A stretch of DNA of 64,000 nucleotides, taken from IMG/VR virus record IMGVR_UViG_3300027896_000013. The stretch is one strand, 5' to 3'. Both the position numbers and the translations under genes were made by a program. The stretch comes from a virus. Each line of letters starts with the position of its first letter. Position 1 is the first letter of the stretch. Of this stretch, positions 1-64,000 are shown one piece after another. The notes beneath the pieces were generated by a model. It worked only from the letters and a program-made list of their open reading frames with translations. It had not been told where the DNA came from and ran no database searches.

Positions 1-121
1 CAACAGCCGTATTCGAAAACCCCTTAATAGACATATTCTTACGTGAGAACACCTTTGCAGATGCACTTTGCGTACTAATAAGTCGTCTATTTGAATCAAA
101 TCGATTAGGCGGTGTTGGCAT
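1..121 (-). CDS. Partial CDS running off the window start (MPTPPNRFDSNRRLISTQ...), probably virion-associated
   Basis: ATG at 121 opens a frame with no stop to position 1; follows the 1102-aa gene on the same strand. Confidence 0.55.
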   Translation of the reverse strand, partial: MPTPPNRFDSNRRLISTQSASAKVFSRKNMSIKGFSNTAV

Positions 122-158
122 TGTATTTTATGTTAAGGTTGATCGTTTCATATACTTA

Positions 159-3100
159 TTAGGTTGAACCATCGCTATATGGCTCAGCTGTTTGTACCCA
201 TTTTATAGATGCCGTTGTATTAACTGGTAATACGTTTTGTAGCTTCGCAGAAATTCGAGCTGTTAACAATTTTTGTAACTCTTCAGGTATGTTACCTACA
301 TTTATACATACAGCTGAATGAGCAGCTTTATTAATAGGTACATCCAGCTTAAAGAAACGTTCAATTTCATCAACAAATGACCGTATACCAGCTGGCATAT
401 TATATACAATACTTGGTATGGTCTTAGAGCTGTTAGCAATAGCAACAATATCGGAATCATTCAAAGCGTCATCATATATGCAAAAGTTTTTAAGTTTGCA
501 ACCTACCATGTAATGATTTTTTTGCTTTAAATATTGTGGCAATGTAGAATTATAGAAAGGAGTAGCACCGATTACTATTGGCCTATCTAATGTCTTAGAG
601 AATGTATATTGACCTGGTACGAATTGTATATCATCCATCTTCAGACCGTCAACAAAACAAGCGAAGTCTCCACGCAACGCGTCAAACCGAACTACCAGAT
701 TGTGGTAGCCAGTACCCATACTACTAGTAGGTATCGTAAGGGTAAATTCCTCACGATTAGTGTTTATTATGTTATTAACTACAATCTTAGCAGTTATATC
801 ACTAGAGTAACCAGATGAATGTCTACGAACGTAATCCCCATTACTTGTATTCTGCATTGCCATTAGATGTGGGAATAGATTATCAGTTGTAAAGGAACTG
901 TGAAATATACCTGTATCAAGGTATCTGAATACTGTTATCGATGTGTCACCTGGTGTAATGCTTTGTGTGGTAACTATAGCATAGTTCTGTTGACCTGCTG
1001 CAGTGACTTCATTTATAAAGTCTACATCAACGGGTACTTTACCATTGGTATTAATCAATACATTGCATATCTCCTGACGAGCGCTAGTATATGCATAGAG
1101 AGTTGAATCTGTTGCGATCCAAAAATTATCAAACCTATCAATATTGAAATCTCTTATTGGTACACTTGTCTGGAAGAATGGATAATCAATATTATTGACC
1201 GTGTCCCATTTTCTAATCTCAATATCGTTATCCATGTGATAGATATCAGATCCTATTACATGCAGCTTAGAGCTAGGTAAACAAAATATATTATCGTTTA
1301 TTTTAGCTGTAGTATAACACGCAGATAAGGCTACACCACTTAACGTAGTTGCTGTCTGTGTTGTAACGCTACTTGTATCAAGAGTATAATCTAATACACT
1401 TCTACCAGATACAGTGCTAACTAACATTGTTATTGTATTATCTGTATGATAGCTATCAATAATGCCTACTGGTGTTGGTGGTATAATTTCACCTATTACA
1501 GTATTCTTTGTTGTTAAACGGTATACGTTTCCGGTATCCAATGTAACATAATAGTCTGAGACATTTCTCTCACGTGATAACGATGCAATATTACTCTCAA
1601 ACTCAACTGTGTCTAACAACACACCGTCAGTGTTATAGATGTAGAGATTGTTTAAGTTGAAAAAGCACAAAAATGGTGTTATGTCAGTAGCACTGAATAG
1701 TCCTATACCATCCTTAATAAAGTTACCTATGAACTGATTAGCGAACGGAGTAGTCCATTTTGGTACACTTAGGTCAACTGATATAGTGAACCGGTTGTTA
1801 TGTATAATAGAAGAAAGAGACACTGTTGTCGAGTATTGTTGACCATCAAAAGAAAACTCACCAACTTCTTCAACTCTGTCATACATCTGAGTATTGTTAA
1901 CATAGTAGTTAACTAACCCACTTTGAATCACAGATGGTGCTAAAGTTTTGAGATACGTCTGTATGTCATTGGTACCAATGTGATGGTAAGCATAATATAC
2001 ACCAGGTTCAAAATACAAATCACTAGGTTTATCAAAAAACGCGGTATTTGCACAAACAGTCCCTACAATTGTAGAAAAATTGGTTATGTAGGTGTTGATA
2101 TTAGTACTAGTTAGAGCTTCGAGGAATGTCGTCGCCATCGGGTTATAATACCTATCTACCCAAAGAGGTTGCGTTTTACAGTCAACACCAGCGGACAACC
2201 AAGAACACAAGAATACACCATTAGCTTCATCTGTAGACTGACCGAACGGTGATGTATACTTATATGCACCTCTTCTCTTAAAGATCTTATCTGACTTAAC
2301 TGGGTGATCGCTTGCAACTGCTCCACATCTAGCTATGTCAGTATCATTTACATTGAGCTGTTTATATGGATAAATGTTGCCGGGTACATGAAAATACGTT
2401 ATTGCATCAGCTTTAAACGTTAGCATGTTAGTCTTACCGGTGTAGCTTAAAGATATATTATCATCACCTAACAACTGTGGAGCACCAGTGAATATGCGAT
2501 TATATTCTCTTGAAACGTATTTATCAGATGTAAAGTACTCGCTAGGTTGTACGTTATTATTCTGTGGTGTTAACTCATTCTTAAGAGATAGTATGTTGAC
2601 ATTAAAGTGACCATCTGTTATATCATGGTATTCTGTGTTAACTAGAAAGTTGTTACTAGCTACTGTTGCGTCAGCTGTATTTAATTCAACGTTAAAATCT
2701 TTTGTATATGAAGCTCTTATATCATCTAGCTTGTATGATGAAGTAGGTGCACTATGAGGTCTCAATCTCATTACACCATTAAGATTATATGGGTGATTAG
2801 ATCCCGTTGGTGGTTGCCTTAGAGCTATTCTACGAGTAAACGGGTTGTATGTTGCGTAATACGGAAAATCAAAAATCTTCTTATACAAGATCATTAGATC
2901 TGTCTCTTTGTCATAGAAGTAATAAAAAATTTGAGGGCTTCCTACACCTAGTGCATCTAATCCAGCATCAACTGCAAAGCTGAGATTGAAGGTATAATCA
3001 AGAGTAAGATATCTTAAAATACCAGCGTGCTCATGTGAAATTTTACAGAGCATGTTATCTATAAACGATATATCAAAGAAGTTACGATTTTGTGGGGTTG

Positions 3101-3467
3101 GTGTCTTCTCAATGAAGGTGCGTATGCTTGTTTGACCTGTATCGTTACTTTCGTCTACACCCCAATAGAAAGACTCTTGCGATGTACCTTCAATAGCATC
3201 AAACGAAAAGAAAGTTGAAAATGAATTCGGTGTATGCTCGAGTGGTGTTATTGTAAAGAAATCACTAAGCTTCTTTTTCTTTGTCAAGAACAGATTAGAG
3301 AAGTTGTTTACCTTGCAGTCTGCAACACCAGACAGGAGCTGACTAAAGTTAAAATTCACCTGCTCATCGCTGTAAAACCCACGGCCTTGTAAATCTGCCG
3401 CAGAATCGTACGGGTAAATAGGTGTCAACTTCTCAAAAATCTCTGTTGAATATAGCTGTTGATGCAT
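159..3467 (-). CDS. Large virion structural protein with C-terminal LamG/concanavalin-A-like domain
   Basis: 1102-aa ORF; C-terminal HNLVVRFD..FVDG..PIVIGA..KNFCIYDDALNDSDI pattern is LamG-like; TAAATA late box 7 nt upstream. Confidence 0.6.
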   Translation of the reverse strand: MHQQLYSTEIFEKLTPIYPYDSAADLQGRGFYSDEQVNFNFSQLLSGVADCKVNNFSNLFLTKKKKLSDFFTITPLEHTPNSFSTFFSFDAIEGTSQESFYWGVDESNDTGQTSIRTFIEKTPTPQNRNFFDISFIDNMLCKISHEHAGILRYLTLDYTFNLSFAVDAGLDALGVGSPQIFYYFYDKETDLMILYKKIFDFPYYATYNPFTRRIALRQPPTGSNHPYNLNGVMRLRPHSAPTSSYKLDDIRASYTKDFNVELNTADATVASNNFLVNTEYHDITDGHFNVNILSLKNELTPQNNNVQPSEYFTSDKYVSREYNRIFTGAPQLLGDDNISLSYTGKTNMLTFKADAITYFHVPGNIYPYKQLNVNDTDIARCGAVASDHPVKSDKIFKRRGAYKYTSPFGQSTDEANGVFLCSWLSAGVDCKTQPLWVDRYYNPMATTFLEALTSTNINTYITNFSTIVGTVCANTAFFDKPSDLYFEPGVYYAYHHIGTNDIQTYLKTLAPSVIQSGLVNYYVNNTQMYDRVEEVGEFSFDGQQYSTTVSLSSIIHNNRFTISVDLSVPKWTTPFANQFIGNFIKDGIGLFSATDITPFLCFFNLNNLYIYNTDGVLLDTVEFESNIASLSRERNVSDYYVTLDTGNVYRLTTKNTVIGEIIPPTPVGIIDSYHTDNTITMLVSTVSGRSVLDYTLDTSSVTTQTATTLSGVALSACYTTAKINDNIFCLPSSKLHVIGSDIYHMDNDIEIRKWDTVNNIDYPFFQTSVPIRDFNIDRFDNFWIATDSTLYAYTSARQEICNVLINTNGKVPVDVDFINEVTAAGQQNYAIVTTQSITPGDTSITVFRYLDTGIFHSSFTTDNLFPHLMAMQNTSNGDYVRRHSSGYSSDITAKIVVNNIINTNREEFTLTIPTSSMGTGYHNLVVRFDALRGDFACFVDGLKMDDIQFVPGQYTFSKTLDRPIVIGATPFYNSTLPQYLKQKNHYMVGCKLKNFCIYDDALNDSDIVAIANSSKTIPSIVYNMPAGIRSFVDEIERFFKLDVPINKAAHSAVCINVGNIPEELQKLLTARISAKLQNVLPVNTTASIKWVQTAEPYSDGST

Positions 3468-3494
3468 TTATTAGTATTTATTACGTGGTATAGT

Positions 3495-5573
3495 CTATGT
3501 AGAGCTGCGAGCCACCTGTAAATGGCTACCAACTACAGTGCGGCCAGCTAGTGAACCAGTTGACGACAACAACCATCTAAAGGACGAATATGCAGATACT
3601 CTAGGAACTCTAATATAACCAACATCGTAATCACCTGGTTGACAGCTATACAGAGTTGTCCATGGTACGCTTATACCACTGCTTGGATATGTTGCTGTAC
3701 CTTGTATTAGAGACACGAAGCTCTCACCATATTGAAATGGTGTAAACGTTAACACATTATAAAACCGATCTATCTCCTGTATAATACCATCTTTAAATTC
3801 ATGTATAACCCATGCAGTGTTAGCAGTTGTAGTGGTTGTCCATTGAGATGATTGATCTATACTAAATGCGTTGTTTGCTGTGCTCACATTACCAGATGCG
3901 TAATCATGACCCTGCGCATAAACAGGTGAGATATGCATACCAATCAATGATACGTCAGTTGGTGTAGGTACTGGAGTCGGTATAGGTGGGGTTGGAGTTG
4001 GGGTTGGATATTGGTATGTACCATACAGTGCCAAGTACTTACCCACTACGGTAACACTAGACAGCGAAGCTGTCGATGAAAGCAACCAACGGAATGAGTT
4101 GTATGCGCTAGTCCATGGCACTGGTAAACGAGCAGGGTCAATATAATACAAGCTGCTTGTTGAACTGTATATAGTAGTCCACGGTACACTTAAACCACTG
4201 CTTGGATATGTAGCAGTTCCTTGAAGGAGTGTAACATAATTACCACTAAGTCCTCCAGTAAAATAGAATCGACCTGTAAACCGATCAACTGCTGCATATT
4301 GATTTGGTTTCATCTCAAATGTTATCCAGGCAGATGGAGCTTTCGTAAATGCATTCCACATAGTAGTGGTATTATCAAATGCATGAAATGCGCTTAACCC
4401 AGCCATCTGAGATGAAGCGTATATATGGCCATACGCATTAACATCTGCAGCTATATTATTAGTACCGTTAAGTGTTCTTACCGGTGTCGGGGTTGGTGTT
4501 GGTACAGGTGTTGCTGTAGGTAGAAAATAACCATACACTTGAATAGCGCTTGCAGCTGATCCAAAATTACTATTAATATTCTTAGATGCATGTTCAATTC
4601 TAATACCTCTGAAAGATGATAGTGAATTTATAATTTGTGGTGATATTCTATCAAAACTAAAAAACGACGCTGCAGTAAGCAGTGGAACGCAGCCGTGATA
4701 GTCATGGGGTGTAGTTGATCGATTATCGTATATAGCCCTAGGATCACCTGAAGTACCGAATACGATTGTATGTATATTTTGACCTTCTTTGTCAGAAGGC
4801 ATATAAACTGAACCAGAAAGCTTTTTGATAATAACTTTCTGGTTAACACCAAAATCATACGAAATCCAAGACGTTACTAATGCACTAGATGAGGTTAGGT
4901 GCCATGTATCAATCCAATAATCACCAACAACTTTATCAAATGCTCTCCAAGCTTCATGTCCAATAAAAGAACCCTCACCTTCTGAATCTGCTGTACCTGA
5001 AGGTCTTGAGTCATCTACCATCTTAGGTATCAGCTCGACTATTACAGGTGTCGGAGTCGGTGTTGGTAGTGGTGTTGATGTTGGTAGCGGTGTAGGAGTC
5101 GGAGTAGTACCATATATACCAGACAGTTGAAGCATATTTGCCACCACAGTCATACTATTCTGCAGTGGGTTATATGCGCTAACACCCCAGCGGAAGGATC
5201 TATAATCACCAGGGACGAAGCTATTCTCCCCAGGTAATCCACCTATATAACCACTACTTATTGAATTACTTGATAATGCTAAAACATGCCAATCACCATC
5301 TGTTGCAGATATAGCTTCTGCAGTAGTACCTTGTAAAAACGTAGTCCAGTTTGCAGCGCTGTTTACATTATCAACATTTAAAAAACCAGACCTCATCCAA
5401 GCTGTAACAGTAAAACCAAAATCGTATGTTACTGCCCAATATGGGTAAACTTTATTAGACGTATAGCCTACCCATGCACCACCTACACCATCAAACGCTT
5501 TCCAAGCGGCGGATGTTGTACCTAATATACTAGTAGCGGATGCTGTTCCAAATGGTGTTGTATTTGATATCAT
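3495..5573 (-). CDS. Virion appendage protein with four F5/8-type-C (discoidin)-like domains joined by Pro-Thr linkers; likely C-terminal part of a split gene
   Basis: Repeated (A)W/F.AFD...W..Y/F.F...SFRW units separated by PTPTP linkers; start placed at ATG 5573 (ATGA overlap with upstream stop) because residues 1-56 of the called ORF are off-frame PT repeat. Confidence 0.65.
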
Positions 5574-6706
5574 GGAATTAACGGATAAGGGGTTTGCGAC
5601 ACTGTCGGTGTCGGAGTCGGAGTTGGTGGTACCGCTGTTGGTGTCGGTGGTATCGCTGTCGCAGTAGGTACTGGTGTTGCAGTAGGTACTGGTGTCGGTG
5701 TAGGCGGAATCTCCGTTGGTGTAGCTGTCGGACCTACCCACGGTGTAGGTGTAGGTACTATATCAGTCGCTGTTGGAGTAGGTGTTGCTGTTGGAGTAGG
5801 TGTTGCAGTTGGAGTAGGTGTAGGAGTCTCAGTTGGTGTTGGAGTAGGTGTCTCAGTCGCTGTTGGTGTAGGTGTAGGCGTCTCAGTTGGTGTTGGTGTA
5901 GGAGTCTCAGTCGCTGTTGGTGTAGGTGTTGCAGTTGGTGGTGGTAATGTAGGTGTAGGTAGTGGTGTCGCTGTTGGCATTGGAGTAGGTGTAGGACCAT
6001 ACGAGATTTTTAATTTCGTAGCTGCTAACAAATCATCACTTTCAACCTCGAACATACACATTGAGTTACTACCTCTAGCTGCTGATAGCTGTGATACAGA
6101 AACAATATGAACATTATCTATATCGTAAATTGAATTAGGGTAGACTGTAACACTGTAGTAGTAAAATATCTGAGTCATATCACCGCATAAAGCTGTGATC
6201 GCAGGTGTATATGTTATTGGATTTGATGATGCATAATACACGAATGACTGAGGTAACTGTGTTGGTGAGTTTATGTTTGTTTCACCGAAAAATACTTGAT
6301 CTGAAAAATCAATATAGTGATTTAGAATTGGTCGATTAACTACAATTGCTTCCTCACCGTTTCCTGGTTCATATATAATTTTGAGTACGTCGTGCTGTGA
6401 TGTATCAATACCAGAGGGTACAAATGTTATTGTAGTATCACCTTTGATTGTTATCTGTGGTATATATTGGGTTTGATTAACCACCTGGTAACCCCACGGA
6501 AAGAATTCTCCACCACACACATAAGATGTAAATGTTGTATCAATATAACTACCTGTATCTGGATCGCTCCAGAAACCACCAAAAGCAGATAAACCTCTAT
6601 AATCAACTTCACCAAGAACTGGGTCTCTGAAGAACCACGCGTCTAGCACACTCGGCTGAATTGCAGAGAGTGCTGAACTTGTCAACGTGATGAAAAGTGT
6701 CTTCAT
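5570..6706 (-). CDS. Virion protein with long C-terminal Pro-Thr repeat (N-terminal part of the split appendage gene)
   Basis: 378-aa ORF, about 130 aa of [10 protein letters not shown] repeats; TAAGTA late box 7 nt upstream. Confidence 0.7.
5600..5997 (-). repeat. Low-complexity coding repeat encoding (PT)n/PTAT/PTET mucin-like linker
   Basis: Degenerate tandem ggtgta/ggtgtt/ggagta hexamers on the + strand. Confidence 0.9.
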
Positions 6707-6727
6707 GTTATAATACTTAATGTAGAG

Positions 6728-7324
6728 CTAGAGCCATGACCCAGCGTTTTTGTGCTGTCCATACTGAAAAAGTTTACGTTCTTTATATGGATATTCAAAA
6801 TATACATGGCTGTTTGCTTTATAGTCTGTTCGCCCTTCAAGAGCATTCGTCAAAAACATGGGACCTGCAAAATTTAAAACATCTGTAGTGTTCTGAATTT
6901 TGGGGACATATTCTATCTTACTAACAATATCCTCCACGCACAATGTACCTGGTCGACTATAAAAGATACTATTCGTAAGAAGTGGTGAGTCTGATTCGTG
7001 AAAAAATATAGTAGATAGCTTAGTTTGGTTTATCAAACTTTCAACATTACGAAACCACTCAATGTCAAGATCCGCATACAACCCACCGAGTTTATGTATA
7101 ATACATAATCTAGCTAAATCCGATCGTGCAATCGGCCATTTAATACATGAAAGGTATGCTGGATATAAAACCGGGAAGAAAGTTTCTATAAACCTCTCAA
7201 TGCGCTCATTGTTCCACAAAACAACTTCCCAGTTGGGGTGTAATGATTTAAATGAAGACTGGTACACAGCAGCATATGGCGGTATCTCGTTACCTATCCA
7301 AATTTGATGTAAAGTCTTAACCAT
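6728..7324 (-). CDS. Glycosyltransferase, GT32/DXD sugar-binding (OCH1-like) family
   Basis: LHQIWIG, RSDLARL..IHKLGGLYADLD, NSIF and GP motifs. Confidence 0.85.
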   Translation of the reverse strand: MVKTLHQIWIGNEIPPYAAVYQSSFKSLHPNWEVVLWNNERIERFIETFFPVLYPAYLSCIKWPIARSDLARLCIIHKLGGLYADLDIEWFRNVESLINQTKLSTIFFHESDSPLLTNSIFYSRPGTLCVEDIVSKIEYVPKIQNTTDVLNFAGPMFLTNALEGRTDYKANSHVYFEYPYKERKLFQYGQHKNAGSWL

Positions 7325-7330
7325 TGTAGC

Positions 7331-7353
7331 TATTTACATGGTAACTGTAAATA
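7331..7353. promoter_or_regulatory. Divergent pair of late-promoter boxes (TAAATA - strand 7331-7336; TAAATA + strand 7348-7353)
   Basis: Boxes lie 6 nt before ATG 7324 (-) and 5 nt before ATG 7359 (+). Confidence 0.65.
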
Positions 7354-7358
7354 TTCAA

Positions 7359-8318
7359 ATGTACGAGGCAGACAGCATCGAGATAGATATAACAGAGCAC
7401 TGTAACTTACGCTGCGCTCAGTGTACTCATAATGCTCCTTATTTTAAAACATCAGACACCCACTATACTCTTGAGCAATTTAAGAAAGATATAGATATCT
7501 TATCTAACAAAATACATTTCAATGCTATTAGACTGGTTGGTGGTGAACCGCTGCTGAACAATGATTTAGTAGAGATGCTTGAACACATCACAAATTCAAA
7601 AATAACTAATCAAATTGTTCTTGTGACGAATGGTATACTGTTAAGTGACACACCTCGCAGAGTATTTGAGCTAGTAAGCAGCGTGAGAGTTAACATCTAC
7701 CCACTTTCAGCTGATAAGATGCAGTCAGTAAAAGATGGTGTATTGTCGTTACGATCCTCTCACCCAGAATTAGACGTTATAACTAATGTAACAAATTACT
7801 TTTCAAAAACTAACACAATAGAAAAGATAACAGATGAAGCTCTCGTTAATAAAATCTACAGTAAGTGTATAGCCCGAGTTGACGGGTTCAATTTATTCAA
7901 TGGCAGAATTTATAGATGCTATGCATCTCGACGGAAATACAAATACCTAAAACAGCATCAGCATCTAATAAAGGATGATTTTGAATATCTAAACAACCCG
8001 GACTTAGACGCGATACGAATTACGACTGAAACATCTGACAAGGATTTTCATGACTTCTTCGTCCAATCTGCACCGCCTGTAGCGTGCCAGTGGTGTTTAG
8101 GGTGCTCGGGAAAACAATTGCCTCACAAGCAGTTACAAGACTTCACTAATGACATTGCAACCCTTAAAGATCTTGATTTTAAAGCGGGTGAAGCTTATTT
8201 GAGTAATTGTATACTGAGTTGGTCACATCTAAAACCGTCGTCCTTAAAGAATAACCCATTCTTTAAGATGGAGCATGTAAAGGAATACTATAAATACTTT
8301 ACCACATCGCCGTTCTAA
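7359..8318 (+). CDS. Radical SAM enzyme with C-terminal Cys motifs
   Basis: CNLRCAQC (CX3CX2C), GGEPLL, VTNG; later C..RC..CQWC; start moved from 7338 to 7359 on promoter spacing. Confidence 0.85.
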   Translation: MYEADSIEIDITEHCNLRCAQCTHNAPYFKTSDTHYTLEQFKKDIDILSNKIHFNAIRLVGGEPLLNNDLVEMLEHITNSKITNQIVLVTNGILLSDTPRRVFELVSSVRVNIYPLSADKMQSVKDGVLSLRSSHPELDVITNVTNYFSKTNTIEKITDEALVNKIYSKCIARVDGFNLFNGRIYRCYASRRKYKYLKQHQHLIKDDFEYLNNPDLDAIRITTETSDKDFHDFFVQSAPPVACQWCLGCSGKQLPHKQLQDFTNDIATLKDLDFKAGEAYLSNCILSWSHLKPSSLKNNPFFKMEHVKEYYKYFTTSPF

Positions 8319-9450
8319 ACTCAGGAAATACATCTAGGTAATTAAATTTGTCGTTTTGATTTTGCATAAACGCTTCGAACTTCTCTTTTGAAATATTATT
8401 CGGTCTAAGCAATATTTGCTGAATGTGTGTAATTTTCTCCGGTACAGTCATAAGATTAAGCTCCTTATCAGTACATTCACCTAGGTACGCTTTGTACTCG
8501 TCAAGCTTCTTGTACGCTAACACTTTTAGCTTTGACGGCATTACATTTACTGACAGCTCTTCCGGGTTTGTTAGGCAATATAATCTCAAATTGTCCTTTG
8601 TCAGGTACCCCTTTTCAATCCAGTCCTTATGAAAGTCGAACAGGTTTAAAACACTTAAATTTGTAACAGTTGGCTGTGCAGCAAACTTGATGTTCGGGTA
8701 GTTGCACATTGCTTCTCTATTTGCCTCTATCTGATTCCAATTAGCCCCTCTACGTATATACTCTAACCGTGTTCCACTACAATCTAGACTACCGAAGATC
8801 TTTACATTCTTGAAGTTGTTGAGTAGCTCATACATATTGCGACCTTTATACATATAACCACTCATATTCGTAGAGAACTGAACCTCTATATCAGAGCGGC
8901 CTTGCTCTAATAACAGGTCGAGTAAGCTATAAAAACTCTCGTTTAAGTGTGGTTCACCACCTACTAGATATAAAATATCTAGTTCTTTAAGTGTTTCTTT
9001 GGCAACTGACAATAATTCTTCAGTTGTCTTAAAACAGGTCTTTAGTTTTGCTCCATCAAACATTGTGCTGTGTTGACTGCTGCAATAGAGGCACTTGAAA
9101 TTACAGATATTAGACACATTTATCTCCCAGCATTTGAGATTATATGCAAATGTACCGTCTTCCTGTGTATTTTTAAAATATTCAGTTTGCAAATCTTGAT
9201 ACTTCTGCGGAGCAAGGTGTTTAAACGGCTGCTTACCGTCTATGCAGTGTCGTTTGCAAACCTCGGGCATTTGTCCATTTTTAAGCTGCTGCCTCAGCTT
9301 TTTTATTGTCGGTGAATTAAACAACGCTTCAGGAGACTCTGATGTTAGGCCAACTTTATACTCTTCCTCTCCGAACACCTTACAACACGGATAAGCGTAA
9401 CCATCCGTGTGGTATATTAGATGAAACCAAGGAAAAATACAAGTAGACAT
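8299..9450 (-). CDS. Radical SAM enzyme with N-terminal SPASM/twitch-like Fe-S domain
   Basis: N-terminal CIFPW..DG.AYPCC..C..C; core CNFKCLYC, GGEP, STN, YIRRGANW. Confidence 0.85.
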   Translation of the reverse strand: MSTCIFPWFHLIYHTDGYAYPCCKVFGEEEYKVGLTSESPEALFNSPTIKKLRQQLKNGQMPEVCKRHCIDGKQPFKHLAPQKYQDLQTEYFKNTQEDGTFAYNLKCWEINVSNICNFKCLYCSSQHSTMFDGAKLKTCFKTTEELLSVAKETLKELDILYLVGGEPHLNESFYSLLDLLLEQGRSDIEVQFSTNMSGYMYKGRNMYELLNNFKNVKIFGSLDCSGTRLEYIRRGANWNQIEANREAMCNYPNIKFAAQPTVTNLSVLNLFDFHKDWIEKGYLTKDNLRLYCLTNPEELSVNVMPSKLKVLAYKKLDEYKAYLGECTDKELNLMTVPEKITHIQQILLRPNNISKEKFEAFMQNQNDKFNYLDVFPEFRTAMW

Positions 9451-9451
9451 G

Positions 9452-9461
9452 TAAGTATTTA
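9452..9461. promoter_or_regulatory. Overlapping divergent late-promoter boxes (TAAGTA + 9452-9457; TAAATA - 9456-9461)
   Basis: 8 nt before ATG 9466 (+) and 5 nt before ATG 9450 (-) in a 15-bp gap. Confidence 0.65.
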
Positions 9462-9465
9462 TCGG

Positions 9466-10218
9466 ATGTATAAAGAATATCGAGTTTTGAAAGAATCTGA
9501 AAAGCTTAAGGGTTTTATCAGGTTTATAAACATTTTACCATCTACCGGTAAGCGTAAATTACTAGGTATCGGTATTAGTGACTCTATTACTTTAAAATAT
9601 TATGCCGAGCTAGACAAAGCTGATGACGTGTTACAAAGCGACTTCTTCCACATCTCTACAGCAAATTCATTTAAGCTTTACAGTACTCATCAGGCTAGGG
9701 AATATGAATCCAGTCTGGCTATTGGCATAAAGATTAGTAAAGATACCGTTACAAAATATTTTCACGTTAAGGTTACACCTGGTACTATCATTCCGAATTA
9801 TGAATCTCAGTTGTGGTTTTTTAAAATACTCAAAATAGATCCGATAACATTACCTATTGGAATATCTGGTGAAATACAACAGACTAATTGCAGAGCATGT
9901 ATACCACCTTTAAAGCTTAAAAGTTATTACTATCTGCGAACACCTGAAACTGTAGAGCGTTTTATAGCTTTCAAAAGGTTAAATGTTGACCCGTTATTAG
10001 TAGATCACATTGAAATGTATGCCACGGATACAGATTTTAAATATAATCTCATCTTTAAGGAAGCAGATACTGAAGTAGCTATGTCTGTTTTAACTGAGCG
10101 TGAAAAACAGATTGTTAAAGATCTTCAGCCGGAGATAAATCGACCCATATTATACGCAGGGCGGACAGCCAAGGAAGCTACTGTGTATTACTCTTTAACT
10201 AACAATAGTACGCTGTAA
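9466..10218 (+). CDS. Hypothetical protein, possible ABBA/PT-barrel prenyltransferase-like fold
   Basis: Five spaced beta-hairpin-like motifs ending K-x-Y/K-Y/V-Y-Y (LLGIGI..LKYY, IGIKI..TKYF, IGISGE..LKSYY, HIEMY..FKYN, LYAG..TVYY); start from promoter spacing. Confidence 0.4.
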   Translation: MYKEYRVLKESEKLKGFIRFINILPSTGKRKLLGIGISDSITLKYYAELDKADDVLQSDFFHISTANSFKLYSTHQAREYESSLAIGIKISKDTVTKYFHVKVTPGTIIPNYESQLWFFKILKIDPITLPIGISGEIQQTNCRACIPPLKLKSYYYLRTPETVERFIAFKRLNVDPLLVDHIEMYATDTDFKYNLIFKEADTEVAMSVLTEREKQIVKDLQPEINRPILYAGRTAKEATVYYSLTNNSTL

Positions 10219-10851
10219 CATAAATGCCTCTGCATATGGGTGTGCAATCTCACCACCACGTTTAATAGCATAAGCTCTGATATATTCTGAATCTCGCAAA
10301 CGACTGTATTCTCCTGGGTAACACTTCATTGCATCAATCTTTCTCTGAATGTGTGTATCGTCTAGAGGTACATAATAATTTGAAATAAATTGAGACCTAA
10401 CACTACCAACTGTCTGGTCTGTGGAGGATATAATCTCACCGGTTATGAACCTCGGAACCACTAAACCCTTTGAAGGCCTTATAGCGGAACAAACAGCTCT
10501 AAATACTTTTGAATGGTCTTGATGTAGGTCTGTGTCTCCGGATGACCACAGTGTATGGCAGTCGTGTGACTTAATAATAGTTTCAATGTGCTTAATTAGT
10601 ACCCTATCATTCACATCCGGTGATAATTTTAACAAACTTAGAAATGTGTAACCTAATACATCTTTAGCATCCTTAGCATGTACTTGCTGCAGCTCGCTTC
10701 GAGCAGTTTGAGTATCAAACATCACAAATACTTTTACCTTTGCACCTTGGTCGACTAATTTAGATATCACACCACCAAAACCGAGCACCTCATCATCTGC
10801 ATGTGGTACAATGAATAGGTGGGATTGCTTAATGTTTCTCAATATGGTCAT
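10195..10851 (-). CDS. PIG-L/LmbE family N-acetylhexosamine deacetylase
   Basis: PHADDE..G.GG, HQDH, KIDAMKCY, AEAF motifs. Confidence 0.88.
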   Translation of the reverse strand: MTILRNIKQSHLFIVPHADDEVLGFGGVISKLVDQGAKVKVFVMFDTQTARSELQQVHAKDAKDVLGYTFLSLLKLSPDVNDRVLIKHIETIIKSHDCHTLWSSGDTDLHQDHSKVFRAVCSAIRPSKGLVVPRFITGEIISSTDQTVGSVRSQFISNYYVPLDDTHIQRKIDAMKCYPGEYSRLRDSEYIRAYAIKRGGEIAHPYAEAFMLQRTIVS

Positions 10852-11596
10852 TTATTTTGTTATGTGTATTTAAGAAGTCGTACTTTTCTAAAATTTTATA
10901 TTTCTCTTCAGGTGTTCGTCCTTCTAATTTATGAAATATTATAGGATTAACTGGATGAATGACAGCATAATCTGTAACAATTTCTAAATCAAGCGGTGTT
11001 TTTACATTCATCTTGAGCATGGCTATTTTCGGGTTCTTTGCAACCGTATAACCTATTCGTTTATCTTCACCTAAGTAAGTTTCGACAGTATTGATAAAAT
11101 CCTTCTCGGGGTTACTGACAATAAACTCCGCAGCATATCGACTTAGAAAATAGAAACCACCGCAAACATAATCAAGTAGGCTGATATTAGTCTTATCTAA
11201 GTAGCTTGGATCAGTATCATACTCTTTCATTTTGAAATTGTTCCAATACCGAGTTTGATTTAACCGCTCTGCACACAGATTTACATATCCACCGTAATCG
11301 TACTTGAAAATCAACTCCGGGATGATATTCTTCTCAATAAACGTATCATCATCGATTTTTAAGAGATAATCTGCATCAGTTTTATGTACGAAGTGTTCTA
11401 TGAGTTTATACGTCTTGTGAGATAGCTGGTTATATTTTTCCTCGCAGTCTACTATTATTTTTGGTTCTACTACTAGTTCAGGTGATCTACCATACACAAA
11501 ATAGTATTCAAAACCTTGTTTATCAAGGTGCTGTTTAACAAGGTTAGCAGGTCTATAATTCTTGCTACAAGTCGTTACGTATAATACTATCTTCAT
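10829..11596 (-). CDS. GT31-like (galactosyltransferase/fringe-like) glycosyltransferase
   Basis: YNQLSHKT, YLLKIDDDTF, YVCGGFYFLS, EDKRIG; ATG 11596 overlaps upstream TGA. Confidence 0.8.
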   Translation of the reverse strand: MKIVLYVTTCSKNYRPANLVKQHLDKQGFEYYFVYGRSPELVVEPKIIVDCEEKYNQLSHKTYKLIEHFVHKTDADYLLKIDDDTFIEKNIIPELIFKYDYGGYVNLCAERLNQTRYWNNFKMKEYDTDPSYLDKTNISLLDYVCGGFYFLSRYAAEFIVSNPEKDFINTVETYLGEDKRIGYTVAKNPKIAMLKMNVKTPLDLEIVTDYAVIHPVNPIIFHKLEGRTPEEKYKILEKYDFLNTHNKINDHIEKH

Positions 11597-12243
11597 GCAC
11601 CTGTAGGTCTCGGTAAGAGTACCGGTGGCCATATAGTAACTAGGGTACTGTATGTATCAGCAGTATCTATTTGTTTAAGCGCTTCTTCTACACCGGTAAT
11701 AGTTGCAGCTATAATAGCCTTTATTTCTTCAACACCGTTAATATTTTGAGCTTCTTCGAATTCTACTAAATCTTTCTGCAGAGTCTCTAATACACATTTC
11801 TTTTTCTCGTTAATCAGTTTTTTCCAGCCGTCTTTCGCAACAGTTAAAAAAGCTGAATCTTGATTTATAATAGACTGTATATCAAAATATTGAAATAATT
11901 TACACTTCTTTAAGATAGGAGCATACTGATGTACATCTTGTATTACTAGAACTTTAAGATGAGGTTGCTTACTAAAAATATCACTACAGTCTTTGATTAA
12001 ACTCTGTATAATATCAAGCTCACCTGCGAAGTCATCGTGAGATTCTGATACAAAAGCGACCGTATTATCCGTAATATTAAGAGATATCTCGCAGTTATTA
12101 ATTACATCTAAAAATTTACCAGTATTTGTGTTTAAGCTTTTTCCGAATATAGTCTGTCTTTCTTTCGTCTTTTCGTTTATATATTCAAATTTAACAACCT
12201 TACCAGATGTAAGGACTGCAACTAACAGTGTTGATATTGACAT
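11593..12243 (-). CDS. Hypothetical protein, possible tail-fibre assembly chaperone
   Basis: Helical C-terminus ending IDTADT..LVTIWPPVL resembles fibre-assembly proteins; lies downstream of fibre genes. Confidence 0.4.
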   Translation of the reverse strand: MSISTLLVAVLTSGKVVKFEYINEKTKERQTIFGKSLNTNTGKFLDVINNCEISLNITDNTVAFVSESHDDFAGELDIIQSLIKDCSDIFSKQPHLKVLVIQDVHQYAPILKKCKLFQYFDIQSIINQDSAFLTVAKDGWKKLINEKKKCVLETLQKDLVEFEEAQNINGVEEIKAIIAATITGVEEALKQIDTADTYSTLVTIWPPVLLPRPTGA

Positions 12244-12249
12244 AGTATT

Positions 12250-12277
12250 ATTATAGTGTGTTAAATGCTGTAATCAA
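12250..12277 (-). promoter_or_regulatory. Sigma70-like promoter TTGATT-N16-TATAAT
   Basis: -10 box ends 6 nt before ATG 12243. Confidence 0.75.
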
Positions 12278-12280
12278 CCG

Positions 12281-13009
12281 TTATACTTGTGCACCGTATG
12301 TTGTCAATCCGTCATCAGATACCCATGCACCTGCACCTGTTTTTATCTTAAAAGGTACTCTCTGTATAGTAACCGGAGCTGGGGCGGGTTTAGAATACAC
12401 AGTAGATACTTTTGTAGTCATAGACAAACCGGACGCTAAATCTTGTACTGAAACATCATAACTATAAGGACTAATCAACCCAGAAGCTATTGTATATGTA
12501 CCAGCGCCTATTACATATGGGTTGATAGCAACGGATGGACCACCTCTTACAGTGATAAGCCACATACACTGAGAAGCTGCTGGTGTATTTCTAAGTTCCC
12601 AATCTAGTGCTGGTCTTTGCGCTGTAGCTGCGTTTAAGCTTATTGTGATTTTACCATCTTTTTTAGTGTGGTACTGACTGTAAGTTTCTGCATACACAGT
12701 AAGAGTAAATGACATTACCTGTGCACCAACTACGCTACCTAAAGAATAATCAGTTGATGTTCCTCCTGCGTATAAACTCTGTCCTGCAGCATACTGTCTA
12801 AATAATCCTACTATTGTAGAGATGCTTGTTTGACCTGTGATAGATACAGGTAAGGGACCGGGGTACGTACTAGCTAATACATTTATTTCTCGTATAGCGC
12901 TTGTTATACCAGGATCAGAAGGTACACCGTCATTAGCTAGCTCACCAATAGATAGATTGGAAGCTACACCATTAGTACCAAATGGAGGCATTACATAATT
13001 ATATCTCAT
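12281..13009 (-). CDS. Tail-fibre-associated structural protein
   Basis: 242-aa G/S/T-rich beta-type ORF coupled to the fibre gene. Confidence 0.5.
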   Translation of the reverse strand: MRYNYVMPPFGTNGVASNLSIGELANDGVPSDPGITSAIREINVLASTYPGPLPVSITGQTSISTIVGLFRQYAAGQSLYAGGTSTDYSLGSVVGAQVMSFTLTVYAETYSQYHTKKDGKITISLNAATAQRPALDWELRNTPAASQCMWLITVRGGPSVAINPYVIGAGTYTIASGLISPYSYDVSVQDLASGLSMTTKVSTVYSKPAPAPVTIQRVPFKIKTGAGAWVSDDGLTTYGAQV

Positions 13010-14229
13010 GTTATCTTTTTATTCAGCTCTTTTATAGCTTCAATTAAGAGGGGTATAATGCTGTCATACTTAACTGCCTTTGTACCATCTGATCTTGTGC
13101 TCACAGCTTCAGGTAATATCTTTTCAATTTCTTGAGCAATTACACCTACATCTTTACCATCTCTGAAATCACAGTTCCAGTCAAATGTTACACCGCGGAT
13201 CTGGTTTACCTTTTCTAACGCGTTAGGTATAACTTCAATATTCTTCTTCAACGTTTCATCAGATGTTGAGAATACAACAACGTCACCGGTTGCGATGATG
13301 GCGCCTTGTACGCTTAATGCAACTGTCGTAGTATTAAGACCTTGTACACTTAAACCTTTAAATGATGGTGGTGCTGTATTGATACCAAAGCTGCAGTTCG
13401 AGCTATACGTAGAAACTAAAGCTCCATTTGTGCTATACTTAAATGGTAGTGGCAATAGACCAGTCAGGAGAGAACCGGTACCGTTCCAGGCACCGCTGTT
13501 AGTTGCAAATAAAGAATAGCAGGTATACCAGTCAGTGCTATTACGTCCACGAGTTCCAAACGGGTATGTAAATATCTCACCATAAGCGGATATGTTACCG
13601 TTTAAATTGCTTAACAATCCTACAGTTAAGTCTTTCTGAAGAGCTGTAGAATCAGCTGCATATAGCTTTGAATTGGTTGTTATATCACCATCAACAACCA
13701 AAGTCTGCTGGCTGCCTGGTGTACCTACAGTTGTATTAATTAAGAGCCCTATTTTAGAGCTTATATTGAATACTGTTGTATCAAGATGTATTTGAGCTAC
13801 CTCGTCTGCTTTTACCGCTGTTACACCATTAGTACCATCTAATTGGCTTAGCAGATTATATCGTACAATCTGTGTTGGTTCTGGTACTGCTGATAGAGCA
13901 GCTTTATCGGTAATATGATATAGTACCTCTTTGGAGCTATCGTATATTAAATCACCTATATCAGCACCGTTTGCAGTAAGAGCAACAATAGCATCTTGAG
14001 TGAGTGGGTTTCCATCTACACCACCTTGAAAAATACCGTTAACAGCTCCGTGGTTGACAATACCTATTGGTGCGCCGCCTACAGTTGAGCTATCTCCAAC
14101 ATATAGTCGTTTCGTATCAATATTAAACGCTGGTTCACCGTATTCGAAAGTGACACCGTCGCCACCACCAGTTCTGCGAACAACGTCTGTACCTCTCCTA
14201 AATAAAATCTTAGTGATATTCTGAGCCAT
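13006..14229 (-). CDS. Tail fibre/spike with Mtd-N-like N-terminus and C-terminal intramolecular chaperone (peptidase S74)
   Basis: KILFRRG..GEPAFNIDTKRLYVGD; SDETLKKNI..RGVTFDW..GVIAQEIE..PEAV..Y..IIPLLIEAIKEL. Confidence 0.88.
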   Translation of the reverse strand: MAQNITKILFRRGTDVVRRTGGGDGVTFEYGEPAFNIDTKRLYVGDSSTVGGAPIGIVNHGAVNGIFQGGVDGNPLTQDAIVALTANGADIGDLIYDSSKEVLYHITDKAALSAVPEPTQIVRYNLLSQLDGTNGVTAVKADEVAQIHLDTTVFNISSKIGLLINTTVGTPGSQQTLVVDGDITTNSKLYAADSTALQKDLTVGLLSNLNGNISAYGEIFTYPFGTRGRNSTDWYTCYSLFATNSGAWNGTGSLLTGLLPLPFKYSTNGALVSTYSSNCSFGINTAPPSFKGLSVQGLNTTTVALSVQGAIIATGDVVVFSTSDETLKKNIEVIPNALEKVNQIRGVTFDWNCDFRDGKDVGVIAQEIEKILPEAVSTRSDGTKAVKYDSIIPLLIEAIKELNKKIT

Positions 14230-14290
14230 AATTTACTAATATTTATGCTTGACTTGTTAATAGGTATACTGTACATTCACATTAAAGATT

Positions 14291-14503
14291 ATGTTATACG
14301 CGACACCACAAAATAATTCGGTCGATATCTACGACTCAAACACTCAACAACGCAAGTATTCTATGCCTGTTAACGGAGAGGTTGCAGGTGCACCTATTAT
14401 TAATGGAGATCAAATGGCTATACCTGTTAGGGTAAGCGATACACAAGTTGTTACTCGAGTGTATGATATACACAGTGGTCAACTGAAATACACCAATTAC
14501 TAA
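14291..14503 (+). CDS. Small hypothetical protein
   Basis: 70-aa ORF preceded by TTGACT-N17-TACATT. Confidence 0.6.
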   Translation: MLYATPQNNSVDIYDSNTQQRKYSMPVNGEVAGAPIINGDQMAIPVRVSDTQVVTRVYDIHSGQLKYTNY

Positions 14504-14504
14504 G

Positions 14505-14603
14505 TTATTTGTGTAACTGTGCTACTACAAAAGCTACACTATACAGTAATGTACAGCAGGCAATTGCTTCAGCGAAGGTTATAAACATTATCCGTATTCT
14601 CAT
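14505..14603 (-). CDS. Unannotated 32-aa hydrophobic peptide (MRIRIMFITFAEAIACCTLLYSVAFVVAQLHK)
   Basis: Starts 2 nt after the stop of the receiver-like gene and fills the gap; one TM-like segment. Confidence 0.5.
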   Translation of the reverse strand: MRIRIMFITFAEAIACCTLLYSVAFVVAQLHK

Positions 14604-14605
14604 AA

Positions 14606-15169
14606 CTAAGATGTCGTCAATTTGGTTAATAGGTGTGATAGCTGACCATTACCGGCAAGATACCCTATCAGGATTGCAATAGCAAATAAAATAACGAATG
14701 TCGCTGCATCTTTCTCTCTGCTACCTGGTCTATATGCTGCTTGTTCAAGAGCTTGAGATATTGCCTTTTCTAGTGATGGTATCTCGAGACCTCTTCCAAG
14801 AATCGTATACAATATACCTGCTTTAAGTGATAAATCTTGAATATAATCAGCAACTATACATATGTATGTAGTGTCTGAAAATTCTTCGCATAGCTTTAAA
14901 CATTCCTTATCTTCATCTTGTGACCTGTTTGAACTAGAGAAGTTTAATAATACAGCCGAGAAAGCTTCTCGTCTTAAAAACTCTCGAGCAACCTCGGCAG
15001 AGTTTACTTTGACAGATGTCTTTCCTAACTTTTTAACTACATTATCTACAATCTCAGCGTCTTCTTTATTGTTATCGATAATCAGTACGGGTAAGTTCTT
15101 ACCCAATGGATTAGAGTACAACAGAAATTTACCAAGCAGCATCACTATTTTCTCGATAATAAACGGCAT
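14606..15169 (-). CDS. Receiver (REC)-like domain protein with C-terminal transmembrane helix
   Basis: VLIIDNN..AEIV..V.SAEVAREFL...FSAVLLN CheY-like pattern; hydrophobic FVILFAIAILIGYLAG. Confidence 0.6.
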   Translation of the reverse strand: MPFIIEKIVMLLGKFLLYSNPLGKNLPVLIIDNNKEDAEIVDNVVKKLGKTSVKVNSAEVAREFLRREAFSAVLLNFSSSNRSQDEDKECLKLCEEFSDTTYICIVADYIQDLSLKAGILYTILGRGLEIPSLEKAISQALEQAAYRPGSREKDAATFVILFAIAILIGYLAGNGQLSHLLTKLTTS

Positions 15170-15266
15170 ATATAAAAAATTGCAACGACATCTCTATGAG
15201 ATGTTGTCACATATACAAATATTTATTGTAAACAAAGGTGTTTATCTCACCTAAATAAAATTCTTC

Positions 15267-15303
15267 TTGAACTTTTCTTTCTACACCGTACAATGTATAA
15301 ATA
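15267..15303 (+). promoter_or_regulatory. Tandem promoters for nrdJ: TTGAAC-N16-TACAAT and late TATAAATA
   Basis: Both motifs read directly upstream of ATG 15314. Confidence 0.7.
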
Positions 15304-15313
15304 ATTTTCCGCT

Positions 15314-17446
15314 ATGCCACACAAACAAGAATCAGTAAATTTTTTAACAGAGGTATCTAACTTTATTTTCACAGACAAGTATGCAAGGTACTATGAAATA
15401 ATGAGCAGACGAGAAGCTTGGAACGAATGCGTTGGTCGCGTCGAAGACATGCACATCGCCAAGTTTAAGAAAATACTTTCAAAGGAGGAATTGAAGGAGA
15501 TGGAATGGGCATTCAACTTCGTAAGAGATAAAAAAGTTGTACCCTCTATGCGCTCGATGCAGTTCGGTGGCAAGGCTGTCGTAGCTCACAATCCTAGAAT
15601 TTTTAACTGCGCTGTACGACACATTGACAGTACACGCGCATTTGCAGAAGTGTTCTACCTTTTGTTGTGTGGTTGTGGTGTTGGGTTAGGTCTATCGAAA
15701 TACTTCGTTAATCGTTTACCTGATTTAGTTGGCCCTAGCGATAAGAGTGGTACGGTTGTTACCTACGTCGTTGAAGATAGCATCGAAGGTTGGGCTGATA
15801 GTATTGAAGCTCTTTTGAATTGCTATTTCCGTAATACTGCATATTCAGGTCGCAAGATTGTATTTGATTTTAGCAGAATTCGACCTGAAGGTGCTGTAAT
15901 TAAAACAGGCGGTGGTAAAGCTCCAGGATACAAAGGGCTTAAGAAGGGTTTACAGAAAATAAAGAGTTTACTTGACCACATCATAGAAGAAAACCACCAG
16001 AAACGTTTAAAACCAGTGAATGCGTATGATATCTTGATGCATTGCGCTGATGCTGTTTTAAGTGGTGGTATTCGCCGTTCAGCTACCTCAGTCATTTTTG
16101 ATAAGGATGATGAAGACATGCTCAATGCTAAGGTAGCTTTTAATGTTACCAAATACGCACACTTTGATGAGAACAGTAAAGGTAAGTATGAAGGCGTAGT
16201 TTACGTTGACGGTAAATTCGGCGGTATTCGTAATCACAGATATGATGTGGTTATTGAGAAGTGGGAATATGATATTCTCAAGGACAAGAAGACTATTGGC
16301 TGGAGCCATATCGAACCTCAGCGTGCACGTTCTAATAACAGTGTGCTTCTTCTGAGAGATAGTGTTACAGAAGAAGAGTTTATAAAGATCAATGCTCTGA
16401 CTCGCCAATTTGGTGAACCCGGATTTGTTTTCGCTAATCACCCTCATCAGTTGTTTAACCCATGCTTCGAGATCGGATTTATACCGGTAACTGCAGATGG
16501 TATATGCGGTGTACAGTTCTGCAACCTATCATCTATTAATGGAGCAAAAATCAAAACAGCGAATGACTTTTTTGAAGCTGTTAAAGCTGCTACTATCATA
16601 GGTACCTTACAAGCAACCTATACTGATTTTAGCTACCTAAGCAAGACTGCAAAACAACTTACAGAAGAAGAAGCTCTGCTTGGAGTATCGATTACCGGTA
16701 CTATGGATGCACCTGATATTATATTGAACGCATCTGTTCAAGAAAAAGGTGCAGCTATCGCTAAGAAGGTGAATAAGGAATGGGCATCTAAACTCAAAAT
16801 TAATCAAGCTGCACGCATCACAACACTGAAACCTGAAGGTTCTAGCTCGCTAGTTCTTGAGAGTGCTTCAGGTATTCACCCTCACCACGCGCGTCGTTAC
16901 TTCCGCCGTGTTCAAGTCAATAAACACGACCCAGTCTACAAATTCTTCAAGAAGATTAACCCGCATATGTGTGAAGAGAGTGTATGGTCGGCTAATAAGA
17001 CAGACGATGTAATTACTTTCCCTATCACCGTATCTAAGGAAGCAATGGTTAAGGCTGACTTATCTGCTATTAAACACTTGGATATTATTAAGTCTACACA
17101 AACACATTGGGTCAATAACGGTACAACTGAAGCTAACAAGAAGCCTATCACACATAATGTATCTTGTACAGTTATTGTGGATGAGAATGAGTGGAATGAT
17201 GTCTTTAAATACTTGTTCAAACACCGAAACTCTTTTGGTGCTGTATCTCTCTTACCAAAAACAGGTGATAAGCTCTTCAAGCAAGCTCCGAATGAAGCTG
17301 TTACGACCGAAGAGGACGAGAAGAAGTGGAATGATATTGTGTCTAACTATAAACCAGTTAACTACAAGCTACTGGAAGAAGACGAAGATTCTACAAAAAT
17401 ATCAGACACAGTAGCTTGTGCAGGTGGCAAATGTGACGTAGTTTAG
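15314..17446 (+). CDS. nrdJ: Class II (adenosylcobalamin-dependent) ribonucleotide reductase
   Basis: PSMRSMQFGG, FNCA, GEPG, NPCFEI, FCNL, TTLKPEGSSS, C-terminal CAGGKC; no nrdB adjacent. Confidence 0.9.
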   Translation: MPHKQESVNFLTEVSNFIFTDKYARYYEIMSRREAWNECVGRVEDMHIAKFKKILSKEELKEMEWAFNFVRDKKVVPSMRSMQFGGKAVVAHNPRIFNCAVRHIDSTRAFAEVFYLLLCGCGVGLGLSKYFVNRLPDLVGPSDKSGTVVTYVVEDSIEGWADSIEALLNCYFRNTAYSGRKIVFDFSRIRPEGAVIKTGGGKAPGYKGLKKGLQKIKSLLDHIIEENHQKRLKPVNAYDILMHCADAVLSGGIRRSATSVIFDKDDEDMLNAKVAFNVTKYAHFDENSKGKYEGVVYVDGKFGGIRNHRYDVVIEKWEYDILKDKKTIGWSHIEPQRARSNNSVLLLRDSVTEEEFIKINALTRQFGEPGFVFANHPHQLFNPCFEIGFIPVTADGICGVQFCNLSSINGAKIKTANDFFEAVKAATIIGTLQATYTDFSYLSKTAKQLTEEEALLGVSITGTMDAPDIILNASVQEKGAAIAKKVNKEWASKLKINQAARITTLKPEGSSSLVLESASGIHPHHARRYFRRVQVNKHDPVYKFFKKINPHMCEESVWSANKTDDVITFPITVSKEAMVKADLSAIKHLDIIKSTQTHWVNNGTTEANKKPITHNVSCTVIVDENEWNDVFKYLFKHRNSFGAVSLLPKTGDKLFKQAPNEAVTTEEDEKKWNDIVSNYKPVNYKLLEEDEDSTKISDTVACAGGKCDVV

Positions 17447-17454
17447 CCAGTGGG

Positions 17455-17482
17455 TTGATTATCGCTTTGCATATCTTATTAT
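17455..17482 (+). promoter_or_regulatory. Sigma70-like promoter TTGATT-N16-TATTAT
   Basis: 7 nt before ATG 17490. Confidence 0.7.
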
Positions 17483-17489
17483 ATGAGTA

Positions 17490-17954
17490 ATGAAAGTCAT
17501 TACTCTTACACAGGAACAAATCGACCAAGCTCGTTCACTTGCTACTAAGATACAAGATTCAAAACCATATACTCGCAGCTGGGGTGCTAAAAACATCGCA
17601 GTTGGTCTACTCGGCGAGATGGCTTATGCTCAGATGACTAATACTGAGATTTGTACTGAGGTGTGGAACGATAAATGCGATGGTGGTATTGACTTCAAAG
17701 ATGGAGCAGATGTAAAGACTATCACTTGGTTAGGCGCAAATCCTGAACTCAAAGTAGGCAGACTCCCTAGCGATAAAACAAAGAAAACTAAATTCGTAAT
17801 GGCTATATGTGATTACGAAAATGACCCGAAGAACGTCAGACTTATTGGTGAAATCTCCGTAGCAAGCTTCAAGCAAAAAGCTCAATTGCGTACATATGGT
17901 ACAAAGAGCTGGTATGCCGTTACACCGGAAGACCTCGATGTAATCTACACTTAA
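17490..17954 (+). CDS. Hypothetical protein, possible PD-(D/E)XK nuclease fold
   Basis: G.LGE.A..., DGGIDF, DVKT motifs. Confidence 0.45.
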   Translation: MKVITLTQEQIDQARSLATKIQDSKPYTRSWGAKNIAVGLLGEMAYAQMTNTEICTEVWNDKCDGGIDFKDGADVKTITWLGANPELKVGRLPSDKTKKTKFVMAICDYENDPKNVRLIGEISVASFKQKAQLRTYGTKSWYAVTPEDLDVIYT

Positions 17955-20467
17955 GCTGGTCCATTAGAACCGTTATTAATCGGATCTGCTGGTATACGCT
18001 CTAACTCATTAACAGCTTTAGCTCTATCACGCATCTCATCATTTGATGTAGTTAGCGTTAATGGTATATTCTTAAATGTGTGTGCATGTGGTGCTGACAC
18101 TATACAGTCTGGATCAGCTCCTGTACCATATACCTTGATAGGCATAAGCTCTTGTACAAAGCCTCCAATACCCATAGCTGTACCCTGAATACATGGTATA
18201 CCGCTACCGTATACAGGGTATAATCCAGCTGGTACGCAACCACCAGTGTTACTACATCCACCTGGGAGATTTACCCACCCCACGACTTGACTTGGTTGAG
18301 TTAACCCAATCACACTAGGTGCAACTGGTGCACCTAGTGCATTCTCTGTGTTGTATAATGGAACGCCGTACCCTATAACTGCTCCTCTACCCGTAAAGTC
18401 CTTTGCGGGTGTTGAATATACAACTGTTTTATCTGTTACCTGTATCTCTGCAGGAGCTGTAATGTGATTAACTGATAATTCACCTTCAACATGGCATCCA
18501 CCACCTATAACAACATTCTTATTAACACCGAGAGAGCTATCTATTAGAACTTGTTTTTTGTGACGCTGTCTGATGCTTATAACATCTGCTATAAGACTGA
18601 GTCTATGTCCGCCATCAATATTAACTTCATTTTCACTACCAATATTGACCTGTAACCCAGCTATATTAGTTATTGTACCTGATATTACAGCAGGTCCATG
18701 AGATTTGAATGACATTCCACCAGACCCAACTTGAACATTAAACCGGTTACAAACGTTCAAATTATAAGTTCCACCTGGTAAATCGTCAACGTGTGCATAT
18801 TCTATCAGAGGTGTTGCTACCTTATTCTCATATACACCTTGAGTACCCACTAGTATTTCAGCGTTATACATCTTACCTACAGGGTCGACACGAACTGAAC
18901 CGAAATCATTCATTACCATGCCGATAGTTTCAAACTTATGCTTAGTAATGTCAATTATCTGTGACCCGCCTAATCCCATTTGTTTTTCGACGTTAGATAG
19001 TTCGATTATTTTACTGTTTAAGAGCTCTTTAATATTCCTCTTTAACGGCTCTGCTTGCCATCTACCATCCATTGTACTTGTAGATATACCTGAACCACCA
19101 CAGCTTGGACACACATCACCGAAGATTTTACCCTTGCTACCAAAAGTACCATATGTAGCTGTGCTCTGTATCAGCGGCAGGGAGATGTTATTAAAGAGGA
19201 ATGTACCATCACATTCGGATGTTGTGAATGCTACACCGACAGTTCCCATATTATTGTTGAGCTTCCAATAACCTGATACGTTATTTGTACAAACCGGACA
19301 AGGTGCAAATGTACCATTTCGCTTTTGTAACGGGGATGTAGCTTTAAACGAACCCACCGTATTTGCTTGTGCTCGTTGAATGTCAAATAACTGCTTTGAC
19401 TCTGAAATCTCAGTATATATCCCCTTCCACTTTTTATACGGTTCTATATTCAGGTCACCTATCTTAACGTATCGGTTACCTCTTACAATATCATCGAAGT
19501 CATGCTGAACAAATTCATTCTTACTACCTCGGGTTGTTAGGAACTGATCACCTAAAACTAATTTCTGATCATTATTCTGCGCAAACTCGATATTTACCAG
19601 GTTTGTAAATTCTTTAAATGAACCAGAGAAGTGTGTGAATTTAAGAGACTCTCTATTATCAGTGTTTACTATTTGTATAGTTCCACCCTTTTGATTAATC
19701 ACATACTTGTTACGATAAGTCTCTGTGCTAAGATTGGCTGCATTAGCCGCTGATAGTGGCCTATTTTCAAACTCTCCAGGGTAGTCTATACCCTTATTAT
19801 CATTTGCATCGTATATACCCTTCCAGTCCTCAGCACCAAAAGATGTTGCAAAGTATACCGGCTTCATTGGGTCACCATTTTGAAAGAATACCCATACATG
19901 AGAACCTACATTTGGTATTGTGAATGCGCCGTGAGCCTGATTACTATACGTTTCAGGTATGTAGTTATAGCTATATTTGTTGACTGTATTTACACCGCTG
20001 AGAGCTGATGTAAAGGCATCGTTTACACGGTAGTAATCTATATCAAACCTGTTACCATACTTCTCACCAATTGAGTCAACATTTTGAGAGTATTTGGTAA
20101 TTTTAGATATGTCTATATCAGTCGACGACAGGTTTGTTACTAGTGTTCCGATCTTGTTAGAATCGCTCGTAGTACCTATTGCTTTTGAAGCATTGTATCT
20201 ACCAGAGCTGTTTTCACCTACTAAGGGAGAGGCACACTCAGCCCATGGTAATATGTTCTGTAAATCACCAACTATGCTAGAGAGATCGCTTTTAAGATTG
20301 ATACCTACAAACTTAAATCTCTTGTCTTTTTTTACCTCTGTCCACTTTTTGTAGACTGTTACGTTAATATGAGGAACAAAGATTTTCACACGGCCACGAC
20401 GCTCTGGGTCGTCTGACTGAACTACAATACCTAGGTAGTTACCTAGATATGATGGGTAATTATTCAT
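17951..20467 (-). CDS. gp5: gp5-like baseplate hub/spike protein
   Basis: YLGIVVQSDDPERRGRVKIFVP and IPNVGSHVWVFFQNGDPMKPVYF (gp5/VgrG OB fold), beta-helix-like middle, C-terminal HAH; no lysozyme motif seen. Confidence 0.8.
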   Translation of the reverse strand: MNNYPSYLGNYLGIVVQSDDPERRGRVKIFVPHINVTVYKKWTEVKKDKRFKFVGINLKSDLSSIVGDLQNILPWAECASPLVGENSSGRYNASKAIGTTSDSNKIGTLVTNLSSTDIDISKITKYSQNVDSIGEKYGNRFDIDYYRVNDAFTSALSGVNTVNKYSYNYIPETYSNQAHGAFTIPNVGSHVWVFFQNGDPMKPVYFATSFGAEDWKGIYDANDNKGIDYPGEFENRPLSAANAANLSTETYRNKYVINQKGGTIQIVNTDNRESLKFTHFSGSFKEFTNLVNIEFAQNNDQKLVLGDQFLTTRGSKNEFVQHDFDDIVRGNRYVKIGDLNIEPYKKWKGIYTEISESKQLFDIQRAQANTVGSFKATSPLQKRNGTFAPCPVCTNNVSGYWKLNNNMGTVGVAFTTSECDGTFLFNNISLPLIQSTATYGTFGSKGKIFGDVCPSCGGSGISTSTMDGRWQAEPLKRNIKELLNSKIIELSNVEKQMGLGGSQIIDITKHKFETIGMVMNDFGSVRVDPVGKMYNAEILVGTQGVYENKVATPLIEYAHVDDLPGGTYNLNVCNRFNVQVGSGGMSFKSHGPAVISGTITNIAGLQVNIGSENEVNIDGGHRLSLIADVISIRQRHKKQVLIDSSLGVNKNVVIGGGCHVEGELSVNHITAPAEIQVTDKTVVYSTPAKDFTGRGAVIGYGVPLYNTENALGAPVAPSVIGLTQPSQVVGWVNLPGGCSNTGGCVPAGLYPVYGSGIPCIQGTAMGIGGFVQELMPIKVYGTGADPDCIVSAPHAHTFKNIPLTLTTSNDEMRDRAKAVNELERIPADPINNGSNGPA

Positions 20468-20495
20468 GCAGTTTAAAGATGTCTTAATTATTTAC

Positions 20496-20523
20496 TTGAA
20501 GTATCAACTTCTGCTACTATTAT
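20496..20523 (+). promoter_or_regulatory. Sigma70-like promoter TTGAAG-N16-TATTAT of the deazaguanine operon
   Basis: 6 nt before ATG 20530. Confidence 0.7.
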
Positions 20524-20529
20524 ATCGAT

Positions 20530-21348
20530 ATGAGAATTAAAGTATCCCACGAAAGTCCAATTAGTCTCCTTGAAAGATCACGTCTGTATAACGATTATGA
20601 TTACTGTCTAGTCCACTTGATGGAACAGCATGACTCGTATAGAGAGTATTTTCTAAACGCACGTAATGTTTATGATCGCGAAGTATTTCTCGATACCTCA
20701 GTGTTCGAGCTAGGTACAGCATTTGATGCGTCGAAATACATCGACTGGGCTGAAAAGATTCGGCCTAATCTGATGATTATACCGGATGTTCTCGAAAATG
20801 CTCAAGCTACTATGGATAACTGGGTTGACTTTGTCGATAAGTTCGGCGACAGGCTTGATAAGATGGACGCGCAGTGGATTGGTGTTGTTCAAGGTAAAAC
20901 ACTTGATGATATTATTCGCTGCTATAATTTCATGTCTAATAATGCTGATGTTATTGCAATCAGTTTTGATATGTCTTATTTCAAGGAAACCGGTAGAGGT
21001 CTAACTGATTATGAGCGTATGTGTAGAGGTCGTCAACAGCTTATTAACGCATTGATTGATAACGACATATGGGATTGGAGTAAACCTCACCATCTCCTTG
21101 GTAATGCACTTCCTCAAGAGATGAGCTTTTACGTAAACAACAACGTTTACAATATTCGCTCTGTAGATACATCAAACCCGATCGTACACGGTCTCCACAA
21201 TGTCAGGTACAACAGTACGTTTGGTCTACGCGATAAAATTAAAACCAAGCTCGCTGATTTGATCACTGCGAAAGTTTCAGATGATCAATGGGATTGCATT
21301 GCTTATAACGTTGATATGTACCGTGAAATCTTAGACGGTAATATGTAA
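20530..21348 (+). CDS. Divergent TGT/DpdA-like (DpdA3-type) 7-deazaguanine transglycosylase
   Basis: TIM-barrel TGT-like motifs LDTSVFE, IPDV, GVVQG, HHLLG, SVDTS; first gene of an operon ending in queF. Confidence 0.65.
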   Translation: MRIKVSHESPISLLERSRLYNDYDYCLVHLMEQHDSYREYFLNARNVYDREVFLDTSVFELGTAFDASKYIDWAEKIRPNLMIIPDVLENAQATMDNWVDFVDKFGDRLDKMDAQWIGVVQGKTLDDIIRCYNFMSNNADVIAISFDMSYFKETGRGLTDYERMCRGRQQLINALIDNDIWDWSKPHHLLGNALPQEMSFYVNNNVYNIRSVDTSNPIVHGLHNVRYNSTFGLRDKIKTKLADLITAKVSDDQWDCIAYNVDMYREILDGNM

Positions 21349-21349
21349 T

Positions 21350-21910
21350 ATGAGACCTTGGATTACATTCTATTCAAATACCGGTAGTGAGATTTGTAAT
21401 ATTTCACGACGCCGTGGATGTTATCCAAGTGCTATTATAGGTCACTATAACTCTCAATTATCAAACAGCTTTATAAATGAGCTGATATCGCAACAGCCGG
21501 TTGTTAGTGAGAACACTACAATATACACCATACCTAACAAGCCGACTGTTGAGGATTACGAACGCATTCTCTCAAAATATGAAAACCCTTTGGTAACTCT
21601 TCATGGGTTTATGCGTATTGTACCGCCAGAGATCTGCAGTAAATACGAGATATATAACGGTCACCCTGGACTAATTACAAAATATCCTATACTCAAGGGT
21701 AAAGACCCTCAACTAAAAGCTTTTACTTACGGTCACACTGAAGCTGGTACAGTTGTTCATAGAGTAACTGCAGGTGTAGATGAAGGACCTGTAGTAATGT
21801 GGAATAAATGTTCAATTGCAGATTGCAAATCACCTAAAGATGTAATAAATCTTCTAAAGGGCCAATCTCTTGAATGCTGGATGGAATTTTTCGATGAATA
21901 CAACACCTGA
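21350..21910 (+). CDS. PurN-like formyltransferase (candidate preQ1 formyltransferase, DpdN-like)
   Basis: LHGFMRIVP, YNGHPGL, GTVVHRVTAGVDEGP. Confidence 0.8.
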   Translation: MRPWITFYSNTGSEICNISRRRGCYPSAIIGHYNSQLSNSFINELISQQPVVSENTTIYTIPNKPTVEDYERILSKYENPLVTLHGFMRIVPPEICSKYEIYNGHPGLITKYPILKGKDPQLKAFTYGHTEAGTVVHRVTAGVDEGPVVMWNKCSIADCKSPKDVINLLKGQSLECWMEFFDEYNT

Positions 21911-22247
21911 AGACTTAATAAAAAAGGTAGAGCAAGACTACCCGGAAACTTGCGCTGAATATAAACGAATTCAACATGAGATGTATACTTTGTTTTGTAA
22001 GAAGCAAAGTGATTACGGACCTAATAATATATCTCTAGGCTCAGATCTCAAAACTGAACCGGATATTCGTGCTGCACTTAGCGGTGTTATCTTTAGGTGT
22101 AACGATAAGGTTCAACGCCTTCTTAACCTTGTTGTCAAGAAAGGTACAATCGCTACATCAAATGAACCTATTGACGATGCCTTTGCAGATCTTGGTAACT
22201 ATGCTATCATCATGAGTATTGTTAAACGCGGTAAATGGTGTAAATAA
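21894..22247 (+). CDS. DUF1599-like nucleotide-modification-associated all-alpha protein
   Basis: KKQSDYG, R.NDKVQRL.NL, EPIDDAFADLGNYAII. Confidence 0.7.
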   Translation: MNTTPEDLIKKVEQDYPETCAEYKRIQHEMYTLFCKKQSDYGPNNISLGSDLKTEPDIRAALSGVIFRCNDKVQRLLNLVVKKGTIATSNEPIDDAFADLGNYAIIMSIVKRGKWCK

Positions 22248-22252
22248 AACAT

Positions 22253-22810
22253 ATGTTAATTGCATTCACAGGAGCTCAATCGACAGGAAAAACAACCTTA
22301 CTAGAAGCTTGTAAAAGGCTTGATGAGTTTAAAGGTTATACATTTGTAGATGAAGTAACCCGCCGCATTAAACGAACACACGGTGTTGCAATTAACAACG
22401 ATGCAGACAACTACGATCAAACACAAAAACTTATTATCGACGACCACATTAAAAACAGCCATCTAAAAAATGCTGTTCTTGATAGATGCATTGTTGATGG
22501 TTATGTATATACACAATACTTTTATGAAAAGGGTAAGGTTTCAGAGTATGTATCCGATCTAGCTCACGGTGCACTTATTGGTATTATCGATCGATATGAT
22601 ATTATATTCTATACTGAACCTGATATTCCGCTTGTTGATGATAAAGAGAGAAGCATGGATGTTAAGTTTCGTGATGATATTATCAAACTCTTTAACATTC
22701 GTATCAGCGCAATAGAAAAACTGGAACCAAATAAAGTCGTACGCTTAAGAGGTTCTGTTGAAGACCGCCTCAATACGATTAAAAAAGCAGTTGCAAATCA
22801 CCAAAAATAA
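22253..22810 (+). CDS. P-loop nucleotide kinase (AAA_28/NadR-like)
   Basis: GAQSTGKTT Walker A, LDRCIVDGYVY, YDIIFY. Confidence 0.75.
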   Translation: MLIAFTGAQSTGKTTLLEACKRLDEFKGYTFVDEVTRRIKRTHGVAINNDADNYDQTQKLIIDDHIKNSHLKNAVLDRCIVDGYVYTQYFYEKGKVSEYVSDLAHGALIGIIDRYDIIFYTEPDIPLVDDKERSMDVKFRDDIIKLFNIRISAIEKLEPNKVVRLRGSVEDRLNTIKKAVANHQK

Positions 22811-22818
22811 TCTACAAT
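22791..22818 (+). promoter_or_regulatory. Sigma70-like promoter TTGCAA-N16-TACAAT
   Basis: 6 nt before queF ATG 22825. Confidence 0.7.
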
Positions 22819-22824
22819 TTAATT

Positions 22825-23706
22825 ATGTCAAATGAAACTTCTGTTAGTAGGCACCTAGGTAAAGCCAGCGTATGTGTTGGTAAATACGATCCAACTCTTC
22901 TTGTTAAAGAAGCGCGCTCACGCAGCAGACAAGAACTTAATATTTCAAGCGATAAACTACCATTTGTTGGTAAAGACGTTTGGAATAATTATGAAGTCTC
23001 TTGTTTGCTTGATAACGGTATGCCTGTAACGGCTATAGCAAAGATTGTTTATGATTGTACGTCTGATGCTATCATTGAATCAAAATCAATGAAGCTTTAT
23101 TGGAACTCATTTAACATGGAAAAGATGGGTAAAACCATTGACGAATGTTACGCTAAGCTTCAAGCGATTACTGAGAAAGACCTGTCAACGTTGATTGGTT
23201 CACCTGTCATGGTCAGCTTGGTAAAGGCTGAAGTAGTATCTAGTCCGATTCCGTTGTTTGGATATGTTAACATCGATGAACTTGCTCAGCTTGTTGCAAC
23301 AGACAAATATAAGCACGATGAATCGTTGTTAACTGGTAAACAGGTAACTGAAGAGCGTGTTCTCAAAGTCCGTACATCGCTTCTACGTGGATTATGTTGC
23401 ATCACATCTCAACCAGATACTGGTGATGTTTATATTCATTACAAGGGTAATTACGATATCGATGTTACATCTATTCTGCAATACATTGTATCTAATCGTG
23501 AAACGAACGAGTTTCATGAACCATCTTGCGAAAAGTTCTTTAATGCTATAAGCAAGAAGTTTGAACCTAAAGAGCTGGCTGTATTCTGTTTATATAATCG
23601 GAGAGGTTCTTTGGATATTAACCCGATGCGTGCAACTTCATACGACTTGATACCCGTTCATATGACTGACCCAGATACACAATGGTCAAAAGCTGCTAGG
23701 CAGTAA
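22825..23706 (+). CDS. queF: NADPH-dependent preQ0 reductase, bimodular QueF
   Basis: IESKSMKLYWNSF QueF motif, C.ITSQPD, EFHE, RRG.LDINP. Confidence 0.9.
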   Translation: MSNETSVSRHLGKASVCVGKYDPTLLVKEARSRSRQELNISSDKLPFVGKDVWNNYEVSCLLDNGMPVTAIAKIVYDCTSDAIIESKSMKLYWNSFNMEKMGKTIDECYAKLQAITEKDLSTLIGSPVMVSLVKAEVVSSPIPLFGYVNIDELAQLVATDKYKHDESLLTGKQVTEERVLKVRTSLLRGLCCITSQPDTGDVYIHYKGNYDIDVTSILQYIVSNRETNEFHEPSCEKFFNAISKKFEPKELAVFCLYNRRGSLDINPMRATSYDLIPVHMTDPDTQWSKAARQ

Positions 23707-23712
23707 TCAAAT

Positions 23713-23745
23713 AAAAACCCCGCTGAGAAATCAGCGGGGTTTTTT
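23713..23745. terminator. Bidirectional intrinsic terminator between convergent genes
   Basis: AAAAACCCCGCTGA-GAAA-TCAGCGGGGTTTTTT perfect inverted repeat with A and T tracts. Confidence 0.92.
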
Positions 23746-23759
23746 GTGTTTAAATGTTA

Positions 23760-24344
23760 TTAACCGTTAAGTGCCCAAAGACGTGTGAATTCAGCTTTTG
23801 ATGTAAACCCGTTATATGGTGTGTTGACTGCAGATACGACTGTTGTGAGTGTCTGAACTGGGTTTGTAACAGGTGTTGGTGTTGAACCTACAAGGCATGT
23901 GCTGCTGAGTGTAACTGTATATGTAAGTGTTTGTGGTCCTGCTGCGCTTTTACTACCGAAAGCGGAGAGAGTAATACCGCTAACAGCCATTACACTTGTA
24001 ATAGTTACTGGGTAAATATTGGGATCTACAATAGTATAGAATGAATTACCTTCGGCTGTATAACATGGTGCACCGCTACGGCTCTCGCTAACTTTAATAC
24101 CTGTAACAATGGCCTTTGTATTGACGTTAGTGGTACGGATTCTAATATCCGTATGCGCTGCACTAAGAGCGTTGAAACTATTAACACCATTAAGACCATT
24201 AAGAGTATCAACGTACTTCGATAGAACTATCGCACCCGGTACCGGTGTCGCAGTTGGTGTCGGTGCAGGTGTTGCGGTTGGTGGCACCGGTGTTCCCGTT
24301 GGTGTCGGTGTCGGTACTTCTGGTGTTGCGGTTGGATCAGCCAT
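23760..24344 (-). CDS. Late protein with N-terminal Pro-Thr repeat, possible capsid decoration protein
   Basis: Directly downstream of gp23; PTATP repeats; TAAATA 5 nt upstream. Confidence 0.55.
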   Translation of the reverse strand: MADPTATPEVPTPTPTGTPVPPTATPAPTPTATPVPGAIVLSKYVDTLNGLNGVNSFNALSAAHTDIRIRTTNVNTKAIVTGIKVSESRSGAPCYTAEGNSFYTIVDPNIYPVTITSVMAVSGITLSAFGSKSAAGPQTLTYTVTLSSTCLVGSTPTPVTNPVQTLTTVVSAVNTPYNGFTSKAEFTRLWALNG

Positions 24345-24398
24345 ACAATTATTTATTATCTTGAGACCTCTATTTTAATAAAATATGTAGTAAACAAG

Positions 24399-24431
24399 AA
24401 AAAACCGCCGGTAGAGCAATCTACCGGCGGT
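24399..24431 (-). terminator. Intrinsic terminator after gp23
   Basis: ACCGCCGGTAGA-(4 nt)-TCTACCGGCGGT 12-bp stem followed by a T run on the - strand. Confidence 0.9.
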
Positions 24432-24457
24432 CGAATCTAACGGCTACTCTGATATTA

Positions 24458-25948
24458 TCAGAAGTATACGCTTTGCGTACCAGGTGTGAACGACTGGCCG
24501 AGGCCGGTCAATACAATCACGTGGTAATACAGATTTGCTCCGAAGATGTTGTCGACAACACCATAGCGGGTCATAAGACCAACTCGTGGTGCGAAGTCGT
24601 TCGGACCGATTGTACGTTGTACCATGACTGGAATGTACGGGCAGTAGATGATACCGGTGTCGTAAAACTCCGGACCTTTATAACCCAACAACGCGTACTC
24701 AAGACGGGTCTGACGAGCAGTAACAGCGCCGCCGGCGGGCCAGCTTGGCTGTGTGCTACTGTAAGCCTGTGCTTCAGTGCGTGTATCACGGTAAACATTA
24801 AACCGACCACCCAACGATCCAACCTTAGCAACTCCGACAGGCTGTGTGTTAACACTGCCCTGTACCGGAACCCACTGGAATTCGGGCAACATTTCAAGAA
24901 TGGCGCACACACGAGGTGTACCCACGATGAAGTTAGCCGAACCACGGCGGTTACGGATAGCAATACGATTTGCTTCGACGATCAAGCGTTGATAGAAGTC
25001 GCGATTGCGTTCTACCAACCAGCGTCCATCAGCAGAAGCTGGACTCCAGATGCTATAACCCTGGCCATAACCAGCGTTAAGAGCGGTCTGAATCATTCTG
25101 ATGATCATTTCGCGGTCGATTTCGGCTTGTAGCTCATAGCTCATCGCATTTGTAAGCTCAGTGTCGATATCGATACCGTTCATGTTCTTCAGATCTTGTT
25201 CCAACTCAACTGACCAACGGGCTGCCAAGCGTCTCGTGCCGGCTTCAACAGCGGTCTTCTCAAAGCTAACAACGATCTGCGGAATATTGCTAGAGAGCTC
25301 AAACTGACTGAGCAATGCAGCTACACCCGAATCCTGTTGCGCAATTACGAAGTCACTGTTACCAGACAGCGCACCACTGGAAACGCCAGTGAAGCGGGTG
25401 TCGAGGTACTGGTAACCCAATTCAGGATTACCGGACAAAGCCTGCTGCAGACCTGGGTTAATACCATACTGTCCAGCACCGGTGTTTCCATCGGCACTGC
25501 CAGTCTGATAACCAAGAGCAGTCGGTTCGTATTTGTAACGGAGAGCAAAAGCAAGACCTACGGGCCCGCTCATCGGCTGAACACCAACGATTTCGTTAGT
25601 GATCAATTCCGGGAACGTACGGCGAATCATCGGGATGAGAATCTTTGGAAGGCGTGCATCACCAGGGGCGTATGCATTATCATTCTGAGACGGGAACTGA
25701 TTGCCGTAGGAACCATTATTAATGGTACCGAAGACACCAGTCGAACCGCCAGCAATGTTACCACTAGACTCAAAGCACCACTTCTCTTGGTTTTCCAAGA
25801 GGATGGCAGTGTTCAAGCGGGTGTGGTCATCTTCGATTGCGCGAACGTTGTCGGAACTGTAGTCCAGAACTGGACCCCATTTCTCGAGCATGAGTTTTGC
25901 GCGATTTTCATCGATGTAAGCTGAAGTAGGACGAATAGAATTATTCAT
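24458..25948 (-). CDS. gp23: T4-like major capsid protein
   Basis: LLENQ, IVGVQPMSGPVGLAFALR, EIDRE, GIIYCPYIP, F.P..GLMTRYG. Confidence 0.97.
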   Translation of the reverse strand: MNNSIRPTSAYIDENRAKLMLEKWGPVLDYSSDNVRAIEDDHTRLNTAILLENQEKWCFESSGNIAGGSTGVFGTINNGSYGNQFPSQNDNAYAPGDARLPKILIPMIRRTFPELITNEIVGVQPMSGPVGLAFALRYKYEPTALGYQTGSADGNTGAGQYGINPGLQQALSGNPELGYQYLDTRFTGVSSGALSGNSDFVIAQQDSGVAALLSQFELSSNIPQIVVSFEKTAVEAGTRRLAARWSVELEQDLKNMNGIDIDTELTNAMSYELQAEIDREMIIRMIQTALNAGYGQGYSIWSPASADGRWLVERNRDFYQRLIVEANRIAIRNRRGSANFIVGTPRVCAILEMLPEFQWVPVQGSVNTQPVGVAKVGSLGGRFNVYRDTRTEAQAYSSTQPSWPAGGAVTARQTRLEYALLGYKGPEFYDTGIIYCPYIPVMVQRTIGPNDFAPRVGLMTRYGVVDNIFGANLYYHVIVLTGLGQSFTPGTQSVYF

Positions 25949-26028
25949 ATTAGTTTACTTTTCTCCTTTAATTTCGTCGACCTTATGTTTTTTAGCATAT
26001 AGCTGTTCAGGTTGGAACCTCAAATAAA

Positions 26029-26928
26029 TTAGAACTTCTTTAACTCACTCATGTATGTGTTAAATACCGGGTTAGCAGCTTGCTGCTCTTCGGCATTTAC
26101 AGACTCTTCGACAACTGTCGGTCTGTCTACATTCATGCTGTGTGAAGTTTCTGTCGCCTGCTCTCTAAGAACGTCGAGCTGTTCAGCTTCATTCTTATCA
26201 AACAAGTTTAAAACGTAATCGTAATTTTCCGTGATGTACTGCTCACTCTTGCCAGCAAGTACTTTCTTCATGTATTTCTTCTTTTCGCTAGGAAGTTCAG
26301 CTGTTTTGCTTTCAATAAGCAATGCAGTAGAAGCTGTCTTGTGACTCTCTGTCACCGTGCTAAGCTTCTTATTTGCTTCGGCAAGAGCTTTCTTATAGTC
26401 TTCAATCTGAGCCTTACCATCCAATACAGCTTCACGGATCGATTCAGTTGCCATCGCTAAGTCAACACCAAGCAATGTACGCATCTGAGATACAATTCTA
26501 GCTGACTGAACGTTTTCAACAGCTTCAGCTACCTGTGCGTTCGGAATCTTCTCTTCCAGATACAGCTCAAGATATTTGTCAAGTTTGTTAACTAGATTTG
26601 ATTTAAATTTGTTTGCATCTTCCGTCAATGCCTTCTCGTAGTGGTTAATAACCTTCTTTAGTTTAACTACGTGGTTCTTGTCAAGAGCTTCGACAACACG
26701 GTTAAGTTTGTTGGTGTGGTCTGAATCAATGACACCGAGAAGCTTTTCTACTTTGGCGCTGTAGTCAGCGTCCTGCTTGTCGAGTGCTGTGCTAACAGCT
26801 AGCTTAGTGCGCTCTTCAACAAGGCTGTTAACGGATGTATCGTACGCAGATTTGATATCAGCGAGAGTCTGTTCAGTCAACAAATCTTTTGTCGCTTCCT
26901 TAAGAATGGTTTTAATATCTTTTGACAT
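26029..26928 (-). CDS. gp22: Prohead core scaffold protein
   Basis: Coiled-coil, LDKYL motif, position between protease and gp23. Confidence 0.8.
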   Translation of the reverse strand: MSKDIKTILKEATKDLLTEQTLADIKSAYDTSVNSLVEERTKLAVSTALDKQDADYSAKVEKLLGVIDSDHTNKLNRVVEALDKNHVVKLKKVINHYEKALTEDANKFKSNLVNKLDKYLELYLEEKIPNAQVAEAVENVQSARIVSQMRTLLGVDLAMATESIREAVLDGKAQIEDYKKALAEANKKLSTVTESHKTASTALLIESKTAELPSEKKKYMKKVLAGKSEQYITENYDYVLNLFDKNEAEQLDVLREQATETSHSMNVDRPTVVEESVNAEEQQAANPVFNTYMSELKKF

Positions 26929-26931
26929 ATG

Positions 26932-27150
26932 TTATAAAGTAGCTGCAATGCGAGTCATCAATTTAGACTCGATAACATCCGCTAAATACTTATTAGCATT
27001 GTTATACTTTTTCTGTGCGATTGCTCTAATAAATTTACCAATGTGGGAACTCTCACCCAACGCCCGATCACGTGCGGCACAACCACTACGCGGCTTCTTC
27101 ATGAGCTTCTTCTTCGTGAGTTTCTTTTTAAGTTTAAACTTCTTGGCCAT
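26932..27150 (-). CDS. Small Lys-rich prohead core protein
   Basis: 72 aa, very basic N-terminus, in the head operon with its own TAAATA box. Confidence 0.6.
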   Translation of the reverse strand: MAKKFKLKKKLTKKKLMKKPRSGCAARDRALGESSHIGKFIRAIAQKKYNNANKYLADVIESKLMTRIAATL

Positions 27151-27159
27151 ATGTGTTAA

Positions 27160-27828
27160 TTATTTATTCTTGAAGGACTCAATAAACTTAATGATTTGAT
27201 CTTTAAGATAACCTTCTACGTCTTTGCGAGGTAGATTTGTTAATTTAGATTCAAAACTCTCATACATTTCTTCATATGTACCATCACCACGAAGAACAAA
27301 CTGCTTACTTTCGAGAATACCCGAAACAAATGCTTTGGTGAAAGACGGATCAGCAACACAGTCAACAGCAACTAACCTCATGCTAGTTACACGGTTAATA
27401 CCGTTGCTCTCCTCTTGTAACTTACCAAGAGCGCGTGAACTCATACCAACTTTAACACCGTCGTTAATAAGAGAACGTACAAGTAAACCTAGAGGAGACG
27501 TGAGTATTTTAGATTTACCGTAGTAAATGTTTCCCTCTCTTCTAAGTTCAGTAACTAAATGGCATGCTCGCTCTGGGTTTACTTCGGCTGAAGCAGGGTG
27601 ATTCAACTCACCCATCGCTCTACCCGTTCGCACCATTTCACCTATATAGCGATTTACTTCAGATTCCATCTCTTCACCAGCGTAAATGCGCTTGTTTTTA
27701 TTAACCGTTTCAGCACCCATGTACGGGCCACTGACCCACATTGTGCTTGGTTCTTTTGTGTTTTTTTCTTCGACAAGAAAATCCAAACTCTCTGAGAGAG
27801 GGGTTTCTGTAAGTAGTCGTAGCGCCAT
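27160..27828 (-). CDS. gp21: Prohead core protease
   Basis: NKNKRIY, GELNHP, GMSSRALG, DCVADPS. Confidence 0.93.
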   Translation of the reverse strand: MALRLLTETPLSESLDFLVEEKNTKEPSTMWVSGPYMGAETVNKNKRIYAGEEMESEVNRYIGEMVRTGRAMGELNHPASAEVNPERACHLVTELRREGNIYYGKSKILTSPLGLLVRSLINDGVKVGMSSRALGKLQEESNGINRVTSMRLVAVDCVADPSFTKAFVSGILESKQFVLRGDGTYEEMYESFESKLTNLPRKDVEGYLKDQIIKFIESFKNK

Positions 27829-27855
27829 ATCTTAAATTACTTATAGTTTTATGTA

Positions 27856-28275
27856 TTATTTTGTTAAAACTATACGAGTTAATTCTTTTGTCTTAATTTT
27901 TATGTTCTTCGACTTTAAGAACTTACTCTTAAGGTGTTGAAAGATGCTACCTGTGGTGTCTAGTATTAGCTTCTTCTTGGACGCTGCCGCGTTCTGATCC
28001 CTTACGGCATCATTAATCCTCGACCAAATAGTTCCAGCATCTTCACCTTCTTTTTGCTGCACTACCCAACCTGATACATCATCGATTGAAATCTTACCAT
28101 TAGGATCTTCAAGAACAATAACATGTTCCCATTTTTCTTTTGGTTCCTTATCTTTGTCTTCCTTGAGTTCTTCAATGACCTGTGATAGATCTTTTATAAT
28201 ATCATGAACCTTAGAGGGTTCAATTTTACGGCGAAGCAAAGTCGCTTCAACTTCTTCAAGGCTTATTTTACTCAT
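27856..28275 (-). CDS. Hypothetical protein
   Basis: 139-aa ORF in the head operon with TAAGTA box 7 nt upstream. Confidence 0.6.
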   Translation of the reverse strand: MSKISLEEVEATLLRRKIEPSKVHDIIKDLSQVIEELKEDKDKEPKEKWEHVIVLEDPNGKISIDDVSGWVVQQKEGEDAGTIWSRINDAVRDQNAAASKKKLILDTTGSIFQHLKSKFLKSKNIKIKTKELTRIVLTK

Positions 28276-28310
28276 ATATCACTACTTATAAACTATCGAA
28301 AATTAGCAAG

Positions 28311-28766
28311 TTAAACACCTAGTTGATGTTCTGTGAGTATCAAGAATTTATAACGGTTTCTCTCACACCACTGCTTTGCAGCATCCCACTTCGCCATATT
28401 GACAGCGTATGTTTGAGATTCATAGAGAAGAGTACTCTTCTTTTTACGCTTGGTAACTACAGGTGGAACGGTTTGGGAGCTAGGCTTTATCTCAATCAAA
28501 TACTTTACGAGTTTATCACCCTCTTTGATAAGAACAACACCATCAGCGAAATATCTGTGCATGTTACCATCTACTGGACTTCTGTATGGTATAACGATAG
28601 CTTCAGAGGCCCATTCAATGATATTCGGGTTGGTATCACACCATCTATAGAATTTACACTCCCAACCGGAGCGGTATACAGGTGTCTCTTTTCCAATATA
28701 CTTCTTGGGGTTTTGTGGTTTAAAAACACCTTGAATAAATCTACCTTTACCATTTAAAGGTATCAT
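28311..28766 (-). CDS. gp4: Head completion nuclease
   Basis: F.PQNPKKY, YRSGWE, WASE, IPY.SP.DG..HRYF.D, EIKP, N.AKW.AA. Confidence 0.92.
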   Translation of the reverse strand: MIPLNGKGRFIQGVFKPQNPKKYIGKETPVYRSGWECKFYRWCDTNPNIIEWASEAIVIPYRSPVDGNMHRYFADGVVLIKEGDKLVKYLIEIKPSSQTVPPVVTKRKKKSTLLYESQTYAVNMAKWDAAKQWCERNRYKFLILTEHQLGV

Positions 28767-28769
28767 AAA

Positions 28770-29846
28770 TTAGCCTACGAAGAACATTGGAGGTGCTGCA
28801 TCACCCATACCAGGAGAGGCGCCTTGGAAGAGCATTGTTTCAAGCTCTTTTTTCTCGTTCAGGCCTTCTGCAAGCATGGCTGTTTCTAACTGTCCACCAC
28901 CAAATAGAGTTGTACCACCGTACTTACCACGTACACGCGCTACAGTAATCTTCGTTAGCGCTGTTGCATACTGCTGTACCCATGGCTCTTTAATTAAGTC
29001 CTTTAAAGGTCGCTCTACATAGCAGGATATTACACCGTAGAACCTACCAGATGACCCCGATGTACCAGGCGACGGGTGCATTGTCAAATATTGTGTACGG
29101 GGATCGAATGTATATGATCGCTTAAGAGCTAACATCTTTTCACGGTTCTTCATCCAATCTTTTAGAACGTACCAGCTTACTAAATCAAAACCATAATTAC
29201 CCATCGCGTAACTGAAATACGTCTGCTGTGCTAAGGATTGCTCAATAGTGAACAGTGTATTAATGTTTGACGAAGAACCTTCTTCAAAATCATAAACGTC
29301 AATTACTTTTCGATAATCCATTCTATCGAAATCAAACGCATTGCTGTATTGTTCTACACCGTTCATCGAAGCATTAAAAGCACTTGTAAGTGTGGCACTT
29401 AGTGCGATAACACTTAGATAATCAGTATTAGAAAGTATTTGATTCTTATAAATACCAGATTTGTAGGTAGCAGATAATGTAGTCGAGGTTGCAAATATAC
29501 TAGAATCTAACCCCGTGAGTGCTACATAGACAGTTTTTGATGGTTGGTTGATTCTGTTAAACGTGGGTGTAATAGAAAAGAGTTCATCAAGCTTTAATCC
29601 TTTATGAGGTGTATAGAGATTTGAATCAAATACGAGATACTCTTCTGTATACCCTGCATATTTGCTAAACAACTCACAAGCTTGGCTAAGATTCTCTCTT
29701 AAGTTGTCAATATGAGCTTCAACGTTAATTAGAGGTGCACCTAGATTGCGAGCAATACGATCAGTCACTCTGTCAAAATCATCAAGTCTATTACCAAGAT
29801 TGGTGTTTTGGAATGCTGTAATTGGGCTTATATCAGTGCAACTCAT
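28770..29846 (-). CDS. gp13: Neck protein
   Basis: LGAPLINVE, WVQQYATAL.K, KY.G..L.GG, C-terminal FFVG. Confidence 0.85.
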   Translation of the reverse strand: MSCTDISPITAFQNTNLGNRLDDFDRVTDRIARNLGAPLINVEAHIDNLRENLSQACELFSKYAGYTEEYLVFDSNLYTPHKGLKLDELFSITPTFNRINQPSKTVYVALTGLDSSIFATSTTLSATYKSGIYKNQILSNTDYLSVIALSATLTSAFNASMNGVEQYSNAFDFDRMDYRKVIDVYDFEEGSSSNINTLFTIEQSLAQQTYFSYAMGNYGFDLVSWYVLKDWMKNREKMLALKRSYTFDPRTQYLTMHPSPGTSGSSGRFYGVISCYVERPLKDLIKEPWVQQYATALTKITVARVRGKYGGTTLFGGGQLETAMLAEGLNEKKELETMLFQGASPGMGDAAPPMFFVG

Positions 29847-29856
29847 ATAACATTAC

Positions 29857-31656
29857 TTAGGCGGTTGGGGCTGCGGGTGCTGCGGGTGCCCCAGGAGCTG
29901 CAGCTCCTGCTCCAGCTTCTGCACCTGCCTCTGGTGCACCTACTTCACCACCGGCTGCTGGTGCCGGTCCAAAGGCTGGCGGTAGCGCACTACCACCACC
30001 TGTAGGTGCTCCACCAGCTGGTGGAGCGGCTTCTGCACCAGGCGCTGCTGCGGAAGCAGCTGCTGCCACAGCCTGTCTCCAGTTAGGTCCTTGACCTTTG
30101 ATCTGCTCAATTTCCCATTGGAACTCAGAATCTTTTCTCATGAACTCACGATTTGCGAGTACATCATGATCAGACCAACCGAGATACTTCTTCTGTGCGT
30201 ATGTCTTTGACACGAATTCATTTTGAGTGATACTATTATAAGACTCAAACTTCAATTGAAGTTTTTGATTTTCTCTGAGTTCGTAGAAGTTAGTAGGTAC
30301 ATTAAACTCAACTTCAAAATGATGCTCTCTAAGTTCTAGATTATCCCAGATACCTTTAAGTTTAAGATGGGTTATAAATCCTGGCTTAATACCAGAAGCA
30401 ACGCGTTGCTGTAGACGAACGATAAACCTAGCAAATTTGAGCTCCTCGCGAAGGATACCTTCACCATCATTAAATGCGTCTTCAGGATTAACACGAGTAA
30501 CGGGTACTTTAAGCGCTTTATAGAGCTTCTTAACGAAATATAACAGATCCGTTAATTCACCAAGATTACCAGCTGGTTGTAATCTTGTAACTGATGTACC
30601 TTCAGAACCTGCTCTTTTTGGGAACCAGAAAGCATCAAGCATGCTCTGCGGATTAAACTTGTTAACTGTTGAACCTTGATCACCATCATATGTGCGCTTA
30701 GACCAATACTGTGTCATCAATCTTCTGAGATATGATTCAGCCTTTGGTGGTGACATATTACCAACGTCAACACTAAATACCAGACGTTCAGGTGCATTAA
30801 CCAATCGATATATAACAATCGAATCTTCAATCAAACTCAACTGTCTATAAGATCTACGAGCATTTTCAATGAAAGGCAGGCGAAGCGTTTTATTCTCGTT
30901 CCATATACCAGAATTGATATAAATGACTTGATTCTGGTCAAGAGGTACCATCTGTATCTCTTTTATCTTGGTCGGATTTTTTGAGTCATATACCGGCTTA
31001 CGAAGCAAATAGCCTTTTACGAGCATGTTCTGCACGTTTGAGTAGATCGGGTCTACTACATCAGATGGAATAGAGATAATACCAAGTACACCTTTATCAG
31101 GGTGATCCTTGTGTATAATGTTTTCAAAGAATATTTCTGCATCTACAAGCAGCTGACGAAAATATTCCCACCCACGTTTGTGAAGTTCATAGTAACTTAC
31201 ATAACGCTTCCACTCTTCATTCAACTTCTCCTGCTTCTTTGCATCTATGTCTGAATCTTTGTATATAAGATTTGCAACCGATCCGTCTCGTGCAACGTTG
31301 ATACATTCATCACAAATTTCATCCAATGCATCAGATACCTCAGAGAATGCTGCCATCACTCTGTATTCTGTAAGCCGTTTACCTTTATCGGGTTGAACGT
31401 TTGCATACATGAATTCGAGAAAGTCTTTATTGCGAAGAATATTAGAAGCTGGTTCATCATACTGAACAACAGAGGAAATCGATTTATTAATCAGATTTTC
31501 TTGCTGTTTGGAACCTTTATCGTAGAAAGCTTCGAATTTTGGATTTAGTTCTGCGATTCGGTCAATAACCCTATACCCAGTATACGGTATATTTGATGAT
31601 ACAAACTTCATCAATTCTCTACCGAATGTACTTTCACGATTAGAATCAGCCGCCAT
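29857..31656 (-). CDS. gp20: Portal protein with Ala/Pro/Gly-rich C-terminal tail
   Basis: QLSLIEDSIVIYRL..APERLVF.VDVGNM, DAFWFPKR, LYKALKVP, REELKF. Confidence 0.95.
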   Translation of the reverse strand: MAADSNRESTFGRELMKFVSSNIPYTGYRVIDRIAELNPKFEAFYDKGSKQQENLINKSISSVVQYDEPASNILRNKDFLEFMYANVQPDKGKRLTEYRVMAAFSEVSDALDEICDECINVARDGSVANLIYKDSDIDAKKQEKLNEEWKRYVSYYELHKRGWEYFRQLLVDAEIFFENIIHKDHPDKGVLGIISIPSDVVDPIYSNVQNMLVKGYLLRKPVYDSKNPTKIKEIQMVPLDQNQVIYINSGIWNENKTLRLPFIENARRSYRQLSLIEDSIVIYRLVNAPERLVFSVDVGNMSPPKAESYLRRLMTQYWSKRTYDGDQGSTVNKFNPQSMLDAFWFPKRAGSEGTSVTRLQPAGNLGELTDLLYFVKKLYKALKVPVTRVNPEDAFNDGEGILREELKFARFIVRLQQRVASGIKPGFITHLKLKGIWDNLELREHHFEVEFNVPTNFYELRENQKLQLKFESYNSITQNEFVSKTYAQKKYLGWSDHDVLANREFMRKDSEFQWEIEQIKGQGPNWRQAVAAAASAAAPGAEAAPPAGGAPTGGGSALPPAFGPAPAAGGEVGAPEAGAEAGAGAAAPGAPAAPAAPTA

Positions 31657-31705
31657 AAGTAAAGATATTTATGACCAATGATGGAATACTCTAGGTCTGC
31701 TTATC

Positions 31706-31730
31706 GTATTTGTTAACTGGTAGCAAATAC
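31706..31730. other. Intergenic 10-bp hairpin between gp15 and gp20
   Basis: GTATTTGTTA-actgg-TAGCAAATAC (one G.T pair); no clear U tract. Confidence 0.4.
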
Positions 31731-31739
31731 TCGACTCAA

Positions 31740-32519
31740 TCAATATGTTCGAATTATTATAGGTGGTTCACCACCGCTTGCAGAGGCTACTACTGTTTCT
31801 ACTTCTTTTATCATTCCGGTTGATACCGGATACGTGTACGTTAGACCTGATAGCTCTTCGTAAGTTGTAAGAACGCTGTTGACTCTGAGATTTTCGTCAA
31901 TATAATAGATATTTTTTGTAGGAGCTGGAGCTGGTGGAAATAACCAACCTTGTATCGTAAATGAAGTATCTGCTGTTATTCTATACTTGTCGGTTGCATT
32001 CTGATCTGTTGGATACTGCATGTTAATTGAACCACTCCACAACACTTCCGACCGAATTTCATATGTACTTGCTAGATTAAATTCAGAAGGTATCTTCCAA
32101 GAGATTACAATATACGGATTGTTGAATGGTATAAAATTAGACAAAATCTGATCCATGTCTGTTTGAAACTTAGTAATGACAGACATATTGACTGTAATGT
32201 CAACAGGTACCGGCATTCTCATTGCAGATGTCGCAGAAGGGGCTTGTTGCAATGTTAGACCCATCGTCTTATTAAAGACTCTCTCAGTACTTCTAGTAAT
32301 CCCACCCATACTGATTGAAACTACAGGTATGGTTATATTCTGGGCCTTGTTTACCAGATCATACAATACACGCTGCTTAGGAGCATACACATACCGTACT
32401 TGAAGAGAGTTAGCCGCTACTCTATTAGCATCGTAACGTTTAATTATAACATTGTCAAAAGCTGACACGAAACCTGATATCAGATCACGTATTTCAAAGT
32501 AAAATTGCTGCGACTTCAT
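31740..32519 (-). CDS. gp15: Tail sheath stabiliser/terminator
   Basis: F..FDN..IKRY, YAPKQR, MPVPVDI, DQILSNF.P, F...GWLF. Confidence 0.82.
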   Translation of the reverse strand: MKSQQFYFEIRDLISGFVSAFDNVIIKRYDANRVAANSLQVRYVYAPKQRVLYDLVNKAQNITIPVVSISMGGITRSTERVFNKTMGLTLQQAPSATSAMRMPVPVDITVNMSVITKFQTDMDQILSNFIPFNNPYIVISWKIPSEFNLASTYEIRSEVLWSGSINMQYPTDQNATDKYRITADTSFTIQGWLFPPAPAPTKNIYYIDENLRVNSVLTTYEELSGLTYTYPVSTGMIKEVETVVASASGGEPPIIIRTY

Positions 32520-32528
32520 TAAACATAT

Positions 32529-34160
32529 TTATGCGAATCTGCTAATAAAGTGAGCTGGTAACTTATCCAAAGACTTTTGCAATACATCAACTGTATTACC
32601 ATCTAAGATATAGGTAACTGAGTGGTCATCAGCACTCCTTGTAGCTCTACCAGTTGTCTGTACAAGAGTACTCAACATTTTATTCTGATACCATACCTTA
32701 TCGTTTTCAAACAATCTGCTTACTCTCTTATTGTATAGAGGTGCATAAGGTAGCTTAACTATAATTTGAAATCTCGCGAGATCATCTTTTAAGTCAACAC
32801 CATGTGTCAATGACGGGCTCACTAACACAGTCGCCTCCGTCGTTTCAGAGTGTTGTTTAAGAATGTGTTCATTCTTCTCCTTACCTTTACGAAACAAAAA
32901 CCGATCGTCATTGCTAAAGTACGTGTTTAGATAATCACAAATCTCTTGACTGTGAGTATGTATCACACCTTTTTCTGTTGCGTGTTGATCACATATCTTT
33001 TTAATATCAGCGCATATTTGAGGCAGCAACCCTTTAAGATTTTTATAATTCAGTCTATATCTCGTTGAAACATAAATCGGAGACTTCTTAGGGTCAAACG
33101 TACAAGGTGCTTCAATATATTCGTAATCTGTTATACCTAGCACCTTAGCAAAGTTCTTATGGTCTACTATCGTTGCAGATAACAACAATATCTTTTCACC
33201 ATGATCGAAGATAGATTTTGAAAGCTTGTCAACTCGGAGAGGTGTAAAATTTACACCTTCAGCTGTACGATCAACGATATATTCACTATCAGTCCAAGAT
33301 TCATCAACCTGTGTAAGTGATGTGTGGAGATTTTTCAGCAACGTTATTCTATTCTTCTCAGCAACAGTTGGTACACCTTTTCTTTCACGTATAGATGTTT
33401 GAATTGCTTTTGCTCTAGTATCAACCGAATCTCTTACATCTGCAATCCATGAACGAGCTTCTAGAAGATCATCCGTTATTAGCGGTTTAAACCTAACATC
33501 AGCATACTTCAGCTTAGCGTATACAACCTCGGCGGAGAATTGTTTAACCAACTCCTCTTCTAATTCAGACGCTTCATCACAGATTATAAAATCACGTCTC
33601 TTAACATGACTGGGTAGTGCAGAGAACATCTTGTAATTGGTAACAGTAAATTGTGCAATCAAACCATCGTTGCGAGCGTTATAGTATGGACATTTGTTTT
33701 CTTTCTGACACTCTTCTCTTATGTATGCCGCAAATACACAAGGTGCAGTCTCTACGTCATAATTCTCATCTACAACACAAGCATAGTTTGATTTTCCCTT
33801 TACCAAGCAGGTATCAGTGAACAAATCTAGATATTGATCCTGCAGAGCTTTTGTAACTGTTATTGCAATAGCACCATGTGAACCTTCAGCAAGGCATTGC
33901 ATATCATTAATATATTCACCTAAATGGTTTTGTTCAAAAGCTTCATATGTTTTTATCAAGTTAATAAAATCAGGTGTAGCCTTCTTGGCATTATTTGCTA
34001 GCGTTTTTGCAATTAGAGATTTACCGCTACCTGTAGAAGCATTACATATTACGAACTTCTTACCTTTCTTAAATGCAGCTTCAATTTGAGGTATAAGATT
34101 ACTCTGCTGAGAGTTAGGAGTATAACCAGTAGGAAATTTTGAAATGAAAGTATTATTCAC
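32529..34160 (-). CDS. DinG/Rad3-like SF2 helicase
   Basis: TGSGKS, KGKSNYAC, CPYY, DEA, LSAT, GVDL, QTTGRATRS. Confidence 0.88.
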   Translation of the reverse strand: MNNTFISKFPTGYTPNSQQSNLIPQIEAAFKKGKKFVICNASTGSGKSLIAKTLANNAKKATPDFINLIKTYEAFEQNHLGEYINDMQCLAEGSHGAIAITVTKALQDQYLDLFTDTCLVKGKSNYACVVDENYDVETAPCVFAAYIREECQKENKCPYYNARNDGLIAQFTVTNYKMFSALPSHVKRRDFIICDEASELEEELVKQFSAEVVYAKLKYADVRFKPLITDDLLEARSWIADVRDSVDTRAKAIQTSIRERKGVPTVAEKNRITLLKNLHTSLTQVDESWTDSEYIVDRTAEGVNFTPLRVDKLSKSIFDHGEKILLLSATIVDHKNFAKVLGITDYEYIEAPCTFDPKKSPIYVSTRYRLNYKNLKGLLPQICADIKKICDQHATEKGVIHTHSQEICDYLNTYFSNDDRFLFRKGKEKNEHILKQHSETTEATVLVSPSLTHGVDLKDDLARFQIIVKLPYAPLYNKRVSRLFENDKVWYQNKMLSTLVQTTGRATRSADDHSVTYILDGNTVDVLQKSLDKLPAHFISRFA

Positions 34161-34181
34161 GTGAATAGACTAATCTAAAAA

Positions 34182-34544
34182 CTACTTATGTGCAAGTGTT
34201 TTTCTTAGAATACTTACTTCTGTGTCGTAAAATTTAGACGGCTTTCCGAAGAAATAAAACTTCATCATGTGTTGGAGTTCAGCATCCGTGTTTATAAACT
34301 TATCAACTTTATAAGATAAGGTAACACCATTTGTGGAGTTTGTATAGAAGAACGGGTAAGGCATTTCAAATAATACAAGCTTGCTGTTATCTGCTAGCTG
34401 CAGCCTGAAGTTTAGATAGAAGTCTTTAACCGAAAATAATATAAGCTTACCCTCTTTTAGCGTCTTATTCTTATGTGTAAATATTATCTCTTGCTGGAGC
34501 AACGAGCTCATATCTTTTTCGATTGCTTCAGTTATAATATTCAT
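34182..34544 (-). CDS. Hypothetical protein
   Basis: 120-aa ORF, translationally coupled in operon. Confidence 0.6.
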   Translation of the reverse strand: MNIITEAIEKDMSSLLQQEIIFTHKNKTLKEGKLILFSVKDFYLNFRLQLADNSKLVLFEMPYPFFYTNSTNGVTLSYKVDKFINTDAELQHMMKFYFFGKPSKFYDTEVSILRKTLAHK

Positions 34545-34918
34545 TGTCGCATAAACTCCATTTTTTGCTTAGTGTCTATTAGAGCTAAGCGCTCATTAAA
34601 AAACTTCCAGAACCCTGCCGTTGGCACCACGCTGATCAGCTCACAAGCATTCATACTAATCAATCTATAATCCTGCATGAATATATCCCACGCTAATACT
34701 AAATCCTTTTGCGTAAGATCATATCTATGTCTATTGTTATAGGCTGGTCTAAAATTGAGCGCTATTCGACCCTGCGGGCTATTTAATAGTGTAAGGTCGC
34801 TAGTGCACAACATACGACGAGTAGGAGGCTCACCATGCTTGACGCGCCTTCTCATAAACTTTATTTCTGCAACGTTATGCTGCAGAAGAGTTTGTAAGGA
34901 TGCTCGCGACACTCTCAT
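34541..34918 (-). CDS. SH3/WYL-like small beta-barrel protein
   Basis: V.EIKF..R.MLCT..AWD....YR pattern. Confidence 0.5.
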   Translation of the reverse strand: MRVSRASLQTLLQHNVAEIKFMRRRVKHGEPPTRRMLCTSDLTLLNSPQGRIALNFRPAYNNRHRYDLTQKDLVLAWDIFMQDYRLISMNACELISVVPTAGFWKFFNERLALIDTKQKMEFMRQ

Positions 34919-35324
34919 CGTTAGATTTGTCTATTTCACAGATACCGAAAATACGCTGCTCGTTAAGGAATATACCCTTACCGAGTGTACCCGAACCAGC
35001 CACGTCAATATCTGACACAGGAATACCAAGATTATGCGGAAACAGAACATAGTCACCGACCTTTGTGATCTTCACACCGTTACCTGCGAGAATGACTTTA
35101 CCAATACGCCAAGCCTTAGTATCGGCGTTAATAGGAATGTGTAGACCTCTGCGCTGAATGGTGGTACCATCATTAGACTCATCAGCATACTCGACAAGCA
35201 GAACATCGTCGAGTATTGTTCTCAGTTTATAACCGTAGAACACTGAGTTGAAACTATTCTTCGGAAGTGCAGAGAGATCGATTAAACTCTTCTGCGGCAA
35301 TAACATGTTGATATCAGCTGGCAT
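34875..35324 (-). CDS. GroES-like co-chaperonin (gp31-like)
   Basis: LDDVLLVE, GLHIP, GKVILAG.G...KVGDYVLFP, E..IFGI. Confidence 0.78.
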   Translation of the reverse strand: MPADINMLLPQKSLIDLSALPKNSFNSVFYGYKLRTILDDVLLVEYADESNDGTTIQRRGLHIPINADTKAWRIGKVILAGNGVKITKVGDYVLFPHNLGIPVSDIDVAGSGTLGKGIFLNEQRIFGICEIDKSNDESVASILTNSSAA

Positions 35325-35354
35325 AAAAGTAGTTATACCAGCTTGGTGTGTTAA

Positions 35355-35630
35355 TCAACTTATCACATCACCATTGGCTTCCATCTTCTTATCTTCATAA
35401 GGAGACAACTTACGGCGGTAGAACTCTTGCTTAACACATTCTAGAGCACCGATAAGGTTATTACCTAGAGTGTATGATGGATTTCTCTCCCAAAGACGCC
35501 AGATAATACTAGAAATTACGTAGTTTACATTACCAACACTAACACCACATTCAAGTGGGTATAGCTTATCGACTAATGCATCAATCTGCTTTTCAAACGC
35601 TTTGCGGTTTTCTTTTTCAATATATGGCAT
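35355..35630 (-). CDS. Conserved phage helical protein (DUF6899-like)
   Basis: MPYI...R, G.VNY.I, GALEC.K.EFYRR...PYED.K...NGDV. Confidence 0.65.
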   Translation of the reverse strand: MPYIEKENRKAFEKQIDALVDKLYPLECGVSVGNVNYVISSIIWRLWERNPSYTLGNNLIGALECVKQEFYRRKLSPYEDKKMEANGDVIS

Positions 35631-35633
35631 AAT

Positions 35634-35999
35634 TTATCCTTGTAATTCTTTATACATTCTAACCTCTCTTTGGCTAATTTCAAGAGCATTAGCAATGAGC
35701 GGTATTGACTCATCTTCTTGTATTTTATCTTCTTTAGGTTTCTTAATATACGCTATTCGTTTGTTCCGGAGCTTCGGATATATTGAAACGAAGAAATTAA
35801 ACAAATCCTGCTTACACTTAAACAATCCAGAGTATTTGTTAGTTGTTGTGTTGACCACAGTAGCCATCTCAGGTGAGTGCATTGATATCCACCTATTAAC
35901 CATGAATGGTTGAAAAGATTGCTCATCATCTGCTGTAGAGAACGTAGAGCGATTCTTCGTATTTAAAATCGCACCTACATAATCAAATATAGTACTCAT
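35634..35999 (-). CDS. gp62: Clamp loader small subunit
   Basis: IFDY..AI, F.PFMVNRWISM, YIKK pattern. Confidence 0.7.
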   Translation of the reverse strand: MSTIFDYVGAILNTKNRSTFSTADDEQSFQPFMVNRWISMHSPEMATVVNTTTNKYSGLFKCKQDLFNFFVSIYPKLRNKRIAYIKKPKEDKIQEDESIPLIANALEISQREVRMYKELQG

Positions 36000-36001
36000 A
36001 A

Positions 36002-36634
36002 TTATTTTACGTAAAGCATTCCCTTATCACCTTGCATTATATCCGTATTATCTATAGGATGATAATCTAATTCAAATTGTATAGTTCGTTGTATATCAGT
36101 GCAAGCAATTTGTGTATATTTTAACTGCTTTAGAATACTGAGACATTCTAGTACATACTCTCGATCTCTGCTTAACCATTCGAATGCAATTAGAGGTACT
36201 TTATGAGTAAGTGATCGAAATGCTAAATGCTCTCTACCTTCTATGCTCAGTTTAATAAGATCAGGCATACCATATTGATTGATTAAATGATCAAGAGTTA
36301 CAGATTTAACGCTTATCACGTCTTGTACTGTCTGTAGCAGATCAAAATACTCATCAATGAAAGCTGTTTTTTTTGTGATTCTTGCGTGGTGTTTAAAGTC
36401 AGGCCAAAGAAAGCTATTACCAGATTCCTTTGATAAGAAGAAACTAACTTTGTCAGATACAACATCTGACACTACACCCTCGATGAGATTAACACAATTC
36501 AAAGGAGATAGTTTAAATAGAGTACAAAATGTTGGGTGGCCTTCTACTGCAACTATATCCACTTCGGGGTACGCTGATATAACAGACCTAGTGTAATCTC
36601 CATGGTTGTAACCTATGTCGAATACTAGCTTCAT
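36002..36634 (-). CDS. FkbM-family SAM methyltransferase
   Basis: FDIGYNHG, VAVE, TLD.LI..YG.PDLIKL.IEG.E. Confidence 0.8.
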   Translation of the reverse strand: MKLVFDIGYNHGDYTRSVISAYPEVDIVAVEGHPTFCTLFKLSPLNCVNLIEGVVSDVVSDKVSFFLSKESGNSFLWPDFKHHARITKKTAFIDEYFDLLQTVQDVISVKSVTLDHLINQYGMPDLIKLSIEGREHLAFRSLTHKVPLIAFEWLSRDREYVLECLSILKQLKYTQIACTDIQRTIQFELDYHPIDNTDIMQGDKGMLYVK

Positions 36635-36639
36635 TTATA

Positions 36640-37221
36640 CTAGGTAACCTTCGTCGTAGCAATAAACAGGTCGTCTACCAAAGGATAAAACATTGCAACG
36701 ACATCATTCATAAACGCTGTTGCTTGTTCATCTGTCAGATTTGTAGAGTATGCAAATGCTGGTGCACTCTTACCTGCAGTAATATTGATACCAGTATGTC
36801 CGAGTGCAATATTGTTTCTCGACACCGTTATACTAACACTGGACTTACCTTTAAGTTGCGTAATACCACCTTGAGTGTGTTCTGCATGAACAATCAAATC
36901 ATCTCCATCAACTTCAATAGGTTTGTGAATATACTTTGAACTGAGAAGATTAGCGATCTGAGTATTGAACAACCGCTGAAATGCGACTGCACCGAGTGGG
37001 CAAAGGTTAGGAATCTCCCAACAGAAGTTGATAGCATCATCACTCTTAATAAAGTCGTTGTTCAATGAGTCTTCAAGATCGATCAAATTAATCGTAACGT
37101 CCATCGGAGCTCTGAAAGCGATAATATTACCGATCGGTAGAGTCTTATCACGAAAATACTTGTAAGCAAAACGAGAGTGGATGGTGTCGCCGTTGTAGAC
37201 TTTAATATCAGGAATAATCAT
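36640..37221 (-). CDS. DUF366-like protein (biotin/lipoate ligase-like fold)
   Basis: Y.G..I...FAY, IIAFR.PM.V, IDLED, FQRL, GDDL, K.SVSI, H.GINI. Confidence 0.65.
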   Translation of the reverse strand: MIIPDIKVYNGDTIHSRFAYKYFRDKTLPIGNIIAFRAPMDVTINLIDLEDSLNNDFIKSDDAINFCWEIPNLCPLGAVAFQRLFNTQIANLLSSKYIHKPIEVDGDDLIVHAEHTQGGITQLKGKSSVSITVSRNNIALGHTGINITAGKSAPAFAYSTNLTDEQATAFMNDVVAMFYPLVDDLFIATTKVT

Positions 37222-37227
37222 AAAAAT

Positions 37228-37255
37228 ATTATAGCTTATATTTTTATCAATTCAA
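37228..37255 (-). promoter_or_regulatory. Sigma70-like promoter TTGAAT-N16-TATAAT
   Basis: 6 nt before ATG 37221. Confidence 0.78.
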
Positions 37256-38086
37256 CGTGTTATGTATTTTATTTACGAAGCTTTTTGCCATAGATTGAGT
37301 CGTGTTGTGTTGTATTAAGTGGTTGTAAAAATCTTCTTGTAATTCGTCATACTTTGAACCAGCTAGAAGCTTCTTACATAGATCTTTAGGAAAGGATACC
37401 ATTGTAAGATCTGGACACTTATCTATGCCTATGAAATATGGTAAGCACCCGTTAGCCATAATCTCGTAATGTCTCATGCAATCCCAACCTGCCTTTTTTG
37501 TGGTAACACCGTAACGAGCCTCCTGATATCCTTTGTAATAACCTTCTTCGTTTTTATAAATGTAGGTTGATCGATCTCTAGGATCACATATAGAGAAATC
37601 TCGAGTCTTAGTGGTGCAATATTTTATTTTGTCTGTGGGTATAGCAAAAGATATGGGATATAACCTAGCGTGATCATATATTAGCTCTCGCTTAAAATAC
37701 AATACACCTAGATTATAAACTGGATGTATGTTTGTTTCATCTTCACCGTCTACAGCAATTACTTTATTTGGTGGGTAATATTTTAGTATGTCTGTAATAT
37801 AGTCTGAAAATCTCCAGATTGAACCATATACAATGAAATCATAGAATTTATTCTTTATCTTTGCAGTTATATCGCTTCGATCAGCTGTATCATCCGGAAG
37901 CACTCTAGTAACGGAAAACCCTTTACCGTACAGTCTGCTAGCGGCGTCTTTATCGAATGCAATATAGTTATGAAGTTGCTTATTATGATCTACTACATCA
38001 CTACCAAATAGCTCCTTTAAACCTATCAATAAACAATCATTTTGATAGTCTACGTGGTCGCCTTTTGTCAAATATAATATCTTCAC
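37247..38086 (-). CDS. Putative GT-B glycosyltransferase
   Basis: DGED, YFKRE, KKAGWDCMRHYEIMANGCLPYF. Confidence 0.65.
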   Translation of the reverse strand: MKILYLTKGDHVDYQNDCLLIGLKELFGSDVVDHNKQLHNYIAFDKDAASRLYGKGFSVTRVLPDDTADRSDITAKIKNKFYDFIVYGSIWRFSDYITDILKYYPPNKVIAVDGEDETNIHPVYNLGVLYFKRELIYDHARLYPISFAIPTDKIKYCTTKTRDFSICDPRDRSTYIYKNEEGYYKGYQEARYGVTTKKAGWDCMRHYEIMANGCLPYFIGIDKCPDLTMVSFPKDLCKKLLAGSKYDELQEDFYNHLIQHNTTQSMAKSFVNKIHNTLN

Positions 38087-39027
38087 TATGACAGAAATAC
38101 CTTGTTAAATTGATCCATAACATTTTTTGGTGTATATTCAGCTACTAAGTTCTTGTAGCACCCTACTGTACGCATTTCTGTTTTAAAATTTAGAAGATGA
38201 AATAAACACTCCTCTGCATTTGAATACCACATACCTAAGTCTTTTAACAGTGTACGATGAGCTTGGTCTAGACCATGTATGCTAGCTATAACAGGTTTAT
38301 CTAGAAAAAGAAACTCACTAATAGCTAACCCAAAGCTTTCACCGTGATTTCTTGCATGTATCATAGCATCACACATGCAGATATAATTAGACTTGTTTTG
38401 TAGGTCATATGTACCTTCTATGTAGATAATATTTTTATGTGTATAGAATGGACGGGTATTCATAAAAACAAAATACAAATCATCTCGCTTTTCAACAGCC
38501 TCTATAACAGCTTGATGTACATACGGGAGATCAAACTCTGTATAGCCACCGTGACGACCTATAACAGTAGCGTTTTGCGGTATACCTAGTTTATCCTTTA
38601 AACTGAAATCGTTAGGCTGGGGTAGATCGACAACATATGGTACATACACATCGCTCTCCATTTTATTAGCCAACCACTTCGAGATGTATGCGTATTTGTC
38701 TCCATGAGGTTCGCTTCGCTGAAATACAGCGTGAACTATATTCTTAACATTAGGAACTAGTAATCCATCGTTTTCACCTGCTTTTTGATAATAAACATAT
38801 TCTATATTGTTCTTATAAACAAACTCAAATGACTCTTCGAATCGGTCATATAGAAATACTTCAAAACGGTCTTGAAACTTTTTAAGTGTACTCAGGTCTT
38901 TATTTTTACTAGATATGATGTATGACTTATTACCTAGTATAGTCTCATTGTATAAGGCGTAATCATAAAGCGCAACTTCAGTACCTCTAATACCTAGCTG
39001 ATTTGAATGAAAAGCTATCTTCTTCAT
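38086..39027 (-). CDS. GT4-like glycosyltransferase
   Basis: RGTEVA.YDYA, GRHGG, HAR..GESFGLAISEF. Confidence 0.8.
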   Translation of the reverse strand: MKKIAFHSNQLGIRGTEVALYDYALYNETILGNKSYIISSKNKDLSTLKKFQDRFEVFLYDRFEESFEFVYKNNIEYVYYQKAGENDGLLVPNVKNIVHAVFQRSEPHGDKYAYISKWLANKMESDVYVPYVVDLPQPNDFSLKDKLGIPQNATVIGRHGGYTEFDLPYVHQAVIEAVEKRDDLYFVFMNTRPFYTHKNIIYIEGTYDLQNKSNYICMCDAMIHARNHGESFGLAISEFLFLDKPVIASIHGLDQAHRTLLKDLGMWYSNAEECLFHLLNFKTEMRTVGCYKNLVAEYTPKNVMDQFNKVFLS

Positions 39028-39716
39028 ACATTATTTCCCCACTTCTTAAATAAGTTTTGAGATTGACCATCCGTCATATTGTGTTTATTCTCGCTTGTTA
39101 GTAGATGATGTGAACCACTCACCATATGATACACTCTACTGTTACATACCAGAGCGTGTTTAATATTCTTAGATTGCAGAGATAGAGCGTAGTCATTGTC
39201 TTGATACCAGAATTCAAATTTCTCATCAAACAATTTACACTGCTCTATAACACTTTTATGCAACACTATACACCAGCCAGTTATCTCAAACGATGTGCGA
39301 TAACCTAAGTGAAAGAGCTTATCCGGTTTCATTCCTCTTTTTATATGCCAATTAGGTTCCCACGGTGAGAGTGATTTTATATCCGGGTACTGTTCGTATA
39401 CTTTATCTATTTGCGTTAACCAATTCTGAGTAAAGATTACATCATTATTTGATATGATCACCCAATCTGTTTCAAGATCCTTTATACCAAAATTAAGAAA
39501 CCTATTATAGTTAAAGGTCTCATTTGGTGTGATAACATCACATCCTTGATATACAAAACCTTCTGACAAATAGTTGGTATTTGTCTCAACTATCTTTATC
39601 TTGAAGTTAGTATCTGGTTGGGAAAGCTTTAGCGTATTAATAGCTCTCTGGGTCATACCATACAAGTTCAAGTCTTTTGTATTCGATAGGAATACGCATG
39701 TAATTTTATCTATCAT
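39024..39716 (-). CDS. GT2-like glycosyltransferase
   Basis: FNYNRFLNFG, SNNDVIF, GWCI, FDE.F.FWYQDND. Confidence 0.8.
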   Translation of the reverse strand: MIDKITCVFLSNTKDLNLYGMTQRAINTLKLSQPDTNFKIKIVETNTNYLSEGFVYQGCDVITPNETFNYNRFLNFGIKDLETDWVIISNNDVIFTQNWLTQIDKVYEQYPDIKSLSPWEPNWHIKRGMKPDKLFHLGYRTSFEITGWCIVLHKSVIEQCKLFDEKFEFWYQDNDYALSLQSKNIKHALVCNSRVYHMVSGSHHLLTSENKHNMTDGQSQNLFKKWGNNV

Positions 39717-40585
39717 ATGTGATGCTTTGTAAAGATATCTTTCATTATCTGTTTAACTTCGTCAGGCGTAGTATCAGGTACGCAACCTTGCCACGCTGGC
39801 AATACACCATGCTTTCGCTTAAATATTTCTGCACCTCGACGAATATTATCCTGCCAATCAGATCGCGGTCTGATAGAGCTCGACTTTTCTGAGCATTCAA
39901 TCTCATCAAGATAGTCTGTGCTGTTAGCTAAATCAGGCCAATTCCAATAAGGTGTACAGTAACCTGCTTTAGCTATCCTGTAATCGTGATCAACATGCTC
40001 AAAAGCGTTTGTATACTCTTCGTCTATTAAACCAACTTTGTCGAGAACCTCTCTGGTGTAGTAGCAAAAGGCACCTACACTGTTCTGATTAATACCTATC
40101 TGTACTCCATTACCATAGTCAACAATATATCGTGGCTTAGGAGCACCACCGGAAACATTACCTTTGTTAGCTGGCCCGTGATATGCAAAGCTAAGATGTT
40201 GTATACCAGTTTTATTTCTTGCATTTATGTAAGCATCAAATACATCTGGTCTCTTAATAACAATGTCATCTTCTATTAAAAAGATATGATCACAACCATC
40301 ATCCAGGAGCTGCTGAAACGCTATATTTTTAGATTTACCTACACCTAAATTCTGCTTATTAACCACAACTCTTAAACCACAAGCTGGTAATCGGACGAGA
40401 GGTTTGTCGGTATCTACATATGGTATATTATCTATTGCTGTACTCGTTATGTCTGAAGTTCCATCATTTACAACGACTAACTCATTAATTTTGCCGAAAG
40501 GTATAGATTTAAAACACTTTTCAAAGAAGGCTGGACGATTGCACGTTATGATACCGACGCCTATTTTTCCATTTATATCGTTCAT
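39713..40585 (-). CDS. GT2-like glycosyltransferase
   Basis: IITCNR, VVVNDG, NLGV..SKN, FLIEDD, VG.IDE.Y. Confidence 0.82.
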   Translation of the reverse strand: MNDINGKIGVGIITCNRPAFFEKCFKSIPFGKINELVVVNDGTSDITSTAIDNIPYVDTDKPLVRLPACGLRVVVNKQNLGVGKSKNIAFQQLLDDGCDHIFLIEDDIVIKRPDVFDAYINARNKTGIQHLSFAYHGPANKGNVSGGAPKPRYIVDYGNGVQIGINQNSVGAFCYYTREVLDKVGLIDEEYTNAFEHVDHDYRIAKAGYCTPYWNWPDLANSTDYLDEIECSEKSSSIRPRSDWQDNIRRGAEIFKRKHGVLPAWQGCVPDTTPDEVKQIMKDIFTKHHI

Positions 40586-40617
40586 TTGTATCTATGATAC
40601 TAACATAAATAATTAAA

Positions 40618-41304
40618 ATGGCAACTAACACAGTCAATATTATCAATCTATTGAACCTACCTCAGGCTCAATCGATTGTAGACGGTAATTTCTTTATTGT
40701 TCAGAACGAACTCGGTACTCAGATCATAGACTGGGCAGACGTACCTGTTGTTCGCGTCGATGACGCTGGTGGTAGCACAATAACATCTCTAACAGCAACA
40801 ACTATTGAAACATCTAGTGTAGTTACCACAACTCTATCAGCTCTATCAATTTTTTCAAACGGTAATACAGGTGTAACAGTCGGTGGAGAATATTACAATG
40901 CATTTACAGTTGATAACGGTATTGTAACTAGCGCTGTATATACCATTGGTAGTCCTGAATATGTAGACATTTTAACAACTCAGTTACCTACTCTATGTGC
41001 AGGGTTGTCAGATGTGTTTAAGAGGCTGTATATAGACTATACATCCGCAAATACGAGTCAATCTCAATTGGCTTCCAGTTTTGCAGTAAGCTTCACAAAT
41101 GTGACTCTCCCAACTGAGTTATCATCACCTGGTAATATAATACAACCATCAGATATTAACTGGAATTGTACACCTCCTATTACCAGTAGTCCGATGTTTA
41201 GTAACTTTCAGAATAACGCCGGTTTCTTATCAATGCAAGTTGACCTCAACTATACACCATCTGAGAGTATTGAATTCTACCTAAAGGTTACTAGAGCGTA
41301 TTAA
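40618..41304 (+). CDS. Late structural (fibre/baseplate-like) protein
   Basis: S/T-rich beta protein; N-terminal I..LP.A..I..G.F.IVQ; TAAATA 6 nt upstream. Confidence 0.5.
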   Translation: MATNTVNIINLLNLPQAQSIVDGNFFIVQNELGTQIIDWADVPVVRVDDAGGSTITSLTATTIETSSVVTTTLSALSIFSNGNTGVTVGGEYYNAFTVDNGIVTSAVYTIGSPEYVDILTTQLPTLCAGLSDVFKRLYIDYTSANTSQSQLASSFAVSFTNVTLPTELSSPGNIIQPSDINWNCTPPITSSPMFSNFQNNAGFLSMQVDLNYTPSESIEFYLKVTRAY

Positions 41305-42092
41305 CTCTTGTGACGGCCGCGTTTACTTGGCGGGTCTACATAACCTGGTGAGTTTTTAACTCTTATAATCGTAGACTTTAACTGCTCCGTCTCTTTCTCT
41401 TCCTTTAGAGCGGATGTCTGCTCTCTGAGAAGTTGTTCCATCTCATTAAGATTTTCTGTTGAGAAGAGATTTCCAGTAGTTGTATTGTCAATGCTGTCAC
41501 CATACGAATTAACGTAAAACTTTATTAGTTCAATTCGCTCTAGTGGATTACCAAACACTTCTATGATAGGTGGTGCATCATCTTTGTGAAAGAACGGAGA
41601 CTTACCTTTATTGTGGCCAAACTGAACAGCTTTAAAGATATTATCAATTTCAATTCTGTATTCATTGTCAACCTCTCTACCGTCTCGAGCCTCAACCTTT
41701 ACAGGTGCTACTTTGGTTATTGGTAGAAAGAAAATGATATCAATAGCTTTCATTGCATCTTTAACAAGTGGTATACACTCATCTATAAAAGCTTTATCTA
41801 TATCTGTAGCCTTCTTATCACATGACCACAGTGAATAGATAATATTGTCCAAAGGTGACCGATCAAAGATAATATAATCACTCTTTCTGGTACCTTGTAT
41901 ATCAAGTAACAAGCACTCGAGAATTTTACGCTGACTATCTTTAGTTGTTAACTTATTTGATGGTAGCTGATGCTCCTTCAATAAATTGCGATAAGATTCA
42001 CCAGACCTCTTATACATCGGCCAGTTCTTAATAAAGTCATCAATAAGTGTTGTCTTACCTATACATTGTGTACCTGATATAGCTATTCTCAT
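41301..42092 (-). CDS. Second P-loop nucleotide kinase (AAA_28/dNMP-kinase-like)
   Basis: SGTQCIGKTT, IFDRSPLD..IY; downstream of queE. Confidence 0.75.
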   Translation of the reverse strand: MRIAISGTQCIGKTTLIDDFIKNWPMYKRSGESYRNLLKEHQLPSNKLTTKDSQRKILECLLLDIQGTRKSDYIIFDRSPLDNIIYSLWSCDKKATDIDKAFIDECIPLVKDAMKAIDIIFFLPITKVAPVKVEARDGREVDNEYRIEIDNIFKAVQFGHNKGKSPFFHKDDAPPIIEVFGNPLERIELIKFYVNSYGDSIDNTTTGNLFSTENLNEMEQLLREQTSALKEEKETEQLKSTIIRVKNSPGYVDPPSKRGRHKS

Positions 42093-42096
42093 AAAA

Positions 42097-42858
42097 TTAA
42101 ACGGATAGAGCTTTGTTCCAGATCATCAATTGAAGTCTTGGACTGAATTTAACACAGTATTGTTTACAGATGTCTGCAACATATGCTGATTGTTTACTTT
42201 GCTCATCACGGGAACCGCAACATGGCATAAGCCATATAAGAGATTTTGGAAGCTTGACTACCGGAGAATTTACAAAGTTCCGGTCAATCTCCTTAACATC
42301 TTCTTCACTCTTAACTACAAACTTAAAACACGCATTAGCTTGCACTAATACTTTGAGAACTTCTGGTACGTATCGCTTATCTTCAGGGTCACCACCAAGA
42401 GCTAGCTTAGGTGATACTGTAAATGTTACAGAGAATAAGTTTACCCAATCTGAATGCGGCATAACGGTACCGTTAGTCTCAATATCTATCCGAGGTAGGA
42501 ATTCATACTTCTCTGCAAGACGTTTAATAAAGTTAATCAACGGTTCCTGTCTTAAAAGCGGTTCACCACCTGTAATTTTTAGAAGCGCACCGTTTTGAAG
42601 CTTTTCAATATATCCATTCTTCTCTAATAGAGCGAACGTCTCATCAAACGTCAATTTATTCTTCTGTGACCATGATACGAACGAATCACAACCATAAGGT
42701 GAATCTACAGACGCAAAACCTTTACACGTAAGGTTGCAGCCAAAGAGTCGAAGAAATACTGATGGAAAACCTGCAAAGCGTCCTTCACCTTCAACTGTAT
42801 AAAATATTTCTGGTTCAGAGTTAACACCAGCAAAGAGTAGATAATTATCGTCTGTCAT
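42097..42858 (-). CDS. queE: 7-carboxy-7-deazaguanine synthase (radical SAM)
   Basis: EIFYTVEGEG, FLRLFGCNLTC-x11-CDS, ITGGEP, IETNG, VSPKL, PRLQ. Confidence 0.9.
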   Translation of the reverse strand: MTDDNYLLFAGVNSEPEIFYTVEGEGRFAGFPSVFLRLFGCNLTCKGFASVDSPYGCDSFVSWSQKNKLTFDETFALLEKNGYIEKLQNGALLKITGGEPLLRQEPLINFIKRLAEKYEFLPRIDIETNGTVMPHSDWVNLFSVTFTVSPKLALGGDPEDKRYVPEVLKVLVQANACFKFVVKSEEDVKEIDRNFVNSPVVKLPKSLIWLMPCCGSRDEQSKQSAYVADICKQYCVKFSPRLQLMIWNKALSV

Positions 42859-42864
42859 ATTGAA

Positions 42865-42892
42865 ATAATATATTACTATAGATGTAAATCAA
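42865..42892 (-). promoter_or_regulatory. Sigma70-like promoter TTGATT-N16-TATTAT
   Basis: 6 nt before queE ATG. Confidence 0.75.
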
Positions 42893-42893
42893 G

Positions 42894-43097
42894 CTATGCT
42901 TTTGGATCTATACCTAATGATCTAAGCTCTGCCATAGCTTCTTCTGGTGTTAGTACCTTTTGATCACATGGTAACATCTTTGATGTTTTCTGTCTAGGTG
43001 TTGGGTCATTATTTGCACCAGTAGCTCTTTGAAGTTGTTCAAAAACACTTTCAAGCTTTTGATGTTCAGGTGATAATTGTCTTTCAATGTGAATCAT
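42894..43097 (-). CDS. Small hypothetical protein
   Basis: 67-aa ORF overlapping the upstream gene. Confidence 0.55.
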   Translation of the reverse strand: MIHIERQLSPEHQKLESVFEQLQRATGANNDPTPRQKTSKMLPCDQKVLTPEEAMAELRSLGIDPKA

Positions 43098-43284
43098 TTT
43101 TATAAAGCTTAATGTAACTTCTAGTTGCTAGATATATTGAAGCAGGCCAAGCTAATGTAGTAAGTGTAGCTACATAACGTGTTTGAGCTTCGCTACCATA
43201 TCTCATATACAAGGATGGTATGATAAAGAAACCTGACCATATCAAACCTAGAATGAAATAGCTGATTAAACAAATCTCAAACAT
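43084..43284 (-). CDS. Small membrane protein
   Basis: 66 aa, two hydrophobic segments, AWP motif. Confidence 0.6.
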   Translation of the reverse strand: MFEICLISYFILGLIWSGFFIIPSLYMRYGSEAQTRYVATLTTLAWPASIYLATRSYIKLYKNDSH

Positions 43285-43287
43285 ATG

Positions 43288-43629
43288 TTACTTCTTGTTA
43301 ACACCCCAAGAGGTACCTTGGAATGGATCCGACCAACCTTGAGACTTCTTGCCAGGTCCAACTGTAGCAGCTTGTGTTTCATCTCTACCTGTAGATACCT
43401 TACAACCAACTTCAGCTGGTCTTACACCAGTAGGTGTCTGTTCTTCAGGTTGCTTAACTTCATTTAACAATACCATTTGTTTATCTTCACCAGTAGACTC
43501 TCCAATGGTCCACTTCTGTACATCATTGATAATTTCATCAACACATTGTTTAAGACTACCTGCAATGATTGCTGATAGTAATTTAGCTGCACATTGTTCA
43601 ACCATCTGTTCTCGTGATATTGTACTCAT
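43288..43629 (-). CDS. Hypothetical early protein
   Basis: 113 aa; TTGATT-N16-TAAAAT (43636-43663) 6 nt upstream. Confidence 0.65.
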   Translation of the reverse strand: MSTISREQMVEQCAAKLLSAIIAGSLKQCVDEIINDVQKWTIGESTGEDKQMVLLNEVKQPEEQTPTGVRPAEVGCKVSTGRDETQAATVGPGKKSQGWSDPFQGTSWGVNKK

Positions 43630-43664
43630 GTTATTATTTTATCCGTTTACTTTGTTAAATCAAT

Positions 43665-43785
43665 TTATTTCACTCGAAACCTCGGATCCAACCGACAGAA
43701 AGTAGAAAATTATTAATTAAAACAGTAAAGTGTATTAGAAAACAGTAAGATGTCCAAGCCCGTGACAGGTATTCCGTCCGCCTAC
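43665..43785 (-). other. Promoter-driven non-coding segment (candidate ncRNA or replication origin)
   Basis: Downstream of stacked promoters at 43787-43819; no start codon at the expected +1; GC-rich hairpin ends around an AT-rich core. Confidence 0.4.
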
Positions 43786-43786
43786 G

Positions 43787-43819
43787 TATTTACTTTAATC
43801 AGCAGTGGAGATAAATCAA
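43787..43819 (-). promoter_or_regulatory. Stacked promoters TTGATT-N16-TAAAGT and late TAAATA
   Basis: -35 at 43814-43819, -10 at 43792-43797, TAAATA at 43787-43792. Confidence 0.6.
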
Positions 43820-43839
43820 CTGATACGTAAACATTGAAG

Positions 43840-44730
43840 TTATTTGAAGTTCGCATCTACGTAATACACATCGATCTGTTTACCTTGGTAAGGTACCTTA
43901 CCTTGGCTCTTGATAGCACCCTCAACATCTTGACCTGATGCAAGGTCTTTACCTTTAATTTGTGTACCTGCTGCTTGACCAGCTCTAACTGTGTTACCGT
44001 CTATTACTATGATTGCAGAATATGTTTTGTTTTTACCAACCATGAAGCTTTGTTTCTGTGTATCGTAAACAATGGTATAGTTTGGATTGGACTCTGCTTC
44101 ATTCTTTACAAATGAACCAATAGCTACGTTACCTAGTTGCACTGCATTCGCAGCTGTAGCCATATCAGATACCATGCACTTAGAAATTGAAAAATATGCA
44201 CGCTGGTTTTTATCCAACTCTATTACATATTGACGTTTCAGCATGTTAGCTGTGCTGTTACCGGAGGCAGCCTCTACATTTAACACCGTTTTCTGTCCGA
44301 TATCTGATGCAGATGTTACAGCACCACTCCACACTACATTCTTTTGATCAGTAATAATAAACTTGCTACCTGTTTTAGGCCATCCAGCTGGAAAGTCCAT
44401 CTTGTTATAGAAATCTTTAAGCTGCTGATCTCTAGCTTGAGCATAAGCTGCTTTCACCTTATTATACCCAGCAACGAGAAATTGACTAATACCACCTGCG
44501 CGAGCAGCAGCCATCTTTTGCGCTGCAGCGTTAGGATCTAACAAAGCTGTTTTTAAGCCACCCAATACTGGCTTTGCTATGCCTGTGATAGCTGCTCCAG
44601 CTTTGCTACCTGCTGTGGTAGGTGCTACAGGAGCAGCTGGTGCTGCAGGAGCAGTAAACTTACCGGGTTGAGGTGCACCATATACCTCCATTAAACCAAC
44701 CAACTCGTCAAATTTATTGACAATCTTCAT
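43840..44730 (-). CDS. Putative internal head protein
   Basis: N-terminal KFDELVGLME (capsid-targeting-like), Ala/Pro linker. Confidence 0.5.
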   Translation of the reverse strand: MKIVNKFDELVGLMEVYGAPQPGKFTAPAAPAAPVAPTTAGSKAGAAITGIAKPVLGGLKTALLDPNAAAQKMAAARAGGISQFLVAGYNKVKAAYAQARDQQLKDFYNKMDFPAGWPKTGSKFIITDQKNVVWSGAVTSASDIGQKTVLNVEAASGNSTANMLKRQYVIELDKNQRAYFSISKCMVSDMATAANAVQLGNVAIGSFVKNEAESNPNYTIVYDTQKQSFMVGKNKTYSAIIVIDGNTVRAGQAAGTQIKGKDLASGQDVEGAIKSQGKVPYQGKQIDVYYVDANFK

Positions 44731-45124
44731 ATCGTTTTAAAAATTCTCTATACAAGTTTGATATCTCTTTATTTGTAAATCCATCTTTTGATAAACGCTC
44801 TTCCAACTCTTCAAATGTCTTTGAATTAAAGGGTGCAACTGGAGAGTCACTATCAGGTGATACACCTAACAAATCCTCAACGTAACATTTAAACAAATCA
44901 AACATCGTAGGCTTAGCGAGAGCTGCTTGCGGAATATCTACAACTGGTGAACCAGGTTGAATCATCATCAATTTAATACTAGCCTCATTCTCTTCTAGAA
45001 CATATCCCTCATATCCATCAACAGCTTTATAATTCTCTGCAGAAGCATGTAAAGGGTCAACCTTAACCCTTATTCTTTTGAGGTTCTTGCCATAGATACC
45101 ACGGATTGCCGAATCAAACTTCAT
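44714..45124 (-). CDS. Hypothetical late protein
   Basis: MKFD.. N-terminus, YEGYVLEE; TAAATA 8 nt upstream. Confidence 0.55.
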   Translation of the reverse strand: MKFDSAIRGIYGKNLKRIRVKVDPLHASAENYKAVDGYEGYVLEENEASIKLMMIQPGSPVVDIPQAALAKPTMFDLFKCYVEDLLGVSPDSDSPVAPFNSKTFEELEERLSKDGFTNKEISNLYREFLKRYEDCQ

Positions 45125-45140
45125 TGTAACATTATTTATG

Positions 45141-45168
45141 TTGAAAATCTAAAAATCACATATACAAT
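45141..45168 (+). promoter_or_regulatory. Sigma70-like promoter TTGAAA-N16-TACAAT
   Basis: 6 nt before folE ATG. Confidence 0.75.
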
Positions 45169-45174
45169 AACTAC

Positions 45175-45834
45175 ATGGAACAATCAAAAAGTATTATAAA
45201 ACTACCATTTGCTAACGGAACACACCCTCGTTCTGTAGAAGAAAAGAATAAAATCATACAAAACGCTGCAGAAGCGTATGCAAAATATCTAGATGCACTA
45301 GGTTTTGATTGGAGAAATGACCCAAATTCATCTAATACACCTACTCGAGTTGCCAAAGCATTTGTTAATGACCTCGCGGCTGGTTGCTACGCCGAACCAC
45401 CAAAAATTACAGCATTTGATAATGTTGACAAGTATGATGGTATCGTATGTCAGAATAATATCAAAGTAGTATCGCTTTGCTCTCATCACCACTTAGCCTT
45501 CACAGGTGTTGCGCATGTTGCGTATATTCCTTCTAAGCACGGTAAAGTTATCGGACTCTCTAAGTTGAATCGAATTGTAGAGTATTTTGCTCGTCGACCA
45601 CAGGTTCAAGAGAATCTTACAATGCAGATCTCGAAATATATTGATGAGGTCTGTGAAGGAAACAATGGTACAGCTGTTGTTATCGAAGCAGATCACACAT
45701 GCTGCTCACATCGTGGTATTGGTCATAACTCTACAATGAGAACAGCTAGAATGACTGGAGCGTTTCTTGATAATAAGGATCAATCACGTTCGGAATTCTA
45801 CAAGTTTGTAGAGTTTGCTAAGACTAACAAGTAA
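45175..45834 (+). CDS. folE: GTP cyclohydrolase I
   Basis: TPTRVAK, SLCSHH, VIGLSKLNRIV, RPQVQE.LT, H.C...RG. Confidence 0.93.
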   Translation: MEQSKSIIKLPFANGTHPRSVEEKNKIIQNAAEAYAKYLDALGFDWRNDPNSSNTPTRVAKAFVNDLAAGCYAEPPKITAFDNVDKYDGIVCQNNIKVVSLCSHHHLAFTGVAHVAYIPSKHGKVIGLSKLNRIVEYFARRPQVQENLTMQISKYIDEVCEGNNGTAVVIEADHTCCSHRGIGHNSTMRTARMTGAFLDNKDQSRSEFYKFVEFAKTNK

Positions 45835-45836
45835 TA

Positions 45837-46250
45837 TTAAACGACTTTCGACTTGTTAGTATCAACTACTGCGTCGATTTTCTTTAAGAATGGCTCTCCA
45901 ATCAGGACTTTCTCCTGATTGGAGCTTCTATCTGATAAGCTGAAGGGTACATTCTCGAAAAAGTGTGGTCCGATACGCATATTCAAGTGTACAACGTATC
46001 TATCATGTATCTTTTCACCAGCTAATATCTCAATTGTATCAACTATCTTCATAACAAGTGTTTTATCGTTCACTGTAAGGAACCTAACCTTGTTATCCTT
46101 AATAGGTGTTATATTATCTGCGTGAATAACGTTATAACCAGTGTTACCAGTATCTATCCGAGCAGATAATCGACCAATTCCGTCAATTTCTACCTCCTCG
46201 ACAGTACCTAACACCTGCTGGGATTCAAAAAAATCTTTAAAACGCTTCAC
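45837..46250 (-). CDS. Retropepsin-like (RimK-associated 'ATP-dependent Zn protease' family) peptidase with capsid-targeting-like N-terminus
   Basis: ARIDTG, R.VV.L, FSL.DRS...VLIG; starts MKRFKDFFES; TAAATA 5 nt upstream. Confidence 0.75.
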   Translation of the reverse strand: MKRFKDFFESQQVLGTVEEVEIDGIGRLSARIDTGNTGYNVIHADNITPIKDNKVRFLTVNDKTLVMKIVDTIEILAGEKIHDRYVVHLNMRIGPHFFENVPFSLSDRSSNQEKVLIGEPFLKKIDAVVDTNKSKVV

Positions 46251-46290
46251 TATAGTATTTATCTCGACTAACTCATATAAATAACTGTAT

Positions 46291-46869
46291 ATGGTTATTA
46301 ACGAGAATCACGACATCATGAAGATCTACAAAGAGAATCTTCAGACACCATCACAGGTACTAGGTATTGGACATGAAAATCTGTCAAAACTTCAAGTACC
46401 TACACGCTGCTGTAAGAAATGTGGTAATTGCCCTGAAGAGTCAGAGGAAGATATGGGTGAAGAGGATGGTGAGACACCTTTAAACTCGTCAACTGAAGAG
46501 ATGTATCACGATAAGGTATCAGTTGATATAGACGGTTTGGGTAGAGCTTTCGATATCGTAGATGTAAATGACACTGTTATACCTTACAAGATTAACATCG
46601 ACTTCAGATCTTGGGGTATTAATGGCATAGATGTTAGACCTACAGGTGAAATTTCAGTTAATGCGTTCTGTACAAAGTATGACAACGGTGAAGGTAAAGA
46701 TATAGAAGTAGAACGCAACTTTAAGGTTAATCTTGATAAACTAAAAGTGGAATATCATGATGGTAGAGTTATTAAACCATGTGAGCTTCACCTTTATATT
46801 GGACCTGATCACGAAGTTCTTTATGAAAGATCTTATATTGAGTTCTATATGATCTCAACAGACTTTTAA
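46291..46869 (+). CDS. Hypothetical late protein
   Basis: TATAAATA 7 nt upstream; IYKE N-terminus, acidic linker. Confidence 0.55.
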   Translation: MVINENHDIMKIYKENLQTPSQVLGIGHENLSKLQVPTRCCKKCGNCPEESEEDMGEEDGETPLNSSTEEMYHDKVSVDIDGLGRAFDIVDVNDTVIPYKINIDFRSWGINGIDVRPTGEISVNAFCTKYDNGEGKDIEVERNFKVNLDKLKVEYHDGRVIKPCELHLYIGPDHEVLYERSYIEFYMISTDF

Positions 46870-47060
46870 ACGGACGGGTAACCAGGAAACTTACCTTCAA
46901 AATCACCTGTTACCATTGAATTACTTGGTAATGATGATGGTGTATTAACGTAATTACACTTTCCAGTATAATTCTCTGGGTTCATATTAGATGGAGCATT
47001 ACTCCTTACCCGCTTTAAGCGTTTTTTCTTCTTGCTTATAAACTCCTTAAAGGATTTCAT
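46866..47060 (-). CDS. Small putative internal head protein
   Basis: MKSFKEFI N-terminus. Confidence 0.5.
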   Translation of the reverse strand: MKSFKEFISKKKKRLKRVRSNAPSNMNPENYTGKCNYVNTPSSLPSNSMVTGDFEGKFPGYPSV

Positions 47061-47063
47061 AAC

Positions 47064-47480
47064 TTAAACAGATTTGAGGAGACCTTCAACTGTTTTATCT
47101 TTAGAACCATACTTGCTAATAATAGGCAGAAGCTTGTTAAACGCATCATCTGCGTTAGTTTCATTTATCTCATTAGTGTCAGCACCATCAGCACCTTTAA
47201 ATTTCAGGTCATTAACAGCAGCAATATCAGTTTCATCAGGTGAAGCAGTGAAAGCTGTCTTTAAAAGCTTTACCAACATCACATAATTCTCAGATGAGAG
47301 CTGTTTTACTTCCGGTTGTTGGTTTTCGATCGTTTCAGGAGCAGGTTCAGCAGCGTTAGCATCTGCAGCTGGTGCTGCTTCTGCGCCTGGTGCTGGTATA
47401 GCTGATTCGGTTGAGCCTAAAGTAGCATCCTCTTCGGTGAGAATACCATAACGTTGACAGATTGAATTAAAACGCTTCAC
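47064..47480 (-). CDS. Putative internal head protein
   Basis: MKRFNSI..ILTEE N-terminus, Ala/Pro/Glu linker, TAAATA 5 nt upstream. Confidence 0.55.
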   Translation of the reverse strand: MKRFNSICQRYGILTEEDATLGSTESAIPAPGAEAAPAADANAAEPAPETIENQQPEVKQLSSENYVMLVKLLKTAFTASPDETDIAAVNDLKFKGADGADTNEINETNADDAFNKLLPIISKYGSKDKTVEGLLKSV

Positions 47481-47491
47481 AATAGTATTTA

Positions 47492-48073
47492 TTAGATCGA
47501 CATAATAAGCTTTGATTTAAGGCTTTGAAAATATTCCTTGTTAAGATACTTTAAACCTTCCTTTTCGGTATACTTTCGCACCTTTTCAAATGTAAAATCA
47601 CTGTAATCTTTATCAGCAATAGCAGATAACTCCCTCTTTACTTCCTTTATTACGCCTGTTGCTATGAGCGGATTGACAAAATCTGTGTATTGATACTTCG
47701 CGAAGTAAACAAGTATAGGTAGCTTCTTATCTATGTCGTTTAATGTATGCCAGATAGCTCGGACAACGTACGGGTGCACCGAAGGACACGCTATCTCTAC
47801 TACATTTTCAAGCTCATCCTTGTTAGTATATACAGTTGTTTTAAGATTACCGTGTGAATTAGCCTTTCGCACCTCCTCACACACGCCTAGTATGACATTA
47901 TGTTTGATTAAACGCTTTGCGATCGGTGTAGGCTCCTGCCACCACTTAATATCTAGATTGTTTAGTTGTACACCTAGTGTAGGTGCAATCTTAACCTTAT
48001 ACAAGGTAGAGAAGTCAACTACACAAAGGCCCACATCCGGTAGTAGTCGGAACCGTGGTTTCAAGCTGTTCAT
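47492..48073 (-). CDS. Hypothetical protein
   Basis: 193-aa ORF; CVVDFS..LIKH..I weakly recalls the T4 RNase H N-terminus. Confidence 0.5.
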   Translation of the reverse strand: MNSLKPRFRLLPDVGLCVVDFSTLYKVKIAPTLGVQLNNLDIKWWQEPTPIAKRLIKHNVILGVCEEVRKANSHGNLKTTVYTNKDELENVVEIACPSVHPYVVRAIWHTLNDIDKKLPILVYFAKYQYTDFVNPLIATGVIKEVKRELSAIADKDYSDFTFEKVRKYTEKEGLKYLNKEYFQSLKSKLIMSI

Positions 48074-48584
48074 TGCATGATTGTAGTATTTCTGCGCGTT
48101 TATTCAAGAGAAAATCTTTGTTAGCTTCAAAAAAACCATCTATGGTGCAGATAGTGTATCGTTTGTATTGAATATAGTTACCAGGTGTACGGATCTGAAG
48201 AGAATTGTGATACTTACTATCAAATACAACGAAAGGTGTTACGTGATTTAGTTTAACGGCTAGAAACCACAGCTTATTACAAGCAGAAGCTTGTTCTATC
48301 CAACCATCCAATTGTTTATTTGTATCAAGAAGACTGACAAAGGAGAAATCTTTATAGAACTTACATTCAAATGCCAAGTGGCTTAGCTCATCTGGTGCAA
48401 TCAAATCACCCGTTGATAGTAAAGCTTGACTTTTAGTTAGCTTATTCAACCTAAAAGAGTTGAAGCCACCTACAAAGGCTCCGCTGGAAGGCACTCTCTC
48501 GAAGTTTAAACCAAAGATTGCTGTAAGCTTCTTTGCGAGCTCTCGCTCAAATGATTTACCTTTGTTCTTAGCTGCGTTACTCAT
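48015..48584 (-). CDS. Holliday-junction-resolvase-like PD-(D/E)XK nuclease
   Basis: KGKSFERE, RVPSSGA, GDL, ECKFY, W..QA. Confidence 0.78.
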   Translation of the reverse strand: MSNAAKNKGKSFERELAKKLTAIFGLNFERVPSSGAFVGGFNSFRLNKLTKSQALLSTGDLIAPDELSHLAFECKFYKDFSFVSLLDTNKQLDGWIEQASACNKLWFLAVKLNHVTPFVVFDSKYHNSLQIRTPGNYIQYKRYTICTIDGFFEANKDFLLNKRAEILQSCNEQLETTVPTTTGCGPLCS

Positions 48585-48805
48585 GCTGCAGATAACTTAC
48601 ACCGTTGCATCAAGATGGCAACCTTCTTACTCTTCTTACCTTTTTTCTTCTTTTGGCCGAGAAAGCTTGGCATTCTAGCATCACCTGGTGCGTATATTTT
48701 GTCGCTGCTAAATACTGAGTGAGAAACATCAGGTGAACCAAACGCAGTTGAGGCTACATTTGACATCTCCATTAACTTATTGTATGTTGAGTTGAAGCGC
48801 TTCAT
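48581..48805 (-). CDS. Small basic putative head protein
   Basis: MKRFNSTYNKLME N-terminus; YAPGDAR motif also present in gp23. Confidence 0.55.
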   Translation of the reverse strand: MKRFNSTYNKLMEMSNVASTAFGSPDVSHSVFSSDKIYAPGDARMPSFLGQKKKKGKKSKKVAILMQRCKLSAA

Positions 48806-48832
48806 TGATTTCCGTACTTTGTGTTATATAAT
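48805..48832 (+). promoter_or_regulatory. Sigma70-like promoter TTGATT-N16-TATAAT
   Basis: 6 nt before ATG 48839. Confidence 0.8.
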
Positions 48833-48838
48833 TTACTT

Positions 48839-49234
48839 ATGGTCGATATTGAAAGCTACATTACAGAACTTGATAAAGATCTTCAAGTTACTGCTTTTAA
48901 CATAAAAGAAGTTCAGATGAGGTTACCTGCTATTAAACATAAGTGGGTCGGTAGATTTATTAGACATAAGATAGATTTGTTCAAAAAGCTTGCAGCTCGT
49001 GACGCAAAAGCCAAAGAAATGAGAAATGCTATTATGGATCAATCTCCTGTTAAAATCACTGAACCCGCCGCTGATAGAGTAGCCATAAACAGTCAAACTA
49101 TCAAAGACATGGACGCAGAGATAGATAATCTCAAGCTTGTTCTCGAATTCTTGGAAAAATCAGAGAAGACTTTAAGCTCAATGACATGGGATATTAAGAA
49201 TATGGTTGACTTAATTAAGGCAGAGCAATCATGA
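48839..49234 (+). CDS. uvsY: Recombination mediator
   Basis: D..I...L.....P..KHKW and FLE....L..M.WDIKN.V; directly upstream of uvsW; start from promoter spacing. Confidence 0.78.
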   Translation: MVDIESYITELDKDLQVTAFNIKEVQMRLPAIKHKWVGRFIRHKIDLFKKLAARDAKAKEMRNAIMDQSPVKITEPAADRVAINSQTIKDMDAEIDNLKLVLEFLEKSEKTLSSMTWDIKNMVDLIKAEQS

Positions 49235-50694
49235 TAAAATTTTATTTGGATAAGGGTGGTAAGTACGCTGTAATAGAGACAGATCACCTCACAGAGATAC
49301 GAGAACACTTCTCAGTTGAGAACGATAATGCTAAATTTATTAAGCGTTTTAACCGCTTTGCTTCACCTCGACAGTACGCAATTACACCTACAGGTAGATT
49401 TGATGCACCTCTATTCTCGGAGATATTAAAGTATTTGTTAGCCAGTAACAACACAGATGAAATCGTAATAGAAGACTCCGAATTTAAACACTGCGTATCA
49501 CCTGCAAACCATCTTTGGGGTGCTGACCATTCAACGGAGCCGTATAAGCTGAATCTAGAATTGAGGGATTATCAAGCGGATATTGTTAATAAGTGTTTAG
49601 TTGTAGGTAGAGGTACGGTTGTATTAGCGACAGCTGGTGGTAAAACACTTACAATGGCTTCACTTATAAGTCGAGTGTTTACGTTTTTTAAATCAACTAA
49701 CCACGCGGACGATTTTAAGTGTTTGGTTATTGTACCAGATAGAGGTTTAGCATCTCAAACGTATAACGATTTCACATCTTACGGTGTACCTTTTACATTC
49801 TCGAAGTGGACTGGTGATGATGCTCTTAATCTGTCTAGCAATGTCATCATTGCTAATGCTGGTATAATGCAAAGTGAGAACAGCAATCTAGATTGGGCAG
49901 AGTTTGTTGATATGTTGGTCGTAGATGAAGTTCACAAGGTAAGAAAAGGTAACCAGATAACGGATCTAATAAAAAATATCAAGACATACTGCAAATTCGG
50001 CTTTACTGGTACAATGCCAGAGGGATTACTTGATCAATGGAATATCATCGGTAAAGTCGGACCTATAATCTATGAGAAGAATAGCACCTCATTGAGAAAG
50101 GAAGGTTATATATCCAATGTAATCTGTCAAGTCATTGAAATATCTTATAAGGATATACCTGCACCAGTTGAAGACAAGATGAAGGCATACAGAGCAGAGC
50201 TTGAATTTATTATCAGTAATCAGTATCGCAACAACGTTCTAGGTACTTTAGCTAAAAATGTAACAAACAATTCACTAATCCTAGTAGACTTCATCGAGCA
50301 TGGGTTGATTCTTGAAGAAATTCTTAAGAAAATGTGCACAGACAAGCAAGTATTCTTTATTAGAGGTTCAGTCGAAATTGATGAACGAGAGAGAATTAAG
50401 CAGCTGATAGAAAGCAATACTAACGTAGTTGTTGTTGCAATATCAAAAATCTTCTCAACAGGTATTGATATTAAGAATTTACACTACATTATATTCGCAG
50501 GTGGAGGTAAAGCTAAAATAAAAGTATTGCAGTCAATCGGTCGCGGGCTGAGATTACATACATCAAAGCAAAAGCTGACTCTTATTGACATAGTTGACGA
50601 TTTAAAATATGGCAACCGACATGCAGATAAAAGACAAAATTTATATGAAAAAGAAAACATCCCCTTCTCAATCAAAAAAATTGAAGAAGCTTGA
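49231..50694 (+). CDS. uvsW: DNA helicase
   Basis: LRDYQ, ATAGGKT, VDEVH, GFTGT, FSTGIDI, LQSIGRGLR, DIVDD. Confidence 0.92.
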   Translation: MIKFYLDKGGKYAVIETDHLTEIREHFSVENDNAKFIKRFNRFASPRQYAITPTGRFDAPLFSEILKYLLASNNTDEIVIEDSEFKHCVSPANHLWGADHSTEPYKLNLELRDYQADIVNKCLVVGRGTVVLATAGGKTLTMASLISRVFTFFKSTNHADDFKCLVIVPDRGLASQTYNDFTSYGVPFTFSKWTGDDALNLSSNVIIANAGIMQSENSNLDWAEFVDMLVVDEVHKVRKGNQITDLIKNIKTYCKFGFTGTMPEGLLDQWNIIGKVGPIIYEKNSTSLRKEGYISNVICQVIEISYKDIPAPVEDKMKAYRAELEFIISNQYRNNVLGTLAKNVTNNSLILVDFIEHGLILEEILKKMCTDKQVFFIRGSVEIDERERIKQLIESNTNVVVVAISKIFSTGIDIKNLHYIIFAGGGKAKIKVLQSIGRGLRLHTSKQKLTLIDIVDDLKYGNRHADKRQNLYEKENIPFSIKKIEEA

Positions 50695-51289
50695 TATTGT
50701 TGAAAGCTTGGTGGATGCAGATATTATTACTGCAGATCCGACAGATGCTGACATCAAAGAGCTTGCAAAGATTGTACCTGTAGACATTGTCGGTGAGGCT
50801 ACACTCACTGTGAGCATTGTAAACGGTAAACCAAAGAAGATACGCAAGAAGTCAAAAGCAAGTGAAAGAGAGCACTATGTTAATGGTAAGGAGTTTGAAG
50901 AGCGTATTAAAGTGTTCTACGATACGGGTAACATATCAGATGAATTGGCAGATTCAATTAATAAGATAGCGAATGGTTTAAGTTTTGCTCCAAACTTCAT
51001 CAACTACTCGTACAAAGATGATATGGTAGGTGACGCCATCGTAAAGATGTTCTCAGCTCTAAAAAATAAGAAGTTCATGCTCAATTCAGGTTTCTCACCT
51101 TTCTCATACTTTACCACAATCGCATTTCATGCATTCATCAACAGAATAAAAAAGGAGAAGAGGTATCACGAAGCTATAACAGAGTATAAAGAGAAGGTAT
51201 ACACTGATACAATGCATCAAGTTGGTACAGCAACAAGCACTATCTACGTCGAGCCTGTAAGCAACGGTAACGAGGATAATGGCGAATAA
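50645..51289 (+). CDS. gp55: Late-transcription sigma factor
   Basis: HYVN.KEF, IANGLS..PNFINYSYKDDM, PFSYFTTI.F.AF..RIKKEK; alternative start 50609. Confidence 0.9.
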   Translation: MKKKTSPSQSKKLKKLDIVESLVDADIITADPTDADIKELAKIVPVDIVGEATLTVSIVNGKPKKIRKKSKASEREHYVNGKEFEERIKVFYDTGNISDELADSINKIANGLSFAPNFINYSYKDDMVGDAIVKMFSALKNKKFMLNSGFSPFSYFTTIAFHAFINRIKKEKRYHEAITEYKEKVYTDTMHQVGTATSTIYVEPVSNGNEDNGE

Positions 51290-51291
51290 TT

Positions 51292-52326
51292 ATGAAAGTA
51301 GCTATCTGGAGCGATCTACATATCGGTACTCACGCTAATTCACTCTTCTGGCATAAAGTTGCGCTAGATTGGACGGATTGGTTTAAGAGTGAGATACTTA
51401 AGAGGGGTATAACTACAACCTTATTTCTCGGAGACTTCTTCGACGATCGAGATGAGATTGCAGGTAATACGCTCGACGTAGCGGCTGACATATTAAACAA
51501 ATTTCGCGATACACAGCTCGTAATGATACCGGGTAACCATGATTGTTTTTATAAAGATCACTCAGGTGTTAACTCTGTTAAAATCTTTAGCGGTTGGAGC
51601 AATATAAAGGTATGTAACACTGTATCGTCTATAGACTTTGGTAATTCATCTGCTACATTTGTACCTTGGGGTGGCGATCTTAGCGAAGTTAGGTGGACAC
51701 CGTATCTATTTGGTCACTTCGAGATTAACTCATTTAAGATGAATGGGTCTAAGGTATGCGATAAAGGAATTGATAAAGAGGTTCTATTCAAATTATCACC
51801 TCAAATATTCTCCGGTCATTTTCATCAACGCGACGTTCGGCAGTACGATAAAAATTCTATCATGTACGTTGGAAATGTTTTTGAAACAAATTTTGGTGAA
51901 GCAAATTCTCCAAAAGGTTTTCATATTCTAGATTTTGATACAGGTGAAATTGAATTTGTAGAAAATAAACTCTCCCCGAAGCATATTAAAATATTCGTAT
52001 CGGAATGTTTAAAAAATTCCGGCATTACACCTGAGCAAAGTGAAAACATAAAAGGAAATATTATTCGTCTGATAGTTGATAAACAAATTCCCGCAGATGT
52101 TATTGACGCGTTACAAGCCAAAATAAAATCATATCAACCTGCTGCAGCTACAGTAGAATTTCTAACAAACAGTAATATAATTGATGTTAACGATGCTATA
52201 AAAAGCAGTGATTTATCCGATGTAAGTGTAGAAAAGGCTATAAATGAGTTTATAACGTTCCTCGAGACACCTAATAAGGATAAAATCACAGAAGCTTGTA
52301 TCGATTTCTATAACAAATGTAAATGA
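51292..52326 (+). CDS. gp47: Recombination endonuclease subunit (Mre11/SbcD-like)
   Basis: SDLH, LGDFFD, GNHD, GHFE, SGHFH. Confidence 0.92.
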   Translation: MKVAIWSDLHIGTHANSLFWHKVALDWTDWFKSEILKRGITTTLFLGDFFDDRDEIAGNTLDVAADILNKFRDTQLVMIPGNHDCFYKDHSGVNSVKIFSGWSNIKVCNTVSSIDFGNSSATFVPWGGDLSEVRWTPYLFGHFEINSFKMNGSKVCDKGIDKEVLFKLSPQIFSGHFHQRDVRQYDKNSIMYVGNVFETNFGEANSPKGFHILDFDTGEIEFVENKLSPKHIKIFVSECLKNSGITPEQSENIKGNIIRLIVDKQIPADVIDALQAKIKSYQPAAATVEFLTNSNIIDVNDAIKSSDLSDVSVEKAINEFITFLETPNKDKITEACIDFYNKCK

Positions 52327-54149
52327 AACACGTAATCTTTAAAAAACTAACCATGCAGAACTTCATGTCTATTGGCAAAGAGCCTGTAGAAGTGGTGTTT
52401 AAGCAAGGTGTCAATGTTATCACAGGTACTAATAAGGATAAGATCGATCGTCGTAACGGAGTCGGTAAAAGCTCTGTTGCGGACGCGTTATTCTTTGCAA
52501 TGTACGGTAATGTCTTGCGACCTATTAAGAAAGAAGCTATAAAGAACGATAGCACAAGGGGAACATGCTCAGTATCGTTAGAACTAGATGTTGTTAGTGA
52601 AAGTACTACACAGTCAGTACGTATATCTCGTGAGCTAGAACCATCAAGAGTATTGTTGGAGATAGATAATGTTGACAAAACTCGAGATAGTATTGCGAAC
52701 ACGACAGAATATATAAGCGAGCTGGTAGGTTGTAACTCGGACGTGTTTGAGAATTGTGTTGTTATGACTCTTAACAATGCTTTACCTTTCATGTGTCGTA
52801 AGAAACAGGAAAAGAGAGACTTCATTGAAAGCATCTTTAACTTAGAAGTTTTTAGTCGGATGTTGAAGGAAGCGAAGGCTGAATATAGCGATTGTAAGTC
52901 TGATCTAGATGTTGTAGCAGGTCGTAAAGATGAAGTTAATGTTTCAATAACAACCATTAAAAACCAGCAATCAACATTTGAAGCCACCAAACTTCAAAAA
53001 ATTAACAGGTTGAAGGGTCTTATTACAGAGCTACAAGAAGATAGAGTTGATCAAGTCGATAAGCTAAACAAAGAAGTAGACTTAAGCGAAGACGAGATTT
53101 CAACACTTAAGAATTTTATATCTGTGATCTACCCTGAGAAGGAGCAAACACTTAATACTGAGCAGCAGACGGTTTCCAATCTCATAGCTGAAAAGCAAGC
53201 TAACATACAATCCGCAAAGACCGCTTTAGCAAAGATGAATGCAAACATGGATAACTGTCCAGTGTGTTTAAGAACCATAACACCTGAAGATAGAGCTCAT
53301 GTAGATGCAGAACGTGAAAGTACAAACTTGATTATAGCAGCTAACGAAGATGTCGTAAAGAATCAAAAACTGGTAGCTCTTAATGTTTTGCAGTGTTTAA
53401 CTGATCTTAAAAAAGAGAAGAGAACTGCTGATAGTAAGATTGAGACACAGAATGCTAGAGAGAAAGTAAAGACCAATATAAAGAATGCTATAGCTGCGAT
53501 AGACACTAATATAGCAAGCGTAAACAATCAAATAGCTGAAGCGCAAAAAGAAGAAGCTCCGCTTGATACCTTACTGGATCAGCAAAAGGATAAACTTAAA
53601 GAGATAGATGAGAATATTAAGACGTGTAATGATAAACTGAACTTATTAAATCAGGTTAAGTTTGTCTTCTCTGAAGAAGGTGTTAAATCTCTTATTGTTA
53701 AAAGAGTGTTGAACATATTCAATACACAGCTAGCTTACTATTTACAAAAACTAGATTCAAATTGTACGTGTGTTTTTAACGAGTATTTTGAGGAGGTTAT
53801 CGTCAATGATAAGGGTAAAGAGTATTCTTACTTCAGTCTCAGTGGTGCAGAGCGCAAAAGTATAGACTTGGCTTGCTTGTTTACCTTTATGGATATACGC
53901 AGGCTTCAAGGTAATGTAGCATTCAATATTAGCATATTTGACGAGCTACTTGATTCTAGTTTAGATGCGAAGGGTATAGATCTAGTTCTCTCAGTGCTTA
54001 AAGAGCGCGTTGATAAGTTTAATGAGTGTGTTTACATTATCAGTCATAGAAAAGAAAGCACTAAGATGGCTACTGGTGAAGTTATATATCTTGTAAAGAG
54101 TAACGGTGTATGTACCCGGGTGCCTTATAGCGAAACGCATGCTAGTTAA
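52323..54149 (+). CDS. gp46: Recombination ATPase subunit (Rad50/SbcC-like)
   Basis: NGVGKS, CPVC hook, LSGAE, FDELLDSSLD, ISH. Confidence 0.93.
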   Translation: MKHVIFKKLTMQNFMSIGKEPVEVVFKQGVNVITGTNKDKIDRRNGVGKSSVADALFFAMYGNVLRPIKKEAIKNDSTRGTCSVSLELDVVSESTTQSVRISRELEPSRVLLEIDNVDKTRDSIANTTEYISELVGCNSDVFENCVVMTLNNALPFMCRKKQEKRDFIESIFNLEVFSRMLKEAKAEYSDCKSDLDVVAGRKDEVNVSITTIKNQQSTFEATKLQKINRLKGLITELQEDRVDQVDKLNKEVDLSEDEISTLKNFISVIYPEKEQTLNTEQQTVSNLIAEKQANIQSAKTALAKMNANMDNCPVCLRTITPEDRAHVDAERESTNLIIAANEDVVKNQKLVALNVLQCLTDLKKEKRTADSKIETQNAREKVKTNIKNAIAAIDTNIASVNNQIAEAQKEEAPLDTLLDQQKDKLKEIDENIKTCNDKLNLLNQVKFVFSEEGVKSLIVKRVLNIFNTQLAYYLQKLDSNCTCVFNEYFEEVIVNDKGKEYSYFSLSGAERKSIDLACLFTFMDIRRLQGNVAFNISIFDELLDSSLDAKGIDLVLSVLKERVDKFNECVYIISHRKESTKMATGEVIYLVKSNGVCTRVPYSETHAS

Positions 54150-54188
54150 CTTGTTGATAAAGCATAACACGGAATATAATTAATAACA

Positions 54189-55412
54189 ATGATACCACAG
54201 TCACCATTTGCATCTCCATTTCCGGTTCCGTTTCCGAAGATGTATCCAGCCTTACACAATGAGCCACCCGCTCATATGCCGATGCACCCACCAGAAGCTA
54301 ATTTTAGACGTGCTTTGAACTACTACGCTGATTATAGCGGTTGCGGACATTGGCGAATGATATGGCCTGAACAAGTTATTAACGCTCACAACAAGATGAC
54401 GGTTCACGGTACCACCGTAATGTCCTTTGACCCTCGCTATTTCGTTGGTGTTAAGTGTGTACGTATTCAACGTCAAGCAACTGAACACCAATTAGCGTTT
54501 GTAAAAGGTTTAAGAAAATTAGCTGACGCTCAAGGCTTCCGCATTGTGTACGAGATTGATGATGTTATCTTTAGTGAAGATATCCCTGATTATAACAAGT
54601 ATAAGCCAGCGTTTACTGATCCAAAGATTCGTCAGTGTTCGCTCGAGATTATGTCTTTATGTGACGAGGTGACTGTTACCTGTGAGTTTATGAGGCAGTA
54701 CTACATGAGTAAGACTGGTCATAAATGTATAACGGTTATACCAAATTATCCACCAGAATTCTGGATGGGTAACCATTACAGAGCAAACAAAATTGAAGAT
54801 AACTATCGAAAGTTCTGTTGTGGTAAGAATGCAAAACCTCGTATTCTTTATCCTGGTAGCGGTGCTCACTTTGACGTAGAGAACCGTACAAATCAAAATG
54901 ATGATTTTGCTCACGTTCGTGACGCTATAGTTAAGACAATGGACAAGTATCAATGGGTATTCTTCGGTGGTTACCCATTACCTCTCCACCAGTTCGTACA
55001 ATCTGGCAAGATTGAGTTCCATCCATGGAAACGCTTGTATGAGTACCCTAAACACATTGCTAGCTTGAATGCAAATATAATGGTAGCACCTCTATGCGAT
55101 AATAACTTTAACAAAGCAAAGAGTGACCTTAAGCTAATAGAAGCAGGTTGCTTTGGTATTCCGATTGCTTGTCAAGACATAGAGACATACAGTGAATCAC
55201 CAGTTAAGTTTAAAACCGGTGATGAGATGATTGATCAGATAGGTTTAATGATCAAGAATCCTGGATATTATAAAACTCTAAGCAAAGGTGGTAGAGAGAT
55301 GGCAGAGAAGAGATTCCTTGAAAGAGATGAGAACATCGACAAATACGTCGAGATGTATACTCTACCATATAAAGATGAGAAGCGCGTACTTCTAAATAGT
55401 ATCAACAAATAG
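54189..55412 (+). CDS. GT-B glycosyltransferase upstream of DNA polymerase
   Basis: GCGHWRM.WP, VYEIDD, VIPN, APL.DN.FN.AKSDLK.IEAG. Confidence 0.75.
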   Translation: MIPQSPFASPFPVPFPKMYPALHNEPPAHMPMHPPEANFRRALNYYADYSGCGHWRMIWPEQVINAHNKMTVHGTTVMSFDPRYFVGVKCVRIQRQATEHQLAFVKGLRKLADAQGFRIVYEIDDVIFSEDIPDYNKYKPAFTDPKIRQCSLEIMSLCDEVTVTCEFMRQYYMSKTGHKCITVIPNYPPEFWMGNHYRANKIEDNYRKFCCGKNAKPRILYPGSGAHFDVENRTNQNDDFAHVRDAIVKTMDKYQWVFFGGYPLPLHQFVQSGKIEFHPWKRLYEYPKHIASLNANIMVAPLCDNNFNKAKSDLKLIEAGCFGIPIACQDIETYSESPVKFKTGDEMIDQIGLMIKNPGYYKTLSKGGREMAEKRFLERDENIDKYVEMYTLPYKDEKRVLLNSINK

Positions 55413-55413
55413 C

Positions 55414-55441
55414 TTGAATATTATAAAAAGTCAATTATTAT
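55414..55441 (+). promoter_or_regulatory. Sigma70-like promoter TTGAAT-N16-TATTAT
   Basis: 6 nt before gp43 ATG. Confidence 0.75.
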
Positions 55442-55447
55442 ACAGTA

Positions 55448-58237
55448 ATGTATAGAAATGCAGTTTATCTTCCGAAGAATAAGATAATTCGACTGTACTC
55501 ATGGGATATGCATGGTAAGCGAATATCCTATGATACCTCGTTTGAACCTTATATCTATCTTGAAACGTCTTACGAAGGTGATGCAAAGAGCATATTCAAT
55601 ACAGCTCTCAGAAAGAAGACTTTTAGTGCTCAATACGAGAGATACAAATACGTAGCTGATAATGAGAGTCAGCGTATTTTTGAAAACTTACCCGTTACAC
55701 AACAGTTTCTAGTCGATGTCTTTCACGGTAAAAATGAAGCACCCGAATTTTCGCAGTTTCCTCTTAAGTTAATGTTTATCGATATCGAAACAGATACACA
55801 TGACCATAAAGATTCTCAGATGGTGAAGATTCGTAAGATCAATTCCGGGAACGAAAGAGAGATAACTCTTGGAGAAATAAGGCAGAGCAAGGAATTTCAA
55901 AAAGATTATGAAATTTATGATGATGGTAAATGGTTAACATATCATTCTACATGTTATGCTATAAATGTCTCATTTCCTAACACCGAGCAAGCGAATCAGG
56001 AAGTTAATATCATAACAGTATATGATTCATTATCACAAAAATACTACACTTGGAGTACACGCAAATGTTCAAAAGAGATAGAAGATTGTGTATATGTTGC
56101 ATGTAATACAGAGAAACAAATGTTCTTAAAGTTTCTTGAATTCTACGAGAGTGATTACCCTGACATCTTGTCAGGTTGGAATTCAGAAGGCTTTGATATA
56201 CCATACATTATTAACCGGTTAAACGTACTATTCGGTGCAGATTATGCTCAAAGATTATCACCGGTTGGTAGAATGTCTTCACGTACGTTTATGTCTAGAT
56301 TCGGTAAACAGCAAGTACGTTGGTATATTGAAGGTGTTTCTTGTATTGACTATCTTGACATTTATCGGAAGTTTTGTATGTCTCAGCGTGAAAACTATAA
56401 GTTAGGTAACATAGGTGAGACAGAGTTAGGTGAGAGCAAGGTTGACTTTGGTGATCAAACTCTAGCTGCGTTGTCTGACACTGATTGGGATCTATTCGCT
56501 GAGTATAACGTAACCGACGTTAAGCTATTAGCTAAGCTTGAACGCAAGCTGAAATATCTTGAACTTCTACGATCTATCGCATATGCTGGTTGTACTACGT
56601 TTGAAAGCGCTTTAGGTACATTATCGGTTGTTAACGGGTTATGTGCAATAAAAGCTCGTTCTAAGAATCTTAAAATACCTACATTCAACCGCGAAGATGG
56701 AGAGGGTAAGAAGAACGAAGGTGCTTATGTTGGTGAACCACAGAAAGGGTTTCAAGAGCATATCGTATCATTCGACGCAAACAGTCTATATCCAAACGTG
56801 ATGATATCTCTCAATCTATCACCAGAGACGAAGATTGGTAAGATTATAGAGAAGACTGATACACACGTTACTATTGCACACGTAAATGGTCAACGCTTTG
56901 ACATAACTCATCAAGGTTTAAAGGATTTCCTTAAAGCAGAGAAGGTGACGATGTCAATGGCATCTGTTCTCTTCTCACAAAAAGAGAAGGGTATTGTACC
57001 TGATATTGTAGATAGCTATTACAAAAAGCGTGTTGAGATTCAAAAGAAACAAGACAAATTTTCTCGTGTATTATCTAATACCGAGCAGGAGATTAAAAAG
57101 CTAAAGCAAAGTGGTGTTGACGTAGCTGATAAAGAGGCAGAGTGTGTACAACTTAAGAAGGAGATTGAACAATTCAATATTCGTCAGCATACAATCAAAA
57201 TTCTTATTAACAGTATCTACGGATACTTCGGTAATAAACACGCTCCGATTGGTGATGATGATTTAGCACGGTCAGTTACCCTCACAGGTCAAGCAGCTAT
57301 TAAGCAGTCGAATTGCTTAATGCAAGAATACATACAAACTAACGCTAATCTACCTGATGATTACCTGAAGAGTTATGATCCTGTTATATACAATGACACT
57401 GATTCATGTTATATCTCGCTAAAGAAAGTAGCTGAAGCTAAAAAGTTAACGATGATTGGTGCTAACGGTCAAGTTACCCAAGAATATCTAGACGAAGTGA
57501 GTAGAATTGATACACATCTAAACACAGGTATTAAGAAATGGGGAGAAGATGCTTTGAATTCTCATGATTGTAGGTTAGTTTTTAAACGAGAAGTTATTGC
57601 AGATAGTGGTATATTTCTATCTAAGAAGCATTACGTTCTGCATATTTTAAATAATAAAGGTATTCCTTGTGACAAATATAAGTACGTCGGTGTAGAAATG
57701 GTTAAGACAACGATGCCTAAGAATATTAAACCTTACGCGAAGAAAATCGTTGAAACAATGTTGAAAACAAAGGACAAGGTTCAAGTCGATAAAGTGTTTA
57801 ATGAAGCGTATGAAACATTCAAATCATTAAGCATAGAAGATATTGCTCACGTTAGTGGTATTACAAACTATAACAAGTTTGCTGATAAGTGTAATGAGTT
57901 TACTACAGTAAAGGGTATGCCGAAGCACGTCAAAGCTGCATACTTTTATAACTTACTTCTTAAGAGGTTTAGTATTGATAACAAGTATGAATCAATTTCT
58001 TCAGGTGATAAAATTCGATATATCTCAGTGCGCCAACCGAATAAATTTGGGTTGAAAGCAGTAGGATACAAATATTACTACCCGCAAGAGTTTAAGGAGT
58101 TCTTTGAACCAGACTACGAAGAGATGTTTGATAAGCTAATGTTTAGCGTTATAGAGAGGTTCTATCAAGCGGTAAATTGGCAGATCAGAACACCATCTAT
58201 GAATACTCAAACGGATCTATTCGATCTGTTTAGTTAA
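55448..58237 (+). CDS. gp43: Family B DNA polymerase
   Basis: DIET, GWNSEGFDIPY, YN..D, SFDANSLYP, KILINSIYG, YNDTDS. Confidence 0.96.
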   Translation: MYRNAVYLPKNKIIRLYSWDMHGKRISYDTSFEPYIYLETSYEGDAKSIFNTALRKKTFSAQYERYKYVADNESQRIFENLPVTQQFLVDVFHGKNEAPEFSQFPLKLMFIDIETDTHDHKDSQMVKIRKINSGNEREITLGEIRQSKEFQKDYEIYDDGKWLTYHSTCYAINVSFPNTEQANQEVNIITVYDSLSQKYYTWSTRKCSKEIEDCVYVACNTEKQMFLKFLEFYESDYPDILSGWNSEGFDIPYIINRLNVLFGADYAQRLSPVGRMSSRTFMSRFGKQQVRWYIEGVSCIDYLDIYRKFCMSQRENYKLGNIGETELGESKVDFGDQTLAALSDTDWDLFAEYNVTDVKLLAKLERKLKYLELLRSIAYAGCTTFESALGTLSVVNGLCAIKARSKNLKIPTFNREDGEGKKNEGAYVGEPQKGFQEHIVSFDANSLYPNVMISLNLSPETKIGKIIEKTDTHVTIAHVNGQRFDITHQGLKDFLKAEKVTMSMASVLFSQKEKGIVPDIVDSYYKKRVEIQKKQDKFSRVLSNTEQEIKKLKQSGVDVADKEAECVQLKKEIEQFNIRQHTIKILINSIYGYFGNKHAPIGDDDLARSVTLTGQAAIKQSNCLMQEYIQTNANLPDDYLKSYDPVIYNDTDSCYISLKKVAEAKKLTMIGANGQVTQEYLDEVSRIDTHLNTGIKKWGEDALNSHDCRLVFKREVIADSGIFLSKKHYVLHILNNKGIPCDKYKYVGVEMVKTTMPKNIKPYAKKIVETMLKTKDKVQVDKVFNEAYETFKSLSIEDIAHVSGITNYNKFADKCNEFTTVKGMPKHVKAAYFYNLLLKRFSIDNKYESISSGDKIRYISVRQPNKFGLKAVGYKYYYPQEFKEFFEPDYEEMFDKLMFSVIERFYQAVNWQIRTPSMNTQTDLFDLFS

Positions 58238-58665
58238 GCTTGAACACCAACCGGTTGTGTACCAGGTGTAGCTCCAGCTGCTGGATTAGTTGCCGCACCT
58301 TGCTGTGGTTTAGATGTTGCTGGTGAAACTGGTGCACCCTGCGGTTGTACAGGTGTCTTCGATGCAGGCGACTTAGCAAGCATATCCTGTATAGCTTTTG
58401 TTACTGCCTGTACATGCTTAGGATCTTTAAGACCTTGCAATGCAGTTGCGAGAGATTGAACAGCATCAGTCGCTGCTTTAACCTCAGGTGCATTAGGATT
58501 TGCTTTATCACCCTCTGCAGTCTGAGCATTAGCTGGTGCTAAGTTCTGCGGATTTTGTGGCCCACCGGCATTTTGTACACCAGTCGCGGGAGCTTCTTCA
58601 TTTAGATGTTTGATGTAAGAGTTGTAAATCTTTGTAAACTCGGTTTTGCACAATGGTTTCGGCAT
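58234..58665 (-). CDS. Putative internal head protein (Ala/Pro/Gln-rich)
   Basis: F.KIYNSY..HLNEE N-terminus; TAAATA 5 nt upstream. Confidence 0.55.
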   Translation of the reverse strand: MPKPLCKTEFTKIYNSYIKHLNEEAPATGVQNAGGPQNPQNLAPANAQTAEGDKANPNAPEVKAATDAVQSLATALQGLKDPKHVQAVTKAIQDMLAKSPASKTPVQPQGAPVSPATSKPQQGAATNPAAGATPGTQPVGVQA

Positions 58666-58723
58666 ACAATTATTTATAAGATCCTGAGTGGATTTACCGG
58701 CAGGTAGTAGTTAATATCTATAT

Positions 58724-59089
58724 ATGGAACAACAAAAACTAACAACCTTTATCGACCAAACCGGCAGAACCATTATCGGTATTCTCGCTAGTGAAACGCC
58801 TGAAACTATTATTGTCAAGGATCCTGCGATTCTTTATGTGCAACCTACCCAAGATGGTAAGCTAAACGTCCAAACAATTCCGCTCTACTTCCGTGAATTT
58901 ATTGGCGACAAGCATAAGAATGATGGTACGCTGTGGGTATACAACAGAGCAGGTATCACACTGGGTCTTGACATTGATAACGATCAACGTCTCGTTACGC
59001 AGTATAACAACTTGTTTAACGCACCTATTCAATCGGCTCAGCCGACACCCGCTACTACGCCCGCCGTAGTTAAACTGTTTGATAACTAA
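58724..59089 (+). CDS. Hypothetical protein (Sm-like fold possible) upstream of uvsX
   Basis: GRTIIG..P..L pattern; TAATAT 6 nt upstream. Confidence 0.55.
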   Translation: MEQQKLTTFIDQTGRTIIGILASETPETIIVKDPAILYVQPTQDGKLNVQTIPLYFREFIGDKHKNDGTLWVYNRAGITLGLDIDNDQRLVTQYNNLFNAPIQSAQPTPATTPAVVKLFDN

Positions 59090-59094
59090 TCAAT

Positions 59095-60267
59095 ATGAGC
59101 CAGCTTGATAAAAGAGTTCTAGAGGCACTATCGGAAATCGATAAGATTAATCCGTACGCTACATTCCTTAACGAGAGTACTATCTCAAATGTAGAAGAGT
59201 GGATCGACACAGGTTCAATGCCGTTGAACGCTATTATCAGCGGTTCATTATATGGTGGTATCCCACGTAATCGTGTTACATTGGTTGCTGGTGAGAGTAT
59301 GACGGGTAAAACGTTCTTCCTCTTGCAAATCCTTGCAAGAGCACAAAAACAAGGACTTATACCCGTCATATTCGATCCGGAATTTGCAATTGATAAGAAA
59401 TCTGCAGAGAATCTCGGACTAGATCCTGCCGGTGTCAAGTATGTTCCGAGCTACAGCATTGAAGAGACTCGTAATTCACTTTATAAGTTTCTTACTAAAG
59501 CAAAGGAGCTGGGTATTGAGAACAAGTTTATCGTTGCGATTGAGTTGGGTAACTTAGAGAATCAACTTCAAATCTCTCGAATGGAAGCTCCACTTAAGAG
59601 TGGAGAGTCTAACACTTCGATGGATATGGGAACTCGTGCACGTGCAATGGGATCTCTTCTTAAGACGTGTACAATTCTCTCAGGATACACTAAAACTACG
59701 TTCTTGCTTACTAATCACATTTATGATGACCCGTCAGCAACTTACGAGTCTATTATCAAGACTATGCCGGGTGGTAAGAAAGTTATCTATCTTCCAAGTG
59801 TTACGGTTCAGCTAGCACGTAAACCTGAAAAAGGTGATGAAGGTAAGACGATGGATGCGACACTGGCTGTTGGTCAACGTAATTACCCTGGTGTTATTCT
59901 TCGCGCTTTGACAGTTAAGAACCGGTTCATTCAGCAGTATATCCAAACTGAAATGTATCTAAGCTTTACAACTGGTCTAGATAAACACTACGGTCTATTG
60001 GATCTCGCTGTAGGTTTCGGTAGCGTTATCCAAGGTGGAGCGACATACTCTCTACCAGATGGTACTAAACTTGGATACTACTCTAAGTGGAGAAAAGACG
60101 AAGAGGTATGGGCTAAGATCCTACCTGACTTGGAACAGAAGATTAAAGTTGGCTGGGCTTATGGTAAGAAGAGTGATGTTGAAGAGGAGATGCCGGATGA
60201 AAGTGAATCTCTTCCAAGTAACGTTGGTAAGAAAGTCAAAGTCGAACTACCAGATGACGAAAAATAA
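59095..60267 (+). CDS. uvsX: RecA-like recombinase
   Basis: DTGS..LN..ISG, GESMTGKT, DMG.RA, TNH.Y, GG, KNRF. Confidence 0.92.
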   Translation: MSQLDKRVLEALSEIDKINPYATFLNESTISNVEEWIDTGSMPLNAIISGSLYGGIPRNRVTLVAGESMTGKTFFLLQILARAQKQGLIPVIFDPEFAIDKKSAENLGLDPAGVKYVPSYSIEETRNSLYKFLTKAKELGIENKFIVAIELGNLENQLQISRMEAPLKSGESNTSMDMGTRARAMGSLLKTCTILSGYTKTTFLLTNHIYDDPSATYESIIKTMPGGKKVIYLPSVTVQLARKPEKGDEGKTMDATLAVGQRNYPGVILRALTVKNRFIQQYIQTEMYLSFTTGLDKHYGLLDLAVGFGSVIQGGATYSLPDGTKLGYYSKWRKDEEVWAKILPDLEQKIKVGWAYGKKSDVEEEMPDESESLPSNVGKKVKVELPDDEK

Positions 60268-60270
60268 TTT

Positions 60271-60462
60271 ATGAGTAAACTAATACTGCAGATGAATGTA
60301 GTCGGTGAAGCCGACGGCAAAACGATCATTAAGTCACAGATACCTATTGAGACCTTGAGCAAGATGCTTCAGGCTCATGGTGAACCTGGCGTTAAGGATA
60401 CGTTGATGGAGATGTGGAGACGCATCGCTGATGATCTGAAAAAACCTTCACCTAAAGCTTGA
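60271..60462 (+). CDS. Small hypothetical protein
   Basis: 63-aa ORF 3 nt after uvsX. Confidence 0.6.
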   Translation: MSKLILQMNVVGEADGKTIIKSQIPIETLSKMLQAHGEPGVKDTLMEMWRRIADDLKKPSPKA

Positions 60463-60486
60463 TTTAATCAAGAGGTTTAATATCAT
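60459..60486 (+). promoter_or_regulatory. Sigma70-like promoter TTGATT-N16-TATCAT
   Basis: 6 nt before queC ATG. Confidence 0.75.
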
Positions 60487-60492
60487 TGAAAT

Positions 60493-61200
60493 ATGAGTAA
60501 ATGTGTTATTCCTTTTTCAGGTGGGATGGATTCTACCACGATACTGTATCATGCCATAAAAGAGCATGATACAGTATACGCTGTTTCTATTGCGTACGGT
60601 CAGCGACATCTACAACGCGAGATTACAGCTGCTAATAATATACTGAACGACCTTAATAAGGTTTGTAATTCAATCAGTTATAAAGTTCTTGATTTGTCAT
60701 TCTTTCGAGACGTAGCTAGTATATCATCTCTTACAAACAATAGCATTAATGTAGCTAAAGCGAAAGATGTTATGGGAGACCCGCAAACGGTTAACTATGT
60801 ACCCTTCCGTAATATGATGATGCTGAGTATCTGCTCAGCGTATGCTGAAACAGTTGGCGCAGAAGTTGTATATCACGGTGCAGCTCAAGCAGATAGCGTT
60901 GCTGGATTCTGGGATGGTAGCAAAGAGTTTATTGAAGCTATTAACAATGTAAACATGCTCAATAGACGACACAAGATTAGAATTGAAGCACCACTACTTG
61001 ATAAGAGTAAGGCTGATATCATTAAATGGGGAATGTCTATGGGTGTAGACTATTCTAAGACATGGACTTGTTACGAAGGAAAAGAGCAAGCTTGTGGAGT
61101 TTGTACAGCTTGCTCTTTGAGAATCGGTGGGTTTATGGCAGCCGGTATAAAGGACCCTGTCGAATATTCAGTTAAAATTCCTTGGCCTAACCAGAAGTAA
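60493..61200 (+). CDS. queC: 7-cyano-7-deazaguanine synthase
   Basis: SGGMDS, YGQRH, YVPFRN, TWTCY, CGVCTAC..R. Confidence 0.94.
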   Translation: MSKCVIPFSGGMDSTTILYHAIKEHDTVYAVSIAYGQRHLQREITAANNILNDLNKVCNSISYKVLDLSFFRDVASISSLTNNSINVAKAKDVMGDPQTVNYVPFRNMMMLSICSAYAETVGAEVVYHGAAQADSVAGFWDGSKEFIEAINNVNMLNRRHKIRIEAPLLDKSKADIIKWGMSMGVDYSKTWTCYEGKEQACGVCTACSLRIGGFMAAGIKDPVEYSVKIPWPNQK

Positions 61201-61876
61201 TCTGGTTAGGTTCACTTACTACCTCGGCATCGATAGGTTCTTCTGATTTCTTCCTTCTCTTAGATTTACCTTTACTCTTAGCTTTACCGGTAGCTGCTTC
61301 AGATTTATTTACAGCTGCTTCTGCTTCTGCTTTCAATGAGTTTAGATTCTGCTGCAGTACGTTAACATTAACAGTTTCTCCACGTTCAGCCTTTTTCTTT
61401 TGTGCAGCAGTTAAATTGCTTATAGATCTTTGTAACGATTTGATGGTCTTTTGTAAATCCTCAACCACTTTATTATTATCTATTGTGGTACCACCTATAT
61501 TACTAGCTTGTGGTCCTGCAGGTCCACCCTGATGTACACTACCTTGTTGACTTTGAACCGTTTCATAATCTTCAATAGCATTAAGAAAAATCTGTCCAAT
61601 ATCACCTGGTATCTCTTGAGAGTATTGAGTTTCACCTAAGATACGTTCAATAGTCTGACGTATGTTAGTTATCTGTTGTCTAGGATTGCGAGCTAGTTCA
61701 GATAGTGTTCGAGATGTAGAGGTATCAACTGTTTGTGATTGTTTAAAGAAATCTATAAGTTGCTGGCCTGTCGCACTTACATCCGCTGTTGGTTGAGGTT
61801 GTTGAGCAGGCGCTGCAGCTGCAGCAGCATTTGCTACAGCCTCTCTATAAATCGATCTTGCGTCAAATCTTAGCAT
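61187..61876 (-). CDS. Putative internal head protein
   Basis: IYREA N-terminus, low-complexity Ala/Gln, basic C-terminus. Confidence 0.5.
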   Translation of the reverse strand: MLRFDARSIYREAVANAAAAAAPAQQPQPTADVSATGQQLIDFFKQSQTVDTSTSRTLSELARNPRQQITNIRQTIERILGETQYSQEIPGDIGQIFLNAIEDYETVQSQQGSVHQGGPAGPQASNIGGTTIDNNKVVEDLQKTIKSLQRSISNLTAAQKKKAERGETVNVNVLQQNLNSLKAEAEAAVNKSEAATGKAKSKGKSKRRKKSEEPIDAEVVSEPNQITSG

Positions 61877-61879
61877 AAA

Positions 61880-62347
61880 TTAAGTTGGTTGCTGTGCAGG
61901 TACTGCAGCTGGTTGAGCTGGCTGAACAGCTTGAGTATTATCCACGGGTACCGCCTCAGGTTGAGGAGCTGGTTGAGCTGTTTGAGTGTTTATCCACGCT
62001 TCAAATTCATTATATACTTTAGATACCTCTTCAGGTGTATTCTTCAATAACCCAGTCAGCGTCGGGGATTGATCTGCTTTTAGACCAACATATTTTTCAA
62101 AATATGTTACTAGGTTACCTACAGTTACACGCTTATCTCTCTGGGTTCGTAACCACGCTCTAAAGCTATCATAAGCCTTATTAACGTTAGCCTTAAAATC
62201 TTTACTCTGCTGTCCACCTACTCTACCTGTGGATGTAGGTGAGAGTTTACTCTGTATAGCCGATCCCATTCTGCTAAAGATGCCAAATGGTTTACCTTCA
62301 GTTACAACTTCATATCGTTCCGCAAGTAATTTTAAATCATTATTCAT
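61880..62347 (-). CDS. Putative internal head protein
   Basis: MNNDLKLLAERY..V.E N-terminus. Confidence 0.55.
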   Translation of the reverse strand: MNNDLKLLAERYEVVTEGKPFGIFSRMGSAIQSKLSPTSTGRVGGQQSKDFKANVNKAYDSFRAWLRTQRDKRVTVGNLVTYFEKYVGLKADQSPTLTGLLKNTPEEVSKVYNEFEAWINTQTAQPAPQPEAVPVDNTQAVQPAQPAAVPAQQPT

Positions 62348-63335
62348 ATGAACCTCTTACATCCGTTTTACCACCCATCGTTTGTCTTTCAAGGTCGCTG
62401 AAGACATCATCATGGCGCTCATCTTCATCTGGTTTATCTAGAACAGGTATATGTCTCTCATCGTTCTCATCCTCACCACTATCCTCTGTAATAGCACCAA
62501 TAGCTAGTAAGTCCTTAACAGCTTTAGTAGCGGTATCCCAAGGCATTTCGAGCTTATTAATTAGATCAGCTCCTTTTATAGTAGCACCTTTACCAACATT
62601 GCTTATCATGCGATGACGAGCGATTTTTGCTTCCATCTTACGTTCACGGTTAGCTATTTTATTAAAAGCATTATCTGGTACTTCATCCTCAATATAATAG
62701 GTATTGCTGAGACTCCATTGAGCACCTCTAGTTATAGCAGATACTCTCGGGATAGCTATATCAGCTTCAGTTTCAACAGCCTTAGGAGCGACTTCAGGTG
62801 CTTTTATAACCTCACCAAGAGCATCTAGAATAGCGCTGTCATGCGACGCTCTCTTTATTTTAATAGTAGATGTTCTTACCCCGGCACTCTCTCTAGATTT
62901 AATCGGCAATACTCCAATAATATCATTCATTATAACACGCGCAGCATGGCCAGCCGCAGTATTAGCAGCACTTTGCGGTAAGTTACAAACGTCAACTATA
63001 ATTTTCTTAACCTCTTCCTTAAACTCCTCCGGGTCACCAGGGTAATATAAATCATATTGTCTACCACCTACGCTATGAGGTTCTGCAGTAAATACATTCT
63101 TCTTGACTCTATCAAGAATCTGAGTTACCATATCAACAAGATCTCTGCCAGTTTGTTGAGCAGTTTTACCTATTTGATATCCACGAGGAGCAGGTTGACC
63201 CTTCTCCATTGGCTGCTTTATAGTGTTTATTTTAGTAGCTGTTCCAGCTGGATCATAATCACCACTATAGACTGGTGACCATTCTTTTAATACAGAGTTG
63301 TATTTTTCTGATAGTATTTTATAATCAGTATTCAT
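62340..63335 (-). CDS. Putative internal head protein
   Basis: MNTDYKILSEKY..VLKE N-terminus; TAAATA upstream. Confidence 0.55.
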   Translation of the reverse strand: MNTDYKILSEKYNSVLKEWSPVYSGDYDPAGTATKINTIKQPMEKGQPAPRGYQIGKTAQQTGRDLVDMVTQILDRVKKNVFTAEPHSVGGRQYDLYYPGDPEEFKEEVKKIIVDVCNLPQSAANTAAGHAARVIMNDIIGVLPIKSRESAGVRTSTIKIKRASHDSAILDALGEVIKAPEVAPKAVETEADIAIPRVSAITRGAQWSLSNTYYIEDEVPDNAFNKIANRERKMEAKIARHRMISNVGKGATIKGADLINKLEMPWDTATKAVKDLLAIGAITEDSGEDENDERHIPVLDKPDEDERHDDVFSDLERQTMGGKTDVRGSYE

Positions 63336-63362
63336 TTGAGTAAAGCTTTGAAGTATTTATTC

Positions 63363-63390
63363 TTGATGTTTGTGTATTTGCACGTATAAT
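63363..63390 (+). promoter_or_regulatory. Sigma70-like promoter TTGATG-N16-TATAAT
   Basis: 7 nt before ATG 63398. Confidence 0.78.
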
Positions 63391-63397
63391 AACATGT

Positions 63398-63430
63398 ATG
63401 AACTTCAAACCATATAGAAAGGAAGGGTAA
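63398..63430 (+). CDS. Candidate 10-aa leader uORF (MNFKPYRKEG)
   Basis: ATG near the predicted +1, TAA at 63428-63430. Confidence 0.35.
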   Translation: MNFKPYRKEG

Positions 63431-63434
63431 ATCT

Positions 63435-64000
63435 ATTTGCGCTATATTTGCATCCCCAATGTTTTCCGAGTTTAAAGAGCTCTACAAGCTAAATCAGAGT
63501 AGAGGTAACGCAGCTCTTGGTGTCTTACTTCTGTCCAAGTCACCACAATGTGTAGGCTATGTAACGTTAAAATTCGAAGGAGTTGTCGACCTCGACAAAG
63601 AGCTCGCTGAATATAAGTTAGATGACATATATTATTTTGTCGGTCATACACAAGCACCAACATCCGCAGCCCAATCATTTAATCATAGAACTTCTCACCC
63701 GTTTACATACGGATCCTGGATTGTTGCACATAATGGTATATTGACAAATTTTGACAAGCTGAAACAAGATGTACCTGTGGGTAGGTATAATATTGTTGAT
63801 AGCTCTATAATACCAGCCATGCTGCATCAACGCTGCACCAAATCAGATGATATAACGTCAGTTACGCAAGTCTTAGGTGAGTTAGAAGGTACACATGCAA
63901 CATGGATATACAATATACAAACACAGAGGTTGTATATCTCGAGGTGTGGTAGTGTACTCTACGCAAATCAAGATAAGTGTGTATTCTCATCTGTACCAAC
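63435..64000 (+). CDS. Class II (Ntn) glutamine amidotransferase, partial, apparently ATT-initiated; absent from the ORF track
   Basis: Frame reads (I/M)CAIFASP..NQSRG..GHTQAPT..HPF..AHNGILTNF..VDS, running off the window end. Confidence 0.8.
   Translation, partial: MCAIFASPMFSEFKELYKLNQSRGNAALGVLLLSKSPQCVGYVTLKFEGVVDLDKELAEYKLDDIYYFVGHTQAPTSAAQSFNHRTSHPFTYGSWIVAHNGILTNFDKLKQDVPVGRYNIVDSSIIPAMLHQRCTKSDDITSVTQVLGELEGTHATWIYNIQTQRLYISRCGSVLYANQDKCVFSSVP

Follow-up and report, generated by a model that had tools for sequence, protein, structure and literature searches.

Marine T4-like phages are known to carry cassettes of glycosyltransferase and radical SAM genes in the fibre region. In pelagimyophages and cyanomyophages this region has been named the host recognition cluster (HRC; Zaragoza-Solas et al. 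2020, PMC7029224), in which fibre genes are accompanied by genes for GT8, a UDP-sugar dehydrogenase and radical SAM cassettes; the function published for the cluster is a putative change of the host O-chain. That abundant aquatic T4-like phages have such glycosyltransferase-rich islands beside their fibre genes has long been recognised, though no target has been demonstrated. The claim of the sequence-only reading that the locus studied here has no characterised equivalent was therefore overstated. Our island fits the HRC as PMC7029224 defines it: it lies beside S74 fibres in seven lineages, an S74 gene adjoining it in every relative, and it is absent from a syntenic relative (G002).

We analysed a window of 64,000 nucleotides, the whole stretch of DNA under study, from an uncultured T4-like phage in which the cassette lies just past a tail-fibre gene. 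Between positions 6728 and 11632 there are six ORFs, all of them intact, for a GT32-type glycosyltransferase, two radical SAM enzymes, a 250-aa protein, a PIG-L family deacetylase and a GT31-type glycosyltransferase (Table 1); Pfam matched all but the 250-aa protein to a family. The gene content read from the sequence in this fibre region was borne out, as were the flanks, which comprise the S74 fibre and Pro/Thr-rich (PT-rich) ORFs; the three PT-rich ORFs that had been named (5570-6706, 3495-5573 and 23760-24344) are real. The 242-aa protein on the fibre side matched no Pfam, PHROG or NCBIfam family, and its positional counterparts in relatives are weakly alike.

Table 1. Positions and supporting evidence of genes and regulatory sites in the enzyme island and its fibre-side flank
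Feature	Position	Strand	Evidence or remark
GT32-type glycosyltransferase, 198 aa	6728..7324	-	Pfam PF04488 (Gly_transf_sug) 5.5e-13, 49.9 bits against a cut-off of 23
Late box	7331-7336	-	TAAATA, 6 nt ahead of the GT32 ATG
Radical SAM enzyme 1 (rSAM1)	7338..8318, likely true start 7359	+	Pfam PF04055 (Radical_SAM) 2e-11
Late box	7348-7353	+	TAAATA, 5 nt ahead of the rSAM1 start 7359
Radical SAM enzyme 2 (rSAM2), N-terminal twitch/SPASM	8299..9450	-	Pfam Radical_SAM 3.7e-12 (residues 110-244) and SPASM 1.3e-6 (residues 4-69)
Late box	9452-9457	+	TAAGTA, 8 nt ahead of 9466
Late box	9456-9461	-	5 nt ahead of the rSAM2 ATG
ABBA (PT-barrel) prenyltransferase-fold protein, 250 aa	9466..10218 (ORF from 9421)	+	AF2 model and structure matches
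PIG-L family de-N-acetylase	10195..10851	-	Pfam PF02585 2.1e-12, 48.1 bits against a cut-off of 28.2
GT31-type glycosyltransferase	10829..11632, likely start 11596	-	Pfam PF01762 (Galactosyl_T) 3.6e-11, 43.7 bits against a cut-off of 23
Partner protein, 216 aa, non-enzymatic, acidic, helical	11593..12243	-	C-terminal W-P-x-x-[LFY]-x-P-x-P tail conserved
Sigma70-like promoter, TTGATT-N16-TATAAT	12250..12277	-	Best match in region, 10/12; ahead of the partner-GT31-PIG-L operon
242-aa protein, Gly/Ser/Thr-rich, probably structural	12281..13009	-	Between fibre and partner protein
Tail fibre, C-terminal S74 intramolecular chaperone	13006..14229	-	Pfam PF13884 2.2e-18 and many PHROG tail-fibre families

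All four TAA(A/G)TA boxes that had been reported 5-8 nt before a start are present, given that rSAM1 begins at M8, which its alignment with relatives supports, and that the 250-aa protein begins at 9466, a start that removes a 30-nt divergent overlap and agrees with the spacing of the box. Of the 78 starts in the whole window, 21 have a TAA[AG]TA that ends 5-10 nt ahead of them, compared with 0.65 expected. The earlier conclusion that these boxes mark expression with structural genes and not with DNA metabolism does not follow, because the ribonucleotide reductase gene (15314) is preceded by one as well; the box is therefore not limited to structural genes and is no proof of virion function. 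As to the sigma70-like promoter proposed ahead of the GT31 and deacetylase genes, the site itself stands and a similar one precedes the ABBA-GT31-PIG-L genes of the relative L083, but the number of such sites in the region (40) is not above that in shuffled sequence (36.4). Since the GT31 and PIG-L genes lie behind sigma70-like promoters, not every gene of the island is late.

The catalytic motifs of the enzymes are preserved among relatives. The GT32 protein has an intact DxD motif whose D85 and D87 are invariant in five lineages, the PHxDD and HxxH motifs of the PIG-L protein (P16, H17, D19, D20, H110, H113) are invariant in six lineages, and D94, D95 and E189-D190 of the GT31 protein are invariant in seven sequences. 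The best NCBIfam match of the PIG-L protein, BshB1, is far under the cut-off (28 bits against 182). The GT31 and PIG-L genes overlap by 23 nt in the window, and in L083 and G007, too, the two are neighbours or overlap. Both radical SAM enzymes exceed the PF04055 cut-off of 29.5 bits (44.8 and 47.2 bits), with invariant cluster motifs CNLRCAQC and CNFKCLYC. Alignment of rSAM1 with its relatives, which include orthologues 36-41% identical in L083, L084 and G001, shows seven invariant cysteines (C22, C26, C29, C177, C194, C250, C253), i.e. CxxxCxxC and four C-terminal ones. The rSAM2 protein, whose orthologues are 35-40% identical, matches the NCBIfam family of N-terminal twitch radical SAM enzymes (NF033640; 2.2e-72, 244 bits against a cut-off of 170, residues 2-379); its twitch domain lies N-terminal of the core, and C4, C22, C23, C65 and C69 are invariant.

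For the 250-aa protein and 54 members of its family we found no Pfam or NCBIfam match, and the family profile has no match among PDB sequences. Its AF2 model (pLDDT 95.7, pTM 0.91) consists of five alpha-alpha-beta-beta units (H-H-E-E x5), and the top Foldseek matches of the model are ABBA prenyltransferases without exception. VIA-align gives a Z of 15.2 over 224-232 residues to DciF, CymD, KgpF and PagF; 120 PDB chains reach Z>=8, and the best 50 of these 120 (Z 12.2-15.2) are ABBA prenyltransferases, the closest being peptide prenyltransferases (Z 15). The PT-barrel guess made from the letters was thus right. The predicted ten-strand barrel is shared with the cyanobactin/RiPP enzymes PagF, KgpF, LimF, PatF and DciF at Z 14-15 over about 225 of the 250 residues, while sequence identity to them is only 7-12%. 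Unlike those enzymes, the phage protein has no cyanobactin protease and precursor gene beside it, its setting being that of a phage, and among the matches listed it is shorter than the matched chains (277-430 aa). The family is rare, with 56 clusters among 1.84 billion representatives, and its invariant or near-invariant residues (K44, Y46, K89, H100, K152, Y154, Y156, E183, K192, Y241) are placed on strands with i/i+2 spacing. The fold by itself does not prove prenyl transfer; such a reaction, with host DMAPP or GPP as the donor, is what the enzyme would probably carry out. If it is an active prenyltransferase, the superfamily would extend to viruses, and its 250 residues would offer a very compact new scaffold for peptide or protein prenylation.

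The island recurs, with gene order and strands reshuffled, in no fewer than six further records from this phage clade, of which we know no cultured member. The ABBA-fold protein, PIG-L, GT31, the radical SAM enzymes, GT32 or GT8 and the partner protein (hereafter the WP-tail protein) occur together in the window, L083, L084/L085, G001, G007 and G008, and G006 holds a reduced set. Identity between island proteins is mostly 25-40%, reaching 81% in the closest pair (L084/G007); that between major capsid proteins (MCP) is 71-82%. G002, syntenic with an MCP 80% identical, keeps the orthologous S74 fibre and lacks both the island and the WP-tail protein. Among about 220 other phage loci (3.5 Mb) with N-twitch radical SAM enzymes, none contains the ABBA-fold protein, GT31, GT32, GT8 or the WP-tail protein. 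These observations support the view that the island genes are one co-inherited module, physically bound to the fibre region, and that the module is a toolkit for building and tailoring glycans. The additional enzymes of the relatives (GT2/GT8, UDP-sugar dehydrogenase, AsnB-like amidotransferase, PhyH dioxygenases, methyltransferases and a Trp (flavin) halogenase) are compatible with glycan and protein tailoring. The WP-tail protein adjoins the island in six lineages (the window, L083, L084, G007, G001 and G008). Its AF2 model is confident solely for a helical hairpin (residues 130-200), and its homologues range from 216 to 449 aa with conservation confined to the tail. In a protein of this size, a tail that is the sole conserved part could equally be a docking motif or the site of modification.

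We propose, with a probability of roughly 0.4, that the cassette is an accessory part of a hypervariable island in the fibre region of this T4-like clade and would build and tailor a glycoconjugate, in the cytoplasm, on a phage-encoded protein. The chemical steps and the acceptor are ones that we infer from the gene set. GT31 would attach a HexNAc or Gal residue, the coupled PIG-L enzyme would strip the N-acetyl group to expose an amine, and GT32 (in relatives also GT8/GT2) would lengthen the glycan. Additional modifications would come from both radical SAM enzymes and from the ABBA-fold enzyme, which would probably attach a prenyl group taken from the host pools named above. The acceptor would most likely be a protein that the phage encodes and produces along with its fibre genes; the WP-tail protein, or a protein escorted by it, is the best candidate, and PT linkers would not be an obligate target. 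We count the peptide-acting closest structural matches of the ABBA-fold enzyme in favour of this proposal, together with the co-occurrence of the genes, their intact catalytic motifs, the coupling of GT31 to PIG-L, the additional enzymes of the relatives, the late boxes on four genes and the lack of predicted membrane helices in the island proteins of the window, L083, L084 and L146. Adjacency to the fibre genes is weak evidence, because this region is a plastic part of T4-like genomes. It is unlikely that the phage both prenylates and glycosylates one of its own fibre-associated proteins, with the invariant Trp/Pro tail of the partner as modification or docking site; if true, this would be the first prenylation of a ribosomally made protein by an ABBA enzyme in a virus, and the host-recognition apparatus would be decorated with lipid and sugar.

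A point against a phage-encoded acceptor is that GT8, UDP-sugar dehydrogenase and helix-free peripheral glycosyltransferases commonly serve in the synthesis of LPS core and O-chain as well. The island might instead remodel the host envelope, changing LPS core, O-chain or capsule during infection and so blocking superinfection or retaining progeny. This is the reading published for the glycosyltransferase-rich clusters of pelagimyophages and cyanomyophages (PMC7029224), and the GT8, GT2, UDP-sugar dehydrogenase and AsnB-like amidotransferase of the relatives are classic O-antigen or core enzymes; the sigma70-like promoters ahead of GT31 and PIG-L also agree with it. We nevertheless consider it somewhat unlikely: the island proteins include no flippase, polymerase, ligase or any membrane protein, membrane helix prediction on those of the window, L083, L084 and L146 returned none, and four genes carry late boxes. 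Moreover, LPS synthesis is not known to involve an ABBA prenyltransferase, SPASM radical SAM enzymes or a halogenase, and the co-inherited WP-tail protein is left unaccounted for.

The ABBA-fold enzyme, SPASM/twitch radical SAM enzymes, flavin halogenase, PhyH and AsnB-like proteins and methyltransferases are hallmarks of natural-product tailoring, and the pathways to tunicamycin and to 2-deoxystreptamine aminoglycosides combine a radical SAM enzyme with a PIG-L-family deacetylase and a glycosyltransferase. The island could accordingly serve to make a RiPP-like peptide or a free small molecule such as a prenylated amino-sugar compound, as a biosynthetic cluster carried by the phage whose product is released at lysis or acts within the cell. 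This reading is quite improbable, in view of the strict binding of the island to the fibre region and the absence of a scaffold-forming enzyme, a short precursor gene, a protease and an exporter: the gaps in the window (<=37 nt) contain no conserved small ORF, and Pfam found no RRE, protease or transporter domain in the island proteins of the window, L083, L084, G001, G007 and G008.

The sequence-only reading had the enzymes O-glycosylate or otherwise decorate the Thr-rich virion stalks encoded by the three PT-repeat ORFs. In the window PT-repeat genes do adjoin the island, and in G001 the distance between them is about 8 kb; such repeats are rare in control phage loci (2/143, both on contigs of about 0.8-0.9 Mb), and the substrates of eukaryotic GT31 enzymes are mucin-type and Hyp-rich repeats. 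When relatives were compared, however, island and repeats dissociated in both directions. G008 (229.7 kb, rated 100% complete) has the island and no ORF with a PT-rich segment, defined as at least 80% P/T over 20 aa, and G002 has a 933-aa PT-repeat protein and an S74 fibre without the island; G007 has two isolated PT-rich matches far from its island, and the flanks of L083 and L084 show none. The sequence-only reading had itself named the presence of the island in relatives lacking Thr-rich proteins as counter-evidence, and the comparison bears this out in part. The stalks are thus very unlikely to be the target. A role in the hypermodification of phage DNA, in which the enzymes would glycosylate a modified base or decorate it in some other way, is exceedingly improbable. 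Phage glycosyltransferases and radical SAM enzymes are known to take part in such hypermodification, but the island is situated in the fibre region and has late boxes, lacks a kinase, aGPT-Pplase or DpdA-like partner and contains ABBA and PIG-L proteins with no known precedent for acting on DNA, and a second glycosyltransferase operon near the replication genes is a better candidate.

The core of the cassette is small, conserved and amenable to testing: the ABBA-fold enzyme, the GT31/PIG-L pair, the radical SAM enzymes and a partner whose short tail is invariant. Should a fibre-associated protein prove to be the acceptor, phage host-recognition structures could bear complex post-translational chemistry that is invisible to genome annotation. 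Transfer of GlcNAc followed by PIG-L de-N-acetylation is carried out by the pairs MshA/MshB (mycothiol), BshA/BshB (bacillithiol) and PIG-A/PIG-L (GPI). The phage pair resembles these in that a glycosyltransferase gene is translationally coupled to that of a PIG-L enzyme with intact zinc and catalytic motifs; its glycosyltransferase is a GT31 (GT-A), whereas theirs are GT4. In the glycosylation of virions, as with chlorovirus capsid glycans (PMC9614988) and the mycobacteriophage glycosyltransferases encoded beside capsid genes (PMC11256854), soluble viral glycosyltransferases likewise stand beside structural genes, and the glycan is presumably made in the cytoplasm on a viral protein, as would be the case here; our locus adds PIG-L, radical SAM and prenyltransferase-like enzymes, and its candidate acceptor differs. 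Like the HRC (PMC7029224), it is a hypervariable island placed among the structural genes of T4-like aquatic myophages, and close relatives differ in having or lacking it. The clade is a different one, with an MCP about 33% identical to that of cyanomyophages, and of the defined conserved core (ABBA-fold protein, PIG-L, GT31, GT32 and WP-tail partner) nothing appears in that paper's passages on glycosyltransferases, hypervariability and radical SAM. What is new here is the family with the prenyltransferase fold, together with the partner protein.

The six enzyme genes that the sequence-only reading had proposed for the island (6728-11632) are all real: GT32, two Radical_SAM proteins, PIG-L and GT31 match Pfam above the curated cut-offs, and the sixth product is a 250-aa protein of unknown family. 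One of the two Radical_SAM proteins bears a SPASM domain at its N-terminus (Pfam). The second of them, rSAM2, is assigned by NCBIfam to the N-terminal-twitch radical SAM family (2.2e-72), and its closest homologue, P0002 (49% identical), lies on a 222-kb contig. The island genes are tightly packed, with overlaps or gaps of 13-37 nt, and their strands alternate. The phage is an uncultured T4-like myovirus, with PHROG matches to a capsid of the gp23 type, a portal, a DNA polymerase, an RNR and a gp5-like spike; its capsid protein shares only about 33% identity with those of cyanomyophages, and a large IMG/VR clade has capsid proteins 71-82% identical to it. A nucleotide search with the island against 50,697 phage records gave no match.

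The four late boxes (TAA[AG]TA) described for the island are present, given that rSAM1 starts at M8 (7359), a start backed by orthologues, and the 250-aa protein at 9466. Window-wide, 21 of 78 starts have the motif ending 5-10 nt upstream, where 0.65 are expected, and it is therefore a real signal. It had been taken as a sign of expression with structural genes, but it is not specific to virion genes: a class II-like RNR gene carries a perfect TATAAATA box, 10 nt upstream of the start, so that such boxes are not confined to structural genes. The sigma70-like site proposed at 12277-12250 proved to be the best match in the region. Throughout the window, both the late box, as (N)ATAAATA/TAAGTA, and the sigma70-like -10 element stop just 5-10 nt short of start codons. 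No Shine-Dalgarno sequence can be seen before the starts concerned. Together these features suggest that leaderless or nearly leaderless transcripts may be common in this phage.

Coordinates of the features discussed (window positions unless a locus or phage is named)
Feature	Position	Strand	Remark
PT-repeat gene	3495-5573	-	four domain repeats
rSAM1	7338-8318	+	
rSAM2	8299-9450	-	
250-aa protein	9466-10218	+	
Partner protein	11593-12243	-	216 aa
Sigma70-like site	12250-12277	-	box or -10 element near start
242-aa protein	12281-13009	-	
S74 fibre	13006-14229	-	box or -10 element near start
Class II-like RNR	15314-17446	+	
Further gene	29857-31656	-	box or -10 element near start
Further start	54189	+	box or -10 element near start
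Further start	60493	+	box or -10 element near start
Trp-halogenase homologue	L084:14442-15863	-	in island
Trp-halogenase homologue	L316:14306-15724	+	in island
PT-repeat protein of G002	L331:9845-12646	-	at island position
Small ORFs of G002	L331:3205-8253	-	at island position
N-twitch rSAM array	L008:6047-15069		
N-twitch rSAM array	L010:5704-14544		
N-twitch rSAM array	L146:10943-16988		
N-twitch rSAM pair	KVP40 135055-137161 (L001)		convergent

The 250-aa protein had been guessed to be a PT-barrel enzyme, and at the level of the fold this is well supported. Among 1.84 billion representatives, a profile search returned only 56 clusters for its family; no member matches Pfam, and a PDB sequence search with the family found no match. 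The AlphaFold2 model, built from a 54-sequence alignment, has a pLDDT of 95.7 and five alpha-alpha-beta-beta units. All top Foldseek matches are ABBA prenyltransferases, led by the peptide prenyltransferases DciF, LimF, PatF, PagF and KgpF, and VIA-align gives a Z of 15.2 across 224-232 of the 250 residues. These results together point to an ABBA prenyltransferase fold. The invariant Lys, Tyr, His and Glu of the family, as placed on the alignment, lie on strands with i/i+2 spacing, the pattern expected of a putative diphosphate pocket. Single-protein IMG/VR scans with rSAM2 and with the 250-aa protein gave no match, as did an ABBA-family scan of IMG/VR and of 185,579 species genomes; the ABBA protein was recovered afterwards by profile search of named clade records.

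By metagenome and IMG/VR scans followed by such profile searches, we recovered the island in six lineages beyond the window: L083, L084/L085, G001 (loci L146/L157), G007 (L316; closely related to L084 and rated 100% complete), G008 (L315; rated 100% complete) and, in a reduced form, G006 (L317). Island enzymes are mostly 25-40% identical between lineages (81% for the closest pair, L084 and G007), with invariant catalytic motifs. Gene order and strands are shuffled, yet ABBA, PIG-L, GT31, N-twitch rSAMs and GT32/GT8 remain grouped, and an S74 fibre gene adjoins the island in every lineage. About 220 other phage loci with N-twitch rSAMs (3.5 Mb) contain no other island component, save one PIG-L. 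That the set is kept through rearrangement argues for a single function of its genes. The islands of L084 and G007 add GT8, GT2, two PhyH dioxygenases and a flavin-dependent Trp-halogenase homologue (PF04820, 1.9e-77); that of L083 a methyltransferase and a second GT31; and those of G001, G008 and G006 an AsnB-like amidotransferase, a UDP-glucose/GDP-mannose dehydrogenase-like protein, further SPASM rSAMs and another methyltransferase. The enzymes of window and relatives together form a predicted toolkit for building and tailoring glycans.

Homologues of the partner protein lie beside the island in L083, L084, G007, G001 and G008, sharing little more than the tail at the C-terminus (W-P-x-x-[LFY]-x-P-x-P) and a helical stretch of acidic character. 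G002, a relative whose synteny with the window sets in at the S74 fibre, has the fibre but lacks both island and partner, which places the putative partner with the island and not with the fibre module. AlphaFold2 is confident only at the helical hairpin preceding the tail; a profile search returned the query proteins only, and Atlas gave no usable match. The islands of L084 and L316 hold both a Trp-halogenase homologue and a partner protein with the invariant Trp in its tail. The 242-aa protein and its positional counterparts are too divergent to be treated as one family.

We hypothesize that the island encodes a cytoplasmic pathway for a glycoconjugate whose acceptor is a fibre-associated protein encoded by the phage, the most likely reading at a tentative probability of about 0.4. 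GT31 would transfer a HexNAc, which PIG-L would then de-N-acetylate; the later steps would be extension of the glycan, tailoring by the radical SAM enzymes and prenylation. The GT31 and PIG-L genes overlap in the window, L083 and G007, and none of the island proteins in the window, L083, L084 and L146 contains a stretch hydrophobic enough for a membrane helix. Remodelling of the host envelope, the published view of such islands, seems to us somewhat unlikely. Synthesis of a free natural product or RiPP-like peptide is more doubtful still: an aminoglycoside or tunicamycin-like pathway was rejected because the scaffold enzymes are absent, and a classic RiPP cluster because precursor, protease and RRE are all missing.

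The sequence-only reading had instead named Pro/Thr (PT)-rich virion stalks as the target. PT repeats are rare among control loci. They adjoin the island in the window, and in G001 the distance between the two is about 8 kb. In G007 there are just two isolated PT hits, both distant from the island; G008, complete and island-bearing, lacks any ORF segment that reaches 80% P/T over 20 residues, and G002 encodes a 933-aa PT-repeat protein and no island. The expected co-occurrence thus fails in both directions, and with it, by the sequence-only reading's own standard of refutation, an obligate link; PT linkers may be an occasional substrate in the window phage, and as the island's target they are improbable. 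The window's own PT-repeat gene encodes four repeats of a ~130-aa domain separated by PT linkers, with a faint F5/8 type C match (0.009) as its sole family hit, and its product is probably a multivalent carbohydrate-binding appendage. In G002, the place that the island has in the window is taken by the PT-repeat protein and a run of small same-strand ORFs (135-283 aa), which make up a different cassette at that position. That the island modifies DNA is the least credible reading, and a highly improbable one.

The N-twitch rSAM family at large (>570 IMG/VR matches) tells little about the island, since it occurs mostly in tandem paralogue arrays without other island genes. On hundreds of IMG/VR contigs, 4-8 paralogous genes of ~400-470 aa each stand on one strand, with short unknown genes interspersed and glycosyltransferase, PIG-L and ABBA genes absent. 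The rSAM pair of Vibrio phage KVP40 was rejected as a counterpart, being distant paralogues in a context unlike that of the island, immediately behind a QueC-like and a PF04095 gene. Zaragoza-Solas et al. (PMC7029224) described a host recognition cluster in the hypervariable fibre region of pelagimyophages and cyanomyophages, with GT8 glycosyltransferases, UDP-glucose dehydrogenase and radical SAM cassettes. Cyanophage S-SCSM2R has an annotated island with glycosyltransferases, 2OG oxygenases and one radical SAM enzyme. The general phenomenon is therefore already known. New here are the ABBA-fold family, for which a literature search pairing cyanophage with prenyltransferase gave no relevant report, the core of enzymes conserved between lineages, and the partner with its WP tail.

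What the first reader, a model, noticed from the sequence alone, without database searches (positions are those of the whole stretch)
20530..23706. Five-gene operon suggesting pre-replicative replacement of G by a formylated preQ1 nucleotide
Seen: one operon of TGT/DpdA-like, PurN-like formyltransferase, DUF1599-like, P-loop kinase and QueF, with folE, queE (plus a second kinase) and queC elsewhere in the window. Established: FolE-QueD-QueE-QueC make preQ0, QueF reduces it to preQ1, DpdA-family proteins route deazaguanines into phage DNA, and formyl-preQ1 has been reported in phage DNA with a predicted formyltransferase. Inference: the kinase and the all-alpha (MazG-like) protein imply a nucleotide-level route (make modified dNMP, phosphorylate it, deplete dGTP, incorporate with gp43), analogous to dZ phages. 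This would assign roles to two uncharacterised partners. queD is not in this window.
Basis: partly seen in the sequence, partly recalled or inferred. Interest (0 to 1): 0.75.

Follow-up and report, generated by a model that had tools for sequence, protein, structure and literature searches.

The report
Phage formyl-preQ1 guanine-replacement operon with kinase
An uncultured T4-like phage carries the known gene set that replaces guanine in phage DNA with a formylated 7-deazaguanine, and the nucleotide kinases and dNTP-cleaving enzymes that accompany the base-swapping enzyme in many unrelated phages suggest, without proving, that the swap is made on free nucleotides before DNA is copied, not on finished DNA as published.

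Summary
Window 20530-23706 is one tight five-gene unit, with a promoter-like site and a hairpin terminator. It encodes a DpdA3-type TGT-fold enzyme, the DpdN formyltransferase, a DUF1599-like four-helix protein, an AAA_28 kinase and QueF. FolE, QueE with a second AAA_28 kinase, and QueC lie elsewhere in the window. QueD is missing, even from the slot where relatives have it.

The operon is a 40-45% identical homologue of the cluster in Flavobacterium phage immuto_2-6A, whose DNA has all G replaced by formyl-preQ1 (Hutinet 2023). It is therefore a new member of a known kind.

- A small kinase sits beside DpdA3 in 79 of 79 informative relatives, against 0 of 17 DpdA1 control loci.
- Distant lineages use kinase families that do not match one another here, including a T4 gp1-type dNMP kinase and a fused T7 gp1.7-type domain.
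- dNTP hydrolases, GMP reductase and pyrophosphatase occur in the same operons.
- DpdN keeps a PurN-like N-terminal loop.

The DUF1599 gene tracks DpdN, not DpdA3, and its role as a dGTPase is unshown. Nothing here is biochemical proof. This scan has already noted the same kind on other DNA (27 notes, at least 24 genomes).

The parts
20496..20523 (+). Promoter-like site (TTGAAG, 16 nt, TATTAT) in the 62-nt divergent spacer upstream of ORF1
   Evidence: a consensus match only; sequence read.
20530..21348 (+). DpdA3-type TGT-fold base-exchange enzyme (272 aa), with no Zn subdomain
   Evidence: 40% identical to immuto DpdA3 and 45% to the CP220 homologue. The model has pLDDT 94, and all top Foldseek hits are Z. 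mobilis TGT (E 7e-11, TMq 0.70). Invariant D55, D86, Q121-G122, G191, E197 and D213. The family has 1840 clusters.
21350..21910 (+). DpdN, a PurN-like formyltransferase (186 aa)
   Evidence: Pfam Formyl_trans_N E 2.7e-14. 44% identical to immuto DpdN. Invariant N103, H105 and D144, plus an N-terminal S9..G12-S loop that aligns to the PurN S-G-x-G-S-N loop.
21894..22247 (+). DUF1599-like four-helix protein (117 aa from ATG 21894; the listed ORF starts at TTG 21870). Possibly an all-alpha nucleotide pyrophosphohydrolase.
   Evidence: Pfam DUF1599 E 2e-3, below the cut-off, in 8 of 23 family members. phrog_1485 E 1.7e-12. 28 of 30 nearest Atlas clusters are DUF1599. The model is a 4-helix protein with pLDDT 87. 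The fold search was inconclusive. It occupies the same slot as PF18909 MazZ-like genes in 8 relatives.
22253..22810 (+). AAA_28 (NadR-kinase-like) small P-loop kinase (185 aa), the constant neighbour of DpdA3
   Evidence: Pfam AAA_28 at 64 bits. phrog_2107 'thymidylate kinase'. 34% identical to immuto gp68. Present in 79 of 79 informative loci.
22825..23706 (+). QueF, the two-domain preQ0 reductase (293 aa) that makes the preQ1 base
   Evidence: Pfam QueF_N and QueF. TIGR03138 scores 242 bits, below its 293 cut-off. 41% identical to immuto QueF. Natural DpdA3-QueF fusions exist, P0121 and P0122.
23713..23744 (.). Bidirectional hairpin terminator (14-bp stem, 7 GC pairs) right after the QueF stop
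41301..42092 (-). Second AAA_28 kinase (263 aa), next to QueE
   Evidence: Pfam AAA_28 E 1.7e-12. It lies next to or near QueE in three relatives. CP220 also has a second paralogue.
42097..42858 (-). QueE (7-carboxy-7-deazaguanine synthase)
   Evidence: tblastn with immuto QueE, E 7e-14. Pfam Fer4_12. 50-55% identical to QueE of relatives.
43288..43629 (-). Remnant that matches only the C-terminal tail of relatives' QueD; the catalytic PTPS part is absent
45175..45834 (+). FolE (GTP cyclohydrolase I)
   Evidence: Pfam E 7e-47. 59% identical to immuto FolE.
60493..61200 (+). QueC (preQ0 synthase)
   Evidence: Pfam QueC E 6e-57.
55448..58237 (+). gp43-type family B DNA polymerase, the enzyme that would have to accept the modified dNTP (inferred role)
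   Evidence: Pfam DNA_pol_B and exonuclease domain. Its role in the pathway is inference only.

Best explanation
The operon is the DpdA3-type formyl-preQ1 (fdPreQ1) guanine-replacement module of a T4-like phage, and it most likely works on free deoxynucleotides before replication.

Proposed route:
1. FolE, QueE and QueC, with QueD supplied by the host or encoded elsewhere, make preQ0. QueF reduces it to the preQ1 base. This step follows established pathway knowledge.
2. DpdA3, a minimal TGT-fold base-exchange enzyme, swaps the guanine of a guanine deoxynucleotide for preQ1. dGMP is the most likely substrate; dG or dGTP are not excluded. (Inferred.)
3. DpdN, a PurN-like enzyme that keeps a PurN-type N-terminal loop, formylates the aminomethyl group of the monophosphate. 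(Inferred.)
4. The adjacent AAA_28 kinase, possibly with the second kinase beside QueE, phosphorylates the product. Cellular NDP kinase finishes the triphosphate, and the phage gp43 polymerase incorporates it. (Inferred.)
5. The DUF1599-like protein, which travels only with DpdN, would be a nucleotide pyrophosphohydrolase that returns dGTP or unformylated dPreQ1-TP to the monophosphate level, much as T4 gp56 does for dCTP. (Weakest step.)
For: Identity of the module:
- 40-44% identity and the same gene order as immuto DpdA3, DpdN, kinase and QueF. Immuto DNA has all G replaced by fdPreQ1 (PMC10516641).
- ORF1 has a TGT fold.
- DpdN keeps the PurN N/H/D catalytic residues.

Nucleotide-level route:
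1. In 83 related loci the kinase follows DpdA3 in all 79 with enough downstream DNA. 64 of 65 have a small P-loop ORF within 3.2 kb, against 0 of 17 DpdA1 (9g-type) control loci.
2. Divergent lineages place other kinases beside DpdA3-like genes. No shared family was found among them in Pfam or Walker-A checks:
   - AAA_28 in immuto and CP220.
   - An HD + AAA_33 fusion upstream in CP220.
   - AAA_18/AAA_33 in phiST and MA9V-3.
   - A 'GCDKTGKS' P-loop ORF in BSTP12 and Youna2.
   - A T4 gp1-type dNMP kinase (PF21448) in Aeromonas phage Ahp1.
   - A C-terminal DUF3310 fused to DpdA3 in Rhizobium phage RHph_I1_18. That domain is the one implicated in the T7 gp1.7 nucleotide kinase (PMC9339283).
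3. dNTP- or NMP-acting genes share these operons:
   - PF18909 dATP/dGTP diphosphohydrolase-like, 8 loci.
   - GMP reductase, 20 loci.
   - Inorganic pyrophosphatase, 1 locus.
   - MazG in phiST and PRA-PH in immuto.
   - HD in CP220.
   - DCD/dUTPase-like in Ahp1 and RHph.
4. The sister genus Fletchervirus (NCTC12673) has neither DpdA3 nor the AAA_28 kinases.
5. The N-terminal region of DpdN aligns only with PurN chains, and S9..G12-S matches the S-G-x-G-S-N loop. From memory, that loop binds the GAR 5'-phosphate.
6. DpdA3 has 272 aa against about 386 for TGT, with no Cys/His cluster for the Zn subdomain.
7. DpdA3 phages show 100% replacement, and ADG nucleoside was reported in CP220-infected cytoplasm (as cited in PMC10516641).
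Against: - No biochemistry was done here.
- Every characterised TGT-superfamily enzyme acts on a polynucleotide. Hutinet et al. [quoted passage not shown]
- Bacterial DpdA needs an ATPase partner, DpdB (PMC10164549), so a P-loop neighbour could be a helper ATPase and not a kinase.
- The 79 loci are one T4-like clade with shared synteny, so they are not independent. The independent support is about seven lineages.
- The DpdA1 control set is small and narrow.
- The DUF1599-like gene is absent from DpdN-less operons. Its link to MazG-type enzymes is weak: hhalign probability 1.4% and inconclusive fold searches.
- The kinase substrate cannot be read from its sequence.
Confidence: 0.6

Rival explanations
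1. This is the published model. DpdA3 is a very efficient DNA transglycosylase that swaps G for preQ1 in replicated phage DNA, and DpdN then formylates dPreQ1 in DNA. The adjacent P-loop protein is either a DpdB-like helper ATPase or a general nucleotide-metabolism gene. The NTP hydrolases are ordinary phage housekeeping.
For: - ORF1 has the TGT/DpdA fold.
- All characterised family members act on polynucleotides.
- PMC10516641 proposes this model.
- Bacterial DpdA requires an ATPase (PMC10164549).
- MazG, dUTPase and kinases are common in large phages.
Against: - The kinase neighbours come from at least five groups with no shared Pfam family here. They include a T4 gp1-type dNMP kinase and a fused T7 gp1.7-type domain. 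This fits a catalytic small-molecule step better than a specific protein partner.
- None of them is ParB/DpdB-like.
- 0 of 17 DpdA1 loci have such a neighbour.
- MazZ-like, GMP reductase and pyrophosphatase genes lie inside the operon.
- DpdA3 lacks the Zn subdomain.
- DpdA3 did not work in the authors' E. coli DNA-modification assay.
- Complete replacement without sequence preference is hard to reach by base exchange on duplex DNA.
Confidence: 0.28
2. This is a ribonucleotide-level variant. The deazaguanine is put on ribose-5-phosphate, either by DpdA3 acting on GMP or GTP or by a phosphoribosyltransferase. It is then phosphorylated by the kinase, reduced by the phage class II ribonucleotide reductase and incorporated.
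For: - A class II RNR lies 3 kb upstream (15314-17446).
- GMP reductase, which acts on a ribonucleotide, sits in 20 related operons.
- Immuto and 17 relatives carry a small Pribosyltran gene near the cluster.
- AAA_28 is the NadR ribosylnicotinamide kinase family.
Against: - The window has no phosphoribosyltransferase homologue.
- RNR genes are common in T4-like phages.
- The kinases beside DpdA3 in Ahp1 and RHph are deoxynucleotide-kinase types.
- A ribonucleotide pool of preQ1 would also enter RNA.
Confidence: 0.1
3. The module modifies tRNA (queuosine-type) and not DNA.
For: TGT fold. QueF and preQ1 are the bacterial tRNA-queuosine intermediates.
Against: - The closest characterised homologues are in phages whose DNA is fully substituted.
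- ORF1 lacks the Zn subdomain of tRNA TGTs.
- DpdN has no place in queuosine synthesis.
Confidence: 0.03

Closest known systems
[quoted passage not shown]
   Same: The gene order is DpdA3, DpdN, AAA_28 kinase, QueF, at 40%, 44%, 34% and 41% identity. FolE, QueE and QueC are also encoded.
   Different: - The window has a DUF1599-like gene between DpdN and the kinase. Immuto instead has a PRA-PH/MazG-like gene two genes upstream of DpdA3.
- The window lacks QueD and the small phosphoribosyltransferase.
- The window uses a family B (gp43) polymerase, immuto a family A polymerase.
- The paper never discusses the kinase and proposes a post-replicative route.
dADG system of Campylobacter Firehammervirus phages (CP220)
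   Same: The closest DpdA3 (45% identity), directly followed by an AAA_28 kinase. A second AAA_28 paralogue lies elsewhere. The cluster sits among T4-like structural genes.
   Different: CP220 has an HD + AAA_33 fusion upstream and no QueF or DpdN. Its end product is dADG, not fdPreQ1.
T4 hydroxymethyl-dC pathway (gp56 dCTPase, gp42 dCMP hydroxymethylase, gp1 dNMP kinase) and the dZ pathway (MazZ, PurZ, DatZ)
   Same: The logic proposed here is the same: hydrolyse the canonical dNTP to the dNMP, modify the monophosphate, re-phosphorylate it with a phage kinase and polymerise it. Relatives carry PF18909 MazZ-like genes, and Ahp1 carries a gp1-type kinase.
   Different: The modifying enzyme would be a TGT-fold base exchanger. 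That chemistry is not known at the nucleotide level. This is a resemblance in how the system would work, not homology of the core enzyme.
Bacterial DpdA/DpdB and phage DpdA1/DpdA2 DNA transglycosylases
   Same: The same TGT superfamily, and a deazaguanine base as substrate.
   Different: Those systems give partial, site-biased modification (0.1-30%). DpdA needs the ParB-like ATPase DpdB. Phage 9g-type loci have no adjacent kinase.

Membership tests
DpdA3 subfamily of TGT/DpdA (Hutinet 2023) | Sequence homology to the DpdA3 proteins of immuto, CP220 and phiST | tested here: met
   40% identity (E 6e-63) to immuto, 45% to CP220 and 26% to phiST. The proteins align with invariant D55, D86, Q121-G122 and D213.
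DpdA3 subfamily of TGT/DpdA (Hutinet 2023) | TGT-type TIM-barrel fold | tested here: met
   The model has pLDDT 94. The top 50 Foldseek hits are all Z. mobilis TGT (E 7e-11 to 7e-9, TMq about 0.7). Sequence profiles alone do not reach TGT.
DpdA3 subfamily of TGT/DpdA (Hutinet 2023) | Co-encoded with 7-deazaguanine synthesis genes (FolE, QueD, QueE, QueC) | tested here: met
   FolE, QueE, QueC and QueF are present. The exception is QueD, which was not found in the window or in 10 kb beyond its right end.
DpdA3 subfamily of TGT/DpdA (Hutinet 2023) | Complete replacement of dG in virion DNA | not testable with these tools
   This needs LC-MS of virion DNA, and the phage is uncultured (a metagenome contig).
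DpdN (preQ1/dPreQ1 formyltransferase) | Homology to immuto DpdN, with the PurN catalytic Asn/His/Asp | tested here: met
   44% identity. N103, H105 and D144 are invariant in 24 family members and align to the PurN NxH...D residues.
DpdN (preQ1/dPreQ1 formyltransferase) | Co-encoded with DpdA and the FolE-to-QueF pathway | tested here: met
   Same operon. 65 of 83 related loci carry it between DpdA3 and the kinase.
QueF (two-domain, E. coli type) | QueF_N plus QueF domains | tested here: met
   Pfam E 1e-31 and 5e-16, both above their cut-offs. The NCBIfam equivalog TIGR03138 scores 242 bits, below its 293 cut-off.
AAA_28 (NadR ribosylnicotinamide-kinase-like P-loop kinases) | Pfam PF13521 above the gathering score, with an N-terminal Walker A motif | tested here: met
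   64.2 bits against a cut-off of 27, covering the full profile. A GAQSTGKT motif is visible in the alignment. The substrate is unknown.
DUF1599 / Nmad1 | Pfam PF07659 above the gathering score | tested here: inconclusive
   18.8 bits against a cut-off of 25. Only 8 of 23 family members match, at E 0.002 or weaker. The Atlas feature search places it among DUF1599 clusters (28 of 30 hits, score 0.97).
All-alpha NTP pyrophosphohydrolases (MazG/MazZ-like) | Four-helix fold with acidic metal-binding residues, and similarity to solved members | tested here: inconclusive
   - The model is a 4-helix protein.
- Conserved D40, D71, E91, D95 and D99.
- The only full-length structural match is AF_0060, 2p06, at Z 7.0, tied with unrelated helical proteins. 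iMazG matches are weak.
- hhalign against the PF18909-like genes of relatives gives probability 1.4%.
- The gene occupies the same slot as those genes.
Pre-replicative base-replacement systems (T4 hm-dC, dZ) | Modified dNTP made in the pool and incorporated by the polymerase; canonical dNTP removed | not testable with these tools
   Only gene-neighbourhood evidence is available.

The most novel reading that the evidence does not exclude
DpdA3 would be the first TGT-superfamily enzyme that exchanges the base on a free deoxynucleotide, turning dGMP into dPreQ1-MP. The kinase, DpdN and an NTP pyrophosphohydrolase would then form a T4-like dNTP pipeline around it. In that case all phages with 100% 7-deazaguanine DNA (dADG, dDG, dPreQ1, fdPreQ1) would make it pre-replicatively, contrary to the published model.
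Probability: 0.5. Interest if true: 0.8.

Novelty: new member of a known kind. Interest (0 to 1): 0.6.

Why it matters
Complete replacement of a canonical base is rare. It is understood mechanistically for hm-dC, dU/hm-dU and dZ, but not for 7-deazaguanines. DpdA3 has resisted assay, and the literature assumes base exchange on finished DNA.

If the swap is made on nucleotides, four things follow:
- DpdA3 defines a new reaction class for the TGT fold.
- The 'thymidylate kinase' and DUF1599/MazZ-like genes beside it gain roles.
- The enzymes become tools for making 7-substituted 7-deaza-dGTPs.
- The family is large: 1840 protein clusters, and more than 500 IMG/VR loci, the closest 80 of which are T4-like. 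Wholesale G replacement would then be common in uncultured environmental phages.

The window itself adds one more member, with a lost QueD.

Tried and rejected
- Isoelectric point as a sign of DNA binding: the DpdA3 median pI is 5.6, but 9g DpdA1 is 5.64, so it does not discriminate.
- Sequence or profile search of DpdA3 against the PDB: no TGT hit. Only the fold search finds it.
- Residue-by-residue mapping of D55, D86, Q121, G191, E197 and D213 onto TGT D102, D156, Q203, G230, E235 and D280: this rests on my memory of TGT motifs and on strand-end positions in the model. It was not aligned by a tool.
- ORF3 fold searches with Foldseek and VIA-wide: inconclusive.
- hhalign of the DUF1599-like family against the PF18909-like family: probability 1.4%.
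- Kinase against the PDB: only a weak thymidylate kinase match at E 0.04.
- Whole genome of the window: not held. One 10-kb walk beyond the right end found no QueD. About 38 kb upstream and 45 kb downstream of the contig remain unseen.
- The 296-aa ORF in the QueD slot as a disguised QueD: no similarity to QueD, no Pfam hit and no PHROG hit.
- Crippen et al. 2019 (J Virol) could not be read. Its result is quoted only as cited in PMC10516641.
- Literature searches for a published pre-replicative DpdA3 route found none in the held library.
- A paper confirming which PurN residues bind the GAR phosphate was not found.


Full report
**What is there**

The window is part of a 157-kb metagenomic contig of a T4-like myophage (ENA ERZ27247850 k141_1822129). 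It carries the gp23 capsid gene, portal, gp13, UvsY, UvsX, gp46/47-like genes, a gp43-type family B polymerase and a class II RNR.

Between a gp5-like baseplate gene (17951-20467, minus strand) and the capsid module lie five plus-strand ORFs, packed with gaps of 1, -17, 5 and 14 nt. A promoter-like site at 20496-20523 precedes them, and a 14-bp-stem bidirectional hairpin at 23713-23744 follows them.

- ORF1 (20530-21348) has no Pfam, NCBIfam or PDB sequence match. It is 40% identical to the annotated DpdA of Flavobacterium phage immuto_2-6A and 45% to a 'hypothetical protein' of Campylobacter phage CP220. Its AlphaFold model (pLDDT 94) hits only tRNA-guanine transglycosylase structures (Foldseek E 7e-11, TMq 0.70).
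- ORF2 is a PurN-like formyltransferase, 44% identical to immuto DpdN.
- ORF3 most likely starts at ATG 21894. It is a four-helix protein with a sub-threshold DUF1599 match, and the Atlas places it among DUF1599 clusters.
- ORF4 is an AAA_28 P-loop kinase.
- ORF5 is a two-domain QueF.

**What it is**

Immuto_2-6A is the phage in which Hutinet et al. [quoted passage not shown] They named DpdA3 and DpdN from it. Immuto has the same gene order: DpdA3, a small ORF, DpdN, 'thymidylate kinase', QueF. The window is therefore a new, uncultured member of a known system.

The family is large. It has 1840 protein clusters at 90% identity, none annotated, and more than 524 IMG/VR loci.

I took 83 related loci and mapped their neighbours.
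- The kinase is present in all 79 loci that extend far enough downstream.
- QueF is present in 78 and DpdN in 65.
- The DUF1599-like gene is present in 52, and only where DpdN is present.
- About 18 loci have the minimal form DpdA3, kinase, QueF.

These loci share gp5-operon-gp23 synteny, so they count as one lineage. The independent evidence comes from distant DpdA3-like genes.

| Lineage | Neighbours of DpdA3-like gene |
|---|---|
| CP220 | HD + AAA_33 fusion, DpdA3, AAA_28 kinase |
| phiST and Chryseobacterium phage MA9V-3 | AAA_18/AAA_33 kinase directly upstream; phiST also has MazG |
| Bacillus phage BSTP12 and Weizmannia phage Youna2 | P-loop ORF ('GCDKTGKS') directly upstream |
| Aeromonas phage Ahp1 (hhalign 98.9%) | T4 gp1-type dNMP kinase (PF21448) downstream, then a DCD/dUTPase-like gene |
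| Rhizobium phage RHph_I1_18 (hhalign 98.6%) | DpdA3 fused to DUF3310, the domain implicated in the T7 gp1.7 nucleotide kinase (PMC9339283), then a DCD/dUTPase-like gene |

Two controls point the same way.
- 0 of 17 DpdA1 (phage 9g-type) loci have a small P-loop ORF within 3.2 kb, against 64 of 65 DpdA3 loci.
- The sister genus of CP220, Fletchervirus (NCTC12673), whose DNA reportedly carries dI and not a deazaguanine (my recollection of Crippen 2019, not read here), lacks both DpdA3 and the AAA_28 kinases.

**Other nucleotide enzymes in the operon**

- In 17 relatives a GMP reductase (NF003966, 319 bits, just under its cut-off) sits between DpdN and the DUF1599-like gene. In 3 more it lies about 4 kb upstream.
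- In 8 relatives the DUF1599 slot holds a PF18909 'dATP/dGTP diphosphohydrolase' (MazZ-like) gene.
- One relative has an inorganic pyrophosphatase between the kinase and QueF.

**DpdN**

A profile of 24 DpdN sequences hits PurN structures first. Only PurN chains align from profile position 5-9. There the invariant S9 and G12 and the conserved S13/E14 line up with the S-G-x-G-S-N loop. Fmt, PurU and sugar formyltransferases align only from position 40 onwards. From memory, that loop holds the 5'-phosphate of GAR. If so, DpdN expects a 5'-phosphorylated substrate with a primary aminomethyl group, which describes dPreQ1-MP.

**DpdA3**

DpdA3 has 272 aa and no Cys/His cluster, so it lacks the Zn subdomain of TGT. 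Natural DpdA3-QueF fusions exist (P0121, P0122). They argue that DpdA3 takes the free preQ1 base made by QueF.

**Most likely mechanism**

The scheme resembles the T4 pathway. A guanine deoxynucleotide, most simply dGMP, is converted by DpdA3 base exchange to dPreQ1-MP, formylated by DpdN, phosphorylated by the AAA_28 kinase or kinases and NDP kinase, and incorporated by gp43. The NTP pyrophosphohydrolase-like gene travels with DpdN. It may therefore recycle dGTP or unformylated dPreQ1-TP to the monophosphate. GMP reductase in relatives would drain the guanine pool.

Shown here: gene identities, folds, conserved residues and neighbourhood statistics. Inferred: every substrate and the timing. 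I put the nucleotide-level route at about 0.6.

**Rivals**

- The published post-replicative model stays alive at about 0.28. All known TGT-family enzymes work on polymers, and bacterial DpdA needs an ATPase, DpdB (PMC10164549), so a P-loop neighbour could be a helper. Three things argue against it: the neighbours come from several kinase families with no shared Pfam match, one of which is fused to DpdA3; none is ParB-like; and DpdA3 failed in the authors' E. coli DNA assay.
- A ribonucleotide-level variant through RNR is possible (about 0.1).
- A tRNA role is unlikely.

- DUF1599 is not a partner of DpdA3. It is an optional gene tied to DpdN, and its MazG-like nature and any dGTPase activity are unshown.
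- QueD is not merely outside the window. Five related genomes all have a 220-243-aa QueD between QueE and FolE. The window's slot holds only a 113-aa ORF that matches the QueD tail, plus a 296-aa ORFan.

**Novelty**

The locus is a new member of a known kind. The mechanistic reading contradicts the literature and I found no paper that proposes it. This scan, however, has already reached it on other DNA: 27 notes in at least 24 genomes. My results were obtained before I read those notes, and they agree.

Noticed in passing
window 42859-44730 (ORFs 43288-43629 minus strand and 43840-44730 minus strand): The syntenic QueD slot between QueE and FolE has lost the catalytic PTPS domain. Only a 113-aa ORF that matches the C-terminal tail of relatives' 220-243-aa QueD remains, next to a 296-aa ORFan with no Pfam or PHROG hit. 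The phage may rely on host QueD, carry queD elsewhere on the contig, or use an unrecognised replacement.
   Followed up: partly
L034:10807-12390: A Trp-halogenase-like flavin-dependent halogenase (Pfam E 2e-75) sits between DpdA3 and DpdN in one related phage. This hints at a halogenated 7-deazaguanine.
   Followed up: no
L006:11379-12350 and 19 other loci: A GMP reductase (GuaC type, NF003966 at 319 bits) lies inside the deazaguanine operon in 17 relatives, and about 4 kb upstream in 3 more. It is absent from the window.
   Followed up: partly
P0121, P0122: Natural fusion proteins of DpdA3 (N-terminal) and QueF (C-terminal), 531 and 568 aa.
   Followed up: partly
L119:3962-5230 (Rhizobium phage RHph_I1_18) and L120:4001-5984 (Aeromonas phage Ahp1): In RHph_I1_18 a DpdA3-like domain is fused to DUF3310 (the T7 gp1.7 kinase domain). 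In Ahp1 a DpdA3-like gene is followed by a T4 gp1-type dNMP kinase. Both are followed by a DCD/dUTPase-like gene and lie near FolE. Neither phage is among those I saw discussed in the 2023 paper (its supplementary list of DpdA3 homologues was not read).
   Followed up: partly
window 6728-11632: A cluster of two radical-SAM genes (7338-8318, and 8299-9450 with a SPASM domain), a DXD glycosyltransferase, a PIG-L deacetylase and a galactosyltransferase lies next to tail-fibre genes. A homologue of the SPASM enzyme sits inside the deazaguanine operon of L037.
   Followed up: no
window 28311-28766 (minus strand): A Tn7 TnsA-like N-terminal endonuclease domain ORF lies among the head genes. It is probably a homing endonuclease.
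   Followed up: no
L050:11536-12066 and homologues in L073, L077, L081, L083: A conserved 176-180-aa ORF of unknown function lies between DpdN and the MazZ-like gene in the MazZ-type operons. It has no Pfam, NCBIfam or PHROG hit.
   Followed up: no
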